Shown here: in pieces, positions 1-51,275 of the stretch | Position numbering within the stretch: position 1 is the first letter of the stretch | How the letters are laid out: each line of letters starts with the position of its first letter | IMG/VR virus record: IMGVR_UViG_3300035670_000056 | Coordinates: 64,001-115,275 of that record | Reading direction: 5' to 3' (one strand) | Source of the DNA: a virus | Taxonomy: Duplodnaviria > Heunggongvirae > Uroviricota > Caudoviricetes | DNA length: 51,275 nucleotides | Notes under the pieces: generated by a model | The model's input: the letters and a program-made list of their open reading frames with translations, nothing else | Told to the model about the DNA's origin: nothing | The model's database searches: none | Made by a program: the position numbers and the translations under genes

Positions 1-2960
1 ACTCCACTTGTTCCACTGCTACCACTGCTACCACTTGTTCCAGAACTACCTGATGTGCCGCTTGATCCTGATGTACCACTTGCACCACTGGTGCCACTTG
101 ATCCAGCAGCTCCTCCAAGTACATAACTGGCTGATAATGCTCTTCTTGCATAACTAGCAGTACCAAAGAAGCCAACTGCATTTGTTCTGCTACTAGTAAA
201 TTGACTACCACTTATATTTCCTTGAACGTGTAATTTAGCACGTGGTGTAGCCACACCAATACCTACTCTACTGCCACTAACCACCAAATCATTTGCAGCA
301 TATTTACCCGCCACAATTCTGTTGTTGCTAAATACCTCAAATATAGGCAATCCTGTAATATCATTTACATTGAATAAGCTACCACTCAAATTATCAGTGA
401 CTTCAAACAATGTGCCACTACCACCATCCACTTTAAGCACACTAGCATTGCTACCACTACGATATACTTGTAAACTAGATACCAAGCTGCTTGTTACACC
501 TATGCCAATAAAAGCACTTCCACTCTCATACAACATAGTTGAACTATTAACAGCAGAAGCATTTGTATACTTAACAAATCTATTGGTAACACCCGCCGCA
601 ATCGCAGATGTTTTACTAGCAGTAATTGGATAAGTACTACCAGTTCTTAATGTACTTCCACCTCCACCACTTGCATTCAATGCATAACTTGCAGTTAATG
701 ATCTTCTTGCATAACTTGCAGTACCAGAGAATCCAATCGCATTTCTTCTGCTACTAGTAAATTGACTACCACTGATGTTGCCTATAATGTGCAACTTTGC
801 TTGGGGTGTAGCTGTACCAATACCAACTCTGCTACCACTGACAACCAAATCATTTGCAGCATATTTACCCGCAACAATTCTGTTGTTACTAAACACTTCA
901 AATATAGGTAAACCAGTAATATCATTGACGTTAAACAAACTGCCACTTAAATTATCAGTAACTTCAAACAATGTGCCACTTCCACCATCCACTTTAAGCA
1001 CACTAACATTACTTCCGCTGCGGTAAACCTGTAAACTAGATACCAAACTGCTTGTTACACCTATACCAATAAAAGCACTTCCACTTTCATATACTATAGC
1101 CGAACTTCCCACTGTAGTTGCGCCTGTATATTTGGCCAATCTATTTACAACACCAGACGATACTGTACCACTTCCTCCTCCACCTGCACTAGTCAAAGCA
1201 TAACTTGCTGTAATAGCTCTTCGGGAAAAACTACTTGTAATTGGATATGTACTACCTGTTCTTAATGTGGTACCACCTCCACCAGCATTCAATGCAAAAC
1301 TTGCCGTCAAAGCTCGTCTTGCATAACTTGCTGTGCCAGAGAAGCCAACTGCATTTCGTCTACTACTGGTAAATTGACTTCCGCTTATATTACCTTGAAT
1401 ATGTAGTTTGGTACTTGGAGTAGCAATGCCAATGCCAACACTACTAGCACTTACAACCAAAGCATTTGTACCATAAGCACCAGCGACCATTCTGTTGTTG
1501 CTAAATACTTCTAGTATTGGAAAACCTGCTATAGTATTTACACTAAATAAACTACCGCTTAGATTATCAGTAACTTCAAATAGTGTGCCACTACCACCAT
1601 CTACTTTAAGCACACTAGCATTGCTACCACTGCGGTAAACTTGTAGTCTTGATACCAAACTGGTAGAAATAGGACCAACGCCAACAAAAGCAGATCCACT
1701 TTCAAAAATAGGAGTAAATGATTGACCAACAGTAGTTGTACCTGTGTATTTAGGTATTCTATTAACTATACCACTTGATATAGTACCACTGCCTCCGCCA
1801 CCACCAGCACTAGCCAAAGCATAACTCGCGGTAATTGCTCTACTTGCAGTTATAGGATATCTACTGCCAGTTCTCATAATACCCACACTACTTGCATTCA
1901 AAGCAAAACTTGCAGTCAAAGCTCGTCTTGCATAACTTGCAGTACCAGAAAATCCTATAGCATTTCTTCTACTGGATGTAAATTGGCTACCACTAACATT
2001 ACCCTGTATGTGTAGTTTGGCACTTGGAGTGGCAATACCGATACCAACGCTACTGGCACTTACTACTAAAGCATTTGTACCATAAGCCCCAGCAACTATC
2101 CTATTGTTGCTAAATACTTCTAGTATTGGAAATCCCGCTATGGTGTTTACGCTAAATAAACTACCGCTTAGATTATCGGTAACTTCGAATAATGTACCAC
2201 TACCACCGTCCACTTTGAGTACACTTGAATTACTTCCGCTGCGGAAAACTTGTAATCGGGATACTAAACTTGATGATACACCCACTCCTAAAAATGCAGA
2301 TCCACTTTCGTGTACGGTTGATGTATTGCCAATTGTAGAAGCACTGGTAAATTTAACCAATCTATTTGTTGTACCCGACACAGATACACTTGTTCCGCTG
2401 CTTCCACTTGTTCCACTGTTACCGCTACTACCTGATGTGCCTGAAGCTCCACTACTACCACTAGTGCCTGGAGAACCTACACCACTTGTTCCACTACTAC
2501 CCGCAGTAGCACTTGAACCACTACTACCTGATGTACCAGATTCACCGCTGCTTCCACTTGTTCCACTGTTACCACTACTACCTGATGTGCCTGATTCACC
2601 TGATGAACCTGATGTGCCAGGCGATCCTACGCCACTTGTACCACTACTTCCAGCAGTTGCAGATGTTCCGCTAGTGCCATTATCGCCATTTACACCACTT
2701 GATCCACTTGAACCAGAGTTACCAGAAGTACCACTACTACCACTTGTACCAGATGTGCCAGATTCACCAGAAGAACCGGACGTACCACTTGTTCCACTAG
2801 TGCCTCCAGCACCGCTTGTACCTGATGTACCACCGCCACCACCGCTAGCATTTAAAGCATAACTTGCAGTTAATGCTTTGTTAGAATAACTAGAACTAAA
2901 ATTATAAAGATAATTTGAGCTGGTTATAATTCTTAATAAATCTAACTTCTTTAAAGACAT
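1..2960 (-). CDS. Large tail fibre/adhesin-like virion protein (partial; continues off the left edge)
   Basis: ATG at 2960 (MSLKKLDLLRIITSSNY...). The frame matches at four repeat checkpoints (327, 888, 1500, 2109) and I saw no stop. Contains G-T/S-S triplets and TASYA motifs. Absent from the ORF track, presumably because its stop lies outside the window. Confidence 0.8.
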   Translation of the reverse strand, partial: MSLKKLDLLRIITSSNYLYNFSSSYSNKALTASYALNASGGGGGTSGTSGAGGTSGTSGTSGSSGESGTSGTSGSSGTSGNSGSSGSSGVNGDNGTSGTSATAGSSGTSGVGSPGTSGSSGESGTSGSSGNSGTSGSSGESGTSGSSGSSATAGSSGTSGVGSPGTSGSSGASGTSGSSGNSGTSGSSGTSVSVSGTTNRLVKFTSASTIGNTSTVHESGSAFLGVGVSSSLVSRLQVFRSGSNSSVLKVDGGSGTLFEVTDNLSGSLFSVNTIAGFPILEVFSNNRIVAGAYGTNALVVSASSVGIGIATPSAKLHIQGNVSGSQFTSSRRNAIGFSGTASYARRALTASFALNASSVGIMRTGSRYPITASRAITASYALASAGGGGGSGTISSGIVNRIPKYTGTTTVGQSFTPIFESGSAFVGVGPISTSLVSRLQVYRSGSNASVLKVDGGSGTLFEVTDNLSGSLFSVNTIAGFPILEVFSNNRMVAGAYGTNALVVSASSVGIGIATPSTKLHIQGNISGSQFTSSRRNAVGFSGTASYARRALTASFALNAGGGGTTLRTGSTYPITSSFSRRAITASYALTSAGGGGSGTVSSGVVNRLAKYTGATTVGSSAIVYESGSAFIGIGVTSSLVSSLQVYRSGSNVSVLKVDGGSGTLFEVTDNLSGSLFNVNDITGLPIFEVFSNNRIVAGKYAANDLVVSGSRVGIGTATPQAKLHIIGNISGSQFTSSRRNAIGFSGTASYARRSLTASYALNASGGGGSTLRTGSTYPITASKTSAIAAGVTNRFVKYTNASAVNSSTMLYESGSAFIGIGVTSSLVSSLQVYRSGSNASVLKVDGGSGTLFEVTDNLSGSLFNVNDITGLPIFEVFSNNRIVAGKYAANDLVVSGSRVGIGVATPRAKLHVQGNISGSQFTSSRTNAVGFFGTASYARRALSASYVLGGAAGSSGTSGASGTSGSSGTSGSSGTSGSSGSSGTSG
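140..2360 (-). repeat. Four tandem copies of a ~190-200 aa domain (LQVYRSGS...LFEVTDNLSGSLF...EVFSNNRIVAG...SRTNAVGF.GTASYARRAL)
   Basis: Equivalent positions at 328, 889, 1501 and 2110; spacings 561, 612 and 609 nt, all multiples of 3. Confidence 0.9.
2390..2845 (-). repeat. Collagen-like Gly-X-Y tract with Ser/Thr instead of Pro (GTSGSSGES...), with an internal ~150-nt duplication
   Basis: Gly at every third residue; near-identical blocks start at about 2393 and 2543. Confidence 0.85.
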
Positions 2961-2972
2961 AGTTTACTAAGA

Positions 2973-2980
2973 TATAAATA
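2973..2980 (-). promoter_or_regulatory. TATTTATA putative late-promoter motif
   Basis: 12 nt upstream of the ATG at 2960; the motif recurs before many genes. Confidence 0.55.
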
Positions 2981-2998
2981 GTACTTAAGATAATGTAT

Positions 2999-3220
2999 CT
3001 AATTATTGTTTAATAGTATTTTGTACGTAGTACCATTTATAACAATAGGCAAATATAACCCACTACTACCTCCAGCAGTACCAGCCAGATTAAGTGAACT
3101 GGTAATACCGCTGGTATTTAAACTAATAAAGTTACTGTTTACTTTATGAAAACCAACTCTAATAGTATCAGCAGTATCACTGTTAGCAATAGATCCTGTA
3201 TTTACTAAAATATAAGCCAT
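2999..3220 (-). CDS. Small virion protein with a T4 gp9/gp10-like N-terminal motif
   Basis: NTGSIANSDTADTIRVGFHKVNSNF resembles the G..DDGTGD.LR.GG.KIN.NF baseplate/fibre motif. Confidence 0.45.
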   Translation of the reverse strand: MAYILVNTGSIANSDTADTIRVGFHKVNSNFISLNTSGITSSLNLAGTAGGSSGLYLPIVINGTTYKILLNNN

Positions 3221-3236
3221 AACACATTATATACGT

Positions 3237-5309
3237 TTAACCTCTACCCCAAGTATATCTAAATACCATCTTCAATGAATAATCTTTGCTCTTGGTTTGT
3301 CCATTCTGCAATACATAAACATAACCATTGTTCTTAGCAGCATCATTCATCGCTTCAGGTGTCAAGCTAATGCTAGTTGGACCCACACCAATTGTTCTCC
3401 ACAACGGAGCAACAGCTGGATCTGGTCTATAAGCAGATGGGATATCTTCATTATTAGCAACACCATTGCTAAAAATAACCACTTTGTCTCTGGTGTATGT
3501 GCTTTGTGTATATGGATTCAAATACATAGGCAACTCAACAGAATATATCTTGGTTGTAGAATTTCTAGATCTATCAACTGTGTTGAATGAAGATGTAGCA
3601 GATCCGCTAAATGTTGATAAGAAACAACTACTTCCACGTACATAATAGTTTGTACCAATCTTACGACCGCTTGTTGGTGATGCGGTACCTGTCCAACCGG
3701 TGCGTTTTACCCACAATGGCATACTTGCCAATGAAGCAGTGGTTTGATATGGATTCCAATCATCCCAATAAAAGAACTGAGTTGGTATTTTCTTATCAAT
3801 AACACCATCTCCTGCTATCATCTTTTTACCTTCAACAGTGGTTTGAGTAGCAGCACTTTCTTCTATTTCATATTTGGATCCTGTACCCCTACCACCTGGT
3901 ACCATCAATTTACTTGGAAACTTTGGATAACTCAAACTTCCACTATTTTGCATAGATGGATCGTAAAAGAAGTCATTAAACAAATTGGTATTGTTGTTAA
4001 AAGTACTCAACTTAGGTGTTACGCCTGTTATACTACTCAATGTTGCTAACTTAGAATATGGAGTCCACAGATTGTCTAATTTTGTAAATCTATTTGAACT
4101 ATGATATACAGCAGTATCTGCGATTGTTACACCACTTTTAAATCCCCATTGTCCATTGGTTGGGGTATCTGTAGATTGTTGACTAACGTAATAAGTTCCT
4201 TGGGTTTCCGTGGTATCGCCTTGACTGGTATTAAACTCTGGAGGATCAACCGCCCAATTTGTACCTGTACTAGTATACAAGTTGGAAAAAACTTGGGATA
4301 GTCGATAAAACAAATCGCTAGTGAAATAATTTCTTGGTTTATACGTAGTTGTATTTGGAATACAAAAACTTCCACTATATCTACCATTTGCGACACTCAA
4401 ACTAGCAGATATACCCAAGTCTAAAAATTGATATGGATTTTGATAGTTTGCAAAAAATTCTTGAAGTGGTCCAACTGCTTTGAATGGATTTTGTTCATAA
4501 CTTATAGCTGGGAAAAATGAACCAGTTGGAACATAGTTTACATTACTACCATTATAATATCTATTTACGAAACCAAAACCAGGTCCAAAACTAATTTGGC
4601 CAGGAGCAAATGGTTCGTTACAAAAGCCACCTTCATCAATTGGTATTGCCAAACCACTACCACTATCAATACCGCACAAACCGATCTTTTGAATTGCTTC
4701 TCTATCCAATGAACCAGTTGTCCAACCTGTGAATGAAGGATATTGAGCTGGAATTCTGCCACCAACACTGCTACTAAATGGACTCATATTCACACGCAAT
4801 TCGTAGTTTACACGAAGATATTGGCCAGCGTGCAAAGTAATTGGTGGGTCCAAACGAATTTTACTAAATAATGTTGTCGCAGCAGGTGTTTCTTTAAATC
4901 CTACTTCAGTATATGTGGTATTATCTAATTCTTTGTAGAAATCGAATGTTCTGTACAATCTAACCAAACTACCTGAAACTTTATGACCACAGTTGTTTTC
5001 GCCTGTTAGATAAAAAGCATTGATTTTTCTTGGTCTTTTCAACATCTTTTCACTAAAAGAAGCGGTTAGTGTATCAGTTGGACCATATGGATAATCGCCA
5101 ACCAAACAAAATTGAAACACTTGTGCCCATGGCATATAAGCAATTTTGTCCAAACCACTGTTTAAAATTGTGTTGGGTTTCCAGCCTGTTGAATATTGTT
5201 CGCTTACTTGGTTGTTTTCATCAACACCCATTACAGAGGCTTTATAAAAACCTTTTACAGTTCTGTGTAATGTTACTGTTTGTTCTTTTTCTACACGTGT
5301 GTTTGTCAT
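3237..5309 (-). CDS. 690-aa hypothetical virion structural protein (tail/baseplate-like)
   Basis: Long ORF rich in G/S/T/N/Y, in fibre-gene context, preceded by TATTTATA at 5325-5332. Confidence 0.5.
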   Translation of the reverse strand: MTNTRVEKEQTVTLHRTVKGFYKASVMGVDENNQVSEQYSTGWKPNTILNSGLDKIAYMPWAQVFQFCLVGDYPYGPTDTLTASFSEKMLKRPRKINAFYLTGENNCGHKVSGSLVRLYRTFDFYKELDNTTYTEVGFKETPAATTLFSKIRLDPPITLHAGQYLRVNYELRVNMSPFSSSVGGRIPAQYPSFTGWTTGSLDREAIQKIGLCGIDSGSGLAIPIDEGGFCNEPFAPGQISFGPGFGFVNRYYNGSNVNYVPTGSFFPAISYEQNPFKAVGPLQEFFANYQNPYQFLDLGISASLSVANGRYSGSFCIPNTTTYKPRNYFTSDLFYRLSQVFSNLYTSTGTNWAVDPPEFNTSQGDTTETQGTYYVSQQSTDTPTNGQWGFKSGVTIADTAVYHSSNRFTKLDNLWTPYSKLATLSSITGVTPKLSTFNNNTNLFNDFFYDPSMQNSGSLSYPKFPSKLMVPGGRGTGSKYEIEESAATQTTVEGKKMIAGDGVIDKKIPTQFFYWDDWNPYQTTASLASMPLWVKRTGWTGTASPTSGRKIGTNYYVRGSSCFLSTFSGSATSSFNTVDRSRNSTTKIYSVELPMYLNPYTQSTYTRDKVVIFSNGVANNEDIPSAYRPDPAVAPLWRTIGVGPTSISLTPEAMNDAAKNNGYVYVLQNGQTKSKDYSLKMVFRYTWGRG

Positions 5310-5324
5310 AGATAATATTATAGT

Positions 5325-5332
5325 TATAAATA
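5325..5332 (-). promoter_or_regulatory. TATTTATA putative late-promoter motif
   Basis: 15 nt upstream of the ATG at 5309. Confidence 0.55.
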
Positions 5333-5357
5333 GAAAGAAGATATACTTAATATTTAT

Positions 5358-6539
5358 TTATTCATATAGAGGTAGGAATTTTCTGCCATAACCCTCAACA
5401 TATACTGGCATCCATCCCCAGAAAGATTTGCTAGTTAATCCAGCTACAGATGGTTCTGTACCACCTCCATCAGCTGTGAATATATATGTATTTGGGTCAT
5501 TTATACTACCAGATACCATACCTGACAATCCTTCACCCAATATATACAAATTTTGAGCAGTGGTTTTGTTTTGTAAGCCAGGTGTCTTTAAATCTGTTAT
5601 AAATGCTATAGACTTGCTTACAGGTCTACCAATAGCAGCATTATCATAAAAGATAAATGAGAAAAATAACTCTTGATTACCCGCCATCAATATTGATCCA
5701 GTACTGTCAAATCCACTAGCAACTCCAGCCCATTCAATAGTATTATATGGTGATAATCTTACAGTATGACTTATACTGCCACTATTTACCAATCTAATTG
5801 AAAAAGCAGATGGTGTTTTGCTGCCGGTAAGTCTTATATTTAAATCATTCTCAGTGCTTAAATGATAATAAGAATAATAAGCGGAACAAGTTATCTTTGA
5901 TAATACTTCACCCTTGAAAAACGAAGAAGTAAACAATACCGCAGTACTGGTACCACTGTTCAAAGCATAACTAGCTGTAATACCCCAACTGGATGTGATG
6001 GGATAAGTACTACCAGTATACAATTGAGTACCACCACTTAATGCATATAAAGCATAACTGGAACTAACTGCCCAACTTGCAGTTATTGGGTAAGTGCTAG
6101 CAGTATATAATTGTGTACCACCGTTTAGTGCCCAACTTGCAGTAATAGGATAAGTACTACCAGTATACAATTGAGTACCACCAGCATTTGCATTTAATGC
6201 GTAACTGGCCGTTAAAGCCCAACTTGCAGTTATAGGATACGTGCTGCCTGTGAATAATACAGATCCAGCACCACTGGTACCACTACTGCCTGGATAACCA
6301 GTTAAACCACTTGTGCCAGCTGTAGCACTAGTACCACTACTGCCTGCAGTACCACTGGTACCACTTGTGGTGATTGAAATAACAGTGGATTTACCAACTC
6401 TACCAGTGTTATTATCAACTGTTAAATATACAGCATTGGGTTGAACAGATAAATCACTGGGTTGTATTTTAATTGACCCAGTAATTACTGTAGATCCTGA
6501 TATTGTAGGATCTTTGATAAATGGTGTATCTATTAACAT
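5358..6539 (-). CDS. Tail fibre-like protein with GGTQLYTGSTYPITASWAL repeats
   Basis: Four LYTGSTYPIT(A/S)SW-type repeats and a short GTSG tract. Confidence 0.6.
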   Translation of the reverse strand: MLIDTPFIKDPTISGSTVITGSIKIQPSDLSVQPNAVYLTVDNNTGRVGKSTVISITTSGTSGTAGSSGTSATAGTSGLTGYPGSSGTSGAGSVLFTGSTYPITASWALTASYALNANAGGTQLYTGSTYPITASWALNGGTQLYTASTYPITASWAVSSSYALYALSGGTQLYTGSTYPITSSWGITASYALNSGTSTAVLFTSSFFKGEVLSKITCSAYYSYYHLSTENDLNIRLTGSKTPSAFSIRLVNSGSISHTVRLSPYNTIEWAGVASGFDSTGSILMAGNQELFFSFIFYDNAAIGRPVSKSIAFITDLKTPGLQNKTTAQNLYILGEGLSGMVSGSINDPNTYIFTADGGGTEPSVAGLTSKSFWGWMPVYVEGYGRKFLPLYE

Positions 6540-6540
6540 C

Positions 6541-7143
6541 TTATTTTAACTTATTTTTATAAACTATATTTTGCAACATTTCTTTCAAACTGGCGTTACT
6601 CACAGGTAAATTATTACCCTCATATTTTCTTGGGGTAGTAATATCAACCAACTTGTACTTAATAGGCAAATTGTTAATAGTTCTATATGTAGCCAATATA
6701 TTCTTGCTACTATCATCCACAAAGAATATATCATTGTATCCCTCATTTTGTATCTTGTTTAATATCCAACTGGCTTTAGCCATAGGATCACCAGTATTTA
6801 ATGTAATCACTTCAATATCCACTCTAAAGTATCTCTTGATTATATCTTTTATGTGTGGCGCTGCTTCAGGCCCTCTAGCAGTCAATATCACAGTCTTGCG
6901 ATCACCATTCGAAGATGTAACTATCTTATAAAATCGTTTACCAATTGAACGAATTAACGTTGGGTTGATAAGTGTTTGAAATTGACTAAAATCAAATGTG
7001 TCTCCGATCTTCGGCTCATATACTGCGTATTCAGCCGGGGTAATTTCTCTACTAATGCCGTCAACTGACGTAACAATAACTTTAGCCTCCGTTTCAAAAA
7101 GTGTATCGTCCAGATCAAAAATTCTAAGTTTCTTTATTTTCAT
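6541..7143 (-). CDS. HAD-superfamily phosphatase-like protein
   Basis: Motif I FDLDDTLFET, motif II ILTARG, motif IV FFVDDS. Confidence 0.75.
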   Translation of the reverse strand: MKIKKLRIFDLDDTLFETEAKVIVTSVDGISREITPAEYAVYEPKIGDTFDFSQFQTLINPTLIRSIGKRFYKIVTSSNGDRKTVILTARGPEAAPHIKDIIKRYFRVDIEVITLNTGDPMAKASWILNKIQNEGYNDIFFVDDSSKNILATYRTINNLPIKYKLVDITTPRKYEGNNLPVSNASLKEMLQNIVYKNKLK

Positions 7144-7717
7144 TCAATAGATATTCCCAATTATAAATATCCAAATTATTTACTTTACGATTCCTTGATT
7201 TACACTTTAATTTTTTTCTTAAATAATAATTAAATGCCGAGTATGTTATTTGATCGGAAAATTTGTCTCTCCAAAGTTGTTTAGAATTTGAATATGTTTC
7301 TCCCGTTTTTACGTTAATTATCTTTTTTGAATTGTTTTTATTACGGGTCCACTTTATTAAATGTTCTGGCTTAACTTTTTTTCCTAAATTCAATTTTCTG
7401 TTTGCTTCCGACATAGCTTTTTTTGCTTCTTGATATGCACGTGAAGATACATTGTATTTTCTCTTTACTGTTTTTACATTTGGAATGGACATTTTCCAAA
7501 ATGCTAAAGAAATACCAGTTGAATGAGGTCTAATTCTATATAATAACCAATGAGCAACATAATGTTCACGGCCGGTTAAATAAACTATGTTATTAGAATT
7601 GTTGGTGCCCCCAATACATCTTGGAATAATATGATGTTTTTCATAATATTCTCCGTCGATTTTTTGTCTATTCTTTCTAGATTTAATTAAGTTTTCATAT
7701 AAGTATTTATAATTCAT
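7124..7717 (-). CDS. Free-standing HNH homing endonuclease
   Basis: EKHHIIPRCIGGTNNSNNIVYLTGREHYVAHWLL with a basic NUMOD-like C-terminus. Likely start is MNYKY at 7717. Confidence 0.85.
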   Translation of the reverse strand: MNYKYLYENLIKSRKNRQKIDGEYYEKHHIIPRCIGGTNNSNNIVYLTGREHYVAHWLLYRIRPHSTGISLAFWKMSIPNVKTVKRKYNVSSRAYQEAKKAMSEANRKLNLGKKVKPEHLIKWTRNKNNSKKIINVKTGETYSNSKQLWRDKFSDQITYSAFNYYLRKKLKCKSRNRKVNNLDIYNWEYLLNENKET

Positions 7718-7768
7718 ACTTATATATATTTGATTTCGATCCCTAAATAGATTTAAAATCAAATATTT

Positions 7769-9037
7769 TCATCCTCGTAATGCTTTCAATAGTTTCTTGT
7801 ATAATGATTCTTTCTTAACCAATTTATCCAATGGTATACCTCTGTATTTTTGTCTTATTTGCGCAATAGGCATACCATATTGTTTTTCAGCTTGGGCTAT
7901 CAAACTATATCTATCTTGTTTTTCTTTTTGTTTAGCGTGTAGTTTACGTTGTACAACGGTGTTAACAACACTCTTTATGTTATCGGTATAAGACTTCTCA
8001 CCCGAAGTCAATAAGTCATTTAGTATCTTGATCTCAATCTCTAAACTATCCACTTCCTTTTCAAGATTTTCTTTTTCGGCGGTAGTTAATGCAGCACCTG
8101 TCGTATGTAACTTACCTCTCTTTTCAATAAATTCTTGAGTCTTATCATCAATTACTTTTTCCAAACTAGGTCGCTCTTCTATTTTCTCAACGCCCCAATC
8201 AGGATAATCAAATTCACTACCAACCGGTGTAGTGTTCCAATCACTATCAGTTACTTTTATCGATAAATTATTACCTTTAATAGCTTTAACAACAGCTTTT
8301 ATACCCATTCCTTTAAATTTTACTTTGTCACCCACTTTGAATTCAACACCGACTTTATCTGCAACAGATGGTTTAGGTGCGGGTGGAGGAGTTTCTTTCT
8401 TGGGCTCTTCTTTATCATACAGTTCATTGTATGAAATTATTCCGCTGCCAATTTCATATAAACATTCTTCGGGGTTATATCCGTTGAACTCTATGACTTT
8501 CTCATATTGTTCTTTATATGGAAGTACTTTATTTTTATTATAATCCCAGAATGTGACAATAATAGCTTTACCACTTGGTATTGTACTTTCAATTTGTAAA
8601 TCTAAATTTTCAGGTGGTTTGCTATCTGTATTGTCTACCTCAAATATTCTACCTTTCGTAATAGGATCTGAATATTGACTCATTCTACCCAATCCCTTTA
8701 GGATATTTTCCAAATCCAAATGACCGCCACCATTACTACTATCCTTTAATCGTTTGATACCTTTTTGAGCCCAATAATCCAATTGTTCTCTCTTATTAGA
8801 ATCATACTTTATTTCTGGAGCATCTTCCATTTCTTTGATGTCTTTTAATACATCACCATCATCCGAATAAAATTGTTTTTTGTTGTCACTATATCCAAAT
8901 GTTGAATTTTTGCCGCTCACATCATCTTTATAAACAAAGAAAGCACATCTATTTGCTGGGGTAGTATAACTATAAGTCTTTCTCTTATAATATACAGTAT
9001 CAGGATTCTCCAAAAGTAAGTCTCTAAATCTGGTCAT
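7769..9037 (-). CDS. Hypothetical protein, putative head-internal
   Basis: Likely start MTRFRDLLLEN at 9037, 5 nt after TATTTATA; L-x-E motifs near both ends. Confidence 0.55.
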   Translation of the reverse strand: MTRFRDLLLENPDTVYYKRKTYSYTTPANRCAFFVYKDDVSGKNSTFGYSDNKKQFYSDDGDVLKDIKEMEDAPEIKYDSNKREQLDYWAQKGIKRLKDSSNGGGHLDLENILKGLGRMSQYSDPITKGRIFEVDNTDSKPPENLDLQIESTIPSGKAIIVTFWDYNKNKVLPYKEQYEKVIEFNGYNPEECLYEIGSGIISYNELYDKEEPKKETPPPAPKPSVADKVGVEFKVGDKVKFKGMGIKAVVKAIKGNNLSIKVTDSDWNTTPVGSEFDYPDWGVEKIEERPSLEKVIDDKTQEFIEKRGKLHTTGAALTTAEKENLEKEVDSLEIEIKILNDLLTSGEKSYTDNIKSVVNTVVQRKLHAKQKEKQDRYSLIAQAEKQYGMPIAQIRQKYRGIPLDKLVKKESLYKKLLKALRG

Positions 9038-9042
9038 ATAGT

Positions 9043-9050
9043 TATAAATA
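9043..9050 (-). promoter_or_regulatory. TATTTATA putative late-promoter motif
   Basis: 5 nt upstream of the ATG at 9037. Confidence 0.55.
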
Positions 9051-9224
9051 TTAGTCAAACCTACTCTTATGCTTACTTTTAAAGTGTTTCAACCGTTCCA
9101 TTATTTCTTCACGTTGTTTATCAGTATAAAACGACCAATCCCTCAACTCTTCCCAAGTACGTCCACATCCTTCGCATAGTTTATTATCAACTACTACACA
9201 GATTCTTTTACACGGGGTTTTCAT
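9051..9224 (-). CDS. DUF1289-like Cys-rich small protein (57 aa, not in ORF track)
   Basis: MKTPCKRICVVVDNKLCEGCGRTWEELRDW matches the SPC...C...C.GC.RT..EI..W pattern. Confidence 0.75.
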   Translation of the reverse strand: MKTPCKRICVVVDNKLCEGCGRTWEELRDWSFYTDKQREEIMERLKHFKSKHKSRFD

Positions 9225-9237
9225 ATTATTTTTTTAC

Positions 9238-9267
9238 ACAAAAAAACCCGTTCATTTCTGAACGGGT
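9238..9267 (-). terminator. Intrinsic terminator
   Basis: ACCCGTTCA-GAAA-TGAACGGGT stem followed by a U-run on the minus strand. Confidence 0.8.
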
Positions 9268-9281
9268 CAATTGATTTTACT

Positions 9282-9779
9282 TTAAATGTTTTTTGCTTTT
9301 TCTATAATTTCTTTTAACTTTTTACTCTTTTTAGCGTCCATTGCGGCTTTCTTCATTGGTTCTGTTTTGTTGCCATCTTTATCCAAATCCAAAAAGTCAG
9401 GCTTTGCACCTTCTTCATAACACTCATCACATTCCATATATTCCATCATCTTATCAATATCAGCTTCTTCTAGTTTTCTACCTACATATGGAGTAAGTAT
9501 TTTCTTGATTTTACCAAACAAGTCAGCATCACCTTGGTCACCAGCAAATCTGTTTTTGTCACTGTGTTTGTCAATTGTCTTGACAAAGGTCTTGGTAATC
9601 TTGCCTGGTTCTTCTGATTTTGGAGCTTTTTTAGCAACTGGCTTTTCAGCTTTTGGCTTTTCAACCTTTGGTTCGGCCTTTGGTTTTTCAGCTTTTTCAG
9701 CTTTTTCAGCTTTTTTAACTTCGGTTGCTACTTCTTCGTATACTTCTTGTATAAGTTTTTTTAAATCTGTTTTGGTCAT
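9282..9779 (-). CDS. Lys/Ala/Glu-rich protein with a PDFLDLDKDG Ca-binding-like loop; putative head-internal
   Basis: KAEKAEKAEKP repeats, DLDKDGN motif, LKKLIQE N-terminus. Confidence 0.55.
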   Translation of the reverse strand: MTKTDLKKLIQEVYEEVATEVKKAEKAEKAEKPKAEPKVEKPKAEKPVAKKAPKSEEPGKITKTFVKTIDKHSDKNRFAGDQGDADLFGKIKKILTPYVGRKLEEADIDKMMEYMECDECYEEGAKPDFLDLDKDGNKTEPMKKAAMDAKKSKKLKEIIEKAKNI

Positions 9780-9818
9780 AATAGTATTATATTGATGTTA
9801 TAGAAATAAATATAACAA

Positions 9819-10118
9819 TCAATTGGTTATAATTTGTTTTTTTATCAAACCGTCATACCATTTTCTACCAATTTCACTAAATCTATAGTCCCACTTTAAT
9901 ATGTAACGACTTTTTAATTCATTAACCATCGCCGTAGCATATCCTCTTCGACGATGTTCATAACTTATGTTTATATATTCTATACATACAATATCATCAT
10001 AGCAGTTGACCTTGTAATACTTACAAAAGCCAACAGCATTGCCTTGTTTATTTAAAATTTCACAATTGTATTCGTCTCGGTTATTGTTGTAACCCAAATA
10101 CGTGTGAATGAATTTCAT
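9819..10118 (-). CDS. GNAT-family acetyltransferase-like protein
   Basis: IEYINISYEHRRRGYATAMV resembles the acetyl-CoA-binding motif A. Confidence 0.65.
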   Translation of the reverse strand: MKFIHTYLGYNNNRDEYNCEILNKQGNAVGFCKYYKVNCYDDIVCIEYINISYEHRRRGYATAMVNELKSRYILKWDYRFSEIGRKWYDGLIKKQIITN

Positions 10119-10121
10119 AAA

Positions 10122-10814
10122 CTAAGCGTGACACAACCAAGCTTGTATATTAAATCTCTTGTTTTCCCAAGACAAATCCTTCGGTGCTGTAATTTCACTA
10201 CAAGCGTGAAACACACTAGATGGAAAAATAGTCAATTGATTGCTGGTCAATGGTAACTTATATGTATTGTTCTTGTACATAAAGTACTGTTCTCCACCTT
10301 TCATTACACTTGGATCTTGTACCAATGTAAGCGCAAATGTAAATGCGTTTTGTTTGTTTACCTCTATGCCATCCCAAGTCATACCACTAACAGATAAATC
10401 ACGGTGCCAATTATAATAACCACCGTCGCCATAGTTGATGATATGATACTTATACAAATATCTGTATTTTGAATACGCGTTTAATTCTTCATTTTTAGCG
10501 TGGGTTAGAAAATCTAGTGTTCCTTGGTGAAAAATATATTTGCTTAGATTTGATATATAATAACCAAGATCTTGATTTTTTTCTTGGTTCTGTTTTTCAA
10601 ACGGAAGCCAAACATCTTGTCCAGTACACAATGGACTCAATGGTTCATCTGGATTATAAGCAAGTCCATCATTATAACCACCACTCCAATGTGGTACACC
10701 AAAATGCGGTTTTAATCTAATAAAGTCTTCATATAGTTTTTTTACATAATCTCTGGGAAGAAAATTATCAATTACTACAAGAGGAATGGTTTCGTGTTCT
10801 ACAGGAATATACAT
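10122..10814 (-). CDS. 2OG-Fe(II) oxygenase (prolyl-4-hydroxylase-like)
   Basis: YNWHRD, KGGE, FHAC and RFNIQAW give the HxD...H...R motif. Confidence 0.85.
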   Translation of the reverse strand: MYIPVEHETIPLVVIDNFLPRDYVKKLYEDFIRLKPHFGVPHWSGGYNDGLAYNPDEPLSPLCTGQDVWLPFEKQNQEKNQDLGYYISNLSKYIFHQGTLDFLTHAKNEELNAYSKYRYLYKYHIINYGDGGYYNWHRDLSVSGMTWDGIEVNKQNAFTFALTLVQDPSVMKGGEQYFMYKNNTYKLPLTSNQLTIFPSSVFHACSEITAPKDLSWENKRFNIQAWLCHA

Positions 10815-10827
10815 AACATTTATATTT

Positions 10828-11532
10828 TTAATTATACCAACCAGATACGCTAATTCTTTCTTTGTTTGAATTGTTGACCACCTGAGTTACACAATGAGGT
10901 GCAACTCCAGCGGTTACTTCAAAAATAACCAATTTATTAAAAGATGGATTAATAGCTCTAATGTTGTTTTTGTCTCTCAAATCCAAATATAACCCACCAA
11001 AATCAGGATTCCAATCTTTAGTTAAATGACACACAAATGCCAGCTTGCCATTTACATCATCTGTATGATTGCTTAAAAAACATTTTTCAGAATAACGACT
11101 TACAAATGTTTTATCACCCGTCGTAATATTTAGATCTGTTACACTATTGATAAAGTCTATCATTTCTTTACCGTTAAAGAAAGCCATTGTTTCATTATAA
11201 ACAGTGCAATTGAACTTTTCCATTACCCCAGGCATTGTTTTAAAGAAAAAGTAACTAAACAAATTGTTATCTCTGGCATTACAAGCGTGTTGATACGCTT
11301 GTTCCATAACATATCTGTTGGTAGGAACATTTTGCCACCATTCCCAATCACCTTCATATCTAAGAGATGGCATATATGTAGCACACCAATGTTCTTTATT
11401 CATCTCAGTTGTATAGTACTTGTGTAACTTTTCAGCCCATTCTTCTGTCAAAAAGTTATCTATTACAACCCGTCTGTTTTTGATAAATTCTTCTTTATAA
11501 GCAGAAGCATTGATATTTTTTATATTAATCAT
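10828..11532 (-). CDS. 2OG-Fe(II) oxygenase (proline hydroxylase-like)
   Basis: FLSNHTDD, WNPDFGG, PHCVTQV, RISVSGWY. Confidence 0.85.
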   Translation of the reverse strand: MINIKNINASAYKEEFIKNRRVVIDNFLTEEWAEKLHKYYTTEMNKEHWCATYMPSLRYEGDWEWWQNVPTNRYVMEQAYQHACNARDNNLFSYFFFKTMPGVMEKFNCTVYNETMAFFNGKEMIDFINSVTDLNITTGDKTFVSRYSEKCFLSNHTDDVNGKLAFVCHLTKDWNPDFGGLYLDLRDKNNIRAINPSFNKLVIFEVTAGVAPHCVTQVVNNSNKERISVSGWYN

Positions 11533-11535
11533 ATA

Positions 11536-11769
11536 TTAGCCATTTAAAACATTTTTGACACATCCTTTTGATAGAGCTAAAATTTCATCAAGTGTTTCCT
11601 TAACTCTAATAGATCCACCATTCTGGTGAGATGTATTAATAACAGTGTGCTTACCACTAGGACTTGGTTCCATACTAACCGCTCTATCCAAATTAAATAA
11701 AATTGGAATATAAGTGCGGGTATTATCGTGATTCAGATCCAACTGATTTAGTTTTACAAAATGTGCCAT
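11536..11769 (-). CDS. Small FlbD-like hypothetical protein
   Basis: FVKL...FNLD.....E......T.I......I.VKETLDEI pattern; sigma70-like promoter upstream. Confidence 0.4.
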   Translation of the reverse strand: MAHFVKLNQLDLNHDNTRTYIPILFNLDRAVSMEPSPSGKHTVINTSHQNGGSIRVKETLDEILALSKGCVKNVLNG

Positions 11770-11779
11770 ATTTTCTATT

Positions 11780-11808
11780 AATATATAACGAGTATTTTAG
11801 TGGGTCAA
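11780..11808 (-). promoter_or_regulatory. Sigma70-type promoter
   Basis: TTGACC-17 nt-TATATT. Confidence 0.6.
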
Positions 11809-11843
11809 GTAAAATATGAAAATATAATAACTACTTATAGTTA

Positions 11844-12239
11844 ATGGCAGTTACTAATACATTTGGATCAGTTTGTGAAACTTGGAACTCATATTGTTTC
11901 ACTTGGGGCGATTGTATTGCTTCTGTTGTTGAAGTTTTGGAGGGAGGAGCTAGAAATCCTCAAGAATGGGGAGATCATCCTTTTGATAATTATGAAGATC
12001 AACAAAAGGCATTGCTTGATTTTCAATTAAAGAATCCTCAAAAAACAGCTAAACTTGTTGACATATTATTAAAGTGTCAAAATAAAAAATATAAGAAAAC
12101 TATTGAAATACCCGACAAAAAGATATTTATAAAAGTAAATGACGTAAACTTTATTATTGATACACTTAATGAGGTAGGCGTTGACATAAAAAATATAAGA
12201 AAGTATAACGACGATGAGCTACAAAATTTACTTGGATAA
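11844..12239 (+). CDS. Hypothetical protein
   Basis: ORF preceded by TACTTATA (11832-11839). Confidence 0.55.
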   Translation: MAVTNTFGSVCETWNSYCFTWGDCIASVVEVLEGGARNPQEWGDHPFDNYEDQQKALLDFQLKNPQKTAKLVDILLKCQNKKYKKTIEIPDKKIFIKVNDVNFIIDTLNEVGVDIKNIRKYNDDELQNLLG

Positions 12240-12729
12240 AGATTTTGCATTTGAATGTGAAGCAGCAATTAAAAATGCATCATACAAAAACAGTTCCGCT
12301 CGCTTGATCCTCGAAAGCGACGACGTAAATCTTGTGTTTTATGGCAACGTAGATAAAAATACAATCAATGTACCAATCAAAAGTTTAAAGAAATACTTTA
12401 CAGAAAAAGATAGTGCAAAAATAAAATTGGAAGTTATTGTAGAAAATCAATTGGTTACTCCGTGGGAAAGTGAAGTTGAATTTGATAACTACAATAAGGT
12501 GGAGATCAAAGAAATCAAAAATATCAAACAAAACCCATTGGTGGAAATTAAAATAAAAGAAGAACCAAAAGAAGAAGTTATCGTTGAAAAAACAAAACCT
12601 GTGGATAGTCCAAAACAAAGTCTTTTAAAGAACATCAACGAAGAAATCAAAAAGATAAAAGCAAACGGAAAAATAAATAAAGAGGCAAAAAAAGAATTAA
12701 TTAAAAATCTATTACAAAAAGGTTTATAA
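12214..12729 (+). CDS. Hypothetical protein
   Basis: 171-aa ORF in a co-oriented run. Confidence 0.55.
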   Translation: MSYKIYLDKDFAFECEAAIKNASYKNSSARLILESDDVNLVFYGNVDKNTINVPIKSLKKYFTEKDSAKIKLEVIVENQLVTPWESEVEFDNYNKVEIKEIKNIKQNPLVEIKIKEEPKEEVIVEKTKPVDSPKQSLLKNINEEIKKIKANGKINKEAKKELIKNLLQKGL

Positions 12730-12744
12730 TTAATATAATATGAT

Positions 12745-13296
12745 ATGCCAGTTTTTCCATCACAAAATCTAAATACACAAAAAATTTGTGAGTCATATCC
12801 AAAATTATTACAAGTATATAGCAGTAGCTTAGTTCTCGACGGTACAGGTAGTTTAATAAAATTTTTAAATCTTACATCAAGTTATGCACTCAATTGTAAC
12901 TGTCCATCAGGATCGGGCGGTACACAACTATATACAGGCAGTACTTATCCAATTACAAGTAGTTGGGCATTATATACACTGACTAGTAGTTATATACAAG
13001 TTACAGGTGTAAGTTATCCAGTAAGAAAAATCAATAACAACTACACTATAGTAAAAACCACTGATTATACTATTCTATGTGATGCAACTAGTGGTAGCTT
13101 TGATGTTAAATTGCCAAATCCATCGGGTAACACAAACATTTATAACATAAAAAAAATAGATCACACAGGTCATTGTGTAAACGTGATGGTAACAAATGCT
13201 TCTTATATAGACTATGATGTTACTCAAAGTATTTGTCATAGAGGTACAAATATGACCATACAAAGTGATGGTACAAACCAATATTGGATATTATAA
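12745..13296 (+). CDS. Tail fibre-like protein
   Basis: Shares the GGTQLYTGSTYPITSSWAL module with 5358-6539; beta-rich C-terminal domain. Confidence 0.55.
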   Translation: MPVFPSQNLNTQKICESYPKLLQVYSSSLVLDGTGSLIKFLNLTSSYALNCNCPSGSGGTQLYTGSTYPITSSWALYTLTSSYIQVTGVSYPVRKINNNYTIVKTTDYTILCDATSGSFDVKLPNPSGNTNIYNIKKIDHTGHCVNVMVTNASYIDYDVTQSICHRGTNMTIQSDGTNQYWIL

Positions 13297-13299
13297 TTT

Positions 13300-14532
13300 A
13301 TGTCATACTTCGAAAAAACAAGAATATTATCAGCAGACAGTCCAAGCATCGATGCTTTCGGTAAATGGCGTGTTAGTCAACCAACCACATTATTCGATGG
13401 CAAACAAATAGTTGATAGCGGCAGTTTCTACTTTGATATCAAAACAACATCTGGCGGTACTGTAACGTGGAATAGTGGTAGCGCTCAAAGCACAATGGCT
13501 GTAACTTCTACAAGTGGTAGTAGAGCTATAAAACAAACCAAAAGAATATTTATATATCAGCCAGGTAAAAGTCAACAAATCATTTGCACAGGTAAATTTG
13601 ATGGCAGAGTTGACGGCATAAAGAAAAGTATGGGTAGTTTCGATGATGATAATGGATATTTCTTTCAAACAAGTGGTAGCAGTTTTGGTATAGTATTAAG
13701 AAAAACAATCAATGGTGTAAGAACAGATACATTTGTAAGTCAAAGCACTTGGAACTTAGATAAAATGAATGGTACAGGTCCATCTGGTAATACCTTGGAT
13801 GTAAGTAAAGCTCAAATTTATACAATGGATTATGAATGGTTAGGTGTGGGTAGAATTCGTTATGGAGTTGTACAAAAAGGTATATTGATATATGTACACG
13901 AAATAAACAACTATAATAGTCTAGAAACAGTTTACTTGCGCAATCCTAATTTACCCATAAGATATGAAATAAGTACCCACAAAAATACCACAACTGGCAG
14001 TTTGATGACACAAATATGTAGCACAGTTATAAGTGAAGGTGGTTTTGATAATACAGGCAAAAGAGTGGTCATTACAAGTAATAATGGTGCTACTATTGGT
14101 GCAAGTGAATATGACGCTGTATTGTTTATAAGATATAATAGTGCTACGTCTAAATGTGCTCAAATCATACCTGAACAATTAGATTTATTGATAAAGCCTG
14201 GCAATAGTAGCACCTTTGCCGGAAGATGGGAGTTATTAGTTAACCCAACGGTAACAAATGCCGTAACCTATAACAACGTTAGTGGATCGGTAGTAACACA
14301 AGTGGGTGTAGTAAGTGCTGGAAATGTTATAATAGACCCAGGCACAATTATAGCAACTGGATATTTTGCTGGTACATCAGCTAATAGTGTGGCGCAAATG
14401 GTAACATTGGATCCATATTATGGTTTGGGTAGAAAAATAGACAATAGCAGCGATGTATTAGCAATTGCTATAAAAACAATAGATAATACATACACAGTAT
14501 ATCCATCATTAATAGTTAGAGAATTAACATAA
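13300..14532 (+). CDS. Putative virion structural protein (DAFGKWRVSQPTTLFD type)
   Basis: 410-aa beta-rich ORF next to fibre-like genes. Confidence 0.5.
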   Translation: MSYFEKTRILSADSPSIDAFGKWRVSQPTTLFDGKQIVDSGSFYFDIKTTSGGTVTWNSGSAQSTMAVTSTSGSRAIKQTKRIFIYQPGKSQQIICTGKFDGRVDGIKKSMGSFDDDNGYFFQTSGSSFGIVLRKTINGVRTDTFVSQSTWNLDKMNGTGPSGNTLDVSKAQIYTMDYEWLGVGRIRYGVVQKGILIYVHEINNYNSLETVYLRNPNLPIRYEISTHKNTTTGSLMTQICSTVISEGGFDNTGKRVVITSNNGATIGASEYDAVLFIRYNSATSKCAQIIPEQLDLLIKPGNSSTFAGRWELLVNPTVTNAVTYNNVSGSVVTQVGVVSAGNVIIDPGTIIATGYFAGTSANSVAQMVTLDPYYGLGRKIDNSSDVLAIAIKTIDNTYTVYPSLIVRELT

Positions 14533-14539
14533 AATATAA

Positions 14540-14641
14540 AGATATATAAACCAATATTTATTGCTATAAGCACTACAAGAAACAACCACACGAATAAAAA
14601 TACTAGAAAATAGAATCTCACAACTAGAATCTAAACAATAA
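14540..14641 (+). pseudogene. Relic C-terminal coiled coil resembling the tail of a tail-fibre chaperone (peptidase S74) domain
   Basis: YKPIFIAI, then a frameshift to ALQETTTRIKILENRISQLESKQ*; no start codon. Confidence 0.35.
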
Positions 14642-14645
14642 CCAC

Positions 14646-14679
14646 AAAAACCCCACCAAATTAATGATGGGGTTTTTTT
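14646..14679 (+). terminator. Intrinsic terminator, possibly bidirectional
   Basis: AAAAACCCCA...TGGGGTTTTTTT. Confidence 0.8.
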
Positions 14680-14746
14680 ATTAAATAATTTTAACGATTT
14701 TTCTACTTTTTTTCTACTTTGATATATTCAATCACTATTTATTAGT

Positions 14747-14890
14747 ATGGGAAGAAAACAAAAATATATCACAGATGAAGAAAAATTAAACGCACGCCGT
14801 GAAAGACAAATGCGTTATTATTTCAATAATCAACAAGTTAAAAAAGAAAAAGCATTAGAAAGATATTACAAAAAGAAAGGGGAAAAATGA
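14747..14890 (+). CDS. 47-aa basic mini-protein coupled to the GIY-YIG gene (not in ORF track)
   Basis: MGRKQKYITDEEKLNARRERQMRYYFNNQQVKKEKALERYYKKKGEK*; TATTTATT at 14736-14743; ATGA overlap with 14887. Confidence 0.7.
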   Translation: MGRKQKYITDEEKLNARRERQMRYYFNNQQVKKEKALERYYKKKGEK

Positions 14891-15693
14891 AACTCTATTT
14901 GATGATAAAAACACATAATATAACCGGCAAAAAATATTTATGCAAAAAACAAGCTAGAAGTGATGTAGAGGCTGTTAAATACACAGGATCAGGTCTTAAA
15001 TGGAAACCACATTTAAAAGAATTTGGCAAAAATTTTACTACTGAAATTTTGTTTGTTTGTCCAATTGAAAACAAGAAGGAATTTAGAAAAATAGCTATAG
15101 ATTATAGTTATAAACTTAATATTTTAAGTGATTCAAATTGGATGAATATGATATTAGAAGATGGCGGTGGTGGTTCAACATCAGAAACAAATGGTAGTAA
15201 AGGTAAAAAATGGATTTATAAAGATGAACAAAGAAAAAGTGTATGTCAAAGTGTATTGCAAGAGTATCTATCAAATGGTTGGACTCTTGGATTTCCAGAA
15301 AAATTTAAAAAAATCATTTCTGATTATAGCAAAGGAAAAATTCCGTGGAATAAAAATAAAAGTTTAAAACTTCCACATGAATATACATCAAGAATTTATA
15401 AAAAGAAATATAATACAAATAAAAATAAAAAGAATGAATATACTAGTGAACTTAGAAGTTTAATTGCAAAAGAATGTTTAAATAGACCAGAAGTATTATT
15501 GAAATTTAAACAACCAAGAAAATCCCCAATTACAGCAAAAAATGTAACCACGAATGAAATTAAAACTCTTGGTAGAAGACAATGGCATGATGTTCACCAA
15601 ATAGATTATAGGAAACTTTTGAAGGGATATACATCAAAAGGATGGAAGATGGTAGTGGTACCGGGACTTGAACCCGGAACTTCACCCTTATAA
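14887..15693 (+). CDS. GIY-YIG (Seg-like) homing endonuclease
   Basis: LYLMIKTHNITGKKYL...YTGSGLKWKPHLKEFG N-terminus. The C-terminus runs antisense into tRNA-Ile(UAU). Confidence 0.8.
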   Translation: MKLYLMIKTHNITGKKYLCKKQARSDVEAVKYTGSGLKWKPHLKEFGKNFTTEILFVCPIENKKEFRKIAIDYSYKLNILSDSNWMNMILEDGGGGSTSETNGSKGKKWIYKDEQRKSVCQSVLQEYLSNGWTLGFPEKFKKIISDYSKGKIPWNKNKSLKLPHEYTSRIYKKKYNTNKNKKNEYTSELRSLIAKECLNRPEVLLKFKQPRKSPITAKNVTTNEIKTLGRRQWHDVHQIDYRKLLKGYTSKGWKMVVVPGLEPGTSPL

Positions 15694-15726
15694 GGAGTGT
15701 ACTCTAACCACTTGAGTTATACCACT
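15650..15726 (-). tRNA. tRNA-Ile(UAU)
   Basis: AGTGGTA/TACCACT acceptor, CACTC-CTTATAA-GGGTG anticodon arm, TTCAAGT T-loop, encoded CCA. Confidence 0.92.
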
Positions 15727-15735
15727 ATCAAAAAA

Positions 15736-15815
15736 TGGAGCGGTGTCTCGGACTTATTTATTCACCGGCCTTCTCACTGGAATGTGAACGTGCTCCTCAT
15801 AGACACTAACACCGC
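15736..15815 (-). tRNA. Aberrant tRNA-Gly-like gene (UCC in a 6-nt loop, enlarged T-loop)
   Basis: GCGGTGT/ACACCGC acceptor, U73, CCA; TTCAC-ATTCCA-GTGAG arm; no TTC in the T-loop. Confidence 0.6.
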
Positions 15816-15823
15816 ATTAAAAT

Positions 15824-15896
15824 TGGAGCGGGTCCGAACTTTGCATTTCGCCTTTTAGTCTGGTAGACTAACGTGCTCTCTTTACACTTGACCCGC
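15824..15896 (-). tRNA. Non-canonical tRNA-Gly(ACC)
   Basis: GCGGGTC/GACCCGC acceptor, U73, CCA; TTAGT-CTACCAG-ACTAA arm; D-loop lacks GG and T-loop lacks TTC. Confidence 0.7.
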
Positions 15897-15905
15897 ATCT
15901 TAAAT

Positions 15906-16209
15906 CAAAATAGGAAGGACTAATGATTACCTCCAAGTTTCAGAATCACGACTGGTTATTCATCCACAGTCCACACGGTTAATTACTCCTTGTGTTAATG
16001 ACTGATGGGATTTGTTTTTCCCACAACGGGCTACGATTTATCATTTATATTTTAGCTACGATCCCGATACGCTCAAATTCAAGGTTGTACGACCTCAAAT
16101 TCTCCATAGATTTACCCTCCATAACTCTTACTCCAACCAATATACAACGTTTTTCAACGCCATATATTGTGCGTTACAACTAAACTAATCGTTGTTCCGC
16201 CACTATCTT
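15906..16209 (-). ncRNA. ~300-nt structured RNA with tmRNA-like topology and an internal short ORF
   Basis: Terminal AAGATAG/CTATTTT stem with G3.U70; GGAGG/CCTTC T-stem analogue; long-range helix 16192-16183 with 15957-15948; GAAA-capped hairpin. Confidence 0.6.
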
Positions 16210-16212
16210 AAA

Positions 16213-16225
16213 TTGTTAAAGAACT
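16213..16225 (-). promoter_or_regulatory. boxA antitermination site
   Basis: AGTTCTTTAACAA(TTTA) versus rrn boxA GCTCTTTAACAATTTA. Confidence 0.7.
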
Positions 16226-16227
16226 AT

Positions 16228-16355
16228 TGAAAAAGTTGATGGGACTTGAACCCACATACATAACGTCTATTTGTAGTTATATCGTTAATCGGCGGTTTTC
16301 CCCGTGTCTACAACTTTGGGTACCGACCTCCTGCTACGCCATTCGCTACAACCTT
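16228..16355 (-). ncRNA. 128-nt tRNA-like RNA with no standard anticodon arm
   Basis: AAGGTTG/CAACTTT acceptor, GTGGG-TTCAAGT-CCCAT T-arm, D-arm-like GCGAATGGCGTAGC, ends in TCA. Confidence 0.65.
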
Positions 16356-16368
16356 CTCAATTGAAAAA

Positions 16369-16646
16369 TGGTAGGCGTGAGTGGATTCGAACCACCGCTT
16401 TACAGATTTTCGTACCACTATAATTTTCATTACACATTTCTGTTTTGTGGTCTGGACTTTCTCTTCATCATAACATTTCTGTTTTAGATGTTTGCCGTTA
16501 AGTCTCTACACCTTCTCATTTCTGAGCTTGGCTCGGGATTGGCAGTTAAGCTTTCCCCGAATTTGACAAATTCTACTTTAGAGATTTCTCTCTAAGCACT
16601 CAATTTACGCTAAAGTCTGTTGACTCTTCCGCTGGTCTACACGCCC
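16369..16646 (-). tRNA. Intron-split tRNA; predicted anticodon UAA (Leu codon UUA) on a class I body
   Basis: Exons 16613-16646 (34 nt) and 16369-16410 (42 nt) join into a perfect 76-nt cloverleaf with CCA. Confidence 0.85.
16411..16612 (-). mobile_element. Group I intron (IC3-like, 202 nt, no ORF)
   Basis: P1 U.G pair (ACTT/GAGT); P2 TTAGAGA-GAAA-TCTCTAA; AAATTCGGGGAA, CAATCCCGAGCCAA, AAGGTGTAGAGACT and AAAGTCC core elements; terminal G. Confidence 0.92.
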
Positions 16647-16656
16647 ATTTAAATTA

Positions 16657-16669
16657 CTTACAAAGAACT
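16657..16669 (-). promoter_or_regulatory. boxA-like site
   Basis: AGTTCTTTGTAAG just downstream of the promoter at 16688-16715. Confidence 0.55.
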
Positions 16670-16687
16670 ATTACTTACTACTCTTTC

Positions 16688-16715
16688 ATCTTACCACATC
16701 TTACTTACTTGTCAA
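16688..16715 (-). promoter_or_regulatory. Sigma70-type promoter with extended -10
   Basis: TTGACA-16 nt-(TGG)TAAGAT. Confidence 0.75.
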
Positions 16716-16735
16716 ACAAGTTTTTCAGAAAAAAA

Positions 16736-16819
16736 TGGTAGGGATGGAGGGACTTGCACCCCCACGGTTTTACCCACGGCTTTTTGAGAGCCGCATGTCT
16801 TCTGTTCCATCACATCCCC
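16736..16819 (-). tRNA. tRNA-Leu(CAA)
   Basis: CGGCT-CTCAAAA-AGCCG arm, long variable arm, T-loop variant TGCAAGT, CCA. Confidence 0.9.
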
Positions 16820-16829
16820 GTTTTTAAAA

Positions 16830-16923
16830 TGGTGGTTCCGCCCGGATTCGAACCGAGACCGTGCTCAAATCTAGAGCTTATCAACGTTATAAGCGTTGCG
16901 TTCTACCGTTAAACTACGGAACC
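16830..16923 (-). tRNA. tRNA(UAU) with a long variable arm
   Basis: CAACG-CTTATAA-CGTTG arm, then ATAAGCTC-TAGATTT-GAGCACGGT; canonical T-arm; CCA; 94 nt. Confidence 0.85.
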
Positions 16924-16929
16924 ACTAAA

Positions 16930-17008
16930 TGGTAGCGGGGACAGGATTTGAACCTGTGACCTCCTGGTTATGAGCCAAGCGAGCTGATCCGGGCTGCTCC
17001 ACCCCGCA
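16930..17008 (-). tRNA. tRNA-Met(CAU), initiator-like
   Basis: U1:U72 mismatch and GCGGGGTGGAGCAGCCCGG fMet-like body; the anticodon stem has only two of the three consecutive G-C pairs. Confidence 0.85.
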
Positions 17009-17015
17009 AATTGTT

Positions 17016-17028
17016 TTGTTAAAGAACT
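17016..17028 (-). promoter_or_regulatory. boxA antitermination site
   Basis: AGTTCTTTAACAA downstream of the promoter at 17040-17067. Confidence 0.7.
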
Positions 17029-17039
17029 AACTAAAAATT

Positions 17040-17067
17040 ATCTTATCACACATTGATGTTTTGTCAA
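17040..17067 (-). promoter_or_regulatory. Sigma70-type promoter
   Basis: TTGACA-16 nt-(TGA)TAAGAT. Confidence 0.75.
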
Positions 17068-17164
17068 CATCTAAAATCGTCGCCGGTCTTTTAATTGGCG
17101 CTTTAATCCTCTGGTGGGGAACCAACTCAAGTGTCCTATTAATCGGGTATTCTCCGGGCGTAAA

Positions 17165-17236
17165 TGGTTGGAACGGTGGGTGCTGCCCCCACTTAAACTG
17201 GCTTATGAAACCTGTTTCTTTGCTGAAAGCGCTCCA
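17165..17236 (-). tRNA. Atypical tRNA(CAU)
   Basis: TGGAGCG/CGTTCCA acceptor, TTCATAA loop, T-loop GGCAGCA, D-loop without GG, CCA. Confidence 0.65.
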
Positions 17237-17243
17237 ATTAAAA

Positions 17244-17321
17244 TGGTTGCTGAAGCGTAGGAATCGCACCTACTTAATGAGTGGTTATGAGCCACCCCCA
17301 GATCTAACCTGCCGCCAGCTA
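17244..17321 (-). tRNA. Atypical tRNA(CAU)
   Basis: GGTGG-CTCATAA-CCACT arm, T-loop TGCGATT, bulged acceptor stem, CCA. Confidence 0.65.
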
Positions 17322-17326
17322 TTAAA

Positions 17327-17660
17327 TTGTGTTGGTTTCGATAATACACGGAGGTTTATTTCAACGAACTAGCGTTTTTTATTGACTCACAATTATCATT
17401 TTTTTCTCAGGTTTGTACGCTTTTCAGCGTTCCATCAATCTGATACTCTATTTTCCACCAACTAAAATTATCAAAAGAACAAATTAAAAATTGTGTTGGG
17501 TGTGTTTATTGAATACTCTATCCACCCAACAAACAGAGTATACCATACGCTAACCCCGCAACCAAGAAGTTTTTTAAGAGATCTTCCATACTCTAGGGGT
17601 GTTATGGTTTAACGCCCTCCACCAATCAGTTTTATCTTCTGGATAACTGATCAACCAGTA
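17327..17660 (-). ncRNA. Tandem of three related unassigned structured RNA elements
   Basis: Shared TTGG(G)TGGA and TAGAGTAT motifs; two end in CCAACACAATTT; several hairpins; no coding frame. Confidence 0.45.
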
Positions 17661-17661
17661 A

Positions 17662-17736
17662 TGGTAGAGCCACAGAGAATCGAACTCTGATTACTGCCTT
17701 GAAAGGGCGGTGTCCTGGCCGTTAGACGATGACTCC
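17662..17736 (-). tRNA. tRNA-Glu(UUC)
   Basis: Canonical cloverleaf, CTTTCAA loop, CCA. Confidence 0.93.
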
Positions 17737-17743
17737 GTTAAAT

Positions 17744-17819
17744 TGGTGGGACCGGACGGACTTGAACCGTCAACCAATTCGTTAAAAGCGAACTGCTCTG
17801 CCAATTGAGCTACGATCCC
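17744..17819 (-). tRNA. tRNA-Lys(UUU)
   Basis: Canonical cloverleaf, CTTTTAA loop, CCA. Confidence 0.95.
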
Positions 17820-17827
17820 ATTAAAAT

Positions 17828-17840
17828 TTGTTAAAGAACT
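17828..17840 (-). promoter_or_regulatory. boxA antitermination site
   Basis: AGTTCTTTAACAA between the promoter at 17853-17880 and tRNA-Lys. Confidence 0.7.
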
Positions 17841-17852
17841 TATTACAAAATC

Positions 17853-17880
17853 ATCTTACCACACATTCTTAACTTGTCAA
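17853..17880 (-). promoter_or_regulatory. Sigma70-type promoter
   Basis: TTGACA-16 nt-(TGG)TAAGAT. Confidence 0.75.
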
Positions 17881-17884
17881 GTAT

Positions 17885-17992
17885 TTCTTTGTTCTTTGTT
17901 GGTGACCCCCTTCGGTTAAAGGCCGAGGCAGTTCCGCCATACGTAGATGTTCTAGAGGAGTGCTTCTCCCACCGTGCTTAAAGAACAAAGAA
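17885..17992 (-). ncRNA. ~108-nt multi-branched structured RNA closed by a perfect 13-bp stem
   Basis: TTCTTTGTTCTTT/AAAGAACAAAGAA; internal GGTG/CACC, GGAG/CTCC, GGC/GCC and TCGG/CCGA stems. Confidence 0.55.
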
Positions 17993-18013
17993 TCGTTTAC
18001 TTACTACTTCTTT

Positions 18014-18041
18014 ATCTTAACATTCAATTTTCAAAGATCAA
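18014..18041 (-). promoter_or_regulatory. Sigma70-type promoter
   Basis: TTGATC-16 nt-TAAGAT. Confidence 0.55.
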
Positions 18042-18109
18042 GAACTTTCTTTCAAAAGTTTTGAGGTAAAATATAAATATAATCAAATATTAGTAAATTA
18101 CCGAAAAAG

Positions 18110-18185
18110 TGGTGTCCCCGCCAGGAATTGAACCTGGACCAGAGAGGTAGAAGCTCTCTGCTCTATCCATTTAAGCTACGAGGAC
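18110..18185 (-). tRNA. tRNA-Arg(UCU)
   Basis: GAGAG-CTTCTAC-CTCTC arm, canonical T-arm, CCA. Confidence 0.93.
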
Positions 18186-18192
18186 ACTGAGA

Positions 18193-18525
18193 TTACTTAC
18201 CGTTATCAAGTTCTTTACGAAGAGCTTTACCAAGTTCAGTTAGCTGAAACAGTGGTTCGCCGTCTTCGTTATGACCGGATACATATAATAGACCATCTTC
18301 TACCATTTTGTCAACTGTTTCTTTAACTTCTGACAACACAAGTTCGTTATAGATTACTTCTGCTTCAAACTCATTGCATTCAAGTTCTTTCATAATTACT
18401 TGAATACAAGCTTCTTTTTCCTCGACTTTGACTTGTTCTTCAACTTTATCAACGTCTAAGTTGGAACAATGACTGAGCAGATCATCGATTGATCCGGTAA
18501 AGTTGTCTGTGATATATTTATCCAT
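18193..18525 (-). CDS. Hypothetical acidic protein with a winged-helix-like C-terminus
   Basis: VDKMVEDGLLYVSG...FQLTELGK. Confidence 0.45.
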   Translation of the reverse strand: MDKYITDNFTGSIDDLLSHCSNLDVDKVEEQVKVEEKEACIQVIMKELECNEFEAEVIYNELVLSEVKETVDKMVEDGLLYVSGHNEDGEPLFQLTELGKALRKELDNGK

Positions 18526-18539
18526 TGTATGGTCTTTTA

Positions 18540-18830
18540 TTAGGCTACCCAGGCGAATTCTACGTTCTTGTAATAACGAACGGATCGCTTTGCGATGCTG
18601 TCAAGTGACTTACTGACATTGTGGGGAACACGAACATTCTTACCCCAACCATTTTCAGCTCGGCCTAGAGCAATAGCAAATCCCTTGCGTTTATCAAAAC
18701 GATCACCAGCCTTTGTATTGGTATAACTCCAACCAACACGAACTGAGTCATTAATAACTGTGGCTACCACATAACCACGGGGTTGACCATTGCGGTCACG
18801 TACCAACTGCTTGAGTGTAGTGTCTTTCAT
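18540..18830 (-). CDS. Hypothetical phage protein
   Basis: Likely start MKDTTLKQ at 18830; VGWS...GDRFDKRKGFAIALGRA. Confidence 0.55.
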   Translation of the reverse strand: MKDTTLKQLVRDRNGQPRGYVVATVINDSVRVGWSYTNTKAGDRFDKRKGFAIALGRAENGWGKNVRVPHNVSKSLDSIAKRSVRYYKNVEFAWVA

Positions 18831-18855
18831 ATAACTTGTTTTTAAATGTTTTGGT

Positions 18856-19038
18856 TTACTTTCCTTCGACGTATCGGAGTAGATCACGATTTGGTTCGAC
18901 CCCAATCTTTTCGTCTACAGTCTGCTTGATAGCAGCTTTGTAATAATACTGTGCGTATAGATCTGTTAGTTGTAGTTTGCGTTCAGCAATTTTTTCTTTG
19001 AGGTTATTAATAACTGTTTGAGTTGTCTTCGTCTTCAT
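18856..19038 (-). CDS. Hypothetical protein
   Basis: 60-aa ORF in a co-oriented run. Confidence 0.45.
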   Translation of the reverse strand: MKTKTTQTVINNLKEKIAERKLQLTDLYAQYYYKAAIKQTVDEKIGVEPNRDLLRYVEGK

Positions 19039-19162
19039 ACTTTGAATTGTAACGTGATGGCTTTACTTCAGTATTTTGCCATTTCTTGTTAGTCTTTTTA
19101 TTTGCTTTGTTGCGCCAATTTCCTTCGTTGCGTGAACGACGATCTTTGAATGACTTTCCCAT
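19007..19162 (-). CDS. 51-aa basic/acidic mini-protein (not in ORF track)
   Basis: MGKSFKDRRSRNEGNWRNK...YEDEDNSNSY*. Confidence 0.55.
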   Translation of the reverse strand: MGKSFKDRRSRNEGNWRNKANKKTNKKWQNTEVKPSRYNSKYEDEDNSNSY

Positions 19163-19191
19163 ATACTACTTTTAAAAATAAATAGTGTTAG

Positions 19192-19224
19192 AAAAAGGGA
19201 TTAATAAGTTTTTTTATTAACCCC
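19192..19224 (-). terminator. Intrinsic terminator
   Basis: GGGGTTAATAA/TTATTAATCCC stem followed by a U-run. Confidence 0.65.
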
Positions 19225-19240
19225 TCAATCTTTGAACTGT

Positions 19241-19519
19241 TTAATTTGCAGAAGTCTGAGACGATTCAGCAGTAGTAGTTGTTGACTCAACAGCAGGAGT
19301 TGCGTCGTAGGTATACACGATACTTGGCTTACCACGCTTACCGGTCTTCTGTGATCCACTAATCTTGTATCGACCAGCGGTTACATTACGCTTAACGTGC
19401 ATCCGAATTGTCGGAGCCTTAACGTTGGCGTTGATGTTAATCAGATCAACAATAGTGAAATTGCGATCAGTGATTTCGTTTACTGCGGTTGCCTTACGGC
19501 CTGTCTTGTTCTTGTTCAT
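19241..19519 (-). CDS. Small basic winged-HTH-like DNA-binding protein
   Basis: APTIRMHVKRNV...KTGKRGKPSIVYTY; own promoter at 19559-19587. Confidence 0.5.
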   Translation of the reverse strand: MNKNKTGRKATAVNEITDRNFTIVDLININANVKAPTIRMHVKRNVTAGRYKISGSQKTGKRGKPSIVYTYDATPAVESTTTTAESSQTSAN

Positions 19520-19558
19520 ATTTTTTATTTTTTGTTAATGTTAACCGACTACAAATTC

Positions 19559-19587
19559 ATCTTACCACATACTTTAAACAATGTCAA
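19559..19587 (-). promoter_or_regulatory. Sigma70-type promoter
   Basis: TTGACA-17 nt-(TGG)TAAGAT; no boxA downstream. Confidence 0.75.
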
Positions 19588-19597
19588 CGTTCTTTTT

Positions 19598-19807
19598 TTA
19601 AATCTTTCGAGCTGATTCAAAAACCAGAGCATTGGTGAGATCACCAAAGCCATAACGCTTGCCATTTCGATCAAACGTAGTGTCGCTGCTCTTGCTGTAA
19701 TAACCAACGTTCTCACCATTAGGACCGTGAGCGTAAATTACGTTGCCACTGTCCTTTACATATCCAATTCGGACGTTCTTACCATCCATAATATATTTTG
19801 TACTCAT
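19598..19807 (-). CDS. Hypothetical beta-hairpin repeat protein
   Basis: 69-aa ORF with G..VGY-type repeats. Confidence 0.5.
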   Translation of the reverse strand: MSTKYIMDGKNVRIGYVKDSGNVIYAHGPNGENVGYYSKSSDTTFDRNGKRYGFGDLTNALVFESARKI

Positions 19808-19816
19808 ATTTTGTTT

Positions 19817-20359
19817 TTAGTTGTTATCAATAAAGTTACGATAAAATCCCATCACAATTCCACTGGTAGTACCCACATTAAGTGAACGTACACTACCATA
19901 CGCAGGAATGGTTACAATATAATCAGCATTGTCAAGAATATAATCACTCAACCCACTCTTTTCTTCACCAAAGACAAACATTGGCTTATCTACACCAGTA
20001 AATACCCAGTGGTTAAAAATAGATACAGTCTTGTCACTATACTTGGGAATGTTGTTTTCTACTGCAATTAGTGTATAACCATTGTCATTCACATACGCAA
20101 CAAAGTCTTGTTCTGTCTTGATGTGACTAAGATCGGTGTAATGATGAGTGCCAACAGTACCACGGCGATCCCACTGCTTACTACCACCAACATACATTGC
20201 TTCCTTGAAGCCAAAGAAGTTGGCGTTGCGTACTAGAGTGGATAGATTAAAGTCACCGTTAACGTGCATCATAGCAACACCAGCGTCAATACAGGTGTCC
20301 TTACAATACGACTTGATATCGTCCACACTCTTGTTCTTCAGATGATCCAAAACATTCAT
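19817..20359 (-). CDS. SPOUT-family (TrmH/TrmL-like) RNA 2'-O-methyltransferase
   Basis: NLSTLVRNANFFG, VFGEEKSGLS and IPAYGSVRSLNV SPOUT motifs. Confidence 0.88.
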   Translation of the reverse strand: MNVLDHLKNKSVDDIKSYCKDTCIDAGVAMMHVNGDFNLSTLVRNANFFGFKEAMYVGGSKQWDRRGTVGTHHYTDLSHIKTEQDFVAYVNDNGYTLIAVENNIPKYSDKTVSIFNHWVFTGVDKPMFVFGEEKSGLSDYILDNADYIVTIPAYGSVRSLNVGTTSGIVMGFYRNFIDNN

Positions 20360-20368
20360 AGTAAAATT

Positions 20369-20397
20369 ACTTTACCACGAAGTTTATAATAAGTCAA
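20369..20397 (-). promoter_or_regulatory. Sigma70-type promoter
   Basis: TTGACT-17 nt-(TGG)TAAAGT. Confidence 0.6.
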
Positions 20398-20645
20398 TTC
20401 TTTTTCTTAATTGTCTTTTTGGACTTATTCTCTGATTCTTTTGCATATTCCACAGGAGAGTTTGCAACTGTAGATTTGCTGTTAGCATATTCCTTTTCAG
20501 CTTCTTCAATTACAGCTTTAACAAAATCTGTAAGTAGACCGCTCCAATTATTTCGTTCACTATCTTCTACGATTGCCAGTTTTTTCCATCGTGGCAATTC
20601 GTTGAATTTGCGTTGATATACTGTTTTATAGAATGATGCAGTCAT
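20394..20645 (-). CDS. Hypothetical protein
   Basis: Preceded by TATTTATA (20650-20657). Confidence 0.55.
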   Translation of the reverse strand: MTASFYKTVYQRKFNELPRWKKLAIVEDSERNNWSGLLTDFVKAVIEEAEKEYANSKSTVANSPVEYAKESENKSKKTIKKKN

Positions 20646-20657
20646 ATAGTATAAATA

Positions 20658-20909
20658 TTAAAATGAAGTACTCAAACGACTAGCATATGCCATATTGCTA
20701 GCTTTTCCTTTGCGGTATGACACTTTGGAATAGTTGTCAAATGCTTTCTTTGAAGTGATTACAATACTACCCGCAGTTTTGTGTCCAAAATGCAAATAAC
20801 CATACTTTTGGGTACGTTTAGCGACTGATTCGCCACACGGCAAACAAATCTTGTAACCAAGTTCATAACGTTCAGGATGAATTTCATTTCCACAACCACA
20901 TTTGATCAT
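20658..20909 (-). CDS. DksA/TraR-like C4 zinc-finger protein
   Basis: CGCGNEIHPERYELGYKICLPC; promoter TTGACC-17-TACACT at 20918-20946. Confidence 0.6.
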   Translation of the reverse strand: MIKCGCGNEIHPERYELGYKICLPCGESVAKRTQKYGYLHFGHKTAGSIVITSKKAFDNYSKVSYRKGKASNMAYASRLSTSF

Positions 20910-20947
20910 ATATAAAAAGTGTACATCAAGCTGTGGTTGCGGTCAAT

Positions 20948-20974
20948 AAAAAAAGCGTACCGAGTGGTACGCTT
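20948..20974 (-). terminator. Intrinsic terminator
   Basis: AAGCGTACC/GGTACGCTT stem followed by a U-run. Confidence 0.8.
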
Positions 20975-20981
20975 GTTGTTT

Positions 20982-21491
20982 TTAATTGGTAGGTTCGTGG
21001 TGATAATCAGATCGAAGGTGAACTAGTTCAGCGTGTAGCTTGTTGAGTTCAGATTCGTAAATATCCAATTTACGTTCAATGTCACTGATTTTTTGTAGTC
21101 TTGCGTCGAGAATATAATCTGGATCTGAATGTTCTCTGTTCTTAATATCTTCTTCTAGAGCACAACCGATGTGATTTGTGCCAAAAAGATACTCAACGTC
21201 ATCATTATAAGTATTTTTACCGCAGTAACTGCAAGTCCACTTTTCTTTTCGTTCATCTACAATAATTTTATCTAACCTAGTTAGTGTTTCTACAACTTCG
21301 GTATTAGATTCAGCGTTAAGAATATCATATGCCCAATTTAAAGCATTGTCTTCACGGTCTTCTAATTCTGGGTAAAGTTTGATTAGTTCTTTCTCAATTA
21401 GATTGATGTATGGATCAATTTGTTCTTTTTGAATTGTACGCAATGCTTTTGCGTATGTTAGTATGATGTTTTTGCTTATTGTGTTATTCAT
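20982..21491 (-). CDS. Hypothetical protein with a Zn-ribbon and a coiled coil
   Basis: WTCSYCG...HIGC. Confidence 0.5.
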   Translation of the reverse strand: MNNTISKNIILTYAKALRTIQKEQIDPYINLIEKELIKLYPELEDREDNALNWAYDILNAESNTEVVETLTRLDKIIVDERKEKWTCSYCGKNTYNDDVEYLFGTNHIGCALEEDIKNREHSDPDYILDARLQKISDIERKLDIYESELNKLHAELVHLRSDYHHEPTN

Positions 21492-21492
21492 A

Positions 21493-21648
21493 TTAGTTTT
21501 TGATTAAAGCTCTTAATACTTCTTTAACTGTGAAGTAGAATATAAACGGAATTAGTACCGCAAAGAAAATTGCTAATACTAATATTAGTCCTAATGCAAA
21601 TATAGTACCAAAGATCAATCCAAGAATCAAGTTTATAATTTTACTCAT
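21493..21648 (-). CDS. 51-aa membrane protein (not in ORF track)
   Basis: MSKIINLILGLIFGTIFALGLILVLAIFFAVLIPFIFYF...; ATGA overlap with the upstream gene. Confidence 0.65.
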   Translation of the reverse strand: MSKIINLILGLIFGTIFALGLILVLAIFFAVLIPFIFYFTVKEVLRALIKN

Positions 21649-21911
21649 TTTTTTAAAAATCTATTGTATATTAGTTTGCCAAGATTTGCTGCAAATTTAC
21701 GTGCTTTCTTTTCTGGCAAATCAAAGAAATGTGCGTGAAATACTTCTTCTATCAAGACGTTTAGTTGTCTACGTGATTTTAAATTGGGGTCTACAATTAT
21801 TGAAGGATGTTTACTATTGGGATTGTAACATAGTCCAGATGCTTTATATTTACCTAATGGTTTATTATAATTTACATTGTATTCTACCCCTTCAAAATTC
21901 TTAAATTTCAT
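21645..21911 (-). CDS. Metallopeptidase-like small protein with a degenerate HExxH
   Basis: LNVLIEEVFHAHF. Confidence 0.4.
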   Translation of the reverse strand: MKFKNFEGVEYNVNYNKPLGKYKASGLCYNPNSKHPSIIVDPNLKSRRQLNVLIEEVFHAHFFDLPEKKARKFAANLGKLIYNRFLKK

Positions 21912-22096
21912 TATTCACCTTTCACAAAACTCTTCTTTGTTTCTTTAAGAAGAATACTAATATCATCAAGACTACGTATTCTATCACGATATAAAATTTC
22001 TGTTTTCACTCGCTCTTCATCAATAAGTTTAATTAACTCATTGAGTTTTTGCATAGTAACTACTGGTTTCGTTCGTTCAAATTCATTTACATTCAT
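21911..22096 (-). CDS. Hypothetical coiled-coil protein
   Basis: ORF in a tightly packed run. Confidence 0.45.
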   Translation of the reverse strand: MNVNEFERTKPVVTMQKLNELIKLIDEERVKTEILYRDRIRSLDDISILLKETKKSFVKGE

Positions 22097-22337
22097 TTAG
22101 AAACTCCTTTAATTGTTTTTGGTTTTCTGTATTTAAAATAACGAAATCAGACCATGGTTTACCATATCTAAGTATTTGCCAGCACCATCTTAGTCTTTCT
22201 GTCCAACATAATGTTCTACCTTTAAGTCCTCTTTCAAACAAACTCAAAGACACTTCATTTTCATCTTTAAATTTTTCTACAAGAAGACCGTGTTCATAAC
22301 AGTCACAAATCAAAAAAATTGAATCTTGATCTTTCAT
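22083..22337 (-). CDS. Hypothetical protein
   Basis: ORF in a tightly packed run. Confidence 0.5.
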   Translation of the reverse strand: MKDQDSIFLICDCYEHGLLVEKFKDENEVSLSLFERGLKGRTLCWTERLRWCWQILRYGKPWSDFVILNTENQKQLKEFLNECK

Positions 22338-23323
22338 AATTGTGTTTTAATCCAGTTAAATGTTTTTTCAATACCAATTTTAAGAGGTTGTGATGGTTCC
22401 CAGTTCATCTTTTCTCTATATAAACTATTGTCTGATTTACGACCTCTTACACCAGTTGGACATTTAAAGCCATATTTTTGTTTAAAGTTCTCTCCATCAA
22501 TGTTTTTGACTTTGATGTTTTTATTTGTCAAGTCAATTGCCATTTGAGCCAATTCATTGATTGATACCATTTCTTCGGAACCAATGTTCACTGGTCCTAA
22601 AAATTCATCTTGTTTCATAAACCTCATTACAGCTTCTACGCATTCATCTATGTACAAAAACGATCTGGTCTGTAGACCGTCACCCCACACTTCCAATTCT
22701 GCACCGTCTGAAGTTTCCAATGCTTTTCTACACATTGCAGCAGGCGCTTTTTCTTTTCCACCTTTATATGTGCCACAGGGACCAAAGATGTTATGAAATC
22801 TAGCAATTCTCACATCTAGTTTATGATTTCTATTATATGCTAAATATAATCTTTCACTAAACAACTTTTCCCAACCATATTCACTATCTGGTTCAGCTGG
22901 ATATGCATCTTTTTCAGCACATTTGGGGTTGTTTGGATCCATTTGATTATATTCTGGATATGCGCATGCGCTTGAAGAATAAAACACTTTTTTTACTTTC
23001 TTTTTAACACATTCGTGTACCACATTTAAATTGATCAAAGCAGAATTATGCATTACATTTGCATCGTTTTGACCAGTAAAAATATACAATGCACCACCCA
23101 TATCTGCGGCCAATTGATACACTTCATCTGCATTTTCAGTAATTACTGATTTTACTACGTTTACATCAGTAAGATCGCCAATTACAAATTCATCTGCATA
23201 ATTATGATATTCATTATTTTTAATATCAACGCCGCGAACCCAGTAACCTTCTTCTTTTAGACGTTTTATTAAATGTCCACCTATAAATCCCCCTCCGCCT
23301 AAAACGATTGCTATTTTTTTCAT
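22334..23323 (-). CDS. GDP-mannose 3',5'-epimerase-like NAD-dependent epimerase
   Basis: GGGGFIG, QLAADMGG, SSACAYPE, YGWEK, GGKEKAPAAMCRK. Confidence 0.85.
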   Translation of the reverse strand: MKKIAIVLGGGGFIGGHLIKRLKEEGYWVRGVDIKNNEYHNYADEFVIGDLTDVNVVKSVITENADEVYQLAADMGGALYIFTGQNDANVMHNSALINLNVVHECVKKKVKKVFYSSSACAYPEYNQMDPNNPKCAEKDAYPAEPDSEYGWEKLFSERLYLAYNRNHKLDVRIARFHNIFGPCGTYKGGKEKAPAAMCRKALETSDGAELEVWGDGLQTRSFLYIDECVEAVMRFMKQDEFLGPVNIGSEEMVSINELAQMAIDLTNKNIKVKNIDGENFKQKYGFKCPTGVRGRKSDNSLYREKMNWEPSQPLKIGIEKTFNWIKTQL

Positions 23324-23326
23324 AAC

Positions 23327-23914
23327 TTACATTTTTAAAAATTTTTCCAGTTCCCAGATCTTATAAGATATCCAATATGACACTGTGTGAATTTTGTTAC
23401 AAACAATCTTTATTGCTTTGTTATAAGGTTTACCAAACAATATGTAAAATTTTGTTTTTTCAAAGTTTCGTCTCTTTGTCCAGTACTCAATATCCTTACG
23501 ATGTTGTTCTTTACGTTCACTATTATCAGTAGCGGTAAATTCTATCACTTTAGCTCCAGTAACTTTACCATCTACAAATATAACATCATATTCAATCCAA
23601 TAATCATATGTTTCATTAGTATCACTATCATACGCATACAGTCTGACTGTATCTGTTATAGGGAAAATTTGTTGCCACCAAGTTTTGATTTCTTTACGAG
23701 TTGGTAATTTTTCAATTAAACTTTTAGCATTTGGATTACCGTCTGTATATTCATACTCAGCACAATGTAACCAAAGAGTACCGTCTTCACGGATTTCATA
23801 TACGTCCATTGCATTATCAAAGTCTTTGGTTTGATACTTGTTGTTACAATAACCCTTCGGATCTTCTGGTAAAGGAAGTGGGTATTTACATACTACATCA
23901 TCAAACATTCCCAT
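23327..23914 (-). CDS. Hypothetical phage protein
   Basis: MGMFDDVVCKYPLP...YQTKDFD. Confidence 0.55.
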   Translation of the reverse strand: MGMFDDVVCKYPLPLPEDPKGYCNNKYQTKDFDNAMDVYEIREDGTLWLHCAEYEYTDGNPNAKSLIEKLPTRKEIKTWWQQIFPITDTVRLYAYDSDTNETYDYWIEYDVIFVDGKVTGAKVIEFTATDNSERKEQHRKDIEYWTKRRNFEKTKFYILFGKPYNKAIKIVCNKIHTVSYWISYKIWELEKFLKM

Positions 23915-23917
23915 AAA

Positions 23918-24151
23918 TTAATTTCCTCTATTTTTGTATTCTTCTATGTCGAGTAAGAAATTGCGAAATGCGGCGTGATCATCAAGGTCCGCTTGAGACA
24001 ACTTCGATAGATTATAATCAGCAATATACTCCAAAAGTACACCAACATAATAGCCTGGAATGGTAATATTCTTACCATCAAACTTTAGGTCATCGTGTTG
24101 AATAATGATCGGATTGTTCACTTTGTCTTTAATAGTTAGTTCTTTTTCCAT
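23918..24151 (-). CDS. Hypothetical protein
   Basis: Preceded by TTGACA-17-TAGGAT (24158-24186). Confidence 0.55.
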   Translation of the reverse strand: MEKELTIKDKVNNPIIIQHDDLKFDGKNITIPGYYVGVLLEYIADYNLSKLSQADLDDHAAFRNFLLDIEEYKNRGN

Positions 24152-24227
24152 ACTTGTATCCTAGTTTAACTATCAAACTGTGTCAATATAAAAAATTATT
24201 TCTGAATATAAAAAATACGTATATTTG

Positions 24228-25070
24228 ATGAAAGGAATTATTCTAGCTGGAGGTACTGGTAGCAGATTATATCCGTTGACTAGTACAATAAATAAACAGT
24301 TGTTGCCTGTTTACGACAAGCCAATGATTTATTATCCATTCTGCACATTATTGTCTTGTGGTATAAAAGACTTTTGCATTATTTCTTCCCCAGAGTATTT
24401 ACCTTCTTATGAAAAATTGTTTGGGGATGGAAGTCAACTGGGTATTAAAATTACTTATAAAGTACAGTACAAACCCAGAGGTATAGCAGAAAGTTTTATT
24501 ATAGCTGAAGAATTTATAAGTAATGATTCAGTTGCGCTTATACTAGGTGATAATATATTTCACGGAATGCCTAGAGTCAAGCCCATACTTCACGGAGCTG
24601 TTATATTTGGTTATGAAGTTAGTGATCCAAGATCATATGGAGTTATTGAGTTTGATAGTGATAACAACGTAATAAGCATAGAAGAAAAACCCACTGAACC
24701 AAAAAGCAATTATGCGGTACCTGGCTTATATTTTTATGATAAGAACGTGGTTGAATATGCTAAAACACTTAAACCATCTGCAAGAGGTGAAATTGAAATA
24801 ACTGATTTGAACTTAATATATCTTGACAACAAGCAGTTGACCGCTGTAAAATTTGCTAAAGGCACAGCGTGGTTAGATGCTGGAAGTGCTGAATCATTAT
24901 TTGAAAGTAGTGCTTATGTTCAAGCTATTCAATCAAGACAAGGAATTAAAATTGGTTGTATTGAAGAAGAGTGCTTCAAGCGCAAATATATAAGCAAAGA
25001 GCAGCTTAAAGCGCTTATGGAAAAATTACCCAACAGCGAATATAAAAAATATTTAAATAAATTATTATGA
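24228..25070 (+). CDS. rmlA: Glucose-1-phosphate thymidylyltransferase
   Basis: GIILAGGTGSRLYP, KQLLPVYDKPMIYYP, LILGDNIF, RGEIEIT. Confidence 0.95.
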   Translation: MKGIILAGGTGSRLYPLTSTINKQLLPVYDKPMIYYPFCTLLSCGIKDFCIISSPEYLPSYEKLFGDGSQLGIKITYKVQYKPRGIAESFIIAEEFISNDSVALILGDNIFHGMPRVKPILHGAVIFGYEVSDPRSYGVIEFDSDNNVISIEEKPTEPKSNYAVPGLYFYDKNVVEYAKTLKPSARGEIEITDLNLIYLDNKQLTAVKFAKGTAWLDAGSAESLFESSAYVQAIQSRQGIKIGCIEEECFKRKYISKEQLKALMEKLPNSEYKKYLNKLL

Positions 25071-25933
25071 TTATACTATTTGGATCAAGCGGTTATATTG
25101 GAAGTGAATTTAAAAAGCAATTAGCTGAATTAAAGCTACCTGTTTTTCTTTGGCCAAATGCAAGAAATACAACATTTGCTGACTTGGAAAAATGGTATGA
25201 AGACACAGGATACCCTATTATAGGCGCTGTAATAAATGCAGCTGGGTACACTGGCAAACCAAATGTTGATGCTTGTGAATTAAATAAAGAAGCTACCGTA
25301 CACGGTAATATTGTGTGGCCACAAATACTAACTGATTGGTGTATGTTGAATGATATACCTTTGGCGCATGTTTCCAGTGGATGTATATATGAAGGTAGAC
25401 GAGCTGATGGTGCTCCTTTTACTGAAGAAGATGTGCCAAACTTTAGTTTTGCGCATAATAATTGTAGTTTTTATAGTGGCACCAAAGTAATAGGTGAACA
25501 AGTAGTGAAGAAGTGGGAAAAACATTACATTTGGAGACTTAGAATACCATTTGAAGAATTTGATAATTCAAGAAACTACATAAGCAAAATCTTAAAATAC
25601 GATAAGCTTTTGGATGCGGAAAATAGTGTAAGTAATAAACAAGAGTTTGTAAGTGCTTGTATTCAAACCATAACCAAAAACGTACCTTATGGCACATACA
25701 ATATTACCAATAGTGGTTTTATCACAACCAAACAAATCACTGAAAAGTTTAAGCAAACAATTGCAAAAGATAAAGTCTTTAATTTTGTTGAAGAATGTGA
25801 ATTTTATAAAAATATTGTTAAAACTCCCCGTTCAAATTGCGTAATGAGCAATGAAAAGTTGTTGTCAACCGGCATCAAAATGAGAACTGCAGATGAAGCT
25901 TTTGACTATTGTTTAAATAATTGGACACTATGA
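25067..25933 (+). CDS. RmlD-fold reductase of the NRS/ER (epimerase-reductase) type
   Basis: GSSGYIG, AAGYTGKPNVDACE, SSGCIY, SFYSGTK. Confidence 0.75.
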   Translation: MIILFGSSGYIGSEFKKQLAELKLPVFLWPNARNTTFADLEKWYEDTGYPIIGAVINAAGYTGKPNVDACELNKEATVHGNIVWPQILTDWCMLNDIPLAHVSSGCIYEGRRADGAPFTEEDVPNFSFAHNNCSFYSGTKVIGEQVVKKWEKHYIWRLRIPFEEFDNSRNYISKILKYDKLLDAENSVSNKQEFVSACIQTITKNVPYGTYNITNSGFITTKQITEKFKQTIAKDKVFNFVEECEFYKNIVKTPRSNCVMSNEKLLSTGIKMRTADEAFDYCLNNWTL

Positions 25934-26886
25934 ATATACTAGTAACAGGAGGAAGTGGGTTTATAGGCAGCCACTTCATTGAAGAAGTCATTAAACGTGA
26001 GGATGTAGAGAAGGTATACAATATTGATTGTAATACTTACGCTTCGAATAAAAACCTTCCATTTCAAAACAGTACTAGATATCAAAAATTAACTTTAGAC
26101 ATTTCAACTCCAAACTTTTCTGACTCAAAGAAATATATTGACTCATTGAATTTAGATTATGTAATTCACTTTGCAGCTGAGTCACACGTGGATAATTCTA
26201 TCAAATCCCCCAAAAGATTTATAGAAACAAATATTGGTGGAACTTTCAATTTGTTGGAGATATTCAAAGATACAAATATCAAAAAGTTTATTCATATTTC
26301 TACAGATGAAGTATTTGGTAGTTTAAGTTACAAGGAAAGAGAATTTAATACAGACAGTCCATATCGTCCAAATAGTCCGTATGCAGCGAGTAAAGCAGCT
26401 AGTGATTTATTGGTAAGAAGTTATGTTAAGACTTATAATTTTCCAGCTATAATTACAAATTGCAGCAACAATTTTGGACCAAGACAGTTTGCAGAAAAGC
26501 TTATTCCGGTTTGTATTGACAAATTGAAAAAGAAAGAAACGATTCCACTATACGGAAATGGGTTGAATATAAGAGATTGGATTTATGTAAAAGACCACGT
26601 TAATGCGATTATATGCGTTATGCAAGATGGTATTGTTGGAAAACAGTATTTGATAGGGGGTAACAACGAAATATCTAATATACAACTAATACATTCGATT
26701 GTGAGTGTATACGAAACCATCACTAAACAAAAAGTTGACTGGGAATGGTTTGAATATGTAACTGACCGTAAAGGACACGATTTTAGATATGCGGTAGATA
26801 CCAAAGACTTTGAAATGGAGTTTCCTCAATTTAACACAACAGATTTTGACAAAGCTATTTTAGAAACGGTGAAATCATATTTATAA
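25930..26886 (+). CDS. rmlB: dTDP-glucose 4,6-dehydratase
   Basis: GGSGFIG, HFAAESHVDNS, STDEVFG, YAASK, NCSNNFGP. Confidence 0.93.
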   Translation: MNILVTGGSGFIGSHFIEEVIKREDVEKVYNIDCNTYASNKNLPFQNSTRYQKLTLDISTPNFSDSKKYIDSLNLDYVIHFAAESHVDNSIKSPKRFIETNIGGTFNLLEIFKDTNIKKFIHISTDEVFGSLSYKEREFNTDSPYRPNSPYAASKAASDLLVRSYVKTYNFPAIITNCSNNFGPRQFAEKLIPVCIDKLKKKETIPLYGNGLNIRDWIYVKDHVNAIICVMQDGIVGKQYLIGGNNEISNIQLIHSIVSVYETITKQKVDWEWFEYVTDRKGHDFRYAVDTKDFEMEFPQFNTTDFDKAILETVKSYL

Positions 26887-26889
26887 TAT

Positions 26890-27276
26890 GTGCCCATTAG
26901 AATTTATTCTAAAGAAGCCAAAGACTTAACTCTATTTGAAGAAAAGAGTTGTGCTAAACTAATTTCCTCTGGTTCCATATACTCGTTATATGTTGAGTGT
27001 TGTTCGCCTGATAAAAAAGTACCAAACAGAGTCTTTATGGCCAAAGAAAATGGCAAGATTATAGGGTGGTCAATAATACGATTAAAGAAAAAGATAGGTG
27101 TTAACGGATACTTTGAGTTTATGGTTTATATCAAACGACTATACAGACGTAGAGGTATAGCAACAAAAATGTATAAACGATCCAGAAAATTCTTTAATTT
27201 GGAAGACGATGATATAAAGGTATACAAAACTGATACTGCTAATATAAGATTCTTTGACTCGGTTATGGAGTCATAG
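26890..27276 (+). CDS. GNAT-family acetyltransferase-like protein
   Basis: FMVYIKRLYRRRGIATKM. Confidence 0.65.
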   Translation: MPIRIYSKEAKDLTLFEEKSCAKLISSGSIYSLYVECCSPDKKVPNRVFMAKENGKIIGWSIIRLKKKIGVNGYFEFMVYIKRLYRRRGIATKMYKRSRKFFNLEDDDIKVYKTDTANIRFFDSVMES

Positions 27277-27639
27277 ATTCTTGTTATAGATAGCTAATTT
27301 TGGATTTGCATATCCAAATTTTTTAACCAATTGACCAGCTACACTATTAGCTTCATCTTCAATTTCACCACCAATGTCTTGAGTTGGTTCTTCTAACTTA
27401 CCAAGTTGATTTTGGTGATGGTGTATTAGTTCGTGTGCAATACTACGAAGAACGTCGGCTAATCCTCTATCTTTACAATAAACCTTTACAAGACCGTTTT
27501 GAGGATTGTAATAAGCATATGTTTTTAAATCATCGTCTCGTTGTTTTACCAGAGATACCTTAAACGGAGTATTAATGTTTAGTTCATCATTGATGAATTT
27601 AATAAACTTAACGATAGCATATTTGCTTAATTTATCCAT
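27271..27639 (-). CDS. HExxH zinc metallopeptidase-like protein
   Basis: LRSIAHELIHHHQ ... EDEANS. Confidence 0.65.
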   Translation of the reverse strand: MDKLSKYAIVKFIKFINDELNINTPFKVSLVKQRDDDLKTYAYYNPQNGLVKVYCKDRGLADVLRSIAHELIHHHQNQLGKLEEPTQDIGGEIEDEANSVAGQLVKKFGYANPKLAIYNKNL

Positions 27640-27640
27640 A

Positions 27641-28093
27641 TTAGAGTCCTGCTTCTTTGTAAGACATCTTTACTCTGCCAGCATCAATCAAACGTTTGCG
27701 GTTTTGTAAATGAAGATTCTTCACGTTTTCTTTATTTTCCCCAAGATATTTCACAGCATAACCTTCCTCAACCAACAAATTGTTTAAAACTTCTTTGGTT
27801 TCTGGGTTGATTATTTCACCTAAAATTCTACCAAACTTTTCAACATCATCGCTCTTATGTGTACGGACTATCACGTGTTTCTTACTATTTTCAATAAATT
27901 CTTTAACATAATCTTTGCTAATCAAACCAAATACCTTTTCGGTTTTATCACTGGTACGGCTTTCTGGGGTATCAACTCCCAACAATCTTACACTTTGATT
28001 AGATAGAACCACATTAAATCCCAAGTCAATATCAACAACAATTGTGTCTCCATCTACAACTTGAGTGACCTTTGCGTGATATTCGTATGGCAT
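27641..28093 (-). CDS. Thermonuclease (SNase-like)
   Basis: VVDGDT, VRLLGVDTPE, KFGRILG. Confidence 0.88.
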   Translation of the reverse strand: MPYEYHAKVTQVVDGDTIVVDIDLGFNVVLSNQSVRLLGVDTPESRTSDKTEKVFGLISKDYVKEFIENSKKHVIVRTHKSDDVEKFGRILGEIINPETKEVLNNLLVEEGYAVKYLGENKENVKNLHLQNRKRLIDAGRVKMSYKEAGL

Positions 28094-28094
28094 A

Positions 28095-28454
28095 TTATGA
28101 TAGTGTTAACAAATATTTTAGCTTATTTAGTTGAGCCAACATTTCATCCCGTATGTTAAATAAATCTGTATCCGATTCTTCCAAAGATTTTGGCAATTCA
28201 TTTACCAAATAATCAATGTATTTGTCACAAAAATCGGTTGGGGGCATATCTTTGTAATTGGATAATTCAATCTTAAAACCTTCTCGACTTTCTATCCTAC
28301 CGTATTTACCCATAAAAACTTCGACAAATTCGTCTACTAGATCAGAAAATTCATCATAAGCTCCACCTAAAGCTTGATGTTCAGCATAACTTTTTGTTTG
28401 CCAATGATGGATTTTAAGTTGGTTGTGTAAAGTTAATAAGTTTGTGACTATCAT
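28095..28454 (-). CDS. Ferritin-like four-helix protein (DUF5856-like)
   Basis: QLKIHHWQTKSYAEHQALGGAYD...DEFVEVFMG; likely start at 28454, after TATTTATA (28461-28468). Confidence 0.75.
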   Translation of the reverse strand: MIVTNLLTLHNQLKIHHWQTKSYAEHQALGGAYDEFSDLVDEFVEVFMGKYGRIESREGFKIELSNYKDMPPTDFCDKYIDYLVNELPKSLEESDTDLFNIRDEMLAQLNKLKYLLTLS

Positions 28455-28522
28455 AATAGATATAAATATCATATTTAGAATAAAATAACTAAAACAAAAC
28501 GTAAATCTATTATTTATACACA

Positions 28523-28858
28523 ATGAAATCAGTTATATATTTTGTTTTTAAAATCAATGAAGAAAATTACATAGACGACATACAGAGTCAGATAAATCAC
28601 GATGTTAAACAATACATAATAACTGACATCATCAACCCTTCAAAATCGATTTATAACAAAGTTGACAATATTTTTTACTTTAAAGATAAAATTTCGTGTT
28701 TGAACGGCACAATGCATTTATTGAATTACCTTGAAACTTTCAATTGTACGGAAACATTGTTATTGAATACAAACAAACAATATGATTTGAGTCAGTTAAC
28801 CTACAAAAACATATCAAATGTGAAAGAAGAGTTCGCCGTTGTAAATAACATTCTGTGA
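28523..28858 (+). CDS. Hypothetical protein
   Basis: TATTTATA at 28511-28518, 4 nt before the ATG. Confidence 0.5.
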   Translation: MKSVIYFVFKINEENYIDDIQSQINHDVKQYIITDIINPSKSIYNKVDNIFYFKDKISCLNGTMHLLNYLETFNCTETLLLNTNKQYDLSQLTYKNISNVKEEFAVVNNIL

Positions 28859-29833
28859 TCCATCGAATGTTTTAACTAATTTATCATTTACTACAATTTT
28901 GGTATTGCCTATCAAAGACGGATCTATATAAGAATAATACCAACATCCAGGATGTATAGTAGTATCTTCGTGTAGTACATTTCCAACGTATATTTTTAAA
29001 CGTACCGGATCAGGTAACAAACAACTAGAATAGTAAAACACTGGTTTGTTGTTTATAATGTCGTAGATAAAATTGCATCTAGAATCATCAATCAAATTTC
29101 TATATGAGTATACTTGATTGATTGATGAATATTTAAATATGTCGTTTAAATTGGTGTGTTCTTCAAAAACAACGAAATTATCAGGTTTGTATGTATCAAC
29201 TAACTTAGTAAAAACTGTTTCAAAAAAGTGACCGTATATATCTATGTTGTTATTTTTGTACTCAAATTCATTGTAAGCAAAGTTTTTTGCAATTGAAAAC
29301 ATACTGTTTACTTTTGCAAAATGAAAATATGTACAGTACACTTGTTCGTTGCTAGTGGATTGTTTTTTAAAACAAAAAGTTATCAAATCATATTCTGTTA
29401 GTTTATCAAAATATTTTCTGATATGACAAAGATCGTGGTTATGAATAAAATGATCGTCTTCTATGTAAAAATAGTTATCATACCCAAGACATTTAGCATA
29501 ACTAATTAAAGAACGTTGATTACGAAGTAAAGATGGAAAATGGGTGTCGTGGTAAAACATTACTTTGTGATGGGTATTAAAATCATACATAAAATACCCA
29601 CCACTAGAAATTTTGTAATAGTCAAAATAAAACTTTTTGTCACACTTATGAGTTGTGTAATCGTAAATTATATGTTTGGATTTTTCTATAACATACTCAG
29701 GCAACAAGTCTGTAGTAGATAAAGTTATGATATCGTATCCCAAGTTCAATAACTGCTTGAAGTTTTTCAAACACATTTTGGACCGATTAACTGAATTGGG
29801 ACTGGTTAGAAATAATATAACATTTTTAGACAT
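28814..29833 (-). CDS. Hypothetical protein, possibly glycosyltransferase-like
   Basis: YFYIEDD acidic motif; N/Y/I-rich like neighbouring transferases. Confidence 0.4.
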   Translation of the reverse strand: MSKNVILFLTSPNSVNRSKMCLKNFKQLLNLGYDIITLSTTDLLPEYVIEKSKHIIYDYTTHKCDKKFYFDYYKISSGGYFMYDFNTHHKVMFYHDTHFPSLLRNQRSLISYAKCLGYDNYFYIEDDHFIHNHDLCHIRKYFDKLTEYDLITFCFKKQSTSNEQVYCTYFHFAKVNSMFSIAKNFAYNEFEYKNNNIDIYGHFFETVFTKLVDTYKPDNFVVFEEHTNLNDIFKYSSINQVYSYRNLIDDSRCNFIYDIINNKPVFYYSSCLLPDPVRLKIYVGNVLHEDTTIHPGCWYYSYIDPSLIGNTKIVVNDKLVKTFDGSQNVIYNGELFFHI

Positions 29834-29836
29834 AAC

Positions 29837-30034
29837 TTATGTGACCACTTCAACCTTACACTTGGTCTTATTAAAAAATCCTTCGTCAATCAAATACTTA
29901 ACAGTTAAATCACAACGATTTTTAAAATCATAAAAAGCGATCTCAGATGGTTTCCAGATACGAATAGTATTGGTATCTTTTATTTCAAATTTTATACCAT
30001 TAACATATCCGCTTTTTTTAATACTACTGAACAT
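29837..30034 (-). CDS. Hypothetical protein
   Basis: TATTTATT at 30039-30046. Confidence 0.5.
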   Translation of the reverse strand: MFSSIKKSGYVNGIKFEIKDTNTIRIWKPSEIAFYDFKNRCDLTVKYLIDEGFFNKTKCKVEVVT

Positions 30035-30140
30035 TAATAATAAATATCTCGGTATAATTGAACGACATTAAAATATAGATTGTATACAAATATAAAAATT
30101 TTGATAGCAAAAACATTGCTGGATAAACTATATATTGAGA

Positions 30141-30623
30141 ATGAAAGTAGAGTTACAAAGTTATTTAAAGAAAAAATTTCCACAATTGTATCCAGTTGAT
30201 TTTTCATTTGAATGTGGAACAGGTTGGTTCAGAATTATTTTGTGGCTTAGTCGATATCTGGAAATGTATGTTATGCAACAAAATGAATGTGCGCAAAAAC
30301 ATCCACAGCAATATCAACCTGTAAAACCAATAGTAGCTCGTCAAGTAAAACAAAAGTTTGGAACATTACGGTTCTACTATGAGGGAGGAGATGAACACAC
30401 AACCTCTATTATTAGTTTTGTAGAATTTATATCTGGATACATTTGTGAATCCACCGGTGATTTGGAAGATGTAGGATACAACCACAAAGGAGTTATACAA
30501 ACAACACATACATCTCTGAAAAGAGATATAACAGACTTCAACTTCGTTGACGACGAAGAGTTACGTAACATAATAAAAAAATTAAAATATGAGCAAAATT
30601 ATCAAAAAACTAATGATCAGTAA
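30141..30623 (+). CDS. Hypothetical phage protein (ECG.GW / KQKFG.LRFY type)
   Basis: FECGTGWF and QVKQKFGTLRFYY. Confidence 0.6.
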   Translation: MKVELQSYLKKKFPQLYPVDFSFECGTGWFRIILWLSRYLEMYVMQQNECAQKHPQQYQPVKPIVARQVKQKFGTLRFYYEGGDEHTTSIISFVEFISGYICESTGDLEDVGYNHKGVIQTTHTSLKRDITDFNFVDDEELRNIIKKLKYEQNYQKTNDQ

Positions 30624-31197
30624 CGAAGACGTTGACGACCACTCAGACGAAAAACAAAAAATTGTCTCTGTAATAAACAATAACGAACTATATTTCTACG
30701 AAGGAATAAATCCAAGCTCAATTCTTTTGATAAATAAAAACATTGGTGATCTATCTCGTCATATGTTAATAACCCAGATCACATTTGATTTACCTGAACC
30801 GCCACATATCAAACTTCATATAAACAGCGATGGCGGTGAAGTATTTAGTGCTTTATCATTAGTAGACAGAATACGTTCTTCCAAAGTTCCAATTCATTCA
30901 TACTCAGAAGGATTAGTTGCGTCAGCTGCTACACTAATAAGTGTTAGTTGTCAAAAACGATATATACGTAGAAATACTATTTTTCTTATTCATCAAGTAC
31001 GTAGTTGGTTTGAAGGTACATACGAAGACCTAAAAGACGAAAAGCAAAATATGGATTTGATAATGAAAATTGTTAAAGACATATACCTAAAGCACACAAA
31101 GTTCAAAGAAGAAGAACTTGATGAATTGCTAAAACGAGACATTTACTTAAACGCTGATGACGCTATTAGATATGGACTTGCAGACGAAATCATCTAG
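30589..31197 (+). CDS. clpP: ClpP-like serine protease
   Basis: INSDGG, VASAAT (Ser), IHQ (His), RDIYL (Asp). Confidence 0.85.
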   Translation: MSKIIKKLMISNEDVDDHSDEKQKIVSVINNNELYFYEGINPSSILLINKNIGDLSRHMLITQITFDLPEPPHIKLHINSDGGEVFSALSLVDRIRSSKVPIHSYSEGLVASAATLISVSCQKRYIRRNTIFLIHQVRSWFEGTYEDLKDEKQNMDLIMKIVKDIYLKHTKFKEEELDELLKRDIYLNADDAIRYGLADEII

Positions 31198-31516
31198 AAA
31201 CAAAGAAGGATACGTGTATATTATTAGCAATAGTAACTTCCCAGGTTATTATAAGGTGGGTGTTACTAATGATATAAAATCACGATTACGTACATATCAG
31301 ACATCATCTCCACTGCGTAACTATAAAATTGAATACTATATATATCACCCAGATTGTTATGGGGCGGAGAAACAAATATCTGAAAAACTCAAGTACTTTG
31401 CTACCGAAATCAAGAATGAATGGTTCAAATGTGACCTTGAACTTGTCAAGGGAAGAGTAGAAGAAAGTCTTGAGCCCGAAGAAAATGTCTTGACTTTTAT
31501 AAAAAGAGGTGTATAG
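31172..31516 (+). CDS. T5orf172/GIY-YIG-like protein
   Basis: GYVYIISN...YYKVGVTNDIKSRL...NEWF. Confidence 0.75.
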   Translation: MDLQTKSSRNKEGYVYIISNSNFPGYYKVGVTNDIKSRLRTYQTSSPLRNYKIEYYIYHPDCYGAEKQISEKLKYFATEIKNEWFKCDLELVKGRVEESLEPEENVLTFIKRGV

Positions 31517-31529
31517 TTATAGTATAGTT

Positions 31530-32174
31530 ATGAATACAATAGCTAATAAATTGATCTGTTTGAATCTAAATTCTAACTGGCAGCCAATTGGTTTCAAAAC
31601 CGTAAAAGATGCAATTATTGATCTTTGTGGAGCTGAAGTCGATGGCAAGCCTTCTAGTTTGGCTTTGGACATTGATTACGAAATGAACGAAAACGGAGAA
31701 CCAAATCTTTCGGTTCCAACCACTATGAATCCTGTGAGTTGGACCGAATGGTTGAAACTTCCTATTCGTCCTTGGGATCTTGTGATCAATTCAGCACATA
31801 TGTCCGTACGTGTGCCAACTGTAATCATTGCTGTTAACTTTAATAAGATGCCTGTAAAGTCATTTAAAGGCAAACCCAGCAAAGATGCGATCTATAACCG
31901 TGATAATGGTATTTGTCAATACACCGGCAAAAAGATTGATCGCAACAGTGCTACCGTTGATCACATTCTACCTCGTAGCAAGGGTGGAGAAGATAGTTGG
32001 ACCAATCTGGTATTGTGTTCACGTGATGTCAACTCCAAGAAAGGCAACAAATTGAATAGTGAAGTTGGACTAAAGCTAATCAAACAGCCAAGTATTCCAC
32101 AACCAGTACCAGTGTCAGCTTTGATAAAAGAAGCAAAACACAGAGACTGGGAACACTTTTTGATGGGAGTTTAA
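31530..32174 (+). CDS. HNH endonuclease (McrA-like)
   Basis: RDNGICQYTG...TVDHILPRSKGG..SWTNLV...NSKKG; promoter TTGACT-16-TATAGT at 31490-31517. Confidence 0.88.
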   Translation: MNTIANKLICLNLNSNWQPIGFKTVKDAIIDLCGAEVDGKPSSLALDIDYEMNENGEPNLSVPTTMNPVSWTEWLKLPIRPWDLVINSAHMSVRVPTVIIAVNFNKMPVKSFKGKPSKDAIYNRDNGICQYTGKKIDRNSATVDHILPRSKGGEDSWTNLVLCSRDVNSKKGNKLNSEVGLKLIKQPSIPQPVPVSALIKEAKHRDWEHFLMGV

Positions 32175-32245
32175 ATAATTTTTCAATATTTTTAAAACAC
32201 ACGAATATATAATCTTAATCGATTATATATTTTTTTTGCGTAGTT

Positions 32246-32422
32246 ATGAAAAAAACCAAAAGCGTCACCATCAACATCAACGGAAATGAGGTAACATTAG
32301 AAGAAACCCAAATCAAATTCTATTTGTCAGAAACAAAGAAAAAGAAGGTATATAAGAACAAGATAGAAAAGTTTTTCACTAACTTAGGTGATATTTTTAA
32401 TAAAAATAACAATTTAAGTTGA
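32246..32422 (+). CDS. 58-aa hypothetical protein (not in ORF track)
   Basis: MKKTKSVTININGNEV...NNNLS*. Confidence 0.5.
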   Translation: MKKTKSVTININGNEVTLEETQIKFYLSETKKKKVYKNKIEKFFTNLGDIFNKNNNLS

Positions 32423-32434
32423 TATTTATTGTAC

Positions 32435-33022
32435 GTGGATCAATATAACAAATTTCTATTAGAAGCTTATCGGGGGGGACTACGTGCTTGGTTTGGCAAA
32501 GGACCAGTAGGCAGTTCATCTGGTGGGGGGTGGGATCGTTATGACAGCACTGGTAAAAAGGCTGGTAAATGTGGTGATGCTAAAAAAGGATCCAGTTATA
32601 GTGCTTGTTTAGGAAAAAAATATGCTGCCAGACTAAGAGCTAAAGGTGGTAAAAAAGCAATTGCTAATTGGGTCAAACGTAAAAAATCAGCACAAAGATC
32701 TGCTGGTAGAGGAGAAAAAGGCAGTGGTGGCAAAGGACAATCTCCTGTAAGAGTAAGTTATAAAGAATCATTGAGTGAAATATTTGTTATTGCTCAAAAA
32801 GAAGGTTTAAAGCAAGATCTGATAAATTTTTTACGTCAAGAATTTCAAAGTGGACGTTTAAAGCCAATTCACGGGGGTGTAAGTACAACCGAATTTAAAC
32901 CAGATGATTGGTTAGAAGATATTGCGGAGCACACAATTAATCATTTGATCAGTTATTTTGAAACAATAAGAAGTCAAACAGAACGTAATATTTACTCATC
33001 TGTACCTATGGTATCCAAATGA
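32435..33022 (+). CDS. Basic Gly/Lys-rich modular protein, putative head-internal
   Basis: LLE then GLRAWF...KCG...YSACL...NWVKRKK; TATTTATT 4 nt before the GTG. Confidence 0.55.
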   Translation: MDQYNKFLLEAYRGGLRAWFGKGPVGSSSGGGWDRYDSTGKKAGKCGDAKKGSSYSACLGKKYAARLRAKGGKKAIANWVKRKKSAQRSAGRGEKGSGGKGQSPVRVSYKESLSEIFVIAQKEGLKQDLINFLRQEFQSGRLKPIHGGVSTTEFKPDDWLEDIAEHTINHLISYFETIRSQTERNIYSSVPMVSK

Positions 33023-33081
33023 GATTATAATATTAAAAAGATATTGAACGTTACATAGTTATATAGTACTATAAGAAATAT

Positions 33082-33381
33082 ATGAGTTACTATATCAAAG
33101 ATACAACAAAAAACAAAGTGGTCACATTTACTGACCCAAACGAAGTAGTCAGTTATTTAGAAAACCTATGTCGGGTTAAACTTCGTAAAACACGTAAAGA
33201 ACTAATGTTTGAAATGGAATCATTAGGTCACGGTCACGATGACCCACAAGGTGTAAACTTTACAACAATGATGGGAGAATATTTTGAAGTTGGTGCTTTA
33301 AAGAAAGATGGAAGAATGGTACGTACCAACATTCATGAATTAGCAAGAAATTTGAAATATCGTAAAGAAATGGGTGATTGA
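33082..33381 (+). CDS. Hypothetical protein
   Basis: 99-aa ORF in a co-oriented run. Confidence 0.55.
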   Translation: MSYYIKDTTKNKVVTFTDPNEVVSYLENLCRVKLRKTRKELMFEMESLGHGHDDPQGVNFTTMMGEYFEVGALKKDGRMVRTNIHELARNLKYRKEMGD

Positions 33382-33384
33382 TTT

Positions 33385-34989
33385 ATGATTAACTTGGATA
33401 TCAAGTGGTCTGATCCAGTTCAAATCGAAAAAGGTGGTGATATAACCTTTCAACGTGAGTGGACAATTACACCTGCTTACTTAAATCAATTCTTTGCTTA
33501 CTGGAAAGTAAACAAACTGATGTTGAAAAGTAAAGGTTACGGAGTCACAAAACGAAATGAGGACTGGGTTCTTACAGAAACCAAAGATAATCCAACACTA
33601 TTCAGAGATCCAAAGAAACCCAAACAAAAAGTAGACGAAACACTACCAGACTATGAAGTAAAATTGCCAGATGGTTTACGTCCGTGGCAAGTTGGCGCTG
33701 TAGGCAAGATAGTATCTTCACTCAAGAAGTGGGGTGCTGCCGTTGATGGTAGCGACGTAGGCATCGGCAAGACATACACTGCAACAGCTGTAGCGAGAGA
33801 GTTAAATATGGACATTATGATTGTATGTCCTAAAGCAGTTAAAGAATCGTGGAAACGTGTTATTAAGAACCACTTTAAAATGTGGGGCAAGTGTGTAGGT
33901 ATTACTAACTATGAAGCTCTACGTACTGGTAAAACTGATAATATATTTGCCTCTTATGTAAAACGTAGAGATACCCACCGTAAAGAATTTGTCTGGAAAA
34001 TACCTAAGAATACTCTCATTGTATGGGATGAAGCACAAAAGTTAAAGAATGCCAAGACCAAAAATAGTGAAATGTGTATGGCAGCACTTAAACAAGGTTA
34101 CAAGATGTTGTTTTGTAGTGCTACAATGGCAACCAATCCATTAGAACTACGCACTGTTGGGCAATGTATTCAGTTGTTTAAAAACAACAAACAGTATTAT
34201 GAATGGGCATATGCACACGGTGTTACTAGAGGTAGATTTGGATTGGAGTTTCGTGGTAATACAGATGCTTTGAAGAAACTAAGCAATGATATATTTGTTA
34301 ACAGAGGCGTTCGTCTCAATCGTGATGCCATTCCTAACTTTCCAGAAAGTCAGATTATTGCTGAATGTTATGAAATGGAAAAAGAAGATCAAGACAAGAT
34401 CAATTCGGCTTATGCGGAAATGCAACTTGAGTTGTTGAAGATTGAAAAACTACTCAAGAAAGACAAAAAGAGCACAGAACTTACAGCTATTTTAAGAGCT
34501 AGACAAAAAGTGGAAATGATTAAAGTTCCACTATTTGTAGAAATGGTTGAAGAAGCTCTTGAAAACAATATGAGTGTTGCTGTATTCTTAAACTTTACAG
34601 AGACTATTGAAGCACTCAGTCAAAGGTTGAATACCAAATGCATTGTTAATGGTGAAGCTAAATATGCTAAAGCTCGTCAACAAAACATAGATGATTTTCA
34701 GGCAGATAAACAAAGGGTTATATTAATAAATCTCGCTGCTGGTGGTGCTGGTTTGAGTTTACACGATGTTACTGGTAAGTATCCTCGTTTGGCTTTGATC
34801 AGTCCATCCTATTCAGCTGTCAATATGAGACAGGCTACTGGTAGAGTGTGGCGTGATAGTGCAAAGAGTAAAAGTATACAGAAGATTGTGTTTGTGTCAG
34901 GCACAGTCGAAGAAAAAGTGTGTAACAGTGTAAATCAAAAGTTAGCTAACTTGGATTTACTTAACGATGGAGATATGAACTATGTCTAA
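33385..34989 (+). CDS. Superfamily 2 (SNF2-like) helicase
   Basis: DVGIGKT, WDEAQ, SAT, AGGAGLSL, QATGRVWR. Confidence 0.9.
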   Translation: MINLDIKWSDPVQIEKGGDITFQREWTITPAYLNQFFAYWKVNKLMLKSKGYGVTKRNEDWVLTETKDNPTLFRDPKKPKQKVDETLPDYEVKLPDGLRPWQVGAVGKIVSSLKKWGAAVDGSDVGIGKTYTATAVARELNMDIMIVCPKAVKESWKRVIKNHFKMWGKCVGITNYEALRTGKTDNIFASYVKRRDTHRKEFVWKIPKNTLIVWDEAQKLKNAKTKNSEMCMAALKQGYKMLFCSATMATNPLELRTVGQCIQLFKNNKQYYEWAYAHGVTRGRFGLEFRGNTDALKKLSNDIFVNRGVRLNRDAIPNFPESQIIAECYEMEKEDQDKINSAYAEMQLELLKIEKLLKKDKKSTELTAILRARQKVEMIKVPLFVEMVEEALENNMSVAVFLNFTETIEALSQRLNTKCIVNGEAKYAKARQQNIDDFQADKQRVILINLAAGGAGLSLHDVTGKYPRLALISPSYSAVNMRQATGRVWRDSAKSKSIQKIVFVSGTVEEKVCNSVNQKLANLDLLNDGDMNYV

Positions 34990-35320
34990 AGAAAAAAATA
35001 AATATCTAGTAAAGTCAGCTAATTGGTCTATGACTGTACAAGTTGATGAATCAATATTCAACGATCCACACATAGAAGCGTGTACAAAGTGTATCGAAGA
35101 CAAAATTAAAAATTTAAGAAACGATGATGACTTTTTAGTTAATCCCATAATGATAGTTAAATCGTTAAAAAGAAAAAATAGCAAAGAAAAAATAGTAAAC
35201 ACTTATAAAGTGCTTTTAAACGCTTCTTTTCCGTATAGAGCAGAAACATTGCGTAGAGTGTTTTATGATAGCACAGAAATAGATTTAGCGAAAGAGCCGT
35301 TATCATCATCTAAATTCTAA
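34982..35320 (+). CDS. Hypothetical protein
   Basis: ORF overlapping the helicase stop. Confidence 0.5.
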   Translation: MSKEKNKYLVKSANWSMTVQVDESIFNDPHIEACTKCIEDKIKNLRNDDDFLVNPIMIVKSLKRKNSKEKIVNTYKVLLNASFPYRAETLRRVFYDSTEIDLAKEPLSSSKF

Positions 35321-36063
35321 TGGACAACATATTCGACAATCAAGAAATTACCCGTAAGTTAAAAGAACTTGATGAACTTAAAAGTAAAGTTGAAAAACTA
35401 TTATCGTTAAGTGAATTGGGTGAGGATGTAAAACAAGAAATTGAAAAGATAAGAATTTTACAATCCAAGGGTATAACTATTCCGCATTTAGAAAAACAAT
35501 ATGCGGACCAATTATACCCCAAGAGACCAACAGATGGTAATAAAAGAAAGCCTATTACAGAGTCTGAAATTTTAGAAGCAATTGAAAGAACGCCTTCAGC
35601 TAGAAAAGCAGCTAAATTTTTGGGTGTAAGCTATCCCACATTTAAAACCTATTCTAAAAAATATGGTGTACATAAAACCAAGGGATGGCCAATAGTAAAA
35701 AGTGTACACATAAGAGGTCCAATTAGTCCATACAGAGGAAAATATCCTATCAATGATATATTAGATGGAAAACACCCAGAGTTTCCAGTTCATAGATTAA
35801 AAGATAAATTGATTAGAGCCAATATTAAAAAACCAGAATGTGAACAATGTGGTTTCAAAGAAAGAAGAATTGTTGATGGCAAGTTACCACTGTTACTAAA
35901 CTTTGACGATGGCAATAACAAAAATCACAAATTAGATAATATGAGACTATTATGTTATAATTGTACGTTTACCAGCGGAAAAGGTTATATTAGCAAAGGT
36001 CCAAAAATATTTGATCCTGATATATTGCAAGACAGTAAAAAGATTTTAAGACAAAGATTTTAA
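35320..36063 (+). CDS. HTH plus degenerate HNH zinc-finger protein
   Basis: ARKAAKFLGVSYPTF (HTH); CEQCG...LLLNFDDGNNKNHKLDNMRLLCYNC. Confidence 0.7.
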   Translation: MDNIFDNQEITRKLKELDELKSKVEKLLSLSELGEDVKQEIEKIRILQSKGITIPHLEKQYADQLYPKRPTDGNKRKPITESEILEAIERTPSARKAAKFLGVSYPTFKTYSKKYGVHKTKGWPIVKSVHIRGPISPYRGKYPINDILDGKHPEFPVHRLKDKLIRANIKKPECEQCGFKERRIVDGKLPLLLNFDDGNNKNHKLDNMRLLCYNCTFTSGKGYISKGPKIFDPDILQDSKKILRQRF

Positions 36064-36083
36064 CCCATATATATAATATTATA

Positions 36084-36554
36084 ATGAATAATATAAAACA
36101 TCTATTGTCGCAAAATGGCATATTGGCATCATTCAATATATGTAAAAAAATTAGTCCTACAAAAATAAAAAGCATAAAAAAGAAACTGTTAGATAAAGGT
36201 GTTGCAAAAGATAAACTAGAGGATGAACTTTACAAACACATTGCAAACAAACACGTAGATAATTCAGACATAGAAGATATACCAGGTATAATATTAGAAG
36301 GTGTACCACCTAAAATTAAAATAAAGCCGGATGTTCAGAAAAAAATAGTTTCGATGTCAAACTCAGCAAGCAGTTACTTCAAGAAAAACAAATTAACAAA
36401 AGAAGAAATAATATTATATATACAGGCTGTGTTTTTTCTGTGTGGAATAACAAATGACGATGTTGTAAAATTTAAAGAAAAATATAATATTAATAATGAC
36501 GCTGACGATGACTATTTAGATGAAGAGGACGAAGATGATGAACCTGGTTTTTAA
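36084..36554 (+). CDS. Hypothetical protein with an acidic tail
   Basis: DDDYLDEEDEDDEPGF C-terminus. Confidence 0.55.
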   Translation: MNNIKHLLSQNGILASFNICKKISPTKIKSIKKKLLDKGVAKDKLEDELYKHIANKHVDNSDIEDIPGIILEGVPPKIKIKPDVQKKIVSMSNSASSYFKKNKLTKEEIILYIQAVFFLCGITNDDVVKFKEKYNINNDADDDYLDEEDEDDEPGF

Positions 36555-37670
36555 ATGAAATATCTTATGGAAATATATAATATAAATGATGTGGTTTCTT
36601 TCACAGAAAACAAAAAAGTTGCATTTGTGACGGGTGTTACTGGTCAAGATGGTAGTCTTATGGTAGATTATCTACTTAAAAATACAGACTACTTTGTAGT
36701 GGGGGGTGCTAGAAGATTGAGTATCAAAAACCACGAAAATATTAGACATTTGGAAAATAATCCCAGATTTAAATTGGTAAACTTTGATCTAAGTGATGCT
36801 CATAGTATTAGCAAAATAGTAGAGAAGTTAAAACCAGATTATTTTATCAATTTAGCTGCACAAACGTTTGTAGGTTCTAGCTGGGACTTTCCAGCACAAA
36901 CTTGGGAATGTAATACAACTGGTGTGATTCATATATTAGAAGCAATTAGACAACACAAACCTTCTTGTAGATTTTACAACGCTGGCAGTAGCGAAGAATA
37001 TGGCAATGTAGCATACACACCACAAGACGAAAATCATCCAGCAAAACCACGTAGTCCATATGGAGCGAGTAAATCAGCTGCAAGACAATTGGTTAAAGTG
37101 TACAGAGAATCCTATAATTTGTATGCGGTACAAGGTTTATTGTTTAATCACGAAGGTATTAGAAGAGGTGAAGAATTTGTCACACGTAAGATTACAAAGG
37201 GTGTAGCTAGAATCAAGAAAGCTATATCTGAAGGCAAATCATTTGAACCGATTGAATTGGGAAATGTAAAAGCCAGAAGAGATTGGAGTGATGCTGAAGA
37301 TTTTGTTGATGGTATCTGGAAAATGTTAAATCAAACACATCCTAATGAATATGTTCTTTCTAGTAATGAAACACATACCATTGCGGAATTTGTATGGTTT
37401 GCTTTTAAATCCGCTGATATTGAAGGTGCTTGGCACGGAGAAGCAGAAAGATCGGAATTTAGTATCACCACAAAAGATGCAATTAAATATGAACCCGTAA
37501 CATCTGTTTTAGTCAAAATCAATCCCAAATTCTATAGACCAGCTGAAGTAGATTTGTTATTGGGTGATAGTACCAAAGCTAGAAATGAATTGAAATGGGA
37601 ACCAAAAACATCATTTGAACAACTTGTAGACAAGATGGTTGTCAATGATTTAAAACAAATAGGACTATGA
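36555..37670 (+). CDS. gmd: GDP-mannose 4,6-dehydratase
   Basis: VTGVTGQDGS, LAAQTFV, AGSSEEYG, PRSPYGASK, LFNHEG, RDWSDAEDFV. Confidence 0.92.
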   Translation: MKYLMEIYNINDVVSFTENKKVAFVTGVTGQDGSLMVDYLLKNTDYFVVGGARRLSIKNHENIRHLENNPRFKLVNFDLSDAHSISKIVEKLKPDYFINLAAQTFVGSSWDFPAQTWECNTTGVIHILEAIRQHKPSCRFYNAGSSEEYGNVAYTPQDENHPAKPRSPYGASKSAARQLVKVYRESYNLYAVQGLLFNHEGIRRGEEFVTRKITKGVARIKKAISEGKSFEPIELGNVKARRDWSDAEDFVDGIWKMLNQTHPNEYVLSSNETHTIAEFVWFAFKSADIEGAWHGEAERSEFSITTKDAIKYEPVTSVLVKINPKFYRPAEVDLLLGDSTKARNELKWEPKTSFEQLVDKMVVNDLKQIGL

Positions 37671-38065
37671 CTGACACGTATACATTATATAACAACACCG
37701 TAATGGATCATTTTATGAACCCAAGAAATATGGGTGATATAAAAGAAGCAGATGCCATAGGTGAAGTTGGCGCAGCAGCTTGCGGCGATATTATGAAGAT
37801 CAGTCTCAAGATAGACGAATCTACACAAACAGTTACCGATGCAAGATTCAAAACTTTTGGATGTGGTAGTGCGATAGCCGCTTCATCTATGGCTACAGAA
37901 TTAATTAAAGGCAGAACCATAGAAGAACTTGAAAAGAATTTTACTAATGATAATATAGTAGATGCACTAGGCGGCCTTCCACCAGTAAAAATTCACTGTT
38001 CGGTTTTGGCACACGAAGCACTGAGTGCAGCATTAGAAGATTACAAAAAAAGAAAAGGAATATAA
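37667..38065 (+). CDS. iscU: IscU/NifU Fe-S scaffold protein
   Basis: MDHFMNPRN, ACGD, FKTFGCGSAIA, LPPVKIHC. Confidence 0.92.
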   Translation: MTDTYTLYNNTVMDHFMNPRNMGDIKEADAIGEVGAAACGDIMKISLKIDESTQTVTDARFKTFGCGSAIAASSMATELIKGRTIEELEKNFTNDNIVDALGGLPPVKIHCSVLAHEALSAALEDYKKRKGI

Positions 38066-38068
38066 ATT

Positions 38069-38332
38069 ATGTTTAACAATAAAATAGATGGTATGAATAT
38101 GCCACAACCAAATGTTAATTTTGGACTAAAAGATACACAATCCGTACAATGCACCGAATGTCAAGGTGCGGTTTTTCAAAACGGAGTTATGTTCAGAAAA
38201 GTCAGCAAAATACTAGCTGGAACAGATAAAGATGCATTGGTGCCAATTAATATTCCATATTGTGTGAACTGTTTGGAACCGTTGGACGATTTGCTTCCGT
38301 CTGAACTTAGAAAACAAAAATTTAGTTTGTAA
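38069..38332 (+). CDS. Zn-ribbon hypothetical protein
   Basis: CTEC...CVNC. Confidence 0.55.
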   Translation: MFNNKIDGMNMPQPNVNFGLKDTQSVQCTECQGAVFQNGVMFRKVSKILAGTDKDALVPINIPYCVNCLEPLDDLLPSELRKQKFSL

Positions 38333-38338
38333 ACCCAC

Positions 38339-38361
38339 AACCCCTTAAAAAAGGGGTTTTT
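38339..38361. terminator. Terminator hairpin between convergent genes
   Basis: AACCCCTT-AAAA-AAGGGGTT followed by TTT. Confidence 0.7.
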
Positions 38362-39748
38362 ATTTGTAGTTATATTTTGTCTTGATCGTCTTTGGATAAA
38401 AATGTAAACAGTCTAGTACGTCTTTATCATCAAAAACTGCCCATTTCTGCCTATCATCATTATACCAATTGTGATAAACTTCCATATTAAATGGAGATTC
38501 TAGTGTGTAGCTGACAAGTGAATCTGTGATAGACAAAAATTCTTTTTCAGCACCAAACTTACCACATATAACTTTGTTACCAATTTTTTTAGCAGTATAT
38601 GTACACAGACCAAATCCTTCACCTCTATTTAATGTAAAATATACATCTCCAAATTCGTGAATTAGATTTACTTCGTCATCACTTAAACTATCAAAACAAA
38701 ATATAATAGGTGGAATATTATCATAATTATTAAGAAGTTCTGCGAACTTATATTTCAACATTTCGGTTTGCGCTACTGTAAACTCTTTGAAATATGTTTT
38801 GATAAACAAACAAACATTGTCATCACCTGTGAATTTACTGCAAAATGTAGATATAACTTGATTTATGTTTTTACGTTCGTTATATTGACTAATGTTATAA
38901 TATACAGTGTTGTTATCTATAATACTTTTAACAAGATTTGATGATTGTGTATAAACACCGTCTTTGTAAATAAAAAATTTATTTAATACATTGTTTACGC
39001 TTAAGTTGTCATTGTGTACAAAGCTAAAAATATCGTGATACCAAACATTTATATTTTTAACTACGCCACTATCAATAAAAGATTTTTTATTAAAAAATGA
39101 AGGAACTATAACTTCATCTACCACACTTAAATTTATATAATCGACCCACTGTGAATGTAGATGAGTAGTTTCCCACGTTGTGAGACCGTATACTTTTTTT
39201 GAATTTTTACAATATTCTTTAACCTCATTCCAACCAATTGGAACGTGGTGTATAATCATTGAGTCATAAACAATCTTAGGATCATATTTGTTTTCACAAT
39301 TAAAAACCAAACGTTCTTCTTCATTACAAGGTTCATATATGGATTTGTCGAAAACATTATTAATCCAGTGAACTGTATATCCATTTTGCAATAATTGAAA
39401 TATATAATTTCTAGCGGAATAGCTATAACCACTGTAATTGTTCTGGGAAATATAAAGTATGCTTTTACCGTTTATAAAATTAAAATTCTTAAATATATGG
39501 GCAAACATTATTTCATATGTGTCCAATCTAATTATTTTAAAAATTACATCATTCTTAAAAAAATCTATGTTTTTGTTTAGACCCGAATAATATCCAGTAT
39601 TAGTGTATAGGTTTATAACCTCGGAGTGTAATGGTATTTTGGTCGTATTATCTTCCCACAAAAATAAAGCATTGACATCATTAACATCAGTACCTATCAA
39701 AACTTCTATATTAAGAGGAGATTTTCTAGCATTTATCAGTTTGACCAT
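38360..39748 (-). CDS. GT-B (GT4-like) glycosyltransferase
   Basis: SGYSYSARNY, TTWET, RGEGFGL. Confidence 0.8.
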   Translation of the reverse strand: MVKLINARKSPLNIEVLIGTDVNDVNALFLWEDNTTKIPLHSEVINLYTNTGYYSGLNKNIDFFKNDVIFKIIRLDTYEIMFAHIFKNFNFINGKSILYISQNNYSGYSYSARNYIFQLLQNGYTVHWINNVFDKSIYEPCNEEERLVFNCENKYDPKIVYDSMIIHHVPIGWNEVKEYCKNSKKVYGLTTWETTHLHSQWVDYINLSVVDEVIVPSFFNKKSFIDSGVVKNINVWYHDIFSFVHNDNLSVNNVLNKFFIYKDGVYTQSSNLVKSIIDNNTVYYNISQYNERKNINQVISTFCSKFTGDDNVCLFIKTYFKEFTVAQTEMLKYKFAELLNNYDNIPPIIFCFDSLSDDEVNLIHEFGDVYFTLNRGEGFGLCTYTAKKIGNKVICGKFGAEKEFLSITDSLVSYTLESPFNMEVYHNWYNDDRQKWAVFDDKDVLDCLHFYPKTIKTKYNYK

Positions 39749-39769
39749 AACAAAAATAACTATATTAAA

Positions 39770-40108
39770 CTAATCAAGCAACATTTTTTTATTACTTACT
39801 TTTTCATCAATTATACCCATCTTTCCCTTAAGCATTCTCAAAGCAGCTTTGGGATTCATTTTGCCAAAGTTAAATCCCATTATTCCGTATCTTTGACAAA
39901 ACTCTTCTAACTCTTGAATATCTTTTGGGTCATATTGTTGAACTACATCATTATTATAACCTGTATCAGTATCTACATTTGATTGTCTACGTCTCAACAT
40001 AGCTTGGTAGGGATCAAAGCCATTAATAGATGATACAGGCGCACTCTGTTGACGCATTACCATCATAGCTTGTAAGTTACCCATACCTATTGTTGGCCAC
40101 TCACTCAT
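39770..40108 (-). CDS. Hypothetical protein
   Basis: 112-aa ORF in a co-oriented run. Confidence 0.5.
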   Translation of the reverse strand: MSEWPTIGMGNLQAMMVMRQQSAPVSSINGFDPYQAMLRRRQSNVDTDTGYNNDVVQQYDPKDIQELEEFCQRYGIMGFNFGKMNPKAALRMLKGKMGIIDEKVSNKKMLLD

Positions 40109-40111
40109 AAA

Positions 40112-42721
40112 TTAGAAATAATAGTTAAAACCAAAATATTCAGACAAGAAACGTTTCAAGAACTCATTGTTTCTTCCTTTTAATTCTTTACCACCAGCAT
40201 ATCTCTTATACTCATCCCTCATACCACCCAAATCATTTTTCAACGCAAATTCTGTAAACTTAGGAAATTTCTTTAATGTACCCATATTGAATACAAAATC
40301 AATAAACATTTCTTCTTGTTTTGGAGTCAATTTCATACCACCAAGTTCCTTATAAACTTGATCTTTTGCTTTAACCAAATCTTTTTTCAACAATTCTTCG
40401 GCTTGAGCATCAGTTATACCTTTACTAAAATCTTCTCCTTTTTGGATTTTATGACCGTATCCAATGGTATCACTTCCACCTTCAAAACTCTTATGTGGAA
40501 ACCATAACTTTTTTTGCGCGTCATATCCAACCTTACCTTGATTTTCTACCTTTTTAATATAATCAGTAAACGAACCAGATGATTTTTGAACGGATTGAGT
40601 CACAGATGGTTGATCAGTTTGTTTTATTTTAGCAGCATCTACGTTACCAGTAGTTGCTGCCAATCCCAAAGCACCAGCTGCTCCAGCTCTGAGCCAATTT
40701 TTCCAATCTTCTTGCAACTTGATAGACTCAAGAAGATGTTCTGCTAATTGTGGTTCTGTATTGAATATAAAATCTTTAAGTAATTTACCTTTTCCAGTAG
40801 CAACAATTTTTATATTCTTGTCTATGATAAAATCCTCTATCGCATCTTTTGTTTCTCGTCTCAACTTTGAAGATAAAAAGTCATAATTTGGAAGATTTGA
40901 GAGCGTTAAAAATTCACTCTGAATATCAAATACACCACGTACATAACCTTTAGCTACAGCGTTCTCGTATGTATCTACTAAAGTCGCACCTACTAAAGAC
41001 TTATCATTATTCTTGATCCAATCTTCATGACTATTACCTACATCTACTACTTTACCATTTGGAGTGAACCAATATTTTTTGTAGTAACTGTTTTCATCCA
41101 AAGTTCTACCTTCTGCGCCAAAATGGTCTAGATGATGATATACATCGTCCAAATATTCACCTGCTAAGTTCAACTTAGCTTTTACCCAATCTTCCAATTG
41201 AGTATTTGGTTGCAACATTGTTTCCAACTCCTTTGCATCACTGTTGAGTTGTTTCAAAGCTCCCATAGCCATACTACTATTGAATTCTTTGATCATATGA
41301 CGAACAACAGCTTCATAGATTTCTCTTACGGGCTTACTTTTGGTATGTTTACCAGCTTGTCTTAATCTTCTAGCTTTACAATGAGCTTTTTGACTAAATC
41401 CTTTTGGGTTACTACAATTAATGCTCTTCTTGTATGTATTACTCCACTTTTCATCTATTTGATCTTCTGGCGTACCAGCTTCTTTTTCATCACGATAAAA
41501 CTTCAAGTAATCTCTTACTGTAGCTACATAATCACACGCGTGATTCAACTTAGCCTTTACCCAGTCTTCCAAATTATCATCTACACTAAACATTGACTGT
41601 AGTTTTTCACTATAATCAATTATCTTTGTTATATCACTTTGTGCCATTTCGGCATTTTCTGCTTTTAATTTACCAACGTGATGTTTAACATCGTTATTAA
41701 TAGGGTGATCTGGATCTCCAACTCCTGTTGACATAGAATTCATCCACTGTTTTTTAGTCAATTCTTTCAATGATGCATCCGTCCAATTCTTTACATCTAT
41801 TTTTCCTTTTTGATGTAATTTAATCAAATCTGAACTATTAAATGTGTATTTACTTAAACCATTTAATTTTGTTGTCAGTTCTGGAAATTGTTTGCCTAAA
41901 CCAATTAATACCGAGTCCAAAGCACTCTTGGTTACGATGTCGCTCGCAGAAACATTTGATTTGCCAAGTTGTTTTATTTTTTCTAATTTACCAATCAATT
42001 TCAGAGCGTAGTTCTTATAAGATTGATAAGCGTTATAATTAGACATTGCTGTATCGTTTGATTCGGTCATAGATTGTAATTTCTTTAAAGCTTTTGCATA
42101 ACTAACTGGTAATTCAGCTGTTTTCATATGTGCGGTTTGTACGAAGTCTTTTTCTTTTTTAGTTAATTTGGGTTTTTCAGAAGCAATTTTTGGAACAAAA
42201 CTACTTACTAATTGAAATTTACTTGATGGATCTGATCCAGCCATTCCCATTTGAATGTATGTAGAATTTACCGGAAACTCAACCAAATACTCTTTTAAAG
42301 TGTTATATTGATTTTGTGTTATAGAGGTGTTCCAAATAGCTACAAAGTAATAATTTTTGTTTTGTAAAGTAACCAACCAAGATCTACCACTCAAACAAGT
42401 TCTTCGTAAAAACTCCATATCATCTTGCCCTCGATATTTATCTTTACGTATGTTTTGTAATTCTTTACTACCAGCATAAATTGTTTCTTTGTGGTCAGAT
42501 CCAATGCGACCTTTTAATATTAATTTTTTATCACCGTCATTATAGATTATGAAGCCATATCCATTTTCTTCGGTTCCTGTAAATATAGGCGCATATTGTC
42601 CAGTGCCACGTTCAAGAGCACTTAACGTAAAACCTCTAGCAGAAGGTGGGGTGTCCATTATATCACCTGGACCCCCCACCATATATTCCACTTTACTTAT
42701 TTGTATAGGATATGATTTCAA
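40112..42721 (-). CDS. Modular 869-aa protein with a duplicated helical module and a C-terminal phage-lysozyme (GH24-like) domain
   Basis: Two LEDWVKAKLN.A..Y...V..YL copies; KKVEN...GGSDTIGYGH...FVFNMG lysozyme-like region. Confidence 0.75.
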   Translation of the reverse strand: MKSYPIQISKVEYMVGGPGDIMDTPPSARGFTLSALERGTGQYAPIFTGTEENGYGFIIYNDGDKKLILKGRIGSDHKETIYAGSKELQNIRKDKYRGQDDMEFLRRTCLSGRSWLVTLQNKNYYFVAIWNTSITQNQYNTLKEYLVEFPVNSTYIQMGMAGSDPSSKFQLVSSFVPKIASEKPKLTKKEKDFVQTAHMKTAELPVSYAKALKKLQSMTESNDTAMSNYNAYQSYKNYALKLIGKLEKIKQLGKSNVSASDIVTKSALDSVLIGLGKQFPELTTKLNGLSKYTFNSSDLIKLHQKGKIDVKNWTDASLKELTKKQWMNSMSTGVGDPDHPINNDVKHHVGKLKAENAEMAQSDITKIIDYSEKLQSMFSVDDNLEDWVKAKLNHACDYVATVRDYLKFYRDEKEAGTPEDQIDEKWSNTYKKSINCSNPKGFSQKAHCKARRLRQAGKHTKSKPVREIYEAVVRHMIKEFNSSMAMGALKQLNSDAKELETMLQPNTQLEDWVKAKLNLAGEYLDDVYHHLDHFGAEGRTLDENSYYKKYWFTPNGKVVDVGNSHEDWIKNNDKSLVGATLVDTYENAVAKGYVRGVFDIQSEFLTLSNLPNYDFLSSKLRRETKDAIEDFIIDKNIKIVATGKGKLLKDFIFNTEPQLAEHLLESIKLQEDWKNWLRAGAAGALGLAATTGNVDAAKIKQTDQPSVTQSVQKSSGSFTDYIKKVENQGKVGYDAQKKLWFPHKSFEGGSDTIGYGHKIQKGEDFSKGITDAQAEELLKKDLVKAKDQVYKELGGMKLTPKQEEMFIDFVFNMGTLKKFPKFTEFALKNDLGGMRDEYKRYAGGKELKGRNNEFLKRFLSEYFGFNYYF

Positions 42722-42728
42722 ACCGTTA

Positions 42729-43961
42729 TTATAAACTTTCCTTTAATTTACGAAGTGTCATTGCCAATCTAGCACGTTGACCCATTTTTCCACCCTTCTT
42801 AGCAGCTGCTGCTAATTTACCGGCTGGAATCTTTTCGCCTGCTGGTACGTTAAGAGCTTTCTTCAAAGCACCTTTTTTGCCTGGGTGAATTGCTTTTTGA
42901 ATCCACTTTTTCTTGGTTTCATCAATTTCTTTGGATTGTTCAAATGTAATTTCACCCACAGTATCTTGTTCTTCACCAGCTTCAGCTTCACCACCAGCAG
43001 ATCCTTGAGGAGGTAATTGATCTTGATCCATAGTTGGAACTTGATCTTGAGCTTCGTCTCCTTCTGGTTGTTCAGGTTGTAGTTGAGTCATCAACAAATC
43101 GTGTAGTTTTTGAGCAAGTTCACGATCAAGAGTGATAGTTACATTTTCTTTTTCTGCATCTACACTTACATCGTCTTGTTCAATCTCACGAATCATTCGT
43201 TTGATAGCTTCTTTTAATTCTTGTTTATTCATAGTTGTTTGTTTGTTTTCTGCATATCCTACAAAATCATATCCACTTCCAAATGTGCCTTGACCATCTG
43301 AAGAAACTTGTGATGGAAATGGACTTTCCATAGCTCTAGCTGGATAAGCTTCACTCATTCTCCAACCGCCGCCTTTGGATTTATACCATCTAGCTGCCCA
43401 TCCATTAGCATAAGCACTTGGATAAACATCAAACTTGGATCTTGCAGCGGCCTTAGCTCTAGCCCACAAAGCGGGATTTGTTGGTTTTGGCTTTCTCTTT
43501 TTACCGCCTTTTTTTCTTCTTTTCTTTTCATCCAATATAGCTTCTTCCAAACTACTAAACACTTGTTCTTCTAATTCAATGTCAATTGTTTTATTTACAA
43601 TTGGATCACTATTTCTACCATCTACTTGACCAATTGGAGTGCCACCAGCTTTTCCGTGCATATTTCCTTGTTTTAAACCGCCATTTCCAATTCTTGATGG
43701 ATCATTAAAACTTTGATTTGGGTCGCCAAATCCAGAATTGTGTGATGCTTGAAATTCACTTGCAAGACCAGCTGACACCAACTTAGTATAATATTTTGGA
43801 TCTTCTTTAAGATGATCCATTGCTATTTCCTTAGCAATATCAGGATCATTGGTGTGTTCCATTTCTATTTGAACGCCTAAGCTTAATTGATTTGCATCAA
43901 CTTGGCTGGTTTGAGTATTATCTCCAACTCCGCCTGGTAACTTTGATAAATTATTAATCAT
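42729..43961 (-). CDS. Modular basic/acidic protein, putative head-internal
   Basis: EMEHT...IAMDHLKEDPKYYTKL, YPSAYANGW and KWIQKAI...GALKKAL modules separated by x-x-E motifs. Confidence 0.6.
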   Translation of the reverse strand: MINNLSKLPGGVGDNTQTSQVDANQLSLGVQIEMEHTNDPDIAKEIAMDHLKEDPKYYTKLVSAGLASEFQASHNSGFGDPNQSFNDPSRIGNGGLKQGNMHGKAGGTPIGQVDGRNSDPIVNKTIDIELEEQVFSSLEEAILDEKKRRKKGGKKRKPKPTNPALWARAKAAARSKFDVYPSAYANGWAARWYKSKGGGWRMSEAYPARAMESPFPSQVSSDGQGTFGSGYDFVGYAENKQTTMNKQELKEAIKRMIREIEQDDVSVDAEKENVTITLDRELAQKLHDLLMTQLQPEQPEGDEAQDQVPTMDQDQLPPQGSAGGEAEAGEEQDTVGEITFEQSKEIDETKKKWIQKAIHPGKKGALKKALNVPAGEKIPAGKLAAAAKKGGKMGQRARLAMTLRKLKESL

Positions 43962-44160
43962 TTTTCATTCCTTGTTGAAACTTTTGAAAACTTTTACCAC
44001 TTCCAGCACCTGGATCTATCATCCATCTGCGACCTCTCATTACATCACTTCCCAAACTTGGATCGTGGAATTTACCATCGCCAATATAATGCCATCCTTT
44101 ATGCAAAGGTTCAGGCTTACGATACAGTGGTTTATCTTTAGCAAAATTAGCCATAATCAA
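43954..44160 (-). CDS. Small hypothetical protein
   Basis: Overlaps both neighbours in a packed run. Confidence 0.5.
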   Translation of the reverse strand: MIMANFAKDKPLYRKPEPLHKGWHYIGDGKFHDPSLGSDVMRGRRWMIDPGAGSGKSFQKFQQGMKND

Positions 44161-44681
44161 CTCCAGTTCCTACGTTGTTTTTTCTTTTCGTGTAAATCCT
44201 TCATTATTTCAGATATAGCTTTTTCTTGTGGAGTACGATAATCTGGTTGTTCAGGTTCATCGGTTATATCCAACATATGCAATTTACTGTAATACTTTGG
44301 GTCTTTTTTAAGGTTTGCAACAACATTTTGTTTAGCTACCTGTTTATCTTTTAACACCAGTTTTTTCATTTCATAATCAATACCAGTGATAATTTCATCT
44401 GGGGTGACTTTGTATTTGATTTGACTGACATCTTTAACAAAATCTTCTGGTGGTTGACCAGTATAAGGTCCAAATGGAGCTATTTTTTCCATTGAATCTT
44501 TTGATCCAGCTGTAATTTTGCTTTTGTCTATTAAAGTGCCAAAGTGGTTGGGATCTTGAGATACATCAGGACTTGTAAAAGCGGATAAATCAGAAGCACC
44601 TGATACTGATCCTCCTTGGTTATATGGAAGACCTTGCATCATTCTGTCGCCGGTATCTCCTAATTCTCGTAATTTAGACAT
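44157..44681 (-). CDS. Hypothetical protein with a DPKYYSKL module
   Basis: MSKLRE start 5 nt after TATTTATA (44687-44694); motif shared with 42729-43961. Confidence 0.55.
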   Translation of the reverse strand: MSKLRELGDTGDRMMQGLPYNQGGSVSGASDLSAFTSPDVSQDPNHFGTLIDKSKITAGSKDSMEKIAPFGPYTGQPPEDFVKDVSQIKYKVTPDEIITGIDYEMKKLVLKDKQVAKQNVVANLKKDPKYYSKLHMLDITDEPEQPDYRTPQEKAISEIMKDLHEKKKQRRNWS

Positions 44682-44738
44682 ATACTTATAAATATAATCA
44701 ACTAACTTTTATAGTTATAAATTATATATATAAGTGTT

Positions 44739-45347
44739 ATGATCAGAATGGTAAATGAAATATACGTTACAGAATGCATTACGTTTCCTAGATGTGGTCA
44801 CACTTGGTTAAGCCGAATATTAAAGTATTATTTTAAAAAAGATCTCAATTATTGTGAAATGTACAATAACCCCGATTTAATGATCGATGTGAATGAAAAT
44901 ACAAATTTACAAAAAAATCACGATTTTAATTTAAATACGCAAATAAAAGCTGACAGAAAGTATTTGGTACAAATAAGAAATAGAGAAGATTGTTTAAATT
45001 CTTTCTTCAATTTAGAAGTATTGTCTATAGATAAAAACTATACAAATGAAAATAATACAGTCAAATCACCATACAAAAACTTTAGTGATTATGGAAAATA
45101 TATAAATTGGATAGAAGAAAAAAAATATTTTTATAATCATTTTTTAAACAAATGGGTTTTTAATTATATACCAAATTGTAAAATTGTCATATACGAACAT
45201 CTAAAAAATAATACCTATGACGAAGTACATTCTATACTACAACATATGACAGATAAATCGATTAATGAAGAAAATTTAATTGACGCAATTAAATATTCAA
45301 ATATACCTCATAACAAAAACGAACCTTTTAAGGAATCATATATATAA
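44739..45347 (+). CDS. Sulfotransferase-like protein
   Basis: TFPRCGHTW (5'-PSB-like), IRNREDCLNS (3'-PB-like), VIYEHL. Confidence 0.65.
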   Translation: MIRMVNEIYVTECITFPRCGHTWLSRILKYYFKKDLNYCEMYNNPDLMIDVNENTNLQKNHDFNLNTQIKADRKYLVQIRNREDCLNSFFNLEVLSIDKNYTNENNTVKSPYKNFSDYGKYINWIEEKKYFYNHFLNKWVFNYIPNCKIVIYEHLKNNTYDEVHSILQHMTDKSINEENLIDAIKYSNIPHNKNEPFKESYI

Positions 45348-45350
45348 AAA

Positions 45351-48068
45351 TTATACATACTTGTATTGATGCATAATAACTTTTAAGTTGGTTTCTAACA
45401 TATTCAATCTTTGTTTTTCATTATAACAAAAATCTCCACATCCTGAATAAGAAGAAGGCAACCATCCTACTTTTTTAAAAGAGTCATCTTTTAATTTATC
45501 ATATATTCTTATACCAAGACCAAAGTCCCAAGGTCCAACATCATCAACGTGTTCACTTTTATTTAAAATTGTACCATATAATTCTTTATTAAAGAACTCA
45601 CACATTTTTTGAGTATTGTAAAATGTTAAAGCGCCGTTTGTGTAAATGGATATAGGAGCAGCGTGATCAATATTAATTGACACATTACATTCTTTGGAAT
45701 AATTATATATATAATCTTGAGACGATTGAAAAAAGTTTCCAATTGCTAACTTAGGCATTCTAATTGCAGGAGTGCCTGTAATAATTGGCTCGTATGGCCA
45801 CGATAAATGTTCTTGCCACAATGTATCAAACCAATAGTCTTTGGATATCAAACAATCCCATTCGTAACAAAAAAAATAATCCCAATTTTTTTCCTTTGCA
45901 ATCTTTATACCTTCTACAAATGCCCAAAATGCATATTTATCACATTTTCGATACAAACCTGCATGCATTTCTTCCATTTTATTAAATTTAACATAGTTAA
46001 GCCCATTTAACTGTTCATCCGAATACACAACAAATGGTATATCGTGTTTAGATAATTTATAACTATTGATGTTTTCTATACATTTTTTTATACCATCGTT
46101 TATACTGTGTACATAAAAAATAATACCCACTTTTAAATTATTATTTATATGAAGAGTCTTTACCTTATTATACATTTTTAAAAAATCACTGGAATTTTCC
46201 GTAGATTTTCTTCTTGCAATATCAATTTGAGTGGCACTAGTATTATGACTTATGCATTTTACACATTTTTCTTTATAGAATAAAAATAAACCATTGGAAT
46301 TATTTGTAAACGTAGACCAAATATATAAATCGTTACCAACGACGAATGTAGGTCTTTCATAAAACTCTCTGTCATTTCCATGCAAACGTTCCCATTCATT
46401 CAAACACAAAAGCAATTTATCTGTAGGAAATACTCCGTGAATAGGAGAAAGAGAATATCCCTGACGAAGAATAAAATCTTTTATAACGTCTACTTTATAT
46501 AGACCTGTTTTTAACTCCACATCTAATGTAGTTTCTAACTCCACTTTATTTGTAATAAAATTTTCAACTGATCCAGTCCAAACTCCAAAATCACAATTTT
46601 CATTCAACAGATTTACTGCATTTTTTATCTCAGGTAATACTATATCGTCGTCGTGTAAAATAGTAACCCAATTGGTAACAACGTTCTTTAAACCTTCTAT
46701 CCAACACAAATTGTTATTTTTTTCATTTTCAATAACAACAACTTTGTGCTTTTGAGAAAGTTGTTTAGCCCAATTTATATATTCTTTATTGGATCCTGAT
46801 ATAACAATAACAATATTATTTATTCCAGCATCAACAATTGATTGATATGATCTTTTACCAAACAAAAGTCTGTCTCCGTGACACGTTAATAAAACTGTAT
46901 AGTTATCTAAATTAGATGAACTTTTTGTACGGGGAAATGAAAAAAATTTATCTGTATTAGTCTCGACATAACATAATTTTTTATAAGAAAGATCGTCTTT
47001 ATAATAAGCTACATCTGACATTTTAATAAATCTAGGATCATTATTTTTCCACAATGTAAATCCTGTCAATCTAACACCCAATTTTCTATTATCTTCATTT
47101 ATTTGACCAACACTTTTCTTATCTATTTCGCTTGGGATAAAAACAGAAGATTCAAACTTTATTTCAGATACATTATCCAAACTAATTTTAGCAGATAATT
47201 TTGAGTCTTTTTTAGCTGTTAAAGTTGTGTAAAGTTTAAAATCACTATCTTGTTTGTTTTTGATATAACATTTTAATGTAACATCGCATGGCGAATTACA
47301 TGATTCGAATGATAGAAAATTATATTCGGAATTTTTTATTTTTATAAACGATGTATCTGATGACCATCTCCACGCATTATTATCTGCTCCTTCTATATTA
47401 TGCCATCCTCTACCTAAAAGAATATTATCTTCTTCATTTATTTCTACATCATCGTTGATTAATGAAAACAAACAAGAAAAATGTTCATTATCATCACCAA
47501 ATACATCAAAATTTACACCGTCTATTCTTTTATTGTTTAATGGAGTATAACCATTTTTTTGCAAAATTTCCCACGTGTTTTTGTGTATGCCGTTCTCTAC
47601 TTCGTCATTAAATCTGCGACCGGATACGATCAATTTCTCGGTCATACCTTTTATATCTTTAAGATACAATGATAAATCTAATTCGTTGATATGTTGAAAA
47701 ACCAACGTAGCAAATATAAAATCAAATTTTAAACATTTTAATTGATTCCAATCCGAAATCAATTTTAGATTATTGTAGTCTTTTACTTTTTTATTATATC
47801 GCAATACAGAGTATTCTTCTGCACGTGATATCATTGAACTATTATCATAACCAATTATATTGACGTTTGGGTAATTATTAGCAATTGCAAAGATGTTTCT
47901 TCCAATACCACATCCAAAATCTAGTATTAGATGTTGATCATTAGATATATAATTATATATAAACTCATCTGGTGATACATTATTGACTGATTTGTCTGTT
48001 ACAATCAATCCCGCCAATTTATCTAAAGTGACATTATTTAGGTTATCCCAGTTGTTGAAATTAAACAT
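45351..48068 (-). CDS. SAM methyltransferase - GT-A glycosyltransferase multidomain protein
   Basis: LDFGCGIGR (motif I), TILHDDD (DxD-like) and a further C-terminal transferase-like domain. Confidence 0.7.
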   Translation of the reverse strand: MFNFNNWDNLNNVTLDKLAGLIVTDKSVNNVSPDEFIYNYISNDQHLILDFGCGIGRNIFAIANNYPNVNIIGYDNSSMISRAEEYSVLRYNKKVKDYNNLKLISDWNQLKCLKFDFIFATLVFQHINELDLSLYLKDIKGMTEKLIVSGRRFNDEVENGIHKNTWEILQKNGYTPLNNKRIDGVNFDVFGDDNEHFSCLFSLINDDVEINEEDNILLGRGWHNIEGADNNAWRWSSDTSFIKIKNSEYNFLSFESCNSPCDVTLKCYIKNKQDSDFKLYTTLTAKKDSKLSAKISLDNVSEIKFESSVFIPSEIDKKSVGQINEDNRKLGVRLTGFTLWKNNDPRFIKMSDVAYYKDDLSYKKLCYVETNTDKFFSFPRTKSSSNLDNYTVLLTCHGDRLLFGKRSYQSIVDAGINNIVIVISGSNKEYINWAKQLSQKHKVVVIENEKNNNLCWIEGLKNVVTNWVTILHDDDIVLPEIKNAVNLLNENCDFGVWTGSVENFITNKVELETTLDVELKTGLYKVDVIKDFILRQGYSLSPIHGVFPTDKLLLCLNEWERLHGNDREFYERPTFVVGNDLYIWSTFTNNSNGLFLFYKEKCVKCISHNTSATQIDIARRKSTENSSDFLKMYNKVKTLHINNNLKVGIIFYVHSINDGIKKCIENINSYKLSKHDIPFVVYSDEQLNGLNYVKFNKMEEMHAGLYRKCDKYAFWAFVEGIKIAKEKNWDYFFCYEWDCLISKDYWFDTLWQEHLSWPYEPIITGTPAIRMPKLAIGNFFQSSQDYIYNYSKECNVSINIDHAAPISIYTNGALTFYNTQKMCEFFNKELYGTILNKSEHVDDVGPWDFGLGIRIYDKLKDDSFKKVGWLPSSYSGCGDFCYNEKQRLNMLETNLKVIMHQYKYV

Positions 48069-48073
48069 ATTAA

Positions 48074-49030
48074 CTATTTATTTAACGATTTTATAATTTT
48101 AGCAATACAAGCCATAAACGTAATTTCTTTGTCTACAACCATACTACTTTGATATACATATTCTGCGATTTCTATAATAATTAATGTTTCTTTACCAACC
48201 GCATATTCATTGACTTTGGAATATAGTTCTGTGTAAAGTTCATCAAAAGATTTTGTACCAGCATCCGCAATTAACTGTCGGATTTCATTAAAAGACTTAG
48301 TGTTTGTCTTACTATTCTTTAGTAATTCAATTAACTTGGTCTTAAGTTCAAAGTTTGCACTTTGATTTTTGATCAACTTCAAAGTTCCATTTGTAGAACT
48401 CTGTTGAATAAAATTCACAATCTTACGAATGTCCGGATAAAAACTATCAACAGAAGTCTTCAAATCAGCAAGTTCATACTTAATAGATTCTTTATCCAAA
48501 ATGTTCTTAGTATACAAAGCTACATCCTTTTTAGCAGGAGGTTCGATCTGAAACACTTGACAACGGCTAATCAATGGAGAAATAATCTTTTCCACATAAT
48601 TACAAGTTAAAATAAACCGAGTTGTCTTACTATACGTCTCCATCAAATTGCGAAGTGACGCTTGTGAATTGGTAGACATATAATCTGATTCATCCAAAAT
48701 AACAATCTTAAGATCATTAAAACCCATAGCAGATGCAAATGGTCTAATCTTGTCACGAACGAAATCTACACCAGTGTTATCAGATGCATTAACATACATC
48801 ACATCACAAGGAATGTTGTTTGTTAAAATCTTTGCAACCGTAGTCTTGCCAGTACCAGCATTACCATAAAACAACAAATGTGGAATATCTTTTTTGGAAA
48901 TAAAATCTTTAAGAATACTTTTAAGTTGTTCATTGCAAATATAATTGTCTAGTACGTTGGGACGATACTTTTCAGCCCAAAGACTATGTTGTTCTGTATT
49001 AACAGACTTCTCTTCTTCAAAAAAACTCAT
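48074..49030 (-). CDS. Clamp loader AAA+ subunit (RFC small/T4 gp44-like)
   Basis: WAEKYRP, GNAGTGKTT, NASD, ILDESD, ISRC. Confidence 0.93.
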   Translation of the reverse strand: MSFFEEEKSVNTEQHSLWAEKYRPNVLDNYICNEQLKSILKDFISKKDIPHLLFYGNAGTGKTTVAKILTNNIPCDVMYVNASDNTGVDFVRDKIRPFASAMGFNDLKIVILDESDYMSTNSQASLRNLMETYSKTTRFILTCNYVEKIISPLISRCQVFQIEPPAKKDVALYTKNILDKESIKYELADLKTSVDSFYPDIRKIVNFIQQSSTNGTLKLIKNQSANFELKTKLIELLKNSKTNTKSFNEIRQLIADAGTKSFDELYTELYSKVNEYAVGKETLIIIEIAEYVYQSSMVVDKEITFMACIAKIIKSLNK

Positions 49031-49038
49031 AATAGATA

Positions 49039-49776
49039 TTAATCTACGCTCTTGATGTCAATTAGATAATAAGAACTGTTAAACAACTCGTTGTTAAACT
49101 CAACGTGCGCAATACCAGCATCACTGATCTTTAGTACAGCATTTTCACAATCACCGTTACTAGTGAGAATTTCTTTTAGATACTTAGCACTAAAGTGAAT
49201 AGTCTTACCAAGACTATCTTTTCCGTCAACTGGTTTAACATCAATATTAATACGATTACTATTAACACTGCTGTATCCAATAGTTAGCTTGATTTTATCC
49301 TTCTTGTCTTTTGTAAAAGTCATAGTATCAACATCGCTCAAAGCACTCTTTGCTTTTACAAATGTTGTTACAAACTCTTTTGTAAGAGGAATTTCCAAGT
49401 TAAATGGAGGCAACTTCTTAAGATCAGGTACCTTTGGAATAACACTAAGATCCGCAGTAACATACTGTACATCAGTACTTTCACTGTTTAGTGATAGTGA
49501 TACAATCTTTTCATCTCGTTTGTTAAACGTAATGTTTACATCATCTGTAAGTACACCAAGCAACTTCTTGAGTTTTGCAGTATCATTGATACCAATCTCA
49601 GCTTCAGACAAACCAGCGTCGTCTTTGATAGACACATAACTTACCACGTTTTTGTCATCACTGATAGATGATGTTTTGATCTGCTTGTTTTTGTTGTCAA
49701 CGACCCACTTTACACTTTCAATGGTACCGTTGAGTGAATATTTGTCAATAAATGTATTTAATACTTGTTTCTTCAT
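49039..49776 (-). CDS. Sliding clamp (T4 gp45-like)
   Basis: 245 aa, between clamp loader and polymerase; promoter TTGACA-17-TAACAT at 49785-49813. Confidence 0.7.
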   Translation of the reverse strand: MKKQVLNTFIDKYSLNGTIESVKWVVDNKNKQIKTSSISDDKNVVSYVSIKDDAGLSEAEIGINDTAKLKKLLGVLTDDVNITFNKRDEKIVSLSLNSESTDVQYVTADLSVIPKVPDLKKLPPFNLEIPLTKEFVTTFVKAKSALSDVDTMTFTKDKKDKIKLTIGYSSVNSNRINIDVKPVDGKDSLGKTIHFSAKYLKEILTSNGDCENAVLKISDAGIAHVEFNNELFNSSYYLIDIKSVD

Positions 49777-49809
49777 ACGCTATAATGTTAACCGATACCA
49801 GCTTGTTTG

Positions 49810-50217
49810 TCAATTGTTGAATTCGAAAAATAACCCCACGTTTTCATTGGACTGATTTCTTTCAGACAGACATCTTATATTATTTACGAATAATTCAGAT
49901 GGCGAAATATAAAATGATCCTATTTTATAATCTGCATATGCTACTGTACGCATTTGGTAATATACTTTTACGTTACTATCATCGTTTGTTCTAAACTCAA
50001 TATAATATACTTTTGGATCGCTTAATCTATATAATTGATTTTTGGGAATAAACAATTTGTCGCATAGTATTTGATTGGTTGTAAATTCAATATATGGACC
50101 CCGTTGTCCAATAACAACACGTTCGTACTTATTTGCAATTACAGTATTAAGACTTGTTTTAAACTCCAAACTACATCCTTCTTCAGGTATAGTCAATAAC
50201 TCACTATATTTTTTCAT
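49810..50217 (-). CDS. Hypothetical protein in the replisome cluster
   Basis: YERVVIGQRGPYIEF...YADYKIG. Confidence 0.55.
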   Translation of the reverse strand: MKKYSELLTIPEEGCSLEFKTSLNTVIANKYERVVIGQRGPYIEFTTNQILCDKLFIPKNQLYRLSDPKVYYIEFRTNDDSNVKVYYQMRTVAYADYKIGSFYISPSELFVNNIRCLSERNQSNENVGLFFEFNN

Positions 50218-50222
50218 AACTT

Positions 50223-51275
50223 TTAAAAACTAAAGAATTCTCCCAATTTAACATCTGTCTCATTAGGATAATCCCAATTTAACACATTGTAGAAGTCCAA
50301 TAATTTACCTTTGAGTTCTTGTTCATACATAGCATTTCTATCTACATACTGTTCAATAAACTCCATAATACGATCTGGATCAGTACCATCTGCTTTCATA
50401 GCAATACCGTCAATACCATATTGATTTTGTTTTAGATATACCCACTTGATCTTTTGACCGTGGAAGATCTCTGGTACTTCTTTGTCCAACTTCCAAGTCT
50501 TCAACAAATCATTATAAGCCAAAGCAGCCTTAGCTTGTGCTGGAGTGCCATCCATAAACTGAAATGGATGTCTTGTCTTTGGATTGTAATCATTATCGCC
50601 ATTTTGACTCTTAAACTTTACACTGGTATTCTTAGCAATCTCAATAACTGGATAATTCGACATATTATCTTTGAATTCAAGAATACTAGCATCAATCTGT
50701 TCTTTTGGAAGTTTACGCAACATATCATCCAAGAATTTTTGCATAAACTTACGAAAACGAATCGGGAATGAAGTACGAACTACGTCAATACCCTTTACTT
50801 CCATTTCATCACACTCAATACCAGCTTTGTTGATGATAAACTGAGCATATCTCTTCTTAGCCAACCAGAAACTGGTCTTTGCAATAACTTCTTGTTTTGC
50901 ATCAAAACGATGTTTCTCAATATTGAAGTATCGTTTTGCCATTACATCATAGAACTTATTAACAAATGATTGTACATCACCAGTTACTTTTAGAATAGCC
51001 TCAGTCATTGCCTTTTCATCATTTAGATCAATGTCAGGCATATTCTTTTTGATGATAGGTAATGCACTAGCAAAACAACTATCTGTATCTGTATAGATAA
51101 CCCAATCTCCATCTTTCTCATTCAATGAACGTTTGAAACACTCATTGATAGCTTTACCAGTAGATTTGATAATATCTTGACCAGTTATGGTAACAGCACT
51201 CGCGTTATCCTTGTCATAAAATCTAAAGATCGGTAGACCCAATACACCATAGATTGAATTAAGTAATACTTTTTG
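50223..51275 (-). CDS. Family B DNA polymerase (C-terminal part; continues off the right edge)
   Basis: The frame is open to the edge (QKVLLNSIYG motif B); YTDTDS motif C; KKRY; KGIDVVR. Confidence 0.95.
   Translation of the reverse strand, partial: QKVLLNSIYGVLGLPIFRFYDKDNASAVTITGQDIIKSTGKAINECFKRSLNEKDGDWVIYTDTDSCFASALPIIKKNMPDIDLNDEKAMTEAILKVTGDVQSFVNKFYDVMAKRYFNIEKHRFDAKQEVIAKTSFWLAKKRYAQFIINKAGIECDEMEVKGIDVVRTSFPIRFRKFMQKFLDDMLRKLPKEQIDASILEFKDNMSNYPVIEIAKNTSVKFKSQNGDNDYNPKTRHPFQFMDGTPAQAKAALAYNDLLKTWKLDKEVPEIFHGQKIKWVYLKQNQYGIDGIAMKADGTDPDRIMEFIEQYVDRNAMYEQELKGKLLDFYNVLNWDYPNETDVKLGEFFSF

Follow-up and report, generated by a model that had tools for sequence, protein, structure and literature searches.

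A probable boxA-led operon of tRNAs and conserved non-coding RNAs in an uncultured freshwater T4-like phage

What does a phage make from some 2.5 kb of DNA that seem to hold no protein gene? In the window, by which we mean the whole 51,275-nt stretch of viral DNA analysed here, the minus strand from 18185 to 15650 raises this question: RNA elements fill 2055 of its 2536 nt (~81%), in a phage of 34% GC (Table 1). The first-pass annotation had found no convincing coding gene at 15650-18185, and we agree, as no internal ORF is conserved; the longest (103 aa, plus strand) has a broken reading frame in relatives and no PHROG match. Over 50 related phage loci share the layout, with abundant compensatory base changes; these trace to few independent events because the relatives are near kin of one another. 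Compared by layout, the array is the counterpart of the T4 tRNA/species 1-2 RNA/segB region, and the closest known systems are this T4 stable-RNA region and the boxA leaders of T7 and rrn operons. On balance, we think that the array is probably a stable-RNA operon of an uncultured freshwater T4-like phage, in which a boxA-led transcript yields working tRNAs and conserved non-coding RNAs. The genes, the conservation of promoters and boxA, the covariation and the intron boundaries are the established part of this reading.

Table 1. Features of the RNA array and its surroundings (positions in the window).
Feature	Position	Strand	Description
SpoU/SPOUT 2'-O-ribose RNA methyltransferase	19817..20359	-	Pfam SpoU_methylase, 4.4e-23
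Protein-gene promoter	19559..19587	-	TTGACA-17-TGTGGTAAGAT; same type as array promoters; no boxA after it
tRNA-Arg(UCU)	18110..18185	-	canonical; ARAGORN, Rfam; starts a few nt past stop codon of ORF 18193-18525
Promoter of element A	18014..18041	-	TTGATC-N16-TGTTAAGAT; invariant or almost invariant hexamers across 31 distinct relatives
Element A	17885..17992	-	74-nt core (17900-17973) inside 13-bp flanking helix (17980-17992 with 17885-17897)
Promoter before tRNA-Lys and tRNA-Glu	17853..17880	-	conserved hexamers
boxA	17828..17839	-	GTTCTTTAACAA; 20 nt ahead of tRNA-Lys
tRNA-Lys(UUU)	17744..17819	-	canonical; ARAGORN, Rfam
tRNA-Glu(UUC)	17662..17736	-	canonical; ARAGORN, Rfam
Element B1	17551..17659	-	three-hairpin RNA; resembles wcaG RNA motif (RF01761), below threshold
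Element B2	17495..17530	-	8-bp hairpin (GUUGGGUG/CACCCAAC), then ACAAUUUUU
Degenerate boxA-like site	17470-17480	-	GTTCTTTTGAT; precedes element B3
Element B3	17324..17462	-	larger member of the B frame (weak evidence)
Element C	17244..17319	-	cloverleaf; anticodon CAU; T-loop UGCGAUU (G55); D-loop without GG; A73-CCA encoded
Element D	17165..17236	-	cloverleaf; anticodon CAU; T-loop GGCAGCA; 4-nt D-loop CAGC; A73-CCA encoded
Element E	17078..17160	-	closed by CGCCCGG/CCGGCG (weak evidence)
Promoter before Met, Ile (long arm), Leu(CAA)	17040..17067	-	conserved hexamers
boxA	17016..17027	-	GTTCTTTAACAA; 19 nt ahead of tRNA-Met
tRNA-Met(CAU)	16930..17008	-	canonical; ARAGORN, Rfam
tRNA(UAU), 94 nt	16830..16923	-	class II long variable arm; 7/5 acceptor/T geometry; A73
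tRNA-Leu(CAA)	16736..16819	-	class II; T-loop UGCAAGU (G55)
Promoter before tRNA(UAA)	16688..16715	-	conserved hexamers
boxA-like site	16657..16668	-	GTTCTTTGTAAG; off consensus after first 7 bases
tRNA(UAA)	16369..16646	-	class I body, intron-split between U34 and A35
Element F	16229..16358	-	tRNA-shaped, ~127 nt; paired ends; canonical T-arm; no encoded CCA
boxA	16213..16224	-	GTTCTTTAACAA; 15 nt ahead of G; no promoter of its own
Element G	15906..16209	-	structured RNA, ~304 nt; closing stem with G.U at third pair; no CCA
Element H	15824..15896	-	Gly-type cloverleaf (G1-C72, C2-G71, G3-C70, U73-CCA); anticodon loop CUACCAG (ACC)
Element I	15736..15815	-	paralogue of H; loop AUUCCA (UCC); U73-CCA
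tRNA-Ile(UAU)	15650..15726	-	canonical body; ARAGORN, Rfam
Homing-endonuclease-like gene, free-standing	14887..15693	+	convergent with array; last 14 codons antisense to tRNA-Ile
47-aa lysine-rich ORF	14747..14890	+	overlaps nuclease start
Bidirectional intrinsic terminator, 13-bp	14646..14677	both	predicted

The first-pass annotation had counted six conventional and six aberrant tRNAs on one strand, together with two larger tRNA-like RNAs and further structured elements, and had proposed checks with ARAGORN and Rfam and by covariation in syntenic relatives. Default ARAGORN reports seven tRNAs (Arg-UCU, Lys-UUU, Glu-UUC, Met-CAU, the 94-nt Ile-UAU with its long variable arm, Leu-CAA and Ile-UAU). 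With the intron-split tRNA(UAA) and the cloverleaves that alignments give for elements C, D, H and I, the count is therefore right, all on the minus strand; F, G, A, B1-B3 and E are likewise present and conserved. The 94-nt tRNA(UAU) is 100% identical in 18 loci. Of the tRNAs, tRNA-Leu(CAA) scores lowest in Rfam (43.4 bits). A group I intron is a further Rfam match (16430-16622, 74.8 bits). This intron is ORF-less, spans 202 nt (16411-16612) and is found in only seven related loci. Because tRNA(UAA) spliced in silico is identical to an intronless allele in a relative (L008:11549-11624), the intron boundaries are proven, and the sole anomaly of the gene is its mobile group I intron. The anticodons of the array fit the phage's favourite codons, whose shares within their own families are 60% for AGA, 73% for AAA, 86% for GAA, 37% for AUA, 69% for UUA+UUG and 81% for GGU+GGA.

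Elements C, D, H and I are missed by default ARAGORN and fall below the Rfam threshold, because the universal elbow nucleotides have been replaced; ARAGORN in mitochondrial mode recovers C, D and H. H has a 4-bp T-stem, UGC in the T-loop and a D-loop without GG. In I the anticodon loop measures 6 nt, and the window copy bears a 6-nt insertion in the T-loop. Folding z-scores are -2.85 for D and -3.5 for H, which is 92-99% identical in 21 loci. In the C/D alignment 100% of 390 cells pair, with compensatory changes in 15 of 39 pairs; none of 500 shuffles matches this, and slid controls reach 37-49%. The H/I alignment holds 41 pairs, eight of them compensatory and none broken. Among viral tRNAs, at least 37 further cloverleaf contexts share the D-type T-arm, none of them found by default ARAGORN, and between them they use 12 anticodons including the amber-reading CUA; CCA is encoded in 33 of these contexts, U33 in 35 and CAG[CT] in the D-loop in 35. 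C, D, H and I thereby carry an alternative D-loop/T-loop elbow common among viral tRNAs, and its use with 12 anticodons in other phages points to decoding.

The first-pass annotation had suggested a different role, as possible decoys, aminoacyl donors or ribosome modulators; in this reading the aberrant tRNAs and tRNA-like RNAs would be no adaptors, and the decoys or sponges would be aimed at host tRNA-targeting nucleases. Some phage tRNAs are known to escape anticodon nucleases, and several features lean this way: the replaced elbows that escape standard finders, three CAU genes in one array, and the tRNA shape of F and G without CCA. Element A has a loop (CCUUUAA) similar to the anticodon loop of tRNA-Lys(UUU), with C in position 33; moreover, A is not chargeable as transcribed because its ends are closed by a helix. 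The imperfect acceptor stem of C counts against a working tRNA, as do the ACC anticodon read on H, which bacteria avoid, and the 6-nt anticodon loop and T-loop insertion of I. Against decoys stand the 7-nt anticodon loops of C, D and H with U33 and a purine at 37, the conserved discriminators and encoded CCA of these three, the Gly-type acceptor identity sets retained by H and I, and anticodons that fit the phage's commonest codons. The elbow design is moreover shared with 12 anticodons elsewhere, and every cloverleaf helix is under compensatory upkeep, needless for a decoy. We regard the decoy explanation as unlikely overall, and for the six unusual tRNAs the case for it is weak. The annotation's further statement that about half of the array is not standard translation machinery finds no support for these six, given the identity to the intronless allele, the covariation, CCA and codon-matched anticodons of C, D, H and I, and the spread of the D-type T-arm. 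A decoy or regulatory role may still apply to A, B, E, F and G, the true non-tRNA elements, but to no others.

Two of these, A and G, are strongly conserved and new, and neither has an Rfam match. The core of A ends in a hairpin with the 7-nt loop, in which two pairs are compensatory, and A is 85-100% identical in 44 loci. Its flanking helix is kept in 31 of 31 variants despite sequence differences (mean -16.0 vs -7.1 kcal/mol in shuffles). B1 resembles the orphan wcaG RNA motif, scoring 23.1 bits in the window and 30.7-33.8 bits in seven relatives against a gathering score of 42, and shows strong covariation in its first two hairpins. The core words UGGUGGA and UAGAGUAU of B1 recur in B2, which is 90-98% identical in 37 loci and has a folding z-score of -3.0. 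B3 occurs in only four loci and is nearly invariant; E occurs in only four to five, with little variation and a z-score of -0.84. Folding of A, E, F and B3 is no better than that of shuffled sequence. F, present in only three related loci, shares its topology with species 1 RNA of T4, and the tRNA model gives its inner 87 nt a score of 25 bits.

G has a D-arm word like that of tRNA-Leu (UGGCGGAAC), a long capped hairpin and a T-arm-like hairpin with an 11-nt loop, and where a tRNA has its variable arm it carries a domain of ~200 nt. It is 79-97% identical in 15 loci, and of 80 predicted pairs ten show compensatory changes and almost none is broken; its internal ORF is broken in relatives. Could G be a tmRNA of the phage, or some other RNA that is charged with alanine for trans-translation? 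Its ends pair with the G.U in third place, the T-arm-like hairpin adjoins the 3' strand, a long helix leads into an internal multi-hairpin domain, and low-stringency ARAGORN places tmRNA-like objects nearby. However, G has no Rfam tmRNA match even at E up to 10, default ARAGORN reports no tmRNA, CCA is not encoded and the T-loop is non-canonical. Candidate tag frames vary in length and end among relatives and do not have the usual hydrophobic/Ala-Ala ending, and two extra hairpins lie between acceptor strand and long helix. We consider a tmRNA very unlikely.

The aberrant elements might instead be functionless, left behind by recombination or by tRNA genes in decay. Numerous insertions and deletions among relatives make the arrays mosaic, E, F and B3 occur in few loci, and the window copy of I bears its T-loop insertion. 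Yet A, B1, B2, H and G are conserved as well as the canonical tRNAs or better, and covariation, with complete pairing and 15 compensatory pairs in C/D and no broken pairs in H/I, has largely refuted decay, which we hold to be extremely improbable.

Four sigma70-type promoters, as the first-pass annotation had noted, feed the array (TTGACA or TTGATC, then TGnTAAGAT; at 18041, 17880, 17067 and 16715). Across 16-39 distinct relatives the -35 and -10 hexamers of these promoters change little or not at all, while the spacers vary. The promoter modules are clearly paralogous and share the word AGTAGTAAGTAA.

That annotation's reading of an rRNA-style antiterminated operon punctuated by boxA fits the sequence evidence, and the boxA sites in particular are well supported on sequence grounds. 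Three sites are exact rrn-type boxA and three are weaker GTTCTTT sites; two of the six are off consensus and one, as GUUCUUU, lies in the 5' strand of the helix flanking A. The published consensus GYTCTTTAANA, derived from functional mutagenesis (PMC5725501), is matched five times in the window, where 0.65 matches would be expected, and three of these matches lie in the array, on its sense strand. In relatives, every boxA match lies inside arrays and on the array strand. GTTCTTT has a density of 1.9/kb in sense, 0.04/kb in antisense and 0.28/kb outside; it is missing after the protein-gene promoter at 19587. Beta- and gammaproteobacteria carry the boxA 14-mer too, in authentic rrn leaders and internal transcribed spacers, as seen in Shewanella, Pseudomonadales, a gammaproteobacterial MAG, Photobacterium and Methylophilaceae.

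GTTCTTTAACAA might alternatively be no Nus-factor boxA at all, but a signal for spacing or processing (a leader determinant for RNase E or RNase P), or else a leader piece copied with the duplicated promoter modules. The constant spacing of 11-22 nt to the next mature 5' end, sites before G and B3 without a promoter, the copy within the A-flanking helix and the paralogy of the promoter modules could all be read in this way, and no boxB or boxC partner is seen. Opposed to this are the exact fit to a functionally derived consensus, the presence of the 14-mer where genuine rrn operons have their leader and spacer boxA, and retention of the motif where its position moves between relatives. The rrn spacer boxA is likewise promoterless. 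T7 has a perfect boxA behind promoters A1-A3, and CRISPR arrays are a further precedent for boxA on untranslated transcripts; the tRNA region of T4, unlike this array, has none. We judge this alternative improbable and retain boxA.

Of the two flanking genes in the first-pass annotation, a GIY-YIG gene abutting one end and a SPOUT methylase 1.6 kb beyond the other, both are present, and their tie to the array is loose. The methylase, confirmed by Pfam, is nearest to TrmH (Gm18) by its top NCBIfam and PDB matches, which are under equivalog cut-offs. It is a conserved upstream neighbour (syntenic in ~30 relatives, 78-98% identity) and lies upstream of the 19587 promoter, which drives small ORFs between methylase and array. 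The nuclease ORF has no Pfam or PHROG match; over its C-terminal 130 aa it shares 80% identity with GIY-YIG/NUMOD3 enzymes, and its modelled N-terminus best matches the I-TevI catalytic domain in the PDB (TM 0.63-0.69), so that a GIY-YIG fold is predicted, in keeping with the annotation. The gene is sporadic and mobile, being present in only three relatives. A homologue of the 47-aa ORF precedes an HNH nuclease gene elsewhere in the array of one relative (L012). A GIY-YIG-fold homing endonuclease, or an HNH enzyme in relatives, probably moves in and out of the array. The terminator beyond these genes likely ends both array read-through and the convergent structural operon.

For the stable-RNA operon as a whole, we infer Nus action, RNA processing, charging and decoding. 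Host RNA polymerase would initiate at the four early promoters, and an rrn-type boxA or weaker GTTCTTT would emerge within ~6-30 nt of each start, with further copies ahead of G and B3. It would recruit host NusB-NusE and other Nus factors, so that the long untranslated transcript could, like those of rRNA operons and the early leader of T7, escape Rho termination and perhaps fold better. Some 19 RNAs would be cut from this transcript, A being freed from its long flanking helix as from an rRNA precursor stem (a putative RNase III site), and the predicted self-splicing of the mobile intron would restore one of the 12 tRNAs. The conserved non-coding RNAs would comprise A, the wcaG-like B1 with its relatives B2 and B3, E, and the tRNA-shaped F and G. 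The 12 working tRNAs, with C, D, H and I decoding through their alternative elbow, would supply the phage's preferred A/U-ending codons AGA, AAA, GAA, AUA, UUA, UUG, GGU and GGA, and AUG.

RNA elements occupy 81% of the 2,536 nt of the array, and by its sequence we identify it as a T4-type tRNA and stable-RNA region that carries very probable boxA sites of the rrn/T7 type. ARAGORN predicted seven tRNAs (Arg-UCU, Lys-UUU, Glu-UUC, Met-CAU, a 94-nt Ile-UAU with a long variable arm, Leu-CAA and a second Ile-UAU), all confirmed by Rfam, which also detected a group I intron. With the elements labeled A to I (B comprising B1-B3), the inventory is identical to that of the first-pass annotation, whose observation of the array was confirmed in full: six conventional tRNAs, six aberrant ones (the long-arm UAU tRNA, an intron-split UAA tRNA and the cloverleaves C, D, H, and I), two larger tRNA-shaped RNAs (F, ~127 nt, and G, ~304 nt), and the further elements A, B1, B2, B3, and E. 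That annotation had also found no convincing coding gene here, and the longest internal ORFs are indeed neither kept open in relatives nor matched to any family. A 103-aa plus-strand ORF was rejected as a gene, being without conservation in relatives and without a PHROG match; a 25-codon frame within G, also lacking a PHROG match, is broken by AUG UAG in one clade.

Features of the array and its surroundings, in window coordinates, with identity across the loci in which an element was found
Feature	Coordinates	Strand	Identity	Loci
Two 2OG-Fe(II) oxygenases	10122-11532			
Bidirectional terminator	14646-14677			
47-aa lysine-rich ORF	14747-14890	+		
Nuclease ORF	14887-15693	+		
Array	15650-18185	-		
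I	15736-15815	-		
H	15824-15896	-	92-99%	21
G	15906-16209	-	79-97%	15
9-mer shared with A, copy in G	16192-16200	-		
F	16229-16358	-	nearly invariant	3-5
Slot of the intron-split tRNA(UAA)	16369-16646			
Group I intron match	16430-16622			
E	17078-17160	-	nearly invariant	3-5
103-aa ORF (rejected)	17061-17372	+		
D	17165-17236	-		
C	17244-17319	-		
B3	17324-17462	-	nearly invariant	3-5
B2	17495-17530	-	90-98%	37
B1	17551-17659	-	82-93%	31
A	17885-17992	-	85-100%	44
9-mer shared with G, copy in A	17940-17948	-		
Long-arm UAU tRNA			100%	18
Array promoters	18041, 17880, 17067, 16715			
Protein-gene promoter	19587			
boxA, exact consensus	16224, 17027, 17839	-		
Sites fitting GTTCTTT alone	16668, 17480, 17986			
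Repeated word past the -10 hexamer	18005-17995, 16680-16670	-		
SpoU methylase	19817-20359			
Nucleotide-sugar gene cluster	22334-26886, 36555-37670			

Relatives, meaning other loci with a matching array, were collected via the 110-aa gene immediately upstream of the array, which yielded 16 IMG/VR and 39 metagenome loci, mainly from freshwater lakes. Across these loci the array is syntenic yet mosaic, and its unassigned elements are as conserved as the tRNAs, or more so. Megablast of the array against a phage DNA database returned no match and a distant search of the same database returned only generic tRNA-Met matches and the intron, suggesting that the phage collection contains no cultured relative. 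One virion protein points toward T4-like myoviruses and cyanophages, and GC content is 34%. The window's cargo includes a clamp-loader-like ATPase, a lysozyme-domain protein, 2OG-Fe(II) oxygenases, and nucleotide-sugar enzymes, the last in a cluster of an NTP transferase and RmlD-like and GDP-mannose-dehydratase-like epimerases. A perfect 13-bp bidirectional terminator separates the structural operon from the nuclease/array block.

The four promoters within the array consist of TTGACA or TTGATC, a 16-nt spacer, and an extended -10 TGnTAAGAT, and a fifth promoter of the same type leads into protein genes. Among 16-39 distinct relatives, both hexamers stay the same or almost the same against variable spacers, the pattern left by real promoters. 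The word GTTCTTT lies 12-27 nt past the -10 hexamer of every array promoter (transcription starts being predicted positions), and no boxA follows the protein-gene promoter. A candidate fifth array promoter in the tail of B1, TTGGTT-17-TATACT, is conserved and falls inside the wcaG-like alignment described below; it was not counted. Separately, two array promoters have AGTAGTAAGTAA, a word that relatives conserve, 5-7 nt past the -10 hexamer. The word GTTCTTTA was considered as a T4 MotA box and rejected, since no -10 element was seen by eye at the required 11-13 bp spacing.

The functional gammaproteobacterial boxA consensus is GYTCTTTAANA (PMC5725501). Three sites on the array sense strand match it exactly, with the sequence GTTCTTTAACAA, and three more fit GTTCTTT but not the full consensus. 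The window contains five consensus matches vs. 0.65 expected. In relatives, all boxA matches lie inside the arrays and on the array strand, and the density of GTTCTTT is 1.9/kb on the sense strand of arrays, compared to 0.04/kb antisense and 0.28/kb elsewhere. The 14-mer GTTCTTTAACAATT was also found at the boxA positions of rrn leaders or spacers, with Rfam 16S or 23S adjoining on the same strand, in Shewanella, Photobacterium, a Pseudomonadales MAG, a gammaproteobacterial MAG, and a Methylophilaceae MAG. Most matches in the genome scan for this 14-mer are due to chance (~4,400 expected by our own estimate), and only Rfam-checked loci, chosen partly for their contig-end position, were counted. 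The 14-mer is present in several beta- and gammaproteobacterial rrn leaders and ITS, and may equal the rrn boxA of the phage's host.

We regard the GTTCTTT-type sites of the array as very probably genuine boxA and infer that Nus binding and antitermination occur at them; the rRNA-style antitermination proposed in the first-pass annotation is well supported by sequence and comparison. Alternatively, the sites may act as processing signals, a role made possible by their constant spacing of 11-22 nt to the next mature 5' end. As antitermination sites, they resemble rrn boxA (leader and 16S-23S spacer) in their consensus, their sense-strand orientation, and their promoter-proximal as well as internal placement. 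Like rrn operons, the array would also produce a long untranslated structured transcript in which a precursor helix flanks a mature RNA (element A in the array). Unlike in rrn operons, no boxB hairpin or boxC was seen with the array boxA sites, the sites closely precede mature 5' ends, and the cargo is viral tRNAs and small RNAs. The T7 early leader has a perfect rrn-type boxA, GCTCTTTAACA, behind host promoters A1-A3 on host-polymerase transcripts; it occurs there once, before translated early genes, whereas the array repeats boxA within a non-coding RNA operon. A literature search, incomplete in coverage and no proof of absence, found no paper on boxA in phage tRNA arrays.

The cloverleaves C, D, H, and I were missed by default ARAGORN and have no RF00005 match at the Rfam gathering threshold; C, D, and H were recovered in ARAGORN mitochondrial mode. 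All four form a four-helix cloverleaf with covariation, and all four encode CCA. The array relatives yield few independent events for covariation; within the C/D alignment, 390/390 cells hold standard pairs and 15 of 39 pairs show compensatory changes, with none of 500 shuffles equaling the real pairing and slid controls pairing at 37-49%. C and D carry the anticodon CAU. H and I are paralogues with the glycine identity set G1-C72, C2-G71, G3-C70, and U73, holding ACC and UCC, respectively, in their loops, and their 41 predicted pairs include eight with compensatory changes and none broken. The anticodon loops of C (CUCAUAA), D (UUCAUAA), and H (CUACCAG) are 7 nt long and have U33 and a purine at position 37, whereas that of I is 6 nt long (AUUCCA).

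The canonical elbow set, G18 G19 with T54 Psi55 C56, was found in none of these four. Canonical tRNAs have UUC in the T-loop where H and I have UGC, and the T-loops of C and D read UGCGAUU and GGCAGCA; the D-loops of C, D, and H are without GG. A G occupies T-loop position 55 in C, H, I, and also Leu-CAA, and D combines its T-loop with a CAGC D-loop. H and I differ from other alternative-elbow viral tRNAs in a T-stem shortened to 3-4 bp and, for I, in the short anticodon loop. The window's copy of I and that of one relative (L055) carry a 6-nt T-loop insertion, AAUAAA, compared to most relatives.

We searched IMG/VR for the T-arm of D as a 16-mer, and 95 stretches were returned. Leaving aside D orthologues, complete cloverleaves were seen in at least 37 distinct contexts, carrying 12 anticodons that include GUC, UUC, GCC, UUU, and the amber-reading CUA. 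Encoded CCA is present in 33 of the 37, U33 in 35, and CAG[CT] in the D-loop in 35, and default ARAGORN found 0/37 of these cloverleaves and 0/74 contexts. The T-arm GTGGG-GGCAGCA-CCCAC with a CAGC or CAGT D-loop occurs on viral contigs of up to 434 kb (loci L185-L277). This recurrence places D in a viral tRNA design that is widespread and whose alternative elbow co-varies. A 2024 paper describes every known bacterial tRNA as canonical (PMC11551756), and our literature search, again of incomplete coverage and no proof of absence, found no paper on alternative-elbow phage tRNAs.

The intron of the split tRNA(UAA) matches Rfam RF00028 with 74.8 bits (gathering score 50), consistent with a group I core, and is flanked by the halves of one tRNA. 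In silico splicing removed 202 nt, cutting after CUU at the 5' end and after the terminal G at the 3' end, and the product is a 76-nt tRNA(UAA) base-for-base identical to an intronless allele in a relative (L008:11549-11624). This identity places the intron between U34 and A35, the classical position of the tRNA-Leu(UAA) group I intron, with the exon ending in U and the intron in G. The likeness to the cyanobacterial and plastid tRNA-Leu(UAA) intron extends to the lack of an ORF and the score above the Rfam Intron_gpI threshold. It differs in that the host tRNA is not a class II leucine tRNA but a class I body with a 5-nt variable loop, and in its sporadic distribution, as only some relatives have the intron. 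In L006, L010, and L016, the occupant of this slot varies by relative: a class I tRNA(UAA) of 76 nt, with the intron or lacking it, or a class II tRNA-Leu(UAA) of 88 nt. A 79%-identical intron occurs at the same U34/A35 point in a class II tRNA-Leu(UAA) of the uncultured 735-kb phage LR756501 (L182:520-900). The latter tRNA is preceded by AGTTCTTTGAAAAAA, a boxA-like word of the type known from Gram-positive rrn operons.

The anticodons of the array, including those of the aberrant tRNAs, are the ones that read the phage's favorite codons: AGA (60% of Arg codons), AAA (73% of Lys), GAA (86% of Glu), AUA (37% of Ile), UUA and UUG (together 69% of Leu), and GGU and GGA (together 81% of Gly). This match argues that C, D, H, and I would serve as adaptors rather than decoys. 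Caveats on the adaptor reading are the 6-nt loop and T-loop insertion of I, the unusual anticodon ACC, and the imperfect acceptor stem of C. The long-arm UAU tRNA, labeled Ile by ARAGORN, has a class II arm and A73. The earlier proposal that half of the array falls outside the standard translation machinery is unsupported for the six odd tRNAs, given the codon match, the covariation, and the intact spliced tRNA. Non-translation roles are an open possibility only for A, B, E, F, and G.

The ORF adjoining the array, called a GIY-YIG gene in the first-pass annotation, has no Pfam, PHROG, or NCBIfam match, and PF01541 was absent even at E up to 10. Over the C-terminal 130 aa it shares 80% identity with DNA-binding tails from proteins with GIY-YIG and NUMOD3 domains, and in an AlphaFold model its N-terminal domain (pLDDT ~90) has the beta-beta-alpha-alpha-beta-alpha order of the GIY-YIG fold. 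The three best PDB matches of this domain are the I-TevI catalytic domain (TM 0.63-0.69, rmsd 2.5-3.3 A, probability 0.99-1.0, E 0.03-0.1). The catalytic residues of this enzyme class are Tyr, Tyr, Arg, His, Glu, and Asn; in a by-eye alignment to I-TevI, Y17, N87, and E91 are invariant in the family and a WKxH word is present, and the position equivalent to the catalytic Arg is variable. The modeled fold and the type of tail identify the ORF as a divergent GIY-YIG-fold homing endonuclease; its modular DNA-binding tail and sporadic distribution (three relatives only) fit such an enzyme. A 47-aa lysine-rich ORF overlaps the start of this gene; in a relative it does so with an HNH nuclease gene, unrelated to the present one and located elsewhere in the array (L012:9414-9958, minus strand). 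This small ORF may be a leader or partner common to mobile nuclease cassettes. Nuclease cassettes at the array repeat the T4 segB theme (PMC2330249).

At the other side, the predicted tRNA methyltransferase has a SpoU_methylase domain (PF00588, 82 bits) and is nearest TrmH, below equivalog cut-offs. On the TrmH equivalog model, which would point to tRNA G18 as substrate, it scores 41.8 bits vs. a cut-off of 227. The gene is a conserved syntenic neighbor with 78-98% identity in about 30 loci, and a functional link to the array is plausible.

Among the non-tRNA elements, A has a nearly invariant 74-nt core whose last hairpin shows two compensatory pairs and a 7-nt loop, CCUUUAA. Its flanks form a helix of 13-18 bp that is kept in 31/31 variants despite differing sequence, with a mean duplex energy of -16.0 kcal/mol compared to -7.1 kcal/mol for shuffles, and that by analogy resembles rRNA precursor stems. 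Rfam has no match for A, and single-sequence folding energies give no support to A, E, F, C, or B3; evidence for A comes from its conservation and its flanking helix, and E, F, and B3 are weakly supported candidates. B1 and its orthologues align across the whole wcaG model (RF01761), including three hairpins and the conserved UGGUG junction, and two covarying hairpins of B1 lie where the model expects them. Scores for these full-length alignments (23.1 bits for B1, 30.7-33.8 bits for seven relatives) do not reach the gathering score of 42 bits. B1 probably represents a diverged wcaG-type RNA, and its context is new, as it lies within a tRNA array and not in the 5' UTR of sugar or high-light genes. 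B2 and B3 repeat the B1 core words UGGUGGA and UAGAGUAU, and B2 is a stable hairpin followed by a U-run. F has paired ends and a canonical T-arm, and the tRNA model gives 25 bits to its inner 87 nt.

G has 80 predicted pairs, of which ten show compensatory changes and almost none are broken. On inspection, G is laid out like a tRNA. An acceptor-like stem, whose third pair is G.U, is followed by the D-arm word of class II tRNA-Leu and by a long hairpin with a cap; about 200 nt then form a domain where the variable arm would lie, a T-arm-like hairpin comes next, and CCA is lacking. G was considered as a tmRNA and rejected, with no detection by the tmRNA covariance model or ARAGORN, no canonical T-loop, no CCA end, and candidate tag frames that differ among relatives rather than being conserved. 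A and G have in common the conserved 9-mer UGGCGGAAC; class II tRNA-Leu genes have the same word in their D-arm, and the sharing may reflect common descent or a shared binding site.

One could join these elements in a single reading, which we consider improbable, with A and G as purpose-built tRNA mimics, B1/B2 as a switch, and the SpoU methylase specialized for alternative-elbow tRNAs. A, as a helix-capped tRNA-like body whose sole open loop may mimic the tRNA-Lys UUU anticodon loop with C33, might then titrate or inhibit a host lysine-tRNA anticodon nuclease. G, giant and tRNA-shaped but without an anticodon, may engage a tRNA-binding enzyme or the ribosome, and the wcaG-like B1 with the B2 hairpin and U-run may gate transcription into the distal half of the array.

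The closest known counterpart in organization is the T4 tRNA region (eight tRNAs, segB, and the rnaC/rnaD species 1 and 2 RNAs). Both are one-strand clusters for A/U-ending codons that include Arg-UCU, Ile, Leu, and Gly tRNAs, have a free-standing homing endonuclease of the GIY-YIG type beside or within them (SegB: PMC2330249), and end distally in small stable RNAs. F and the T4 species 1 RNA both have paired ends and a canonical T-arm adjoining the 3' strand. Homology to rnaC or rnaD was rejected, as there is no sequence similarity and the topology of F alone is shared. The array is unlike the T4 region in its four internal promoters, alternative-elbow tRNAs, group I intron, 304-nt RNA, and helix-flanked 74-nt RNA, and no consensus boxA was found on the sense strand near the T4 tRNA cluster.

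The usual view of phage tRNA clusters is that they simply supplement codons. More than 50 related lake phages show three layers beyond this role. First, the phage appears to borrow the host rRNA antitermination signal for a viral non-coding operon, which would extend boxA biology beyond rRNA, lambda-type phages, T7, and CRISPR arrays. Second, some array tRNAs break the "universal" elbow rule yet appear to be maintained by selection and, because standard annotation misses them, phage decoding capacity is likely under-counted. Third, A and G are new, strongly conserved RNAs, and B1 would be the first case of the orphan wcaG motif outside a UTR. What the T4 species 1 and 2 RNAs do is a decades-old question, and a second, alignable set of array-embedded stable RNAs offers comparative leverage on it.

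Follow-up and report, generated by a model that had tools for sequence, protein, structure and literature searches.

On balance, we think that the two adjacent tRNA-Gly-like genes described here, A and B, encode private, non-decoding Gly-tRNA donors, which would be charged by host GlyRS, escape EF-Tu, and feed a phage GNAT of the Mom type. What can be observed directly is their anatomy, their conservation among related phages, and the co-occurrence of such tRNAs with genes for Mom and DruA-like proteins. The genes lie in a stretch of viral DNA of 51,275 nucleotides ("the window"), which corresponds, in reverse orientation, to the first 51 kb of a virus record of 95 kb that is estimated to be 41% complete. 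The phage-type genes of the window include those for a virion protein, a clamp loader, a fragment of a family B polymerase, and sugar-nucleotide enzymes, and the genomes of relatives reach 296–304 kb. The source is a large freshwater phage, and its clade consists of uncultured freshwater jumbo phages; neither the tRNA region nor the helicase had a close relative among cultured phages. Both genes belong to a tRNA cluster on the minus strand, at 15650–18185 (Table 1).

Table 1. Genes A and B, their parts, and their neighbors (window coordinates)
Feature	Positions	Strand	Remarks
Gene A	15824–15896	−	Non-canonical tRNA-Gly-like RNA, 73 nt; anticodon ACC; 4-bp T stem plus one extra A on the 5′ side; encoded CCA
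Gene A, anticodon	15862–15864	−	ACC in the 7-nt loop CUACCAG (U33, A37)
Gene A, T arm	15835–15850	−	16 nt; G53-C61 pair absent; G55-C56 in the loop; identical layout in 13 of 14 variants
Spacer between A and B	15816–15823	−	8 nt, AU-rich
Gene B	15736–15815	−	Non-canonical tRNA-Gly-like RNA, 80 nt; UCC-derived 6-nt anticodon loop; 4-bp T stem with bulged A; 13-nt T loop; encoded CCA
Gene B, anticodon loop	15778–15783	−	6 nt, AUUCCA
Gene B, T arm	15747–15768	−	Three pairs, bulged A (15748), one pair
Canonical tRNA-Ile(UAU)	15650–15726	−	Downstream neighbor of the pair, context only; ARAGORN/Rfam
Structured RNA, ~300 nt	15908–16210	−	Upstream neighbor, context only, outside the pair; abundant in lake and river RNA contigs
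Sigma70-type promoter match	16688–16715	−	TTGACA-16-TG-TAAGAT; nearest upstream of the pair; consensus match only
Terminator-like hairpin	14646–14677	−	Downstream of the cluster

Both genes are real, and both carry G1-C72, C2-G71, G3-C70, U73, C35/C36, and an encoded CCA, as the original prediction stated. It was also right to call the retained bases the GlyRS identity set, which PMC7826273 gives as G1-C72, C2-G71, U73, and C35/C36, and to assign a 6-nt anticodon loop to one gene (B) and an ACC anticodon without D-loop GG to the other (A). Gene A has a 7-bp acceptor stem and the T loop UGCAAAG; its acceptor-T helix is 11 bp long, without G53-C61 and with A8, and A18/G19 opposite G55/C56 may keep its elbow. 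Its T-stem pairs at 49-65/50-64/51-63 are C-G, G-C, and A-U plus the extra A. In gene B, positions 49-51/63-65 hold C-G, the bulged A, and C-G, and in the energy model U8 can pair with G65, leaving three T pairs. When folded, gene A gives a cloverleaf (z −3.17) and gene B alone folds weakly (z −1.83). Neither was called in ARAGORN and Rfam RF00005 searches, even at E ≤ 10, and with 4-bp T stems and, in B, a 6-nt loop, the pair falls outside the canonical tRNA description (RF00005 gathering threshold, 7/5 acceptor-T helix, 7-nt anticodon loop). The T stems of eight ordinary tRNAs of the cluster have 5 bp, and the 4-bp T stem is a feature peculiar to the pair within the cluster. The loss of the TTC T-loop motif, which had also been pointed out, is genuine but unremarkable in this setting: G55 or G54-G55 also occurs in tRNAs of the same cluster whose T stems have all 5 bp.

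The two genes had been thought to stem from a tandem duplication because they share an AGTGT..AGCAC motif. Ordinary phage tRNA-Gly often carry this motif (canonical tRNA-Gly made up 78 of 114 pattern matches), and A and B are 65% identical, no closer than A is to unrelated phage tRNA-Gly (73 sequences, mean identity 62%, maximum 69%); a recent duplication therefore does not follow from the similarity. A model built on B scores gene A at 54.7 bits, level with unrelated tRNA-Gly.

A and B are two separately conserved gene types of the clade. Pattern scans yielded 14 variants of A at 87 loci and 23 variants of B at 60 loci; the loci are non-independent, and the counts include resampling of the same phages. 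Stem cells are paired in 99.6% of cases over the A variants and 99.5% over the B variants, with two-sided changes at six pairs in A and nine in B (0 of 500 shuffles, a control inflated by sequence kinship); structures slid along the sequences drop to 20–55% paired. The first three acceptor pairs, U73, and the D stem are invariant in the alignments, pairs 4–6 and the anticodon stem co-vary, and the Gly identity bases are almost invariant across all loci. Gene A is 93% column-identical versus ~80% identity in the flanking DNA of many relatives. Selection thus seems to act on the glycine-charging face and the short T stem, not on decoding, and the genes do not appear to be decaying; a conserved non-canonical family rather than random decay is what the original prediction had expected.

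The position of the genes is kept as well: on one side lies the 300-nt RNA or Leu(UAA), on the other an Ile/Met tRNA. Where both flanks are complete, A and B occur together at 43 loci, A only at 25 (one of which holds a B with altered C72), B only at two, and B twice at two. B is missing from about one-third of the complete loci, three B loci are without C36 or C72, and some relatives have B types only. The acceptor, anticodon-arm, and T-loop variants of B are combined in different ways, and the B type of L046 has lost the bulge and retained four T-stem pairs.

Anticodon loops are far more variable. In A, 78 of 87 loci have the loop of the window, seven have 8 nt, one has C33, and one has G33 with UCC; in B, the loop has 8 nt at 36 of the 60 loci, 6 nt at 17, and 7 nt at seven, and reads UCC or ACC. 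The ACC anticodon that drew attention to gene A is indeed the usual one in type A (79 of 87 loci, including the C33 variant), but it is not fixed there, and it is found in type B too, also with G33 and with an 8-nt loop.

The class of odd tRNA-Gly extends past this clade: tRNA-Gly with a T stem of 4 bp and a D loop lacking GG also occur in phages of other groups (L001, L003, L018, L089, L114, and L132). A scan of GTDB with a narrow pattern, for ACC tRNA-Gly of the D-stem class of A, gave eight matches, none of them a tRNA. In a literature search of incomplete coverage, no published description of the family was found.

Several other features of the cluster and its surroundings are worth recording. 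In lake and river runs, the RNA contigs of the ~300-nt RNA are very deep, and in three runs its end is joined to its start. At 16369–16646 (−) lies a tRNA with a UAA anticodon and a short variable loop, interrupted by a group I intron without an ORF (Rfam RF00028, 16430–16622, 74.8 bits); the Leu(UAA) of relatives is intron-free. A tRNA with a UAU anticodon and a long variable arm (16830–16923, −) is kept in relatives. More tRNA-like genes unseen by ARAGORN occur at 17075–17320 (−): two have CAU anticodons and T loops with G55 or G54-G55, and the third is a cloverleaf-like element at ~17075–17160 (−). Two extra minus-strand elements, at 16228–16355 and 17885–18000, are, respectively, a tRNA-like RNA of 128 nt whose T arm is normal and a long hairpin around a UUU anticodon-like loop plus CCA; the hairpin has BLAST matches in clade contigs G072 and G077. 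Upstream of the cluster, 19817–20359 (−) encodes a SpoU-family RNA methyltransferase, with TrmH as the best weak match, and on the opposite strand a lysine-rich ORF of 268 aa (14887–15693, +), without Pfam or PHROG matches, lies between the last tRNA of the cluster and the terminator. There are two small GNAT acetyltransferase genes, at 9819–10118 (−) and 26890–27276 (+). The former is kept in relatives, and in G003 it lies ~350 nt downstream of the Gly pair; as a glycyl transferase it was rejected because it has an acetyl-CoA motif. Finally, CATG is strongly avoided in the window (observed/expected 0.09; CGCG 0.24), and a one-base insertion in the D loop of gene B (15800–15803) destroys a CATG site present at 37 of 60 B loci, possibly a case of restriction-site avoidance.

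Does either gene decode? The complete relative G002, whose A gene is identical to that of the window, has canonical tRNA-Gly(GCC) and tRNA-Gly(UCC) in a second cluster, so the odd Gly genes are extra. (The second cluster of G002 has ~21 tRNAs, and the genome also encodes a tmRNA, at L235 883–1267, whose tag may help to identify the host.) That tRNA-Gly(ACC) is avoided in cells, as the original prediction stated, agrees with PMC6720975, and we find that ACC is best read here as a free position and not as a new decoder. Loops of 6, 7, or 8 nt, C33 or G33, and ACC or UCC within the same gene types are a poor fit to decoding. The absence of mature A and B from RNA contigs is uninformative, since the canonical Ile neighbor was unseen as well; one depth-5 contig of a river RNA run covers the end of the 300-nt RNA, A, and a variant of B, and may be DNA.

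The alternative with most in its favor, which we nevertheless consider improbable, is that gene A decodes GGU with an unusual T arm, as an anticodon-nuclease-resistant substitute for host tRNA-Gly, and that gene B is a drifting accessory copy. GGU is the main glycine codon of the phage (54%, followed by GGA with 27%), the remaining tRNAs of the cluster serve codons that are frequent and A/U-rich (AAA, GAA, AGA, AUA, and UUA/UUG), and the constancy of U33, the 7-nt loop, and ACC in most A loci counts against a donor role. According to PMC6720975, nothing makes an A34-U3 pair inherently unworkable, loop-altered phage tRNAs have been proposed to escape nucleases (PMC10264068), and the possible A18/G19–G55/C56 contact may preserve the elbow. 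However, the 11-bp helix of A lacks G53-C61 and has A8, the A body is also found with 8-nt, C33, and G33 loops, ACC turns up in B, also with G33 and with an 8-nt loop, some relatives manage with B only, and G002 has the canonical tRNAs.

For a donor, one would look for a user of glycine. Phage Mu Mom transfers glycine from Gly-tRNA-Gly onto DNA adenine and accepts all three E. coli anticodons, and it probably reads the acceptor end of the tRNA (PMC13219725). Mom genes occur in the relatives, two in G002 and one in G001 (E 1e-43 to 1e-50), with R111 and S124 of Mu Mom retained, and relatives of these proteins are encoded in 450 viral stretches. In addition, a gene of the DruA/DUF4338 family (394 aa) shares a contig with the pair in seven relatives, at a distance of 62–77 kb (one distance assumes a circular genome). 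The model of this DruA-like protein (pLDDT 93.8) has a GNAT fold for which Mom was the first VIA match (Z 10.1, rmsd 3.5, 165 residues aligned; next 9.3), a match tied with those to other GNATs. Its profile gave no alignment with Mom, Foldseek returned no match to the model at E ≤ 0.001, and PF14236 was its only family match, which leaves it outside the Mom family as defined by PF25680 and catalytic R111/S124. The tRNA array of G003 is interrupted ~460 nt upstream of the pair by two ORFs, one HNH-like, the other small and DruA-like with motifs resembling those of Mom; against the Mom profile the latter matches weakly (E 0.0015, probability 17%), and its single-sequence model (pLDDT 33) was unusable.

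Neither a Mom nor a DruA gene is present in the record of the window itself, 41% complete as it is. For the DruA-like gene this is expected, because the last complete genes of the window map 31–34 kb short of it in G003 and G002, and synteny therefore places it ~30 kb beyond the end of the record. With Mom and DruA genes 57–150 kb from the pair in relatives, there is no operon link, the insertion in G003 excepted. Similarly, no Gly-like RNA was found within 3 kb of 80 Mom and 80 DruA-like loci of the clade, and in the cultured phages HTVC008M, Mosig, S-SM2, S-SSM7, and S-CAM9, which have DruA-like genes, no annotated tRNA adjoins them (nor does the gap in HTVC008M contain one).

The link between such tRNAs and Mom is one of co-occurrence. 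A separate panel comprised 50 other phage records, 25 with odd tRNA-Gly (0.90 Mb) and 25 with canonical tRNA-Gly (3.92 Mb), picked by eye before the enzyme search and including related phages. Strong Mom/DruA matches were present in 6 of the 25 odd records versus 1 of the 25 canonical ones (p = 0.005 per base with three near-identical records merged, kinship being otherwise uncorrected and two weak partial Mom matches in control genomes being left out of the count), and among records of at least 25 kb in 6 of 11 versus 1 of 24. The sole exception on the canonical side is G057, in which the first codons of the Mom gene themselves contain an odd tRNA-Gly, found blind with a model built on type B alone, and L051 also has a tRNA-Gly-like RNA within Mom. 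The bulged A of the type B T stem is at the same position in both of these embedded RNAs. Among outside relatives, the nearest to type B (76%) is a tRNA-Gly type in three records, with Mom 3–5 kb off. In a search for clade members lacking both Mom and DruA, none of 20 independently chosen contigs covered the tRNA cluster.

Together, these observations suggest the following route, each biochemical step of which we infer. A and B would be transcribed with the cluster, presumably from the promoter listed in Table 1, cut out of the cluster transcript, and then glycylated by host GlyRS. E. coli GlyRS charges tRNA-Gly with an 8-nt loop (10.1101/2021.04.26.441066); charging of gene B with its 6-nt loop would be an extension of this. 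The T-stem pairs 49-51/63-65 set the affinity for EF-Tu (PMC7826273), and the defect at 49-65, 50-64, and 51-63 would weaken EF-Tu binding and so keep the Gly-tRNA off the ribosome. A phage GNAT, most likely Mom, would then take the glycine for N6 glycylation of adenine in phage DNA and thereby protect it from restriction; a Mom-like DruA/DUF4338 protein is possibly a second user. ACC would be a tolerated or nuclease-avoiding state at a position read by neither GlyRS nor Mom, and A and B would be partly redundant. The donor reading draws on the retention of the identity bases in nearly all variants while pairs 4–6 and the anticodon stem co-vary. A point against it is that Mu Mom works with host tRNA-Gly alone.

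Somewhat less probable than decoding by gene A is the idea that A and B are decoys for toxins or nucleases of the host that target (Gly-)tRNA-Gly, for example TacT-type acetyltransferases or anticodon nucleases. TacT-type acetyltransferases read the tRNA acceptor end, and here the acceptor end and U73 are fixed while decoding features are loose. The shuffling of acceptor, anticodon, and T-arm modules among relatives fits an arms race, and the genes lie among the odd tRNAs of one cluster, at a great distance from the enzymes. A decoy, however, predicts neither the co-occurrence with Mom/DruA nor the T-stem bulge common to the Mom-embedded RNAs.

The remaining alternatives are all very unlikely. 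Programmed frameshift or hopping tRNAs, with an 8-nt loop as in sufD for +1 and a 6-nt loop for −1, would have a precedent, 8-nt-loop tRNA-Gly being a known +1 suppressor, and 8-nt loops are found at 36 B and seven A loci; but one fixed recoding site cannot be served by a gene that has 6, 7, or 8 nt in close relatives, and the T-stem bulge falls in the EF-Tu site. Decay of duplicated tRNA-Gly genes into pseudogenes, with which the varying loop lengths of B, its frequent absence, and its rare C36 or C72 changes would agree, is largely refuted, because these are conserved gene types with compensatory stem changes, more constant (in A) than their flanks, and their odd T arms are fixed, not random. 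Equally remote is a role as donors for Fem-type peptidoglycan or aminoacyl-lipid transferases in the staphylococcal fashion, which would follow the same logic of retained identity and a weak T stem (PMC7826273): five phage records, one of them complete, gave no match to the FemAB, Acetyltransf_6, and LPG-synthase/aminoacyl-lipid synthase families (PF02388, PF13480, and PF09924), a host enzyme still being conceivable, and the staphylococcal A49-U65/U50-A64/A51-U63 set is absent from the pair. Of the original proposal of Gly donors outside the ribosome, a non-decoding use thus stands as probable and phage-encoded Fem-type chemistry does not; a GNAT of the Mom type is the likelier acceptor of the glycine.

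It is worthwhile to set the pair beside known systems. In the staphylococcal non-proteogenic tRNA-Gly, altered pairs at 49-51/63-65 weaken EF-Tu binding (PMC7826273), and A and B resemble these NP1–NP3 RNAs in keeping GlyRS identity (G1-C72, C2-G71, U73, C35, and C36), losing the D- and T-loop consensus, altering the T-stem pairs that contact EF-Tu, and being extra to normal tRNA-Gly. Unlike them, the pair is phage-encoded, has a 4-bp or bulged T stem where the NP stems have weak but complete pairs, reads ACC or UCC in loops of 6–8 nt, and comes with no Fem gene in the phage. A tRNA-Gly-like "pseudo-tRNA" inside a mom homologue was described in 2011 from the ssrA islands of Dehalococcoides, with no function given (PMC3146451); like it (compared by description only) and the RNAs of L051 and G057, A and B are unannotated tRNA-Gly-like RNAs, and in G001 and G002 the same element encodes Mom. 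Type B shares with the L051 and G057 RNAs the Gly acceptor and a bulged A three pairs from the T loop, type A having its extra A on the 5′ side instead. Unlike Mom-embedded RNAs, the pair consists of free-standing genes of a tRNA operon, two types side by side, neither inside nor next to mom but at least 57 kb away in G001 and G002. The pair would thus work like the staphylococcal and the Mom-embedded tRNA-Gly while, by the features that define them (T-stem pairs; position in mom), it belongs to neither.

Similarly, the Mom proteins of the relatives resemble that of Mu (PMC13219725; PF25680; PDB 8bv8) in R111/S124, and a donor would need a Gly acceptor end with any anticodon; Mu has no private tRNA, and the accessible portion of that report gives no dedicated donor for Mu Mom. 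The 8/4 and 9/3 allo-tRNAs and selC* tRNA-Cys, which are found in phages and some of which are charged yet untranslated (PMC5389517), share the 4-bp T stem and, in selC*, a bulged A. In these RNAs the acceptor branch is kept at 12 bp by lengthening of the acceptor stem, and in allo-tRNAs the variable arm is long; unlike these, the pair has Gly identity and a short variable loop, and A is 7/4 rather than 8/4 (8-bp acceptor plus 4-bp T stem).

What does this mean for those who annotate phage genomes? Standard tRNA finders overlook tRNAs of this class, and an apparent tRNA-Gly(ACC) need not decode. If the donor reading is right, part of the long-standing puzzle of phage tRNA genes would have a non-translational answer, some of them being cosubstrate carriers for chemistry that protects the genome, and the pair would allow a direct test of how Mom-type enzymes avoid competition from EF-Tu and would offer natural tRNA-Gly bodies that tolerate loops of 6–8 nt. 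A broader version, which we offer as doubtful though conceivable, is that free-standing, EF-Tu-excluded tRNA-Gly in the tRNA operons of jumbo phages are a private pool of activated glycine for DNA-hypermodifying GNATs, including DruA/DUF4338, with the 4-bp or bulged T stem as a general mark of a donor. The donor reading would also hint at what the DruA/DUF4338 family does; if the broader version is true, this family would be a second class of Gly-tRNA-dependent modifiers of nucleic acids.

Follow-up and report, generated by a model that had tools for sequence, protein, structure and literature searches.

A predicted short-arm tRNA-Leu(UAA) gene of a phage is interrupted in its anticodon by a small group I intron

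Cyanobacterial and plastid genes for tRNA-Leu(UAA) carry a group I intron of the Anabaena/Nostoc type, which is inserted between U34 and A35 of the anticodon and measures about 249 nt in Anabaena. The group I intron of the cellular tRNA-Ile(CAU) gene of Azoarcus is 205 nt long, lacks an ORF and is inserted after position 36. The cyanobacterial and plastid intron belongs to the class designated 'Leu.3Ug', with the exon and intron borders CUU/a...g/AAAA, which has been defined by Williams (2020, bioRxiv 10.1101/2020.01.27.920355). For phages, a review stated that all introns known by 2014 lay in protein genes, despite the many tRNA genes that phages carry (PMC3984707). Type I leucine tRNAs, i.e. 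those with a short variable loop, are known from Streptomyces and from mitochondria. The type I tRNA-Leu(CAA) of S. coelicolor has the 5-nt variable loop ACAGC, occurs alongside type II tRNA-Leu and is a substrate of the only LeuRS of this organism, with A73 not serving as an identity element, while the E. coli LeuRS did not charge this tRNA in vitro (Fan et al. 2019, PMC6614811). The same paper cites human mitochondrial tRNA-Leu(UUR) as a leucine tRNA of type I, which has A73 and an anticodon of the UAA type.

We analyzed a 51,275-nt stretch of a phage genome, referred to here as the window, in which a split tRNA gene is located on the minus strand. Exon 1 (16646-16613, minus strand, 34 nt, tRNA positions 1-34) provides the 5′ strand of the acceptor stem, U8 and A9, a 3-bp D stem with its 10-nt loop region, the 5′ strand of the anticodon stem and C32 U33 U34, and its acceptor, D and anticodon helices are backed by compensatory changes. 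The group I intron (16612-16411, minus strand, 202 nt), identified by RF00028 and covariation, comprises P1-P9, ends with a terminal G at 16411 and is devoid of an ORF. Exon 2 (16410-16369, minus strand) starts with A35 and A36, which complete the anticodon UAA, and continues with A37 and A38, the 3′ strand of the anticodon stem, the variable loop, the T arm, the 3′ strand of the acceptor stem, A73 (16372) and an encoded CCA (16371-16369). Upon in silico removal of 16612-16411, ARAGORN recognizes a tRNA-Leu(taa) of 76 nt whose D stem has 3 bp and which includes A73 and an encoded CCA. The variable loop of this spliced tRNA consists of five nucleotides (AAAGC) and the long arm (>10 nt) of bacterial type II tRNA-Leu is absent, while the G15:C48 pair and A73 are present. 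The ARAGORN fold thus bears out the initial annotation, which had described the product as a short-variable-loop tRNA with anticodon UAA, G15:C48 and A73. The unspliced gene is missed by ARAGORN, which calls seven other tRNAs in the window, and no second UAA tRNA was seen there by the same program. Among the window ORFs, none of more than 40 aa overlaps the split gene and hence the intron contains no endonuclease ORF.

RF00028 matches positions 16622-16430 of the minus strand with 74.8 bits (E = 3e-17), well above its gathering score of 50, and the match spans model positions 1-253 and thereby the whole model. We drew a structure comprising the tRNA helices and P1-P9 with the P3/P7 pseudoknot on the window sequence and tested it on an alignment of 62 diverse pre-tRNAs. 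In this alignment, 96.8% of 4312 cells pair, compared to at most 41.6% if the partners are slid by 1-3 columns, and both-sided changes are found in 53 of the 72 pairs; covariation backs every helix of the pre-tRNA. All six pairs of P3 are compensated, and P4, P6 and P8 are 99-100% paired. P7, the helix that holds the guanosine-binding site of group I introns, is formed by 16504-16501 with 16458-16455 (minus strand), encloses the 3′ strand of P3 together with P8, and is paired in 100% of the cells of the 62 sequences with two pairs changed on both sides. The window gene is identical in the related contig L014, and its differences from the relatives L025 and L038 are confined to compensated pairs, which lie in the intron as well as in the tRNA stems. 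In the case of L025, the 14 substitutions within the intron all fall into 7 base pairs, every one of which is kept. This pair-keeping covariation and the compensated substitutions in L025 indicate that the ribozyme fold is under selection, even though P5 has only 2 bp in the window intron and the extension of P1 past its three invariant pairs is poor.

The borders of the intron are similarly constrained. The internal guide G-A-G (16599..16601, minus strand) pairs with exon nucleotides C32-U33-U34 to form P1, and both the guide and the pairs C32-G, U33-A and U34.G are invariant in 62/62 pre-tRNAs. Likewise, the last intron base is G and is followed by AAAAUC in all 62 aligned pre-tRNAs. The predicted splice sites are therefore fixed by homology, and self-splicing of the intron is expected. 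Together with the RF00028 match, the homologous splice sites support the initial annotation, which had proposed that an intron of 202 nt without an ORF, belonging to group I and to the tRNA-Leu(UAA) type, is inserted at U34/A35. Its insertion between positions 34 and 35 in the context CUU/...G/AAAA agrees with the class 'Leu.3Ug'. We assign the intron provisionally to subgroup IC3, on homology and insertion site only. In comparison to the cyanobacterial and plastid tRNA-Leu(UAA) intron, the phage intron shares the U34|A35 site, the flanking loop letters, the U.G wobble, the terminal G and the full-length RF00028 core, whereas it differs in being smaller than the Anabaena intron (202 nt) and in residing in a phage and in a short-arm (type I) host gene. 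The Azoarcus intron resembles the phage intron in its very small size, the lack of an ORF, its location in a tRNA anticodon loop and its GAAA-capped peripheral hairpins, but interrupts another tRNA at another insertion site.

The nearest database relatives found by blastn are the introns of Agrobacterium phage Atu_ph07 (MF403008) and of the 735-kb uncultured phage LR756501, with 73-79% identity over about 200 nt. Both are inserted at the identical site (...CUU | intron ...G | AAAAUC...). In contrast to the short-arm window gene, their exons form an ordinary type II tRNA-Leu(UAA) that has a long arm, U8 G9 and G12-C23. The record of Atu_ph07 (L003, MF403008.1, 112530-113607) leaves this intron-split long-arm tRNA-Leu(UAA) unannotated and instead shows the CDS of a small 'hypothetical protein' (AUZ94936.1), which covers exon 2 together with the last part of the intron. 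Variation in intron size is also apparent among short-arm genes. The exons of L007 (L007:8300-8600) are identical to those of the window gene, while its intron has 258 nt, in that the P9a hairpin is swapped for an insert of about 56 nt and the remainder matches. The short-arm tRNA-Leu(UAA) genes at L009:1993-2243 and L071:11285-11536 contain introns of 178 and 179 nt, respectively, in which P6 and P8 are trimmed. Since they are shorter than both the 202-nt intron described here and the Azoarcus intron of about 205 nt, both may count among the smallest group I introns that occur in nature.

The absence of a long variable arm raised the question of the amino acid identity of this tRNA. The short-arm body possesses a distinct signature of U8 A9, a 3-bp D stem (G/A-N-C with G-N-C/U), the loop CA-R-N-GG-N-AGA, a variable loop N-N-A-G-Y and A73, and differs from long-arm phage genes, which have U8 G9, G12-C23 and a purine at position 13. 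The pattern of this body with which we scanned IMG/VR imposed no condition on the anticodon, positions 8-9, the two acceptor strands or the discriminator. The scan returned at least 122 matches in viral contigs, and 120 of those listed fold well and are without an intron. The anticodons of these 120 listed matches are UAA (88), CAA (17), UAG (14) and AAG (1) and hence leucine throughout, from both codon boxes, and U8, A9 and A73 are present in 120/120 of them although they lay outside the search pattern. ARAGORN likewise found the intron-less short-arm body with CAA, GAG and UAG anticodons on the fetched loci. Within 151 unique genes the tertiary 15:48 pair covaries, being A:U in 117 and G:C in 27, the window gene among the latter. 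LeuRS does not read the anticodon, and a synthetase of this kind would be expected to serve isoacceptors that have one body in common but unrelated anticodons. The window gene product is therefore predicted to be a leucine tRNA of type I.

This assignment agrees with further features of the gene. Outside the long arm, the window gene has kept the E. coli-type leucine marks A73, A14, the 15:48 pair, G18G19 and U54-A58 (marks as listed in PMC6614811); A14, G18 and G19 are invariant in the 62-sequence alignment and the T loop reads UUCGAAU. The intron-less gene L202, whose acceptor and T arms are the same as those of the window gene, scores 52.2 bits on RF00005. The initial annotation had been in doubt about the charged amino acid, considering leucine or a Phe-derived body. 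This doubt finds no support, as the body is seen only with leucine anticodons in the matches listed, the same body is annotated as tRNA-Leu in many cultured phages and the E. coli-type leucine marks are retained; leucylation of the spliced tRNA is thus what these features would predict. Comparison of D arms by edit distance to 784 ARAGORN-labeled phage tRNAs was discarded as an isotype test: with no more than 2-3 letters between ordinary class I D arms, the median distance did not separate isotypes. Its one useful yield were the intron-less short-arm Leu(CAA/GAG/UAG) genes that led to the anticodon census. A G1.U72 wobble closes the end of the acceptor stem in 111/151 unique short-arm Leu genes, including that of the window, versus 22/74 long-arm phage Leu(UAA) genes.

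When compared to characterized type I leucine tRNAs, the window tRNA resembles S. coelicolor tRNA-Leu(CAA) in its 5-nt variable loop, which is ACAGC there, AAAGC here and NNAGY in the phage family. The S. coelicolor tRNA is cellular, has the anticodon CAA and is encoded without an intron, and the likeness noted here concerns the variable loop. Human mitochondrial tRNA-Leu(UUR) is organellar, is served by a dedicated LeuRS and has a weak, atypical core, with no evidence of kinship. The same body as in the window tRNA is found, for example, in cyanophage P-RSM6, Pseudomonas phage ZC03, Enterococcus phage EFDG1 and Streptomyces phage Comrade. Their genes, all four confirmed by folding, show U8 A9, the 3-bp D stem, the loop CAA..GGCAGA, the variable loop NCAGU and A73 in combination with the anticodons UAA, UAG or CAA, and are, unlike the window gene, without an intron. 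Two further contigs, L012 and L036, encode other short leucine tRNAs (76-78 nt; CAA, UAG and AAG) that have U8 G9 and a different D arm, so phage tRNA-Leu may have lost the long arm on more than one occasion.

The initial annotation had stated that its reading would be refuted if short-arm tRNA-Leu(UAA) turned out to be common in this phage group, and such genes indeed proved to be common. A scan of IMG/VR for the conserved intron 3′ end followed by an exon 2 of short-arm length detected 69 viral contigs with a short-arm gene and intron, and 61 complete split genes could be recovered. The same intron 3′ end at long-arm spacing was found in at least 119 IMG/VR contigs, all of which encode ordinary type II tRNA-Leu(UAA). 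The search for intron-less alleles in phages, as the initial annotation had proposed, was similarly productive, with at least 88 UAA genes of the same tRNA type. A blastn search with one intron-less gene against cultured phages gave 73 records, nearly all annotated as tRNA-Leu. The hosts of these phages belong to several bacterial phyla and include Streptomyces, Gordonia, Rhodococcus, Mycobacterium, Prochlorococcus, Synechococcus, Pseudomonas, Vibrio, Enterococcus, Lactobacillus, Bacillus and Myxococcus. In a collection of species genomes, the split short-arm gene was seen on only three MAG contigs, namely L194 (Chthonomonadaceae), L195 (uncultured bacterium) and L196 (Paludibacteraceae); two of their introns have about 685 nt, and that of L196 has an HNH ORF. 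The short-arm body pattern had no match in 301 sampled genomes from a single phylum, that of MAG L196.

The occurrence of one intron family in two types of tRNA-Leu gene can be followed on a tree of 115 unique ORF-less introns. On this tree, the type of the host gene (short-arm or long-arm) changes 15 times, while label shuffles average 36 changes, and at least seven changes are forced by well-supported branches. The 15 changes of host type imply that the intron has moved repeatedly between short-arm and long-arm tRNA-Leu(UAA) genes, which share the loop CUUAAAA. The window intron itself is interleaved with the introns of 69 long-arm genes. A single origin of the short-arm form together with its intron was likewise considered and is ruled out by the interleaved gene types on the tree. 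The longer members of the family (600-800 nt) encode proteins of about 150-180 aa, in which HNH endonuclease motifs were recognized by matches near the Pfam cut-offs. Since intron-less alleles are plentiful, the intron moves between gene types and relatives bear HNH motifs, the intron of the window gene is best read as an optional, mobile and phenotypically near-neutral passenger that would splice itself out.

The genomic setting is informative with respect to the role of the gene. The GC content of the window is 33.7%, and TTA is its commonest leucine codon, accounting for 34% of the leucine codons and 27 per 1000 codons overall; the neighboring tRNAs called by ARAGORN serve other A/U-rich codons. 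The most plausible role of the split gene is that of a UUA decoder provided by the phage itself. Upstream of the gene, at a distance of about 42 nt from the 5′ end of the tRNA, a consensus scan detected a sigma-70-like promoter (16688..16715, minus strand; TTGACA-16 nt-TAAGAT with TG; 10/12 positions, a pattern match only), and the gene is probably driven by this promoter of its own. Further upstream lies a neighboring long-arm (type II) tRNA-Leu(CAA) gene called by ARAGORN (16736..16819, minus strand). In the close relatives L014 (330-406), L025 (650-726) and L038 (595-671), a 77-nt short-arm Leu(CAA) gene is positioned about 87 nt upstream of the split gene. As the short-arm form in these relatives occupies the same slot as the long-arm Leu(CAA) gene of the window, the two forms replace each other.

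From these elements a route from gene to charged tRNA can be proposed. Transcription would start from the sigma-70-like promoter, and the exons would fold into the tRNA helices including the anticodon stem. Exon nucleotides C32-U33-U34 would then pair with the GAG guide of the intron to form P1 with its U34.G wobble, and a free guanosine held in P7 would attack after U34. The terminal G (16411) would subsequently occupy the guanosine site and the exons would be joined to a 76-nt tRNA with the loop CUUAAAA and the predicted junction ...GACUU|AAAAUCUGU.... This tRNA would be aminoacylated by the host leucyl-tRNA synthetase, which is blind to the anticodon, and would decode UUA and, by assumed wobble, UUG; the wobble decoding and the use of the promoter are both inferred. 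A phage-encoded LeuRS was considered as the charging enzyme and rejected, as a LeuRS domain (PF13603) had no match in the phage record, which is 41% complete, or in three complete relatives of 230-238 kb. With no LeuRS domain found in these four, charging of the tRNA would fall to a host enzyme. The failure of the E. coli LeuRS on the Streptomyces type I tRNA suggests that acceptance may depend on the host and is not guaranteed for the host of this phage. A phage factor affecting charging or splicing may possibly be encoded elsewhere in the partially (41%) recovered genome.

We consider it highly probable that the elements described above belong to one coherent system, in which a type I tRNA-Leu(UAA) is split at U34/A35 by a small group I intron that belongs to the tRNA-Leu(UAA) family and splices itself, and is charged with leucine, the intron being a mobile passenger. 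If the short arm instead marked a different amino acid identity, for instance a Phe- or Lys-derived body, UUA would be read as an amino acid other than leucine. The missing long arm, typical of bacterial tRNA-Leu, and a D arm that is by letters alone 2-3 edits away from ordinary Lys, Ala and Thr D arms would agree with this idea, but it appears exceedingly improbable given that the body occurs with four leucine anticodons of both codon boxes and no other in 120/120 matches listed, takes the slot of the type II Leu(CAA) gene in close relatives, and would, by recoding the commonest leucine codon, change the sequence of all proteins. Both PheRS and LysRS recognize their tRNAs by way of the anticodon, and UAA belongs to neither of them. 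A decaying pseudogene with a dead intron could account for the minimal P5, the lack of a homing endonuclease and the missing ARAGORN call. This explanation can hardly be reconciled with a gene that is identical in L014 and whose differences in L025 and L038 are compensated in intron and tRNA stems, that has retained all helices of the catalytic core, a promoter-like site and an encoded CCA, and next to which no other UAA tRNA is seen in the window, and we regard it as most implausible.

While leucine identity and an intact gene are thus favored, the purpose of the intron and of the short arm deserve separate consideration. The initial annotation had suggested that splicing gates the supply of the UUA decoder and that the unspliced precursor hides its anticodon from nucleases. 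An intron kept as such a timer or gate, or as an anticodon shield against host nucleases, would make sense of its position within the decoder of the commonest leucine codon and of the strong purifying selection on the ribozyme fold, and host defenses that cut tRNAs exist (e.g. PMC13096335). Selection on the fold, however, is expected of any intron in an essential gene, and persistence without a benefit for the phage is explained by the homing endonucleases of related introns. Moreover, UAA alleles of this tRNA type that lack the intron number at least 88, L202 among them, and the intron family is found equally in long-arm genes and hops between the gene types, so that the proposed gate receives no support from an intron this optional. 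Neither does the proposed shield, since it is only the spliced tRNA that decodes, and the mature tRNA exposes the usual CUUAAAA loop. Retention of the intron for such a purpose is hence very unlikely. A little more credit, though still rather doubtful, may be given to the idea that phages keep their own lineage of type I leucine tRNAs, rare in cells, whose arm loss was selected to evade host nucleases or other factors that recognize the class II arm, which would be compatible with the passenger reading of the intron. Viral contigs often contain the short-arm body (at least 120 intron-less genes in addition to 69 contigs with the split gene) and its pattern was unseen in the 301 sampled genomes of one bacterial phylum, and a defense system that cuts the variable loop of tRNA-Tyr has been reported (PMC13096335). 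Many of the same phage groups, on the other hand, retain long-arm Leu tRNAs. If evasion were the correct explanation, most bacterial LeuRSs must accept arm-less tRNA-Leu in vivo.

With respect to novelty, the type and site of the intron are classical, and many phage records already include annotated short-arm tRNA-Leu genes. In the literature we searched, which lay mostly outside subscription journals, we found a description neither of group I introns in the tRNA genes of phages nor of the short-arm tRNA-Leu family of phages as such, and the huge-phage paper makes no mention of introns. Group I introns in phage tRNA genes thus appear to be undescribed in this literature. The most certain consequence concerns annotation: because ARAGORN misses the split gene, standard pipelines overlook the tRNA that decodes the commonest leucine codon of the phage, and the same gap affects at least 190 viral contigs by one strict pattern and, in addition, the cultured phage Atu_ph07. 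Second in certainty, a classical tRNA intron family is abundant in phages, where it occupies two types of tRNA-Leu gene and has HNH-bearing members; its abundance and mobility make it plausible that phages serve to spread the tRNA-Leu intron among bacteria. Least certain is the bearing on tRNA identity, where the presence of arm-less leucine tRNAs across host phyla may suggest that bacterial LeuRSs can widely do without the arm in vivo, which, if true, would be relevant for identity rules and the design of orthogonal tRNAs.

Two further unusual tRNAs were noticed. The contig L061, which has short-arm Leu(CAA), Leu(GAG) and split Leu(UAA) genes, also encodes a 73-nt tRNA with the anticodon CUA that ARAGORN labels 'Pyl' and that may be a suppressor in a TAG-recoding phage. 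In the window, ARAGORN calls a 94-nt tRNA with the anticodon UAU and a long variable arm at 16830-16923, i.e. an isoleucine anticodon on a class II-like body, and a long-arm tRNA with the UAU anticodon is also present in L007, L025 and L038.
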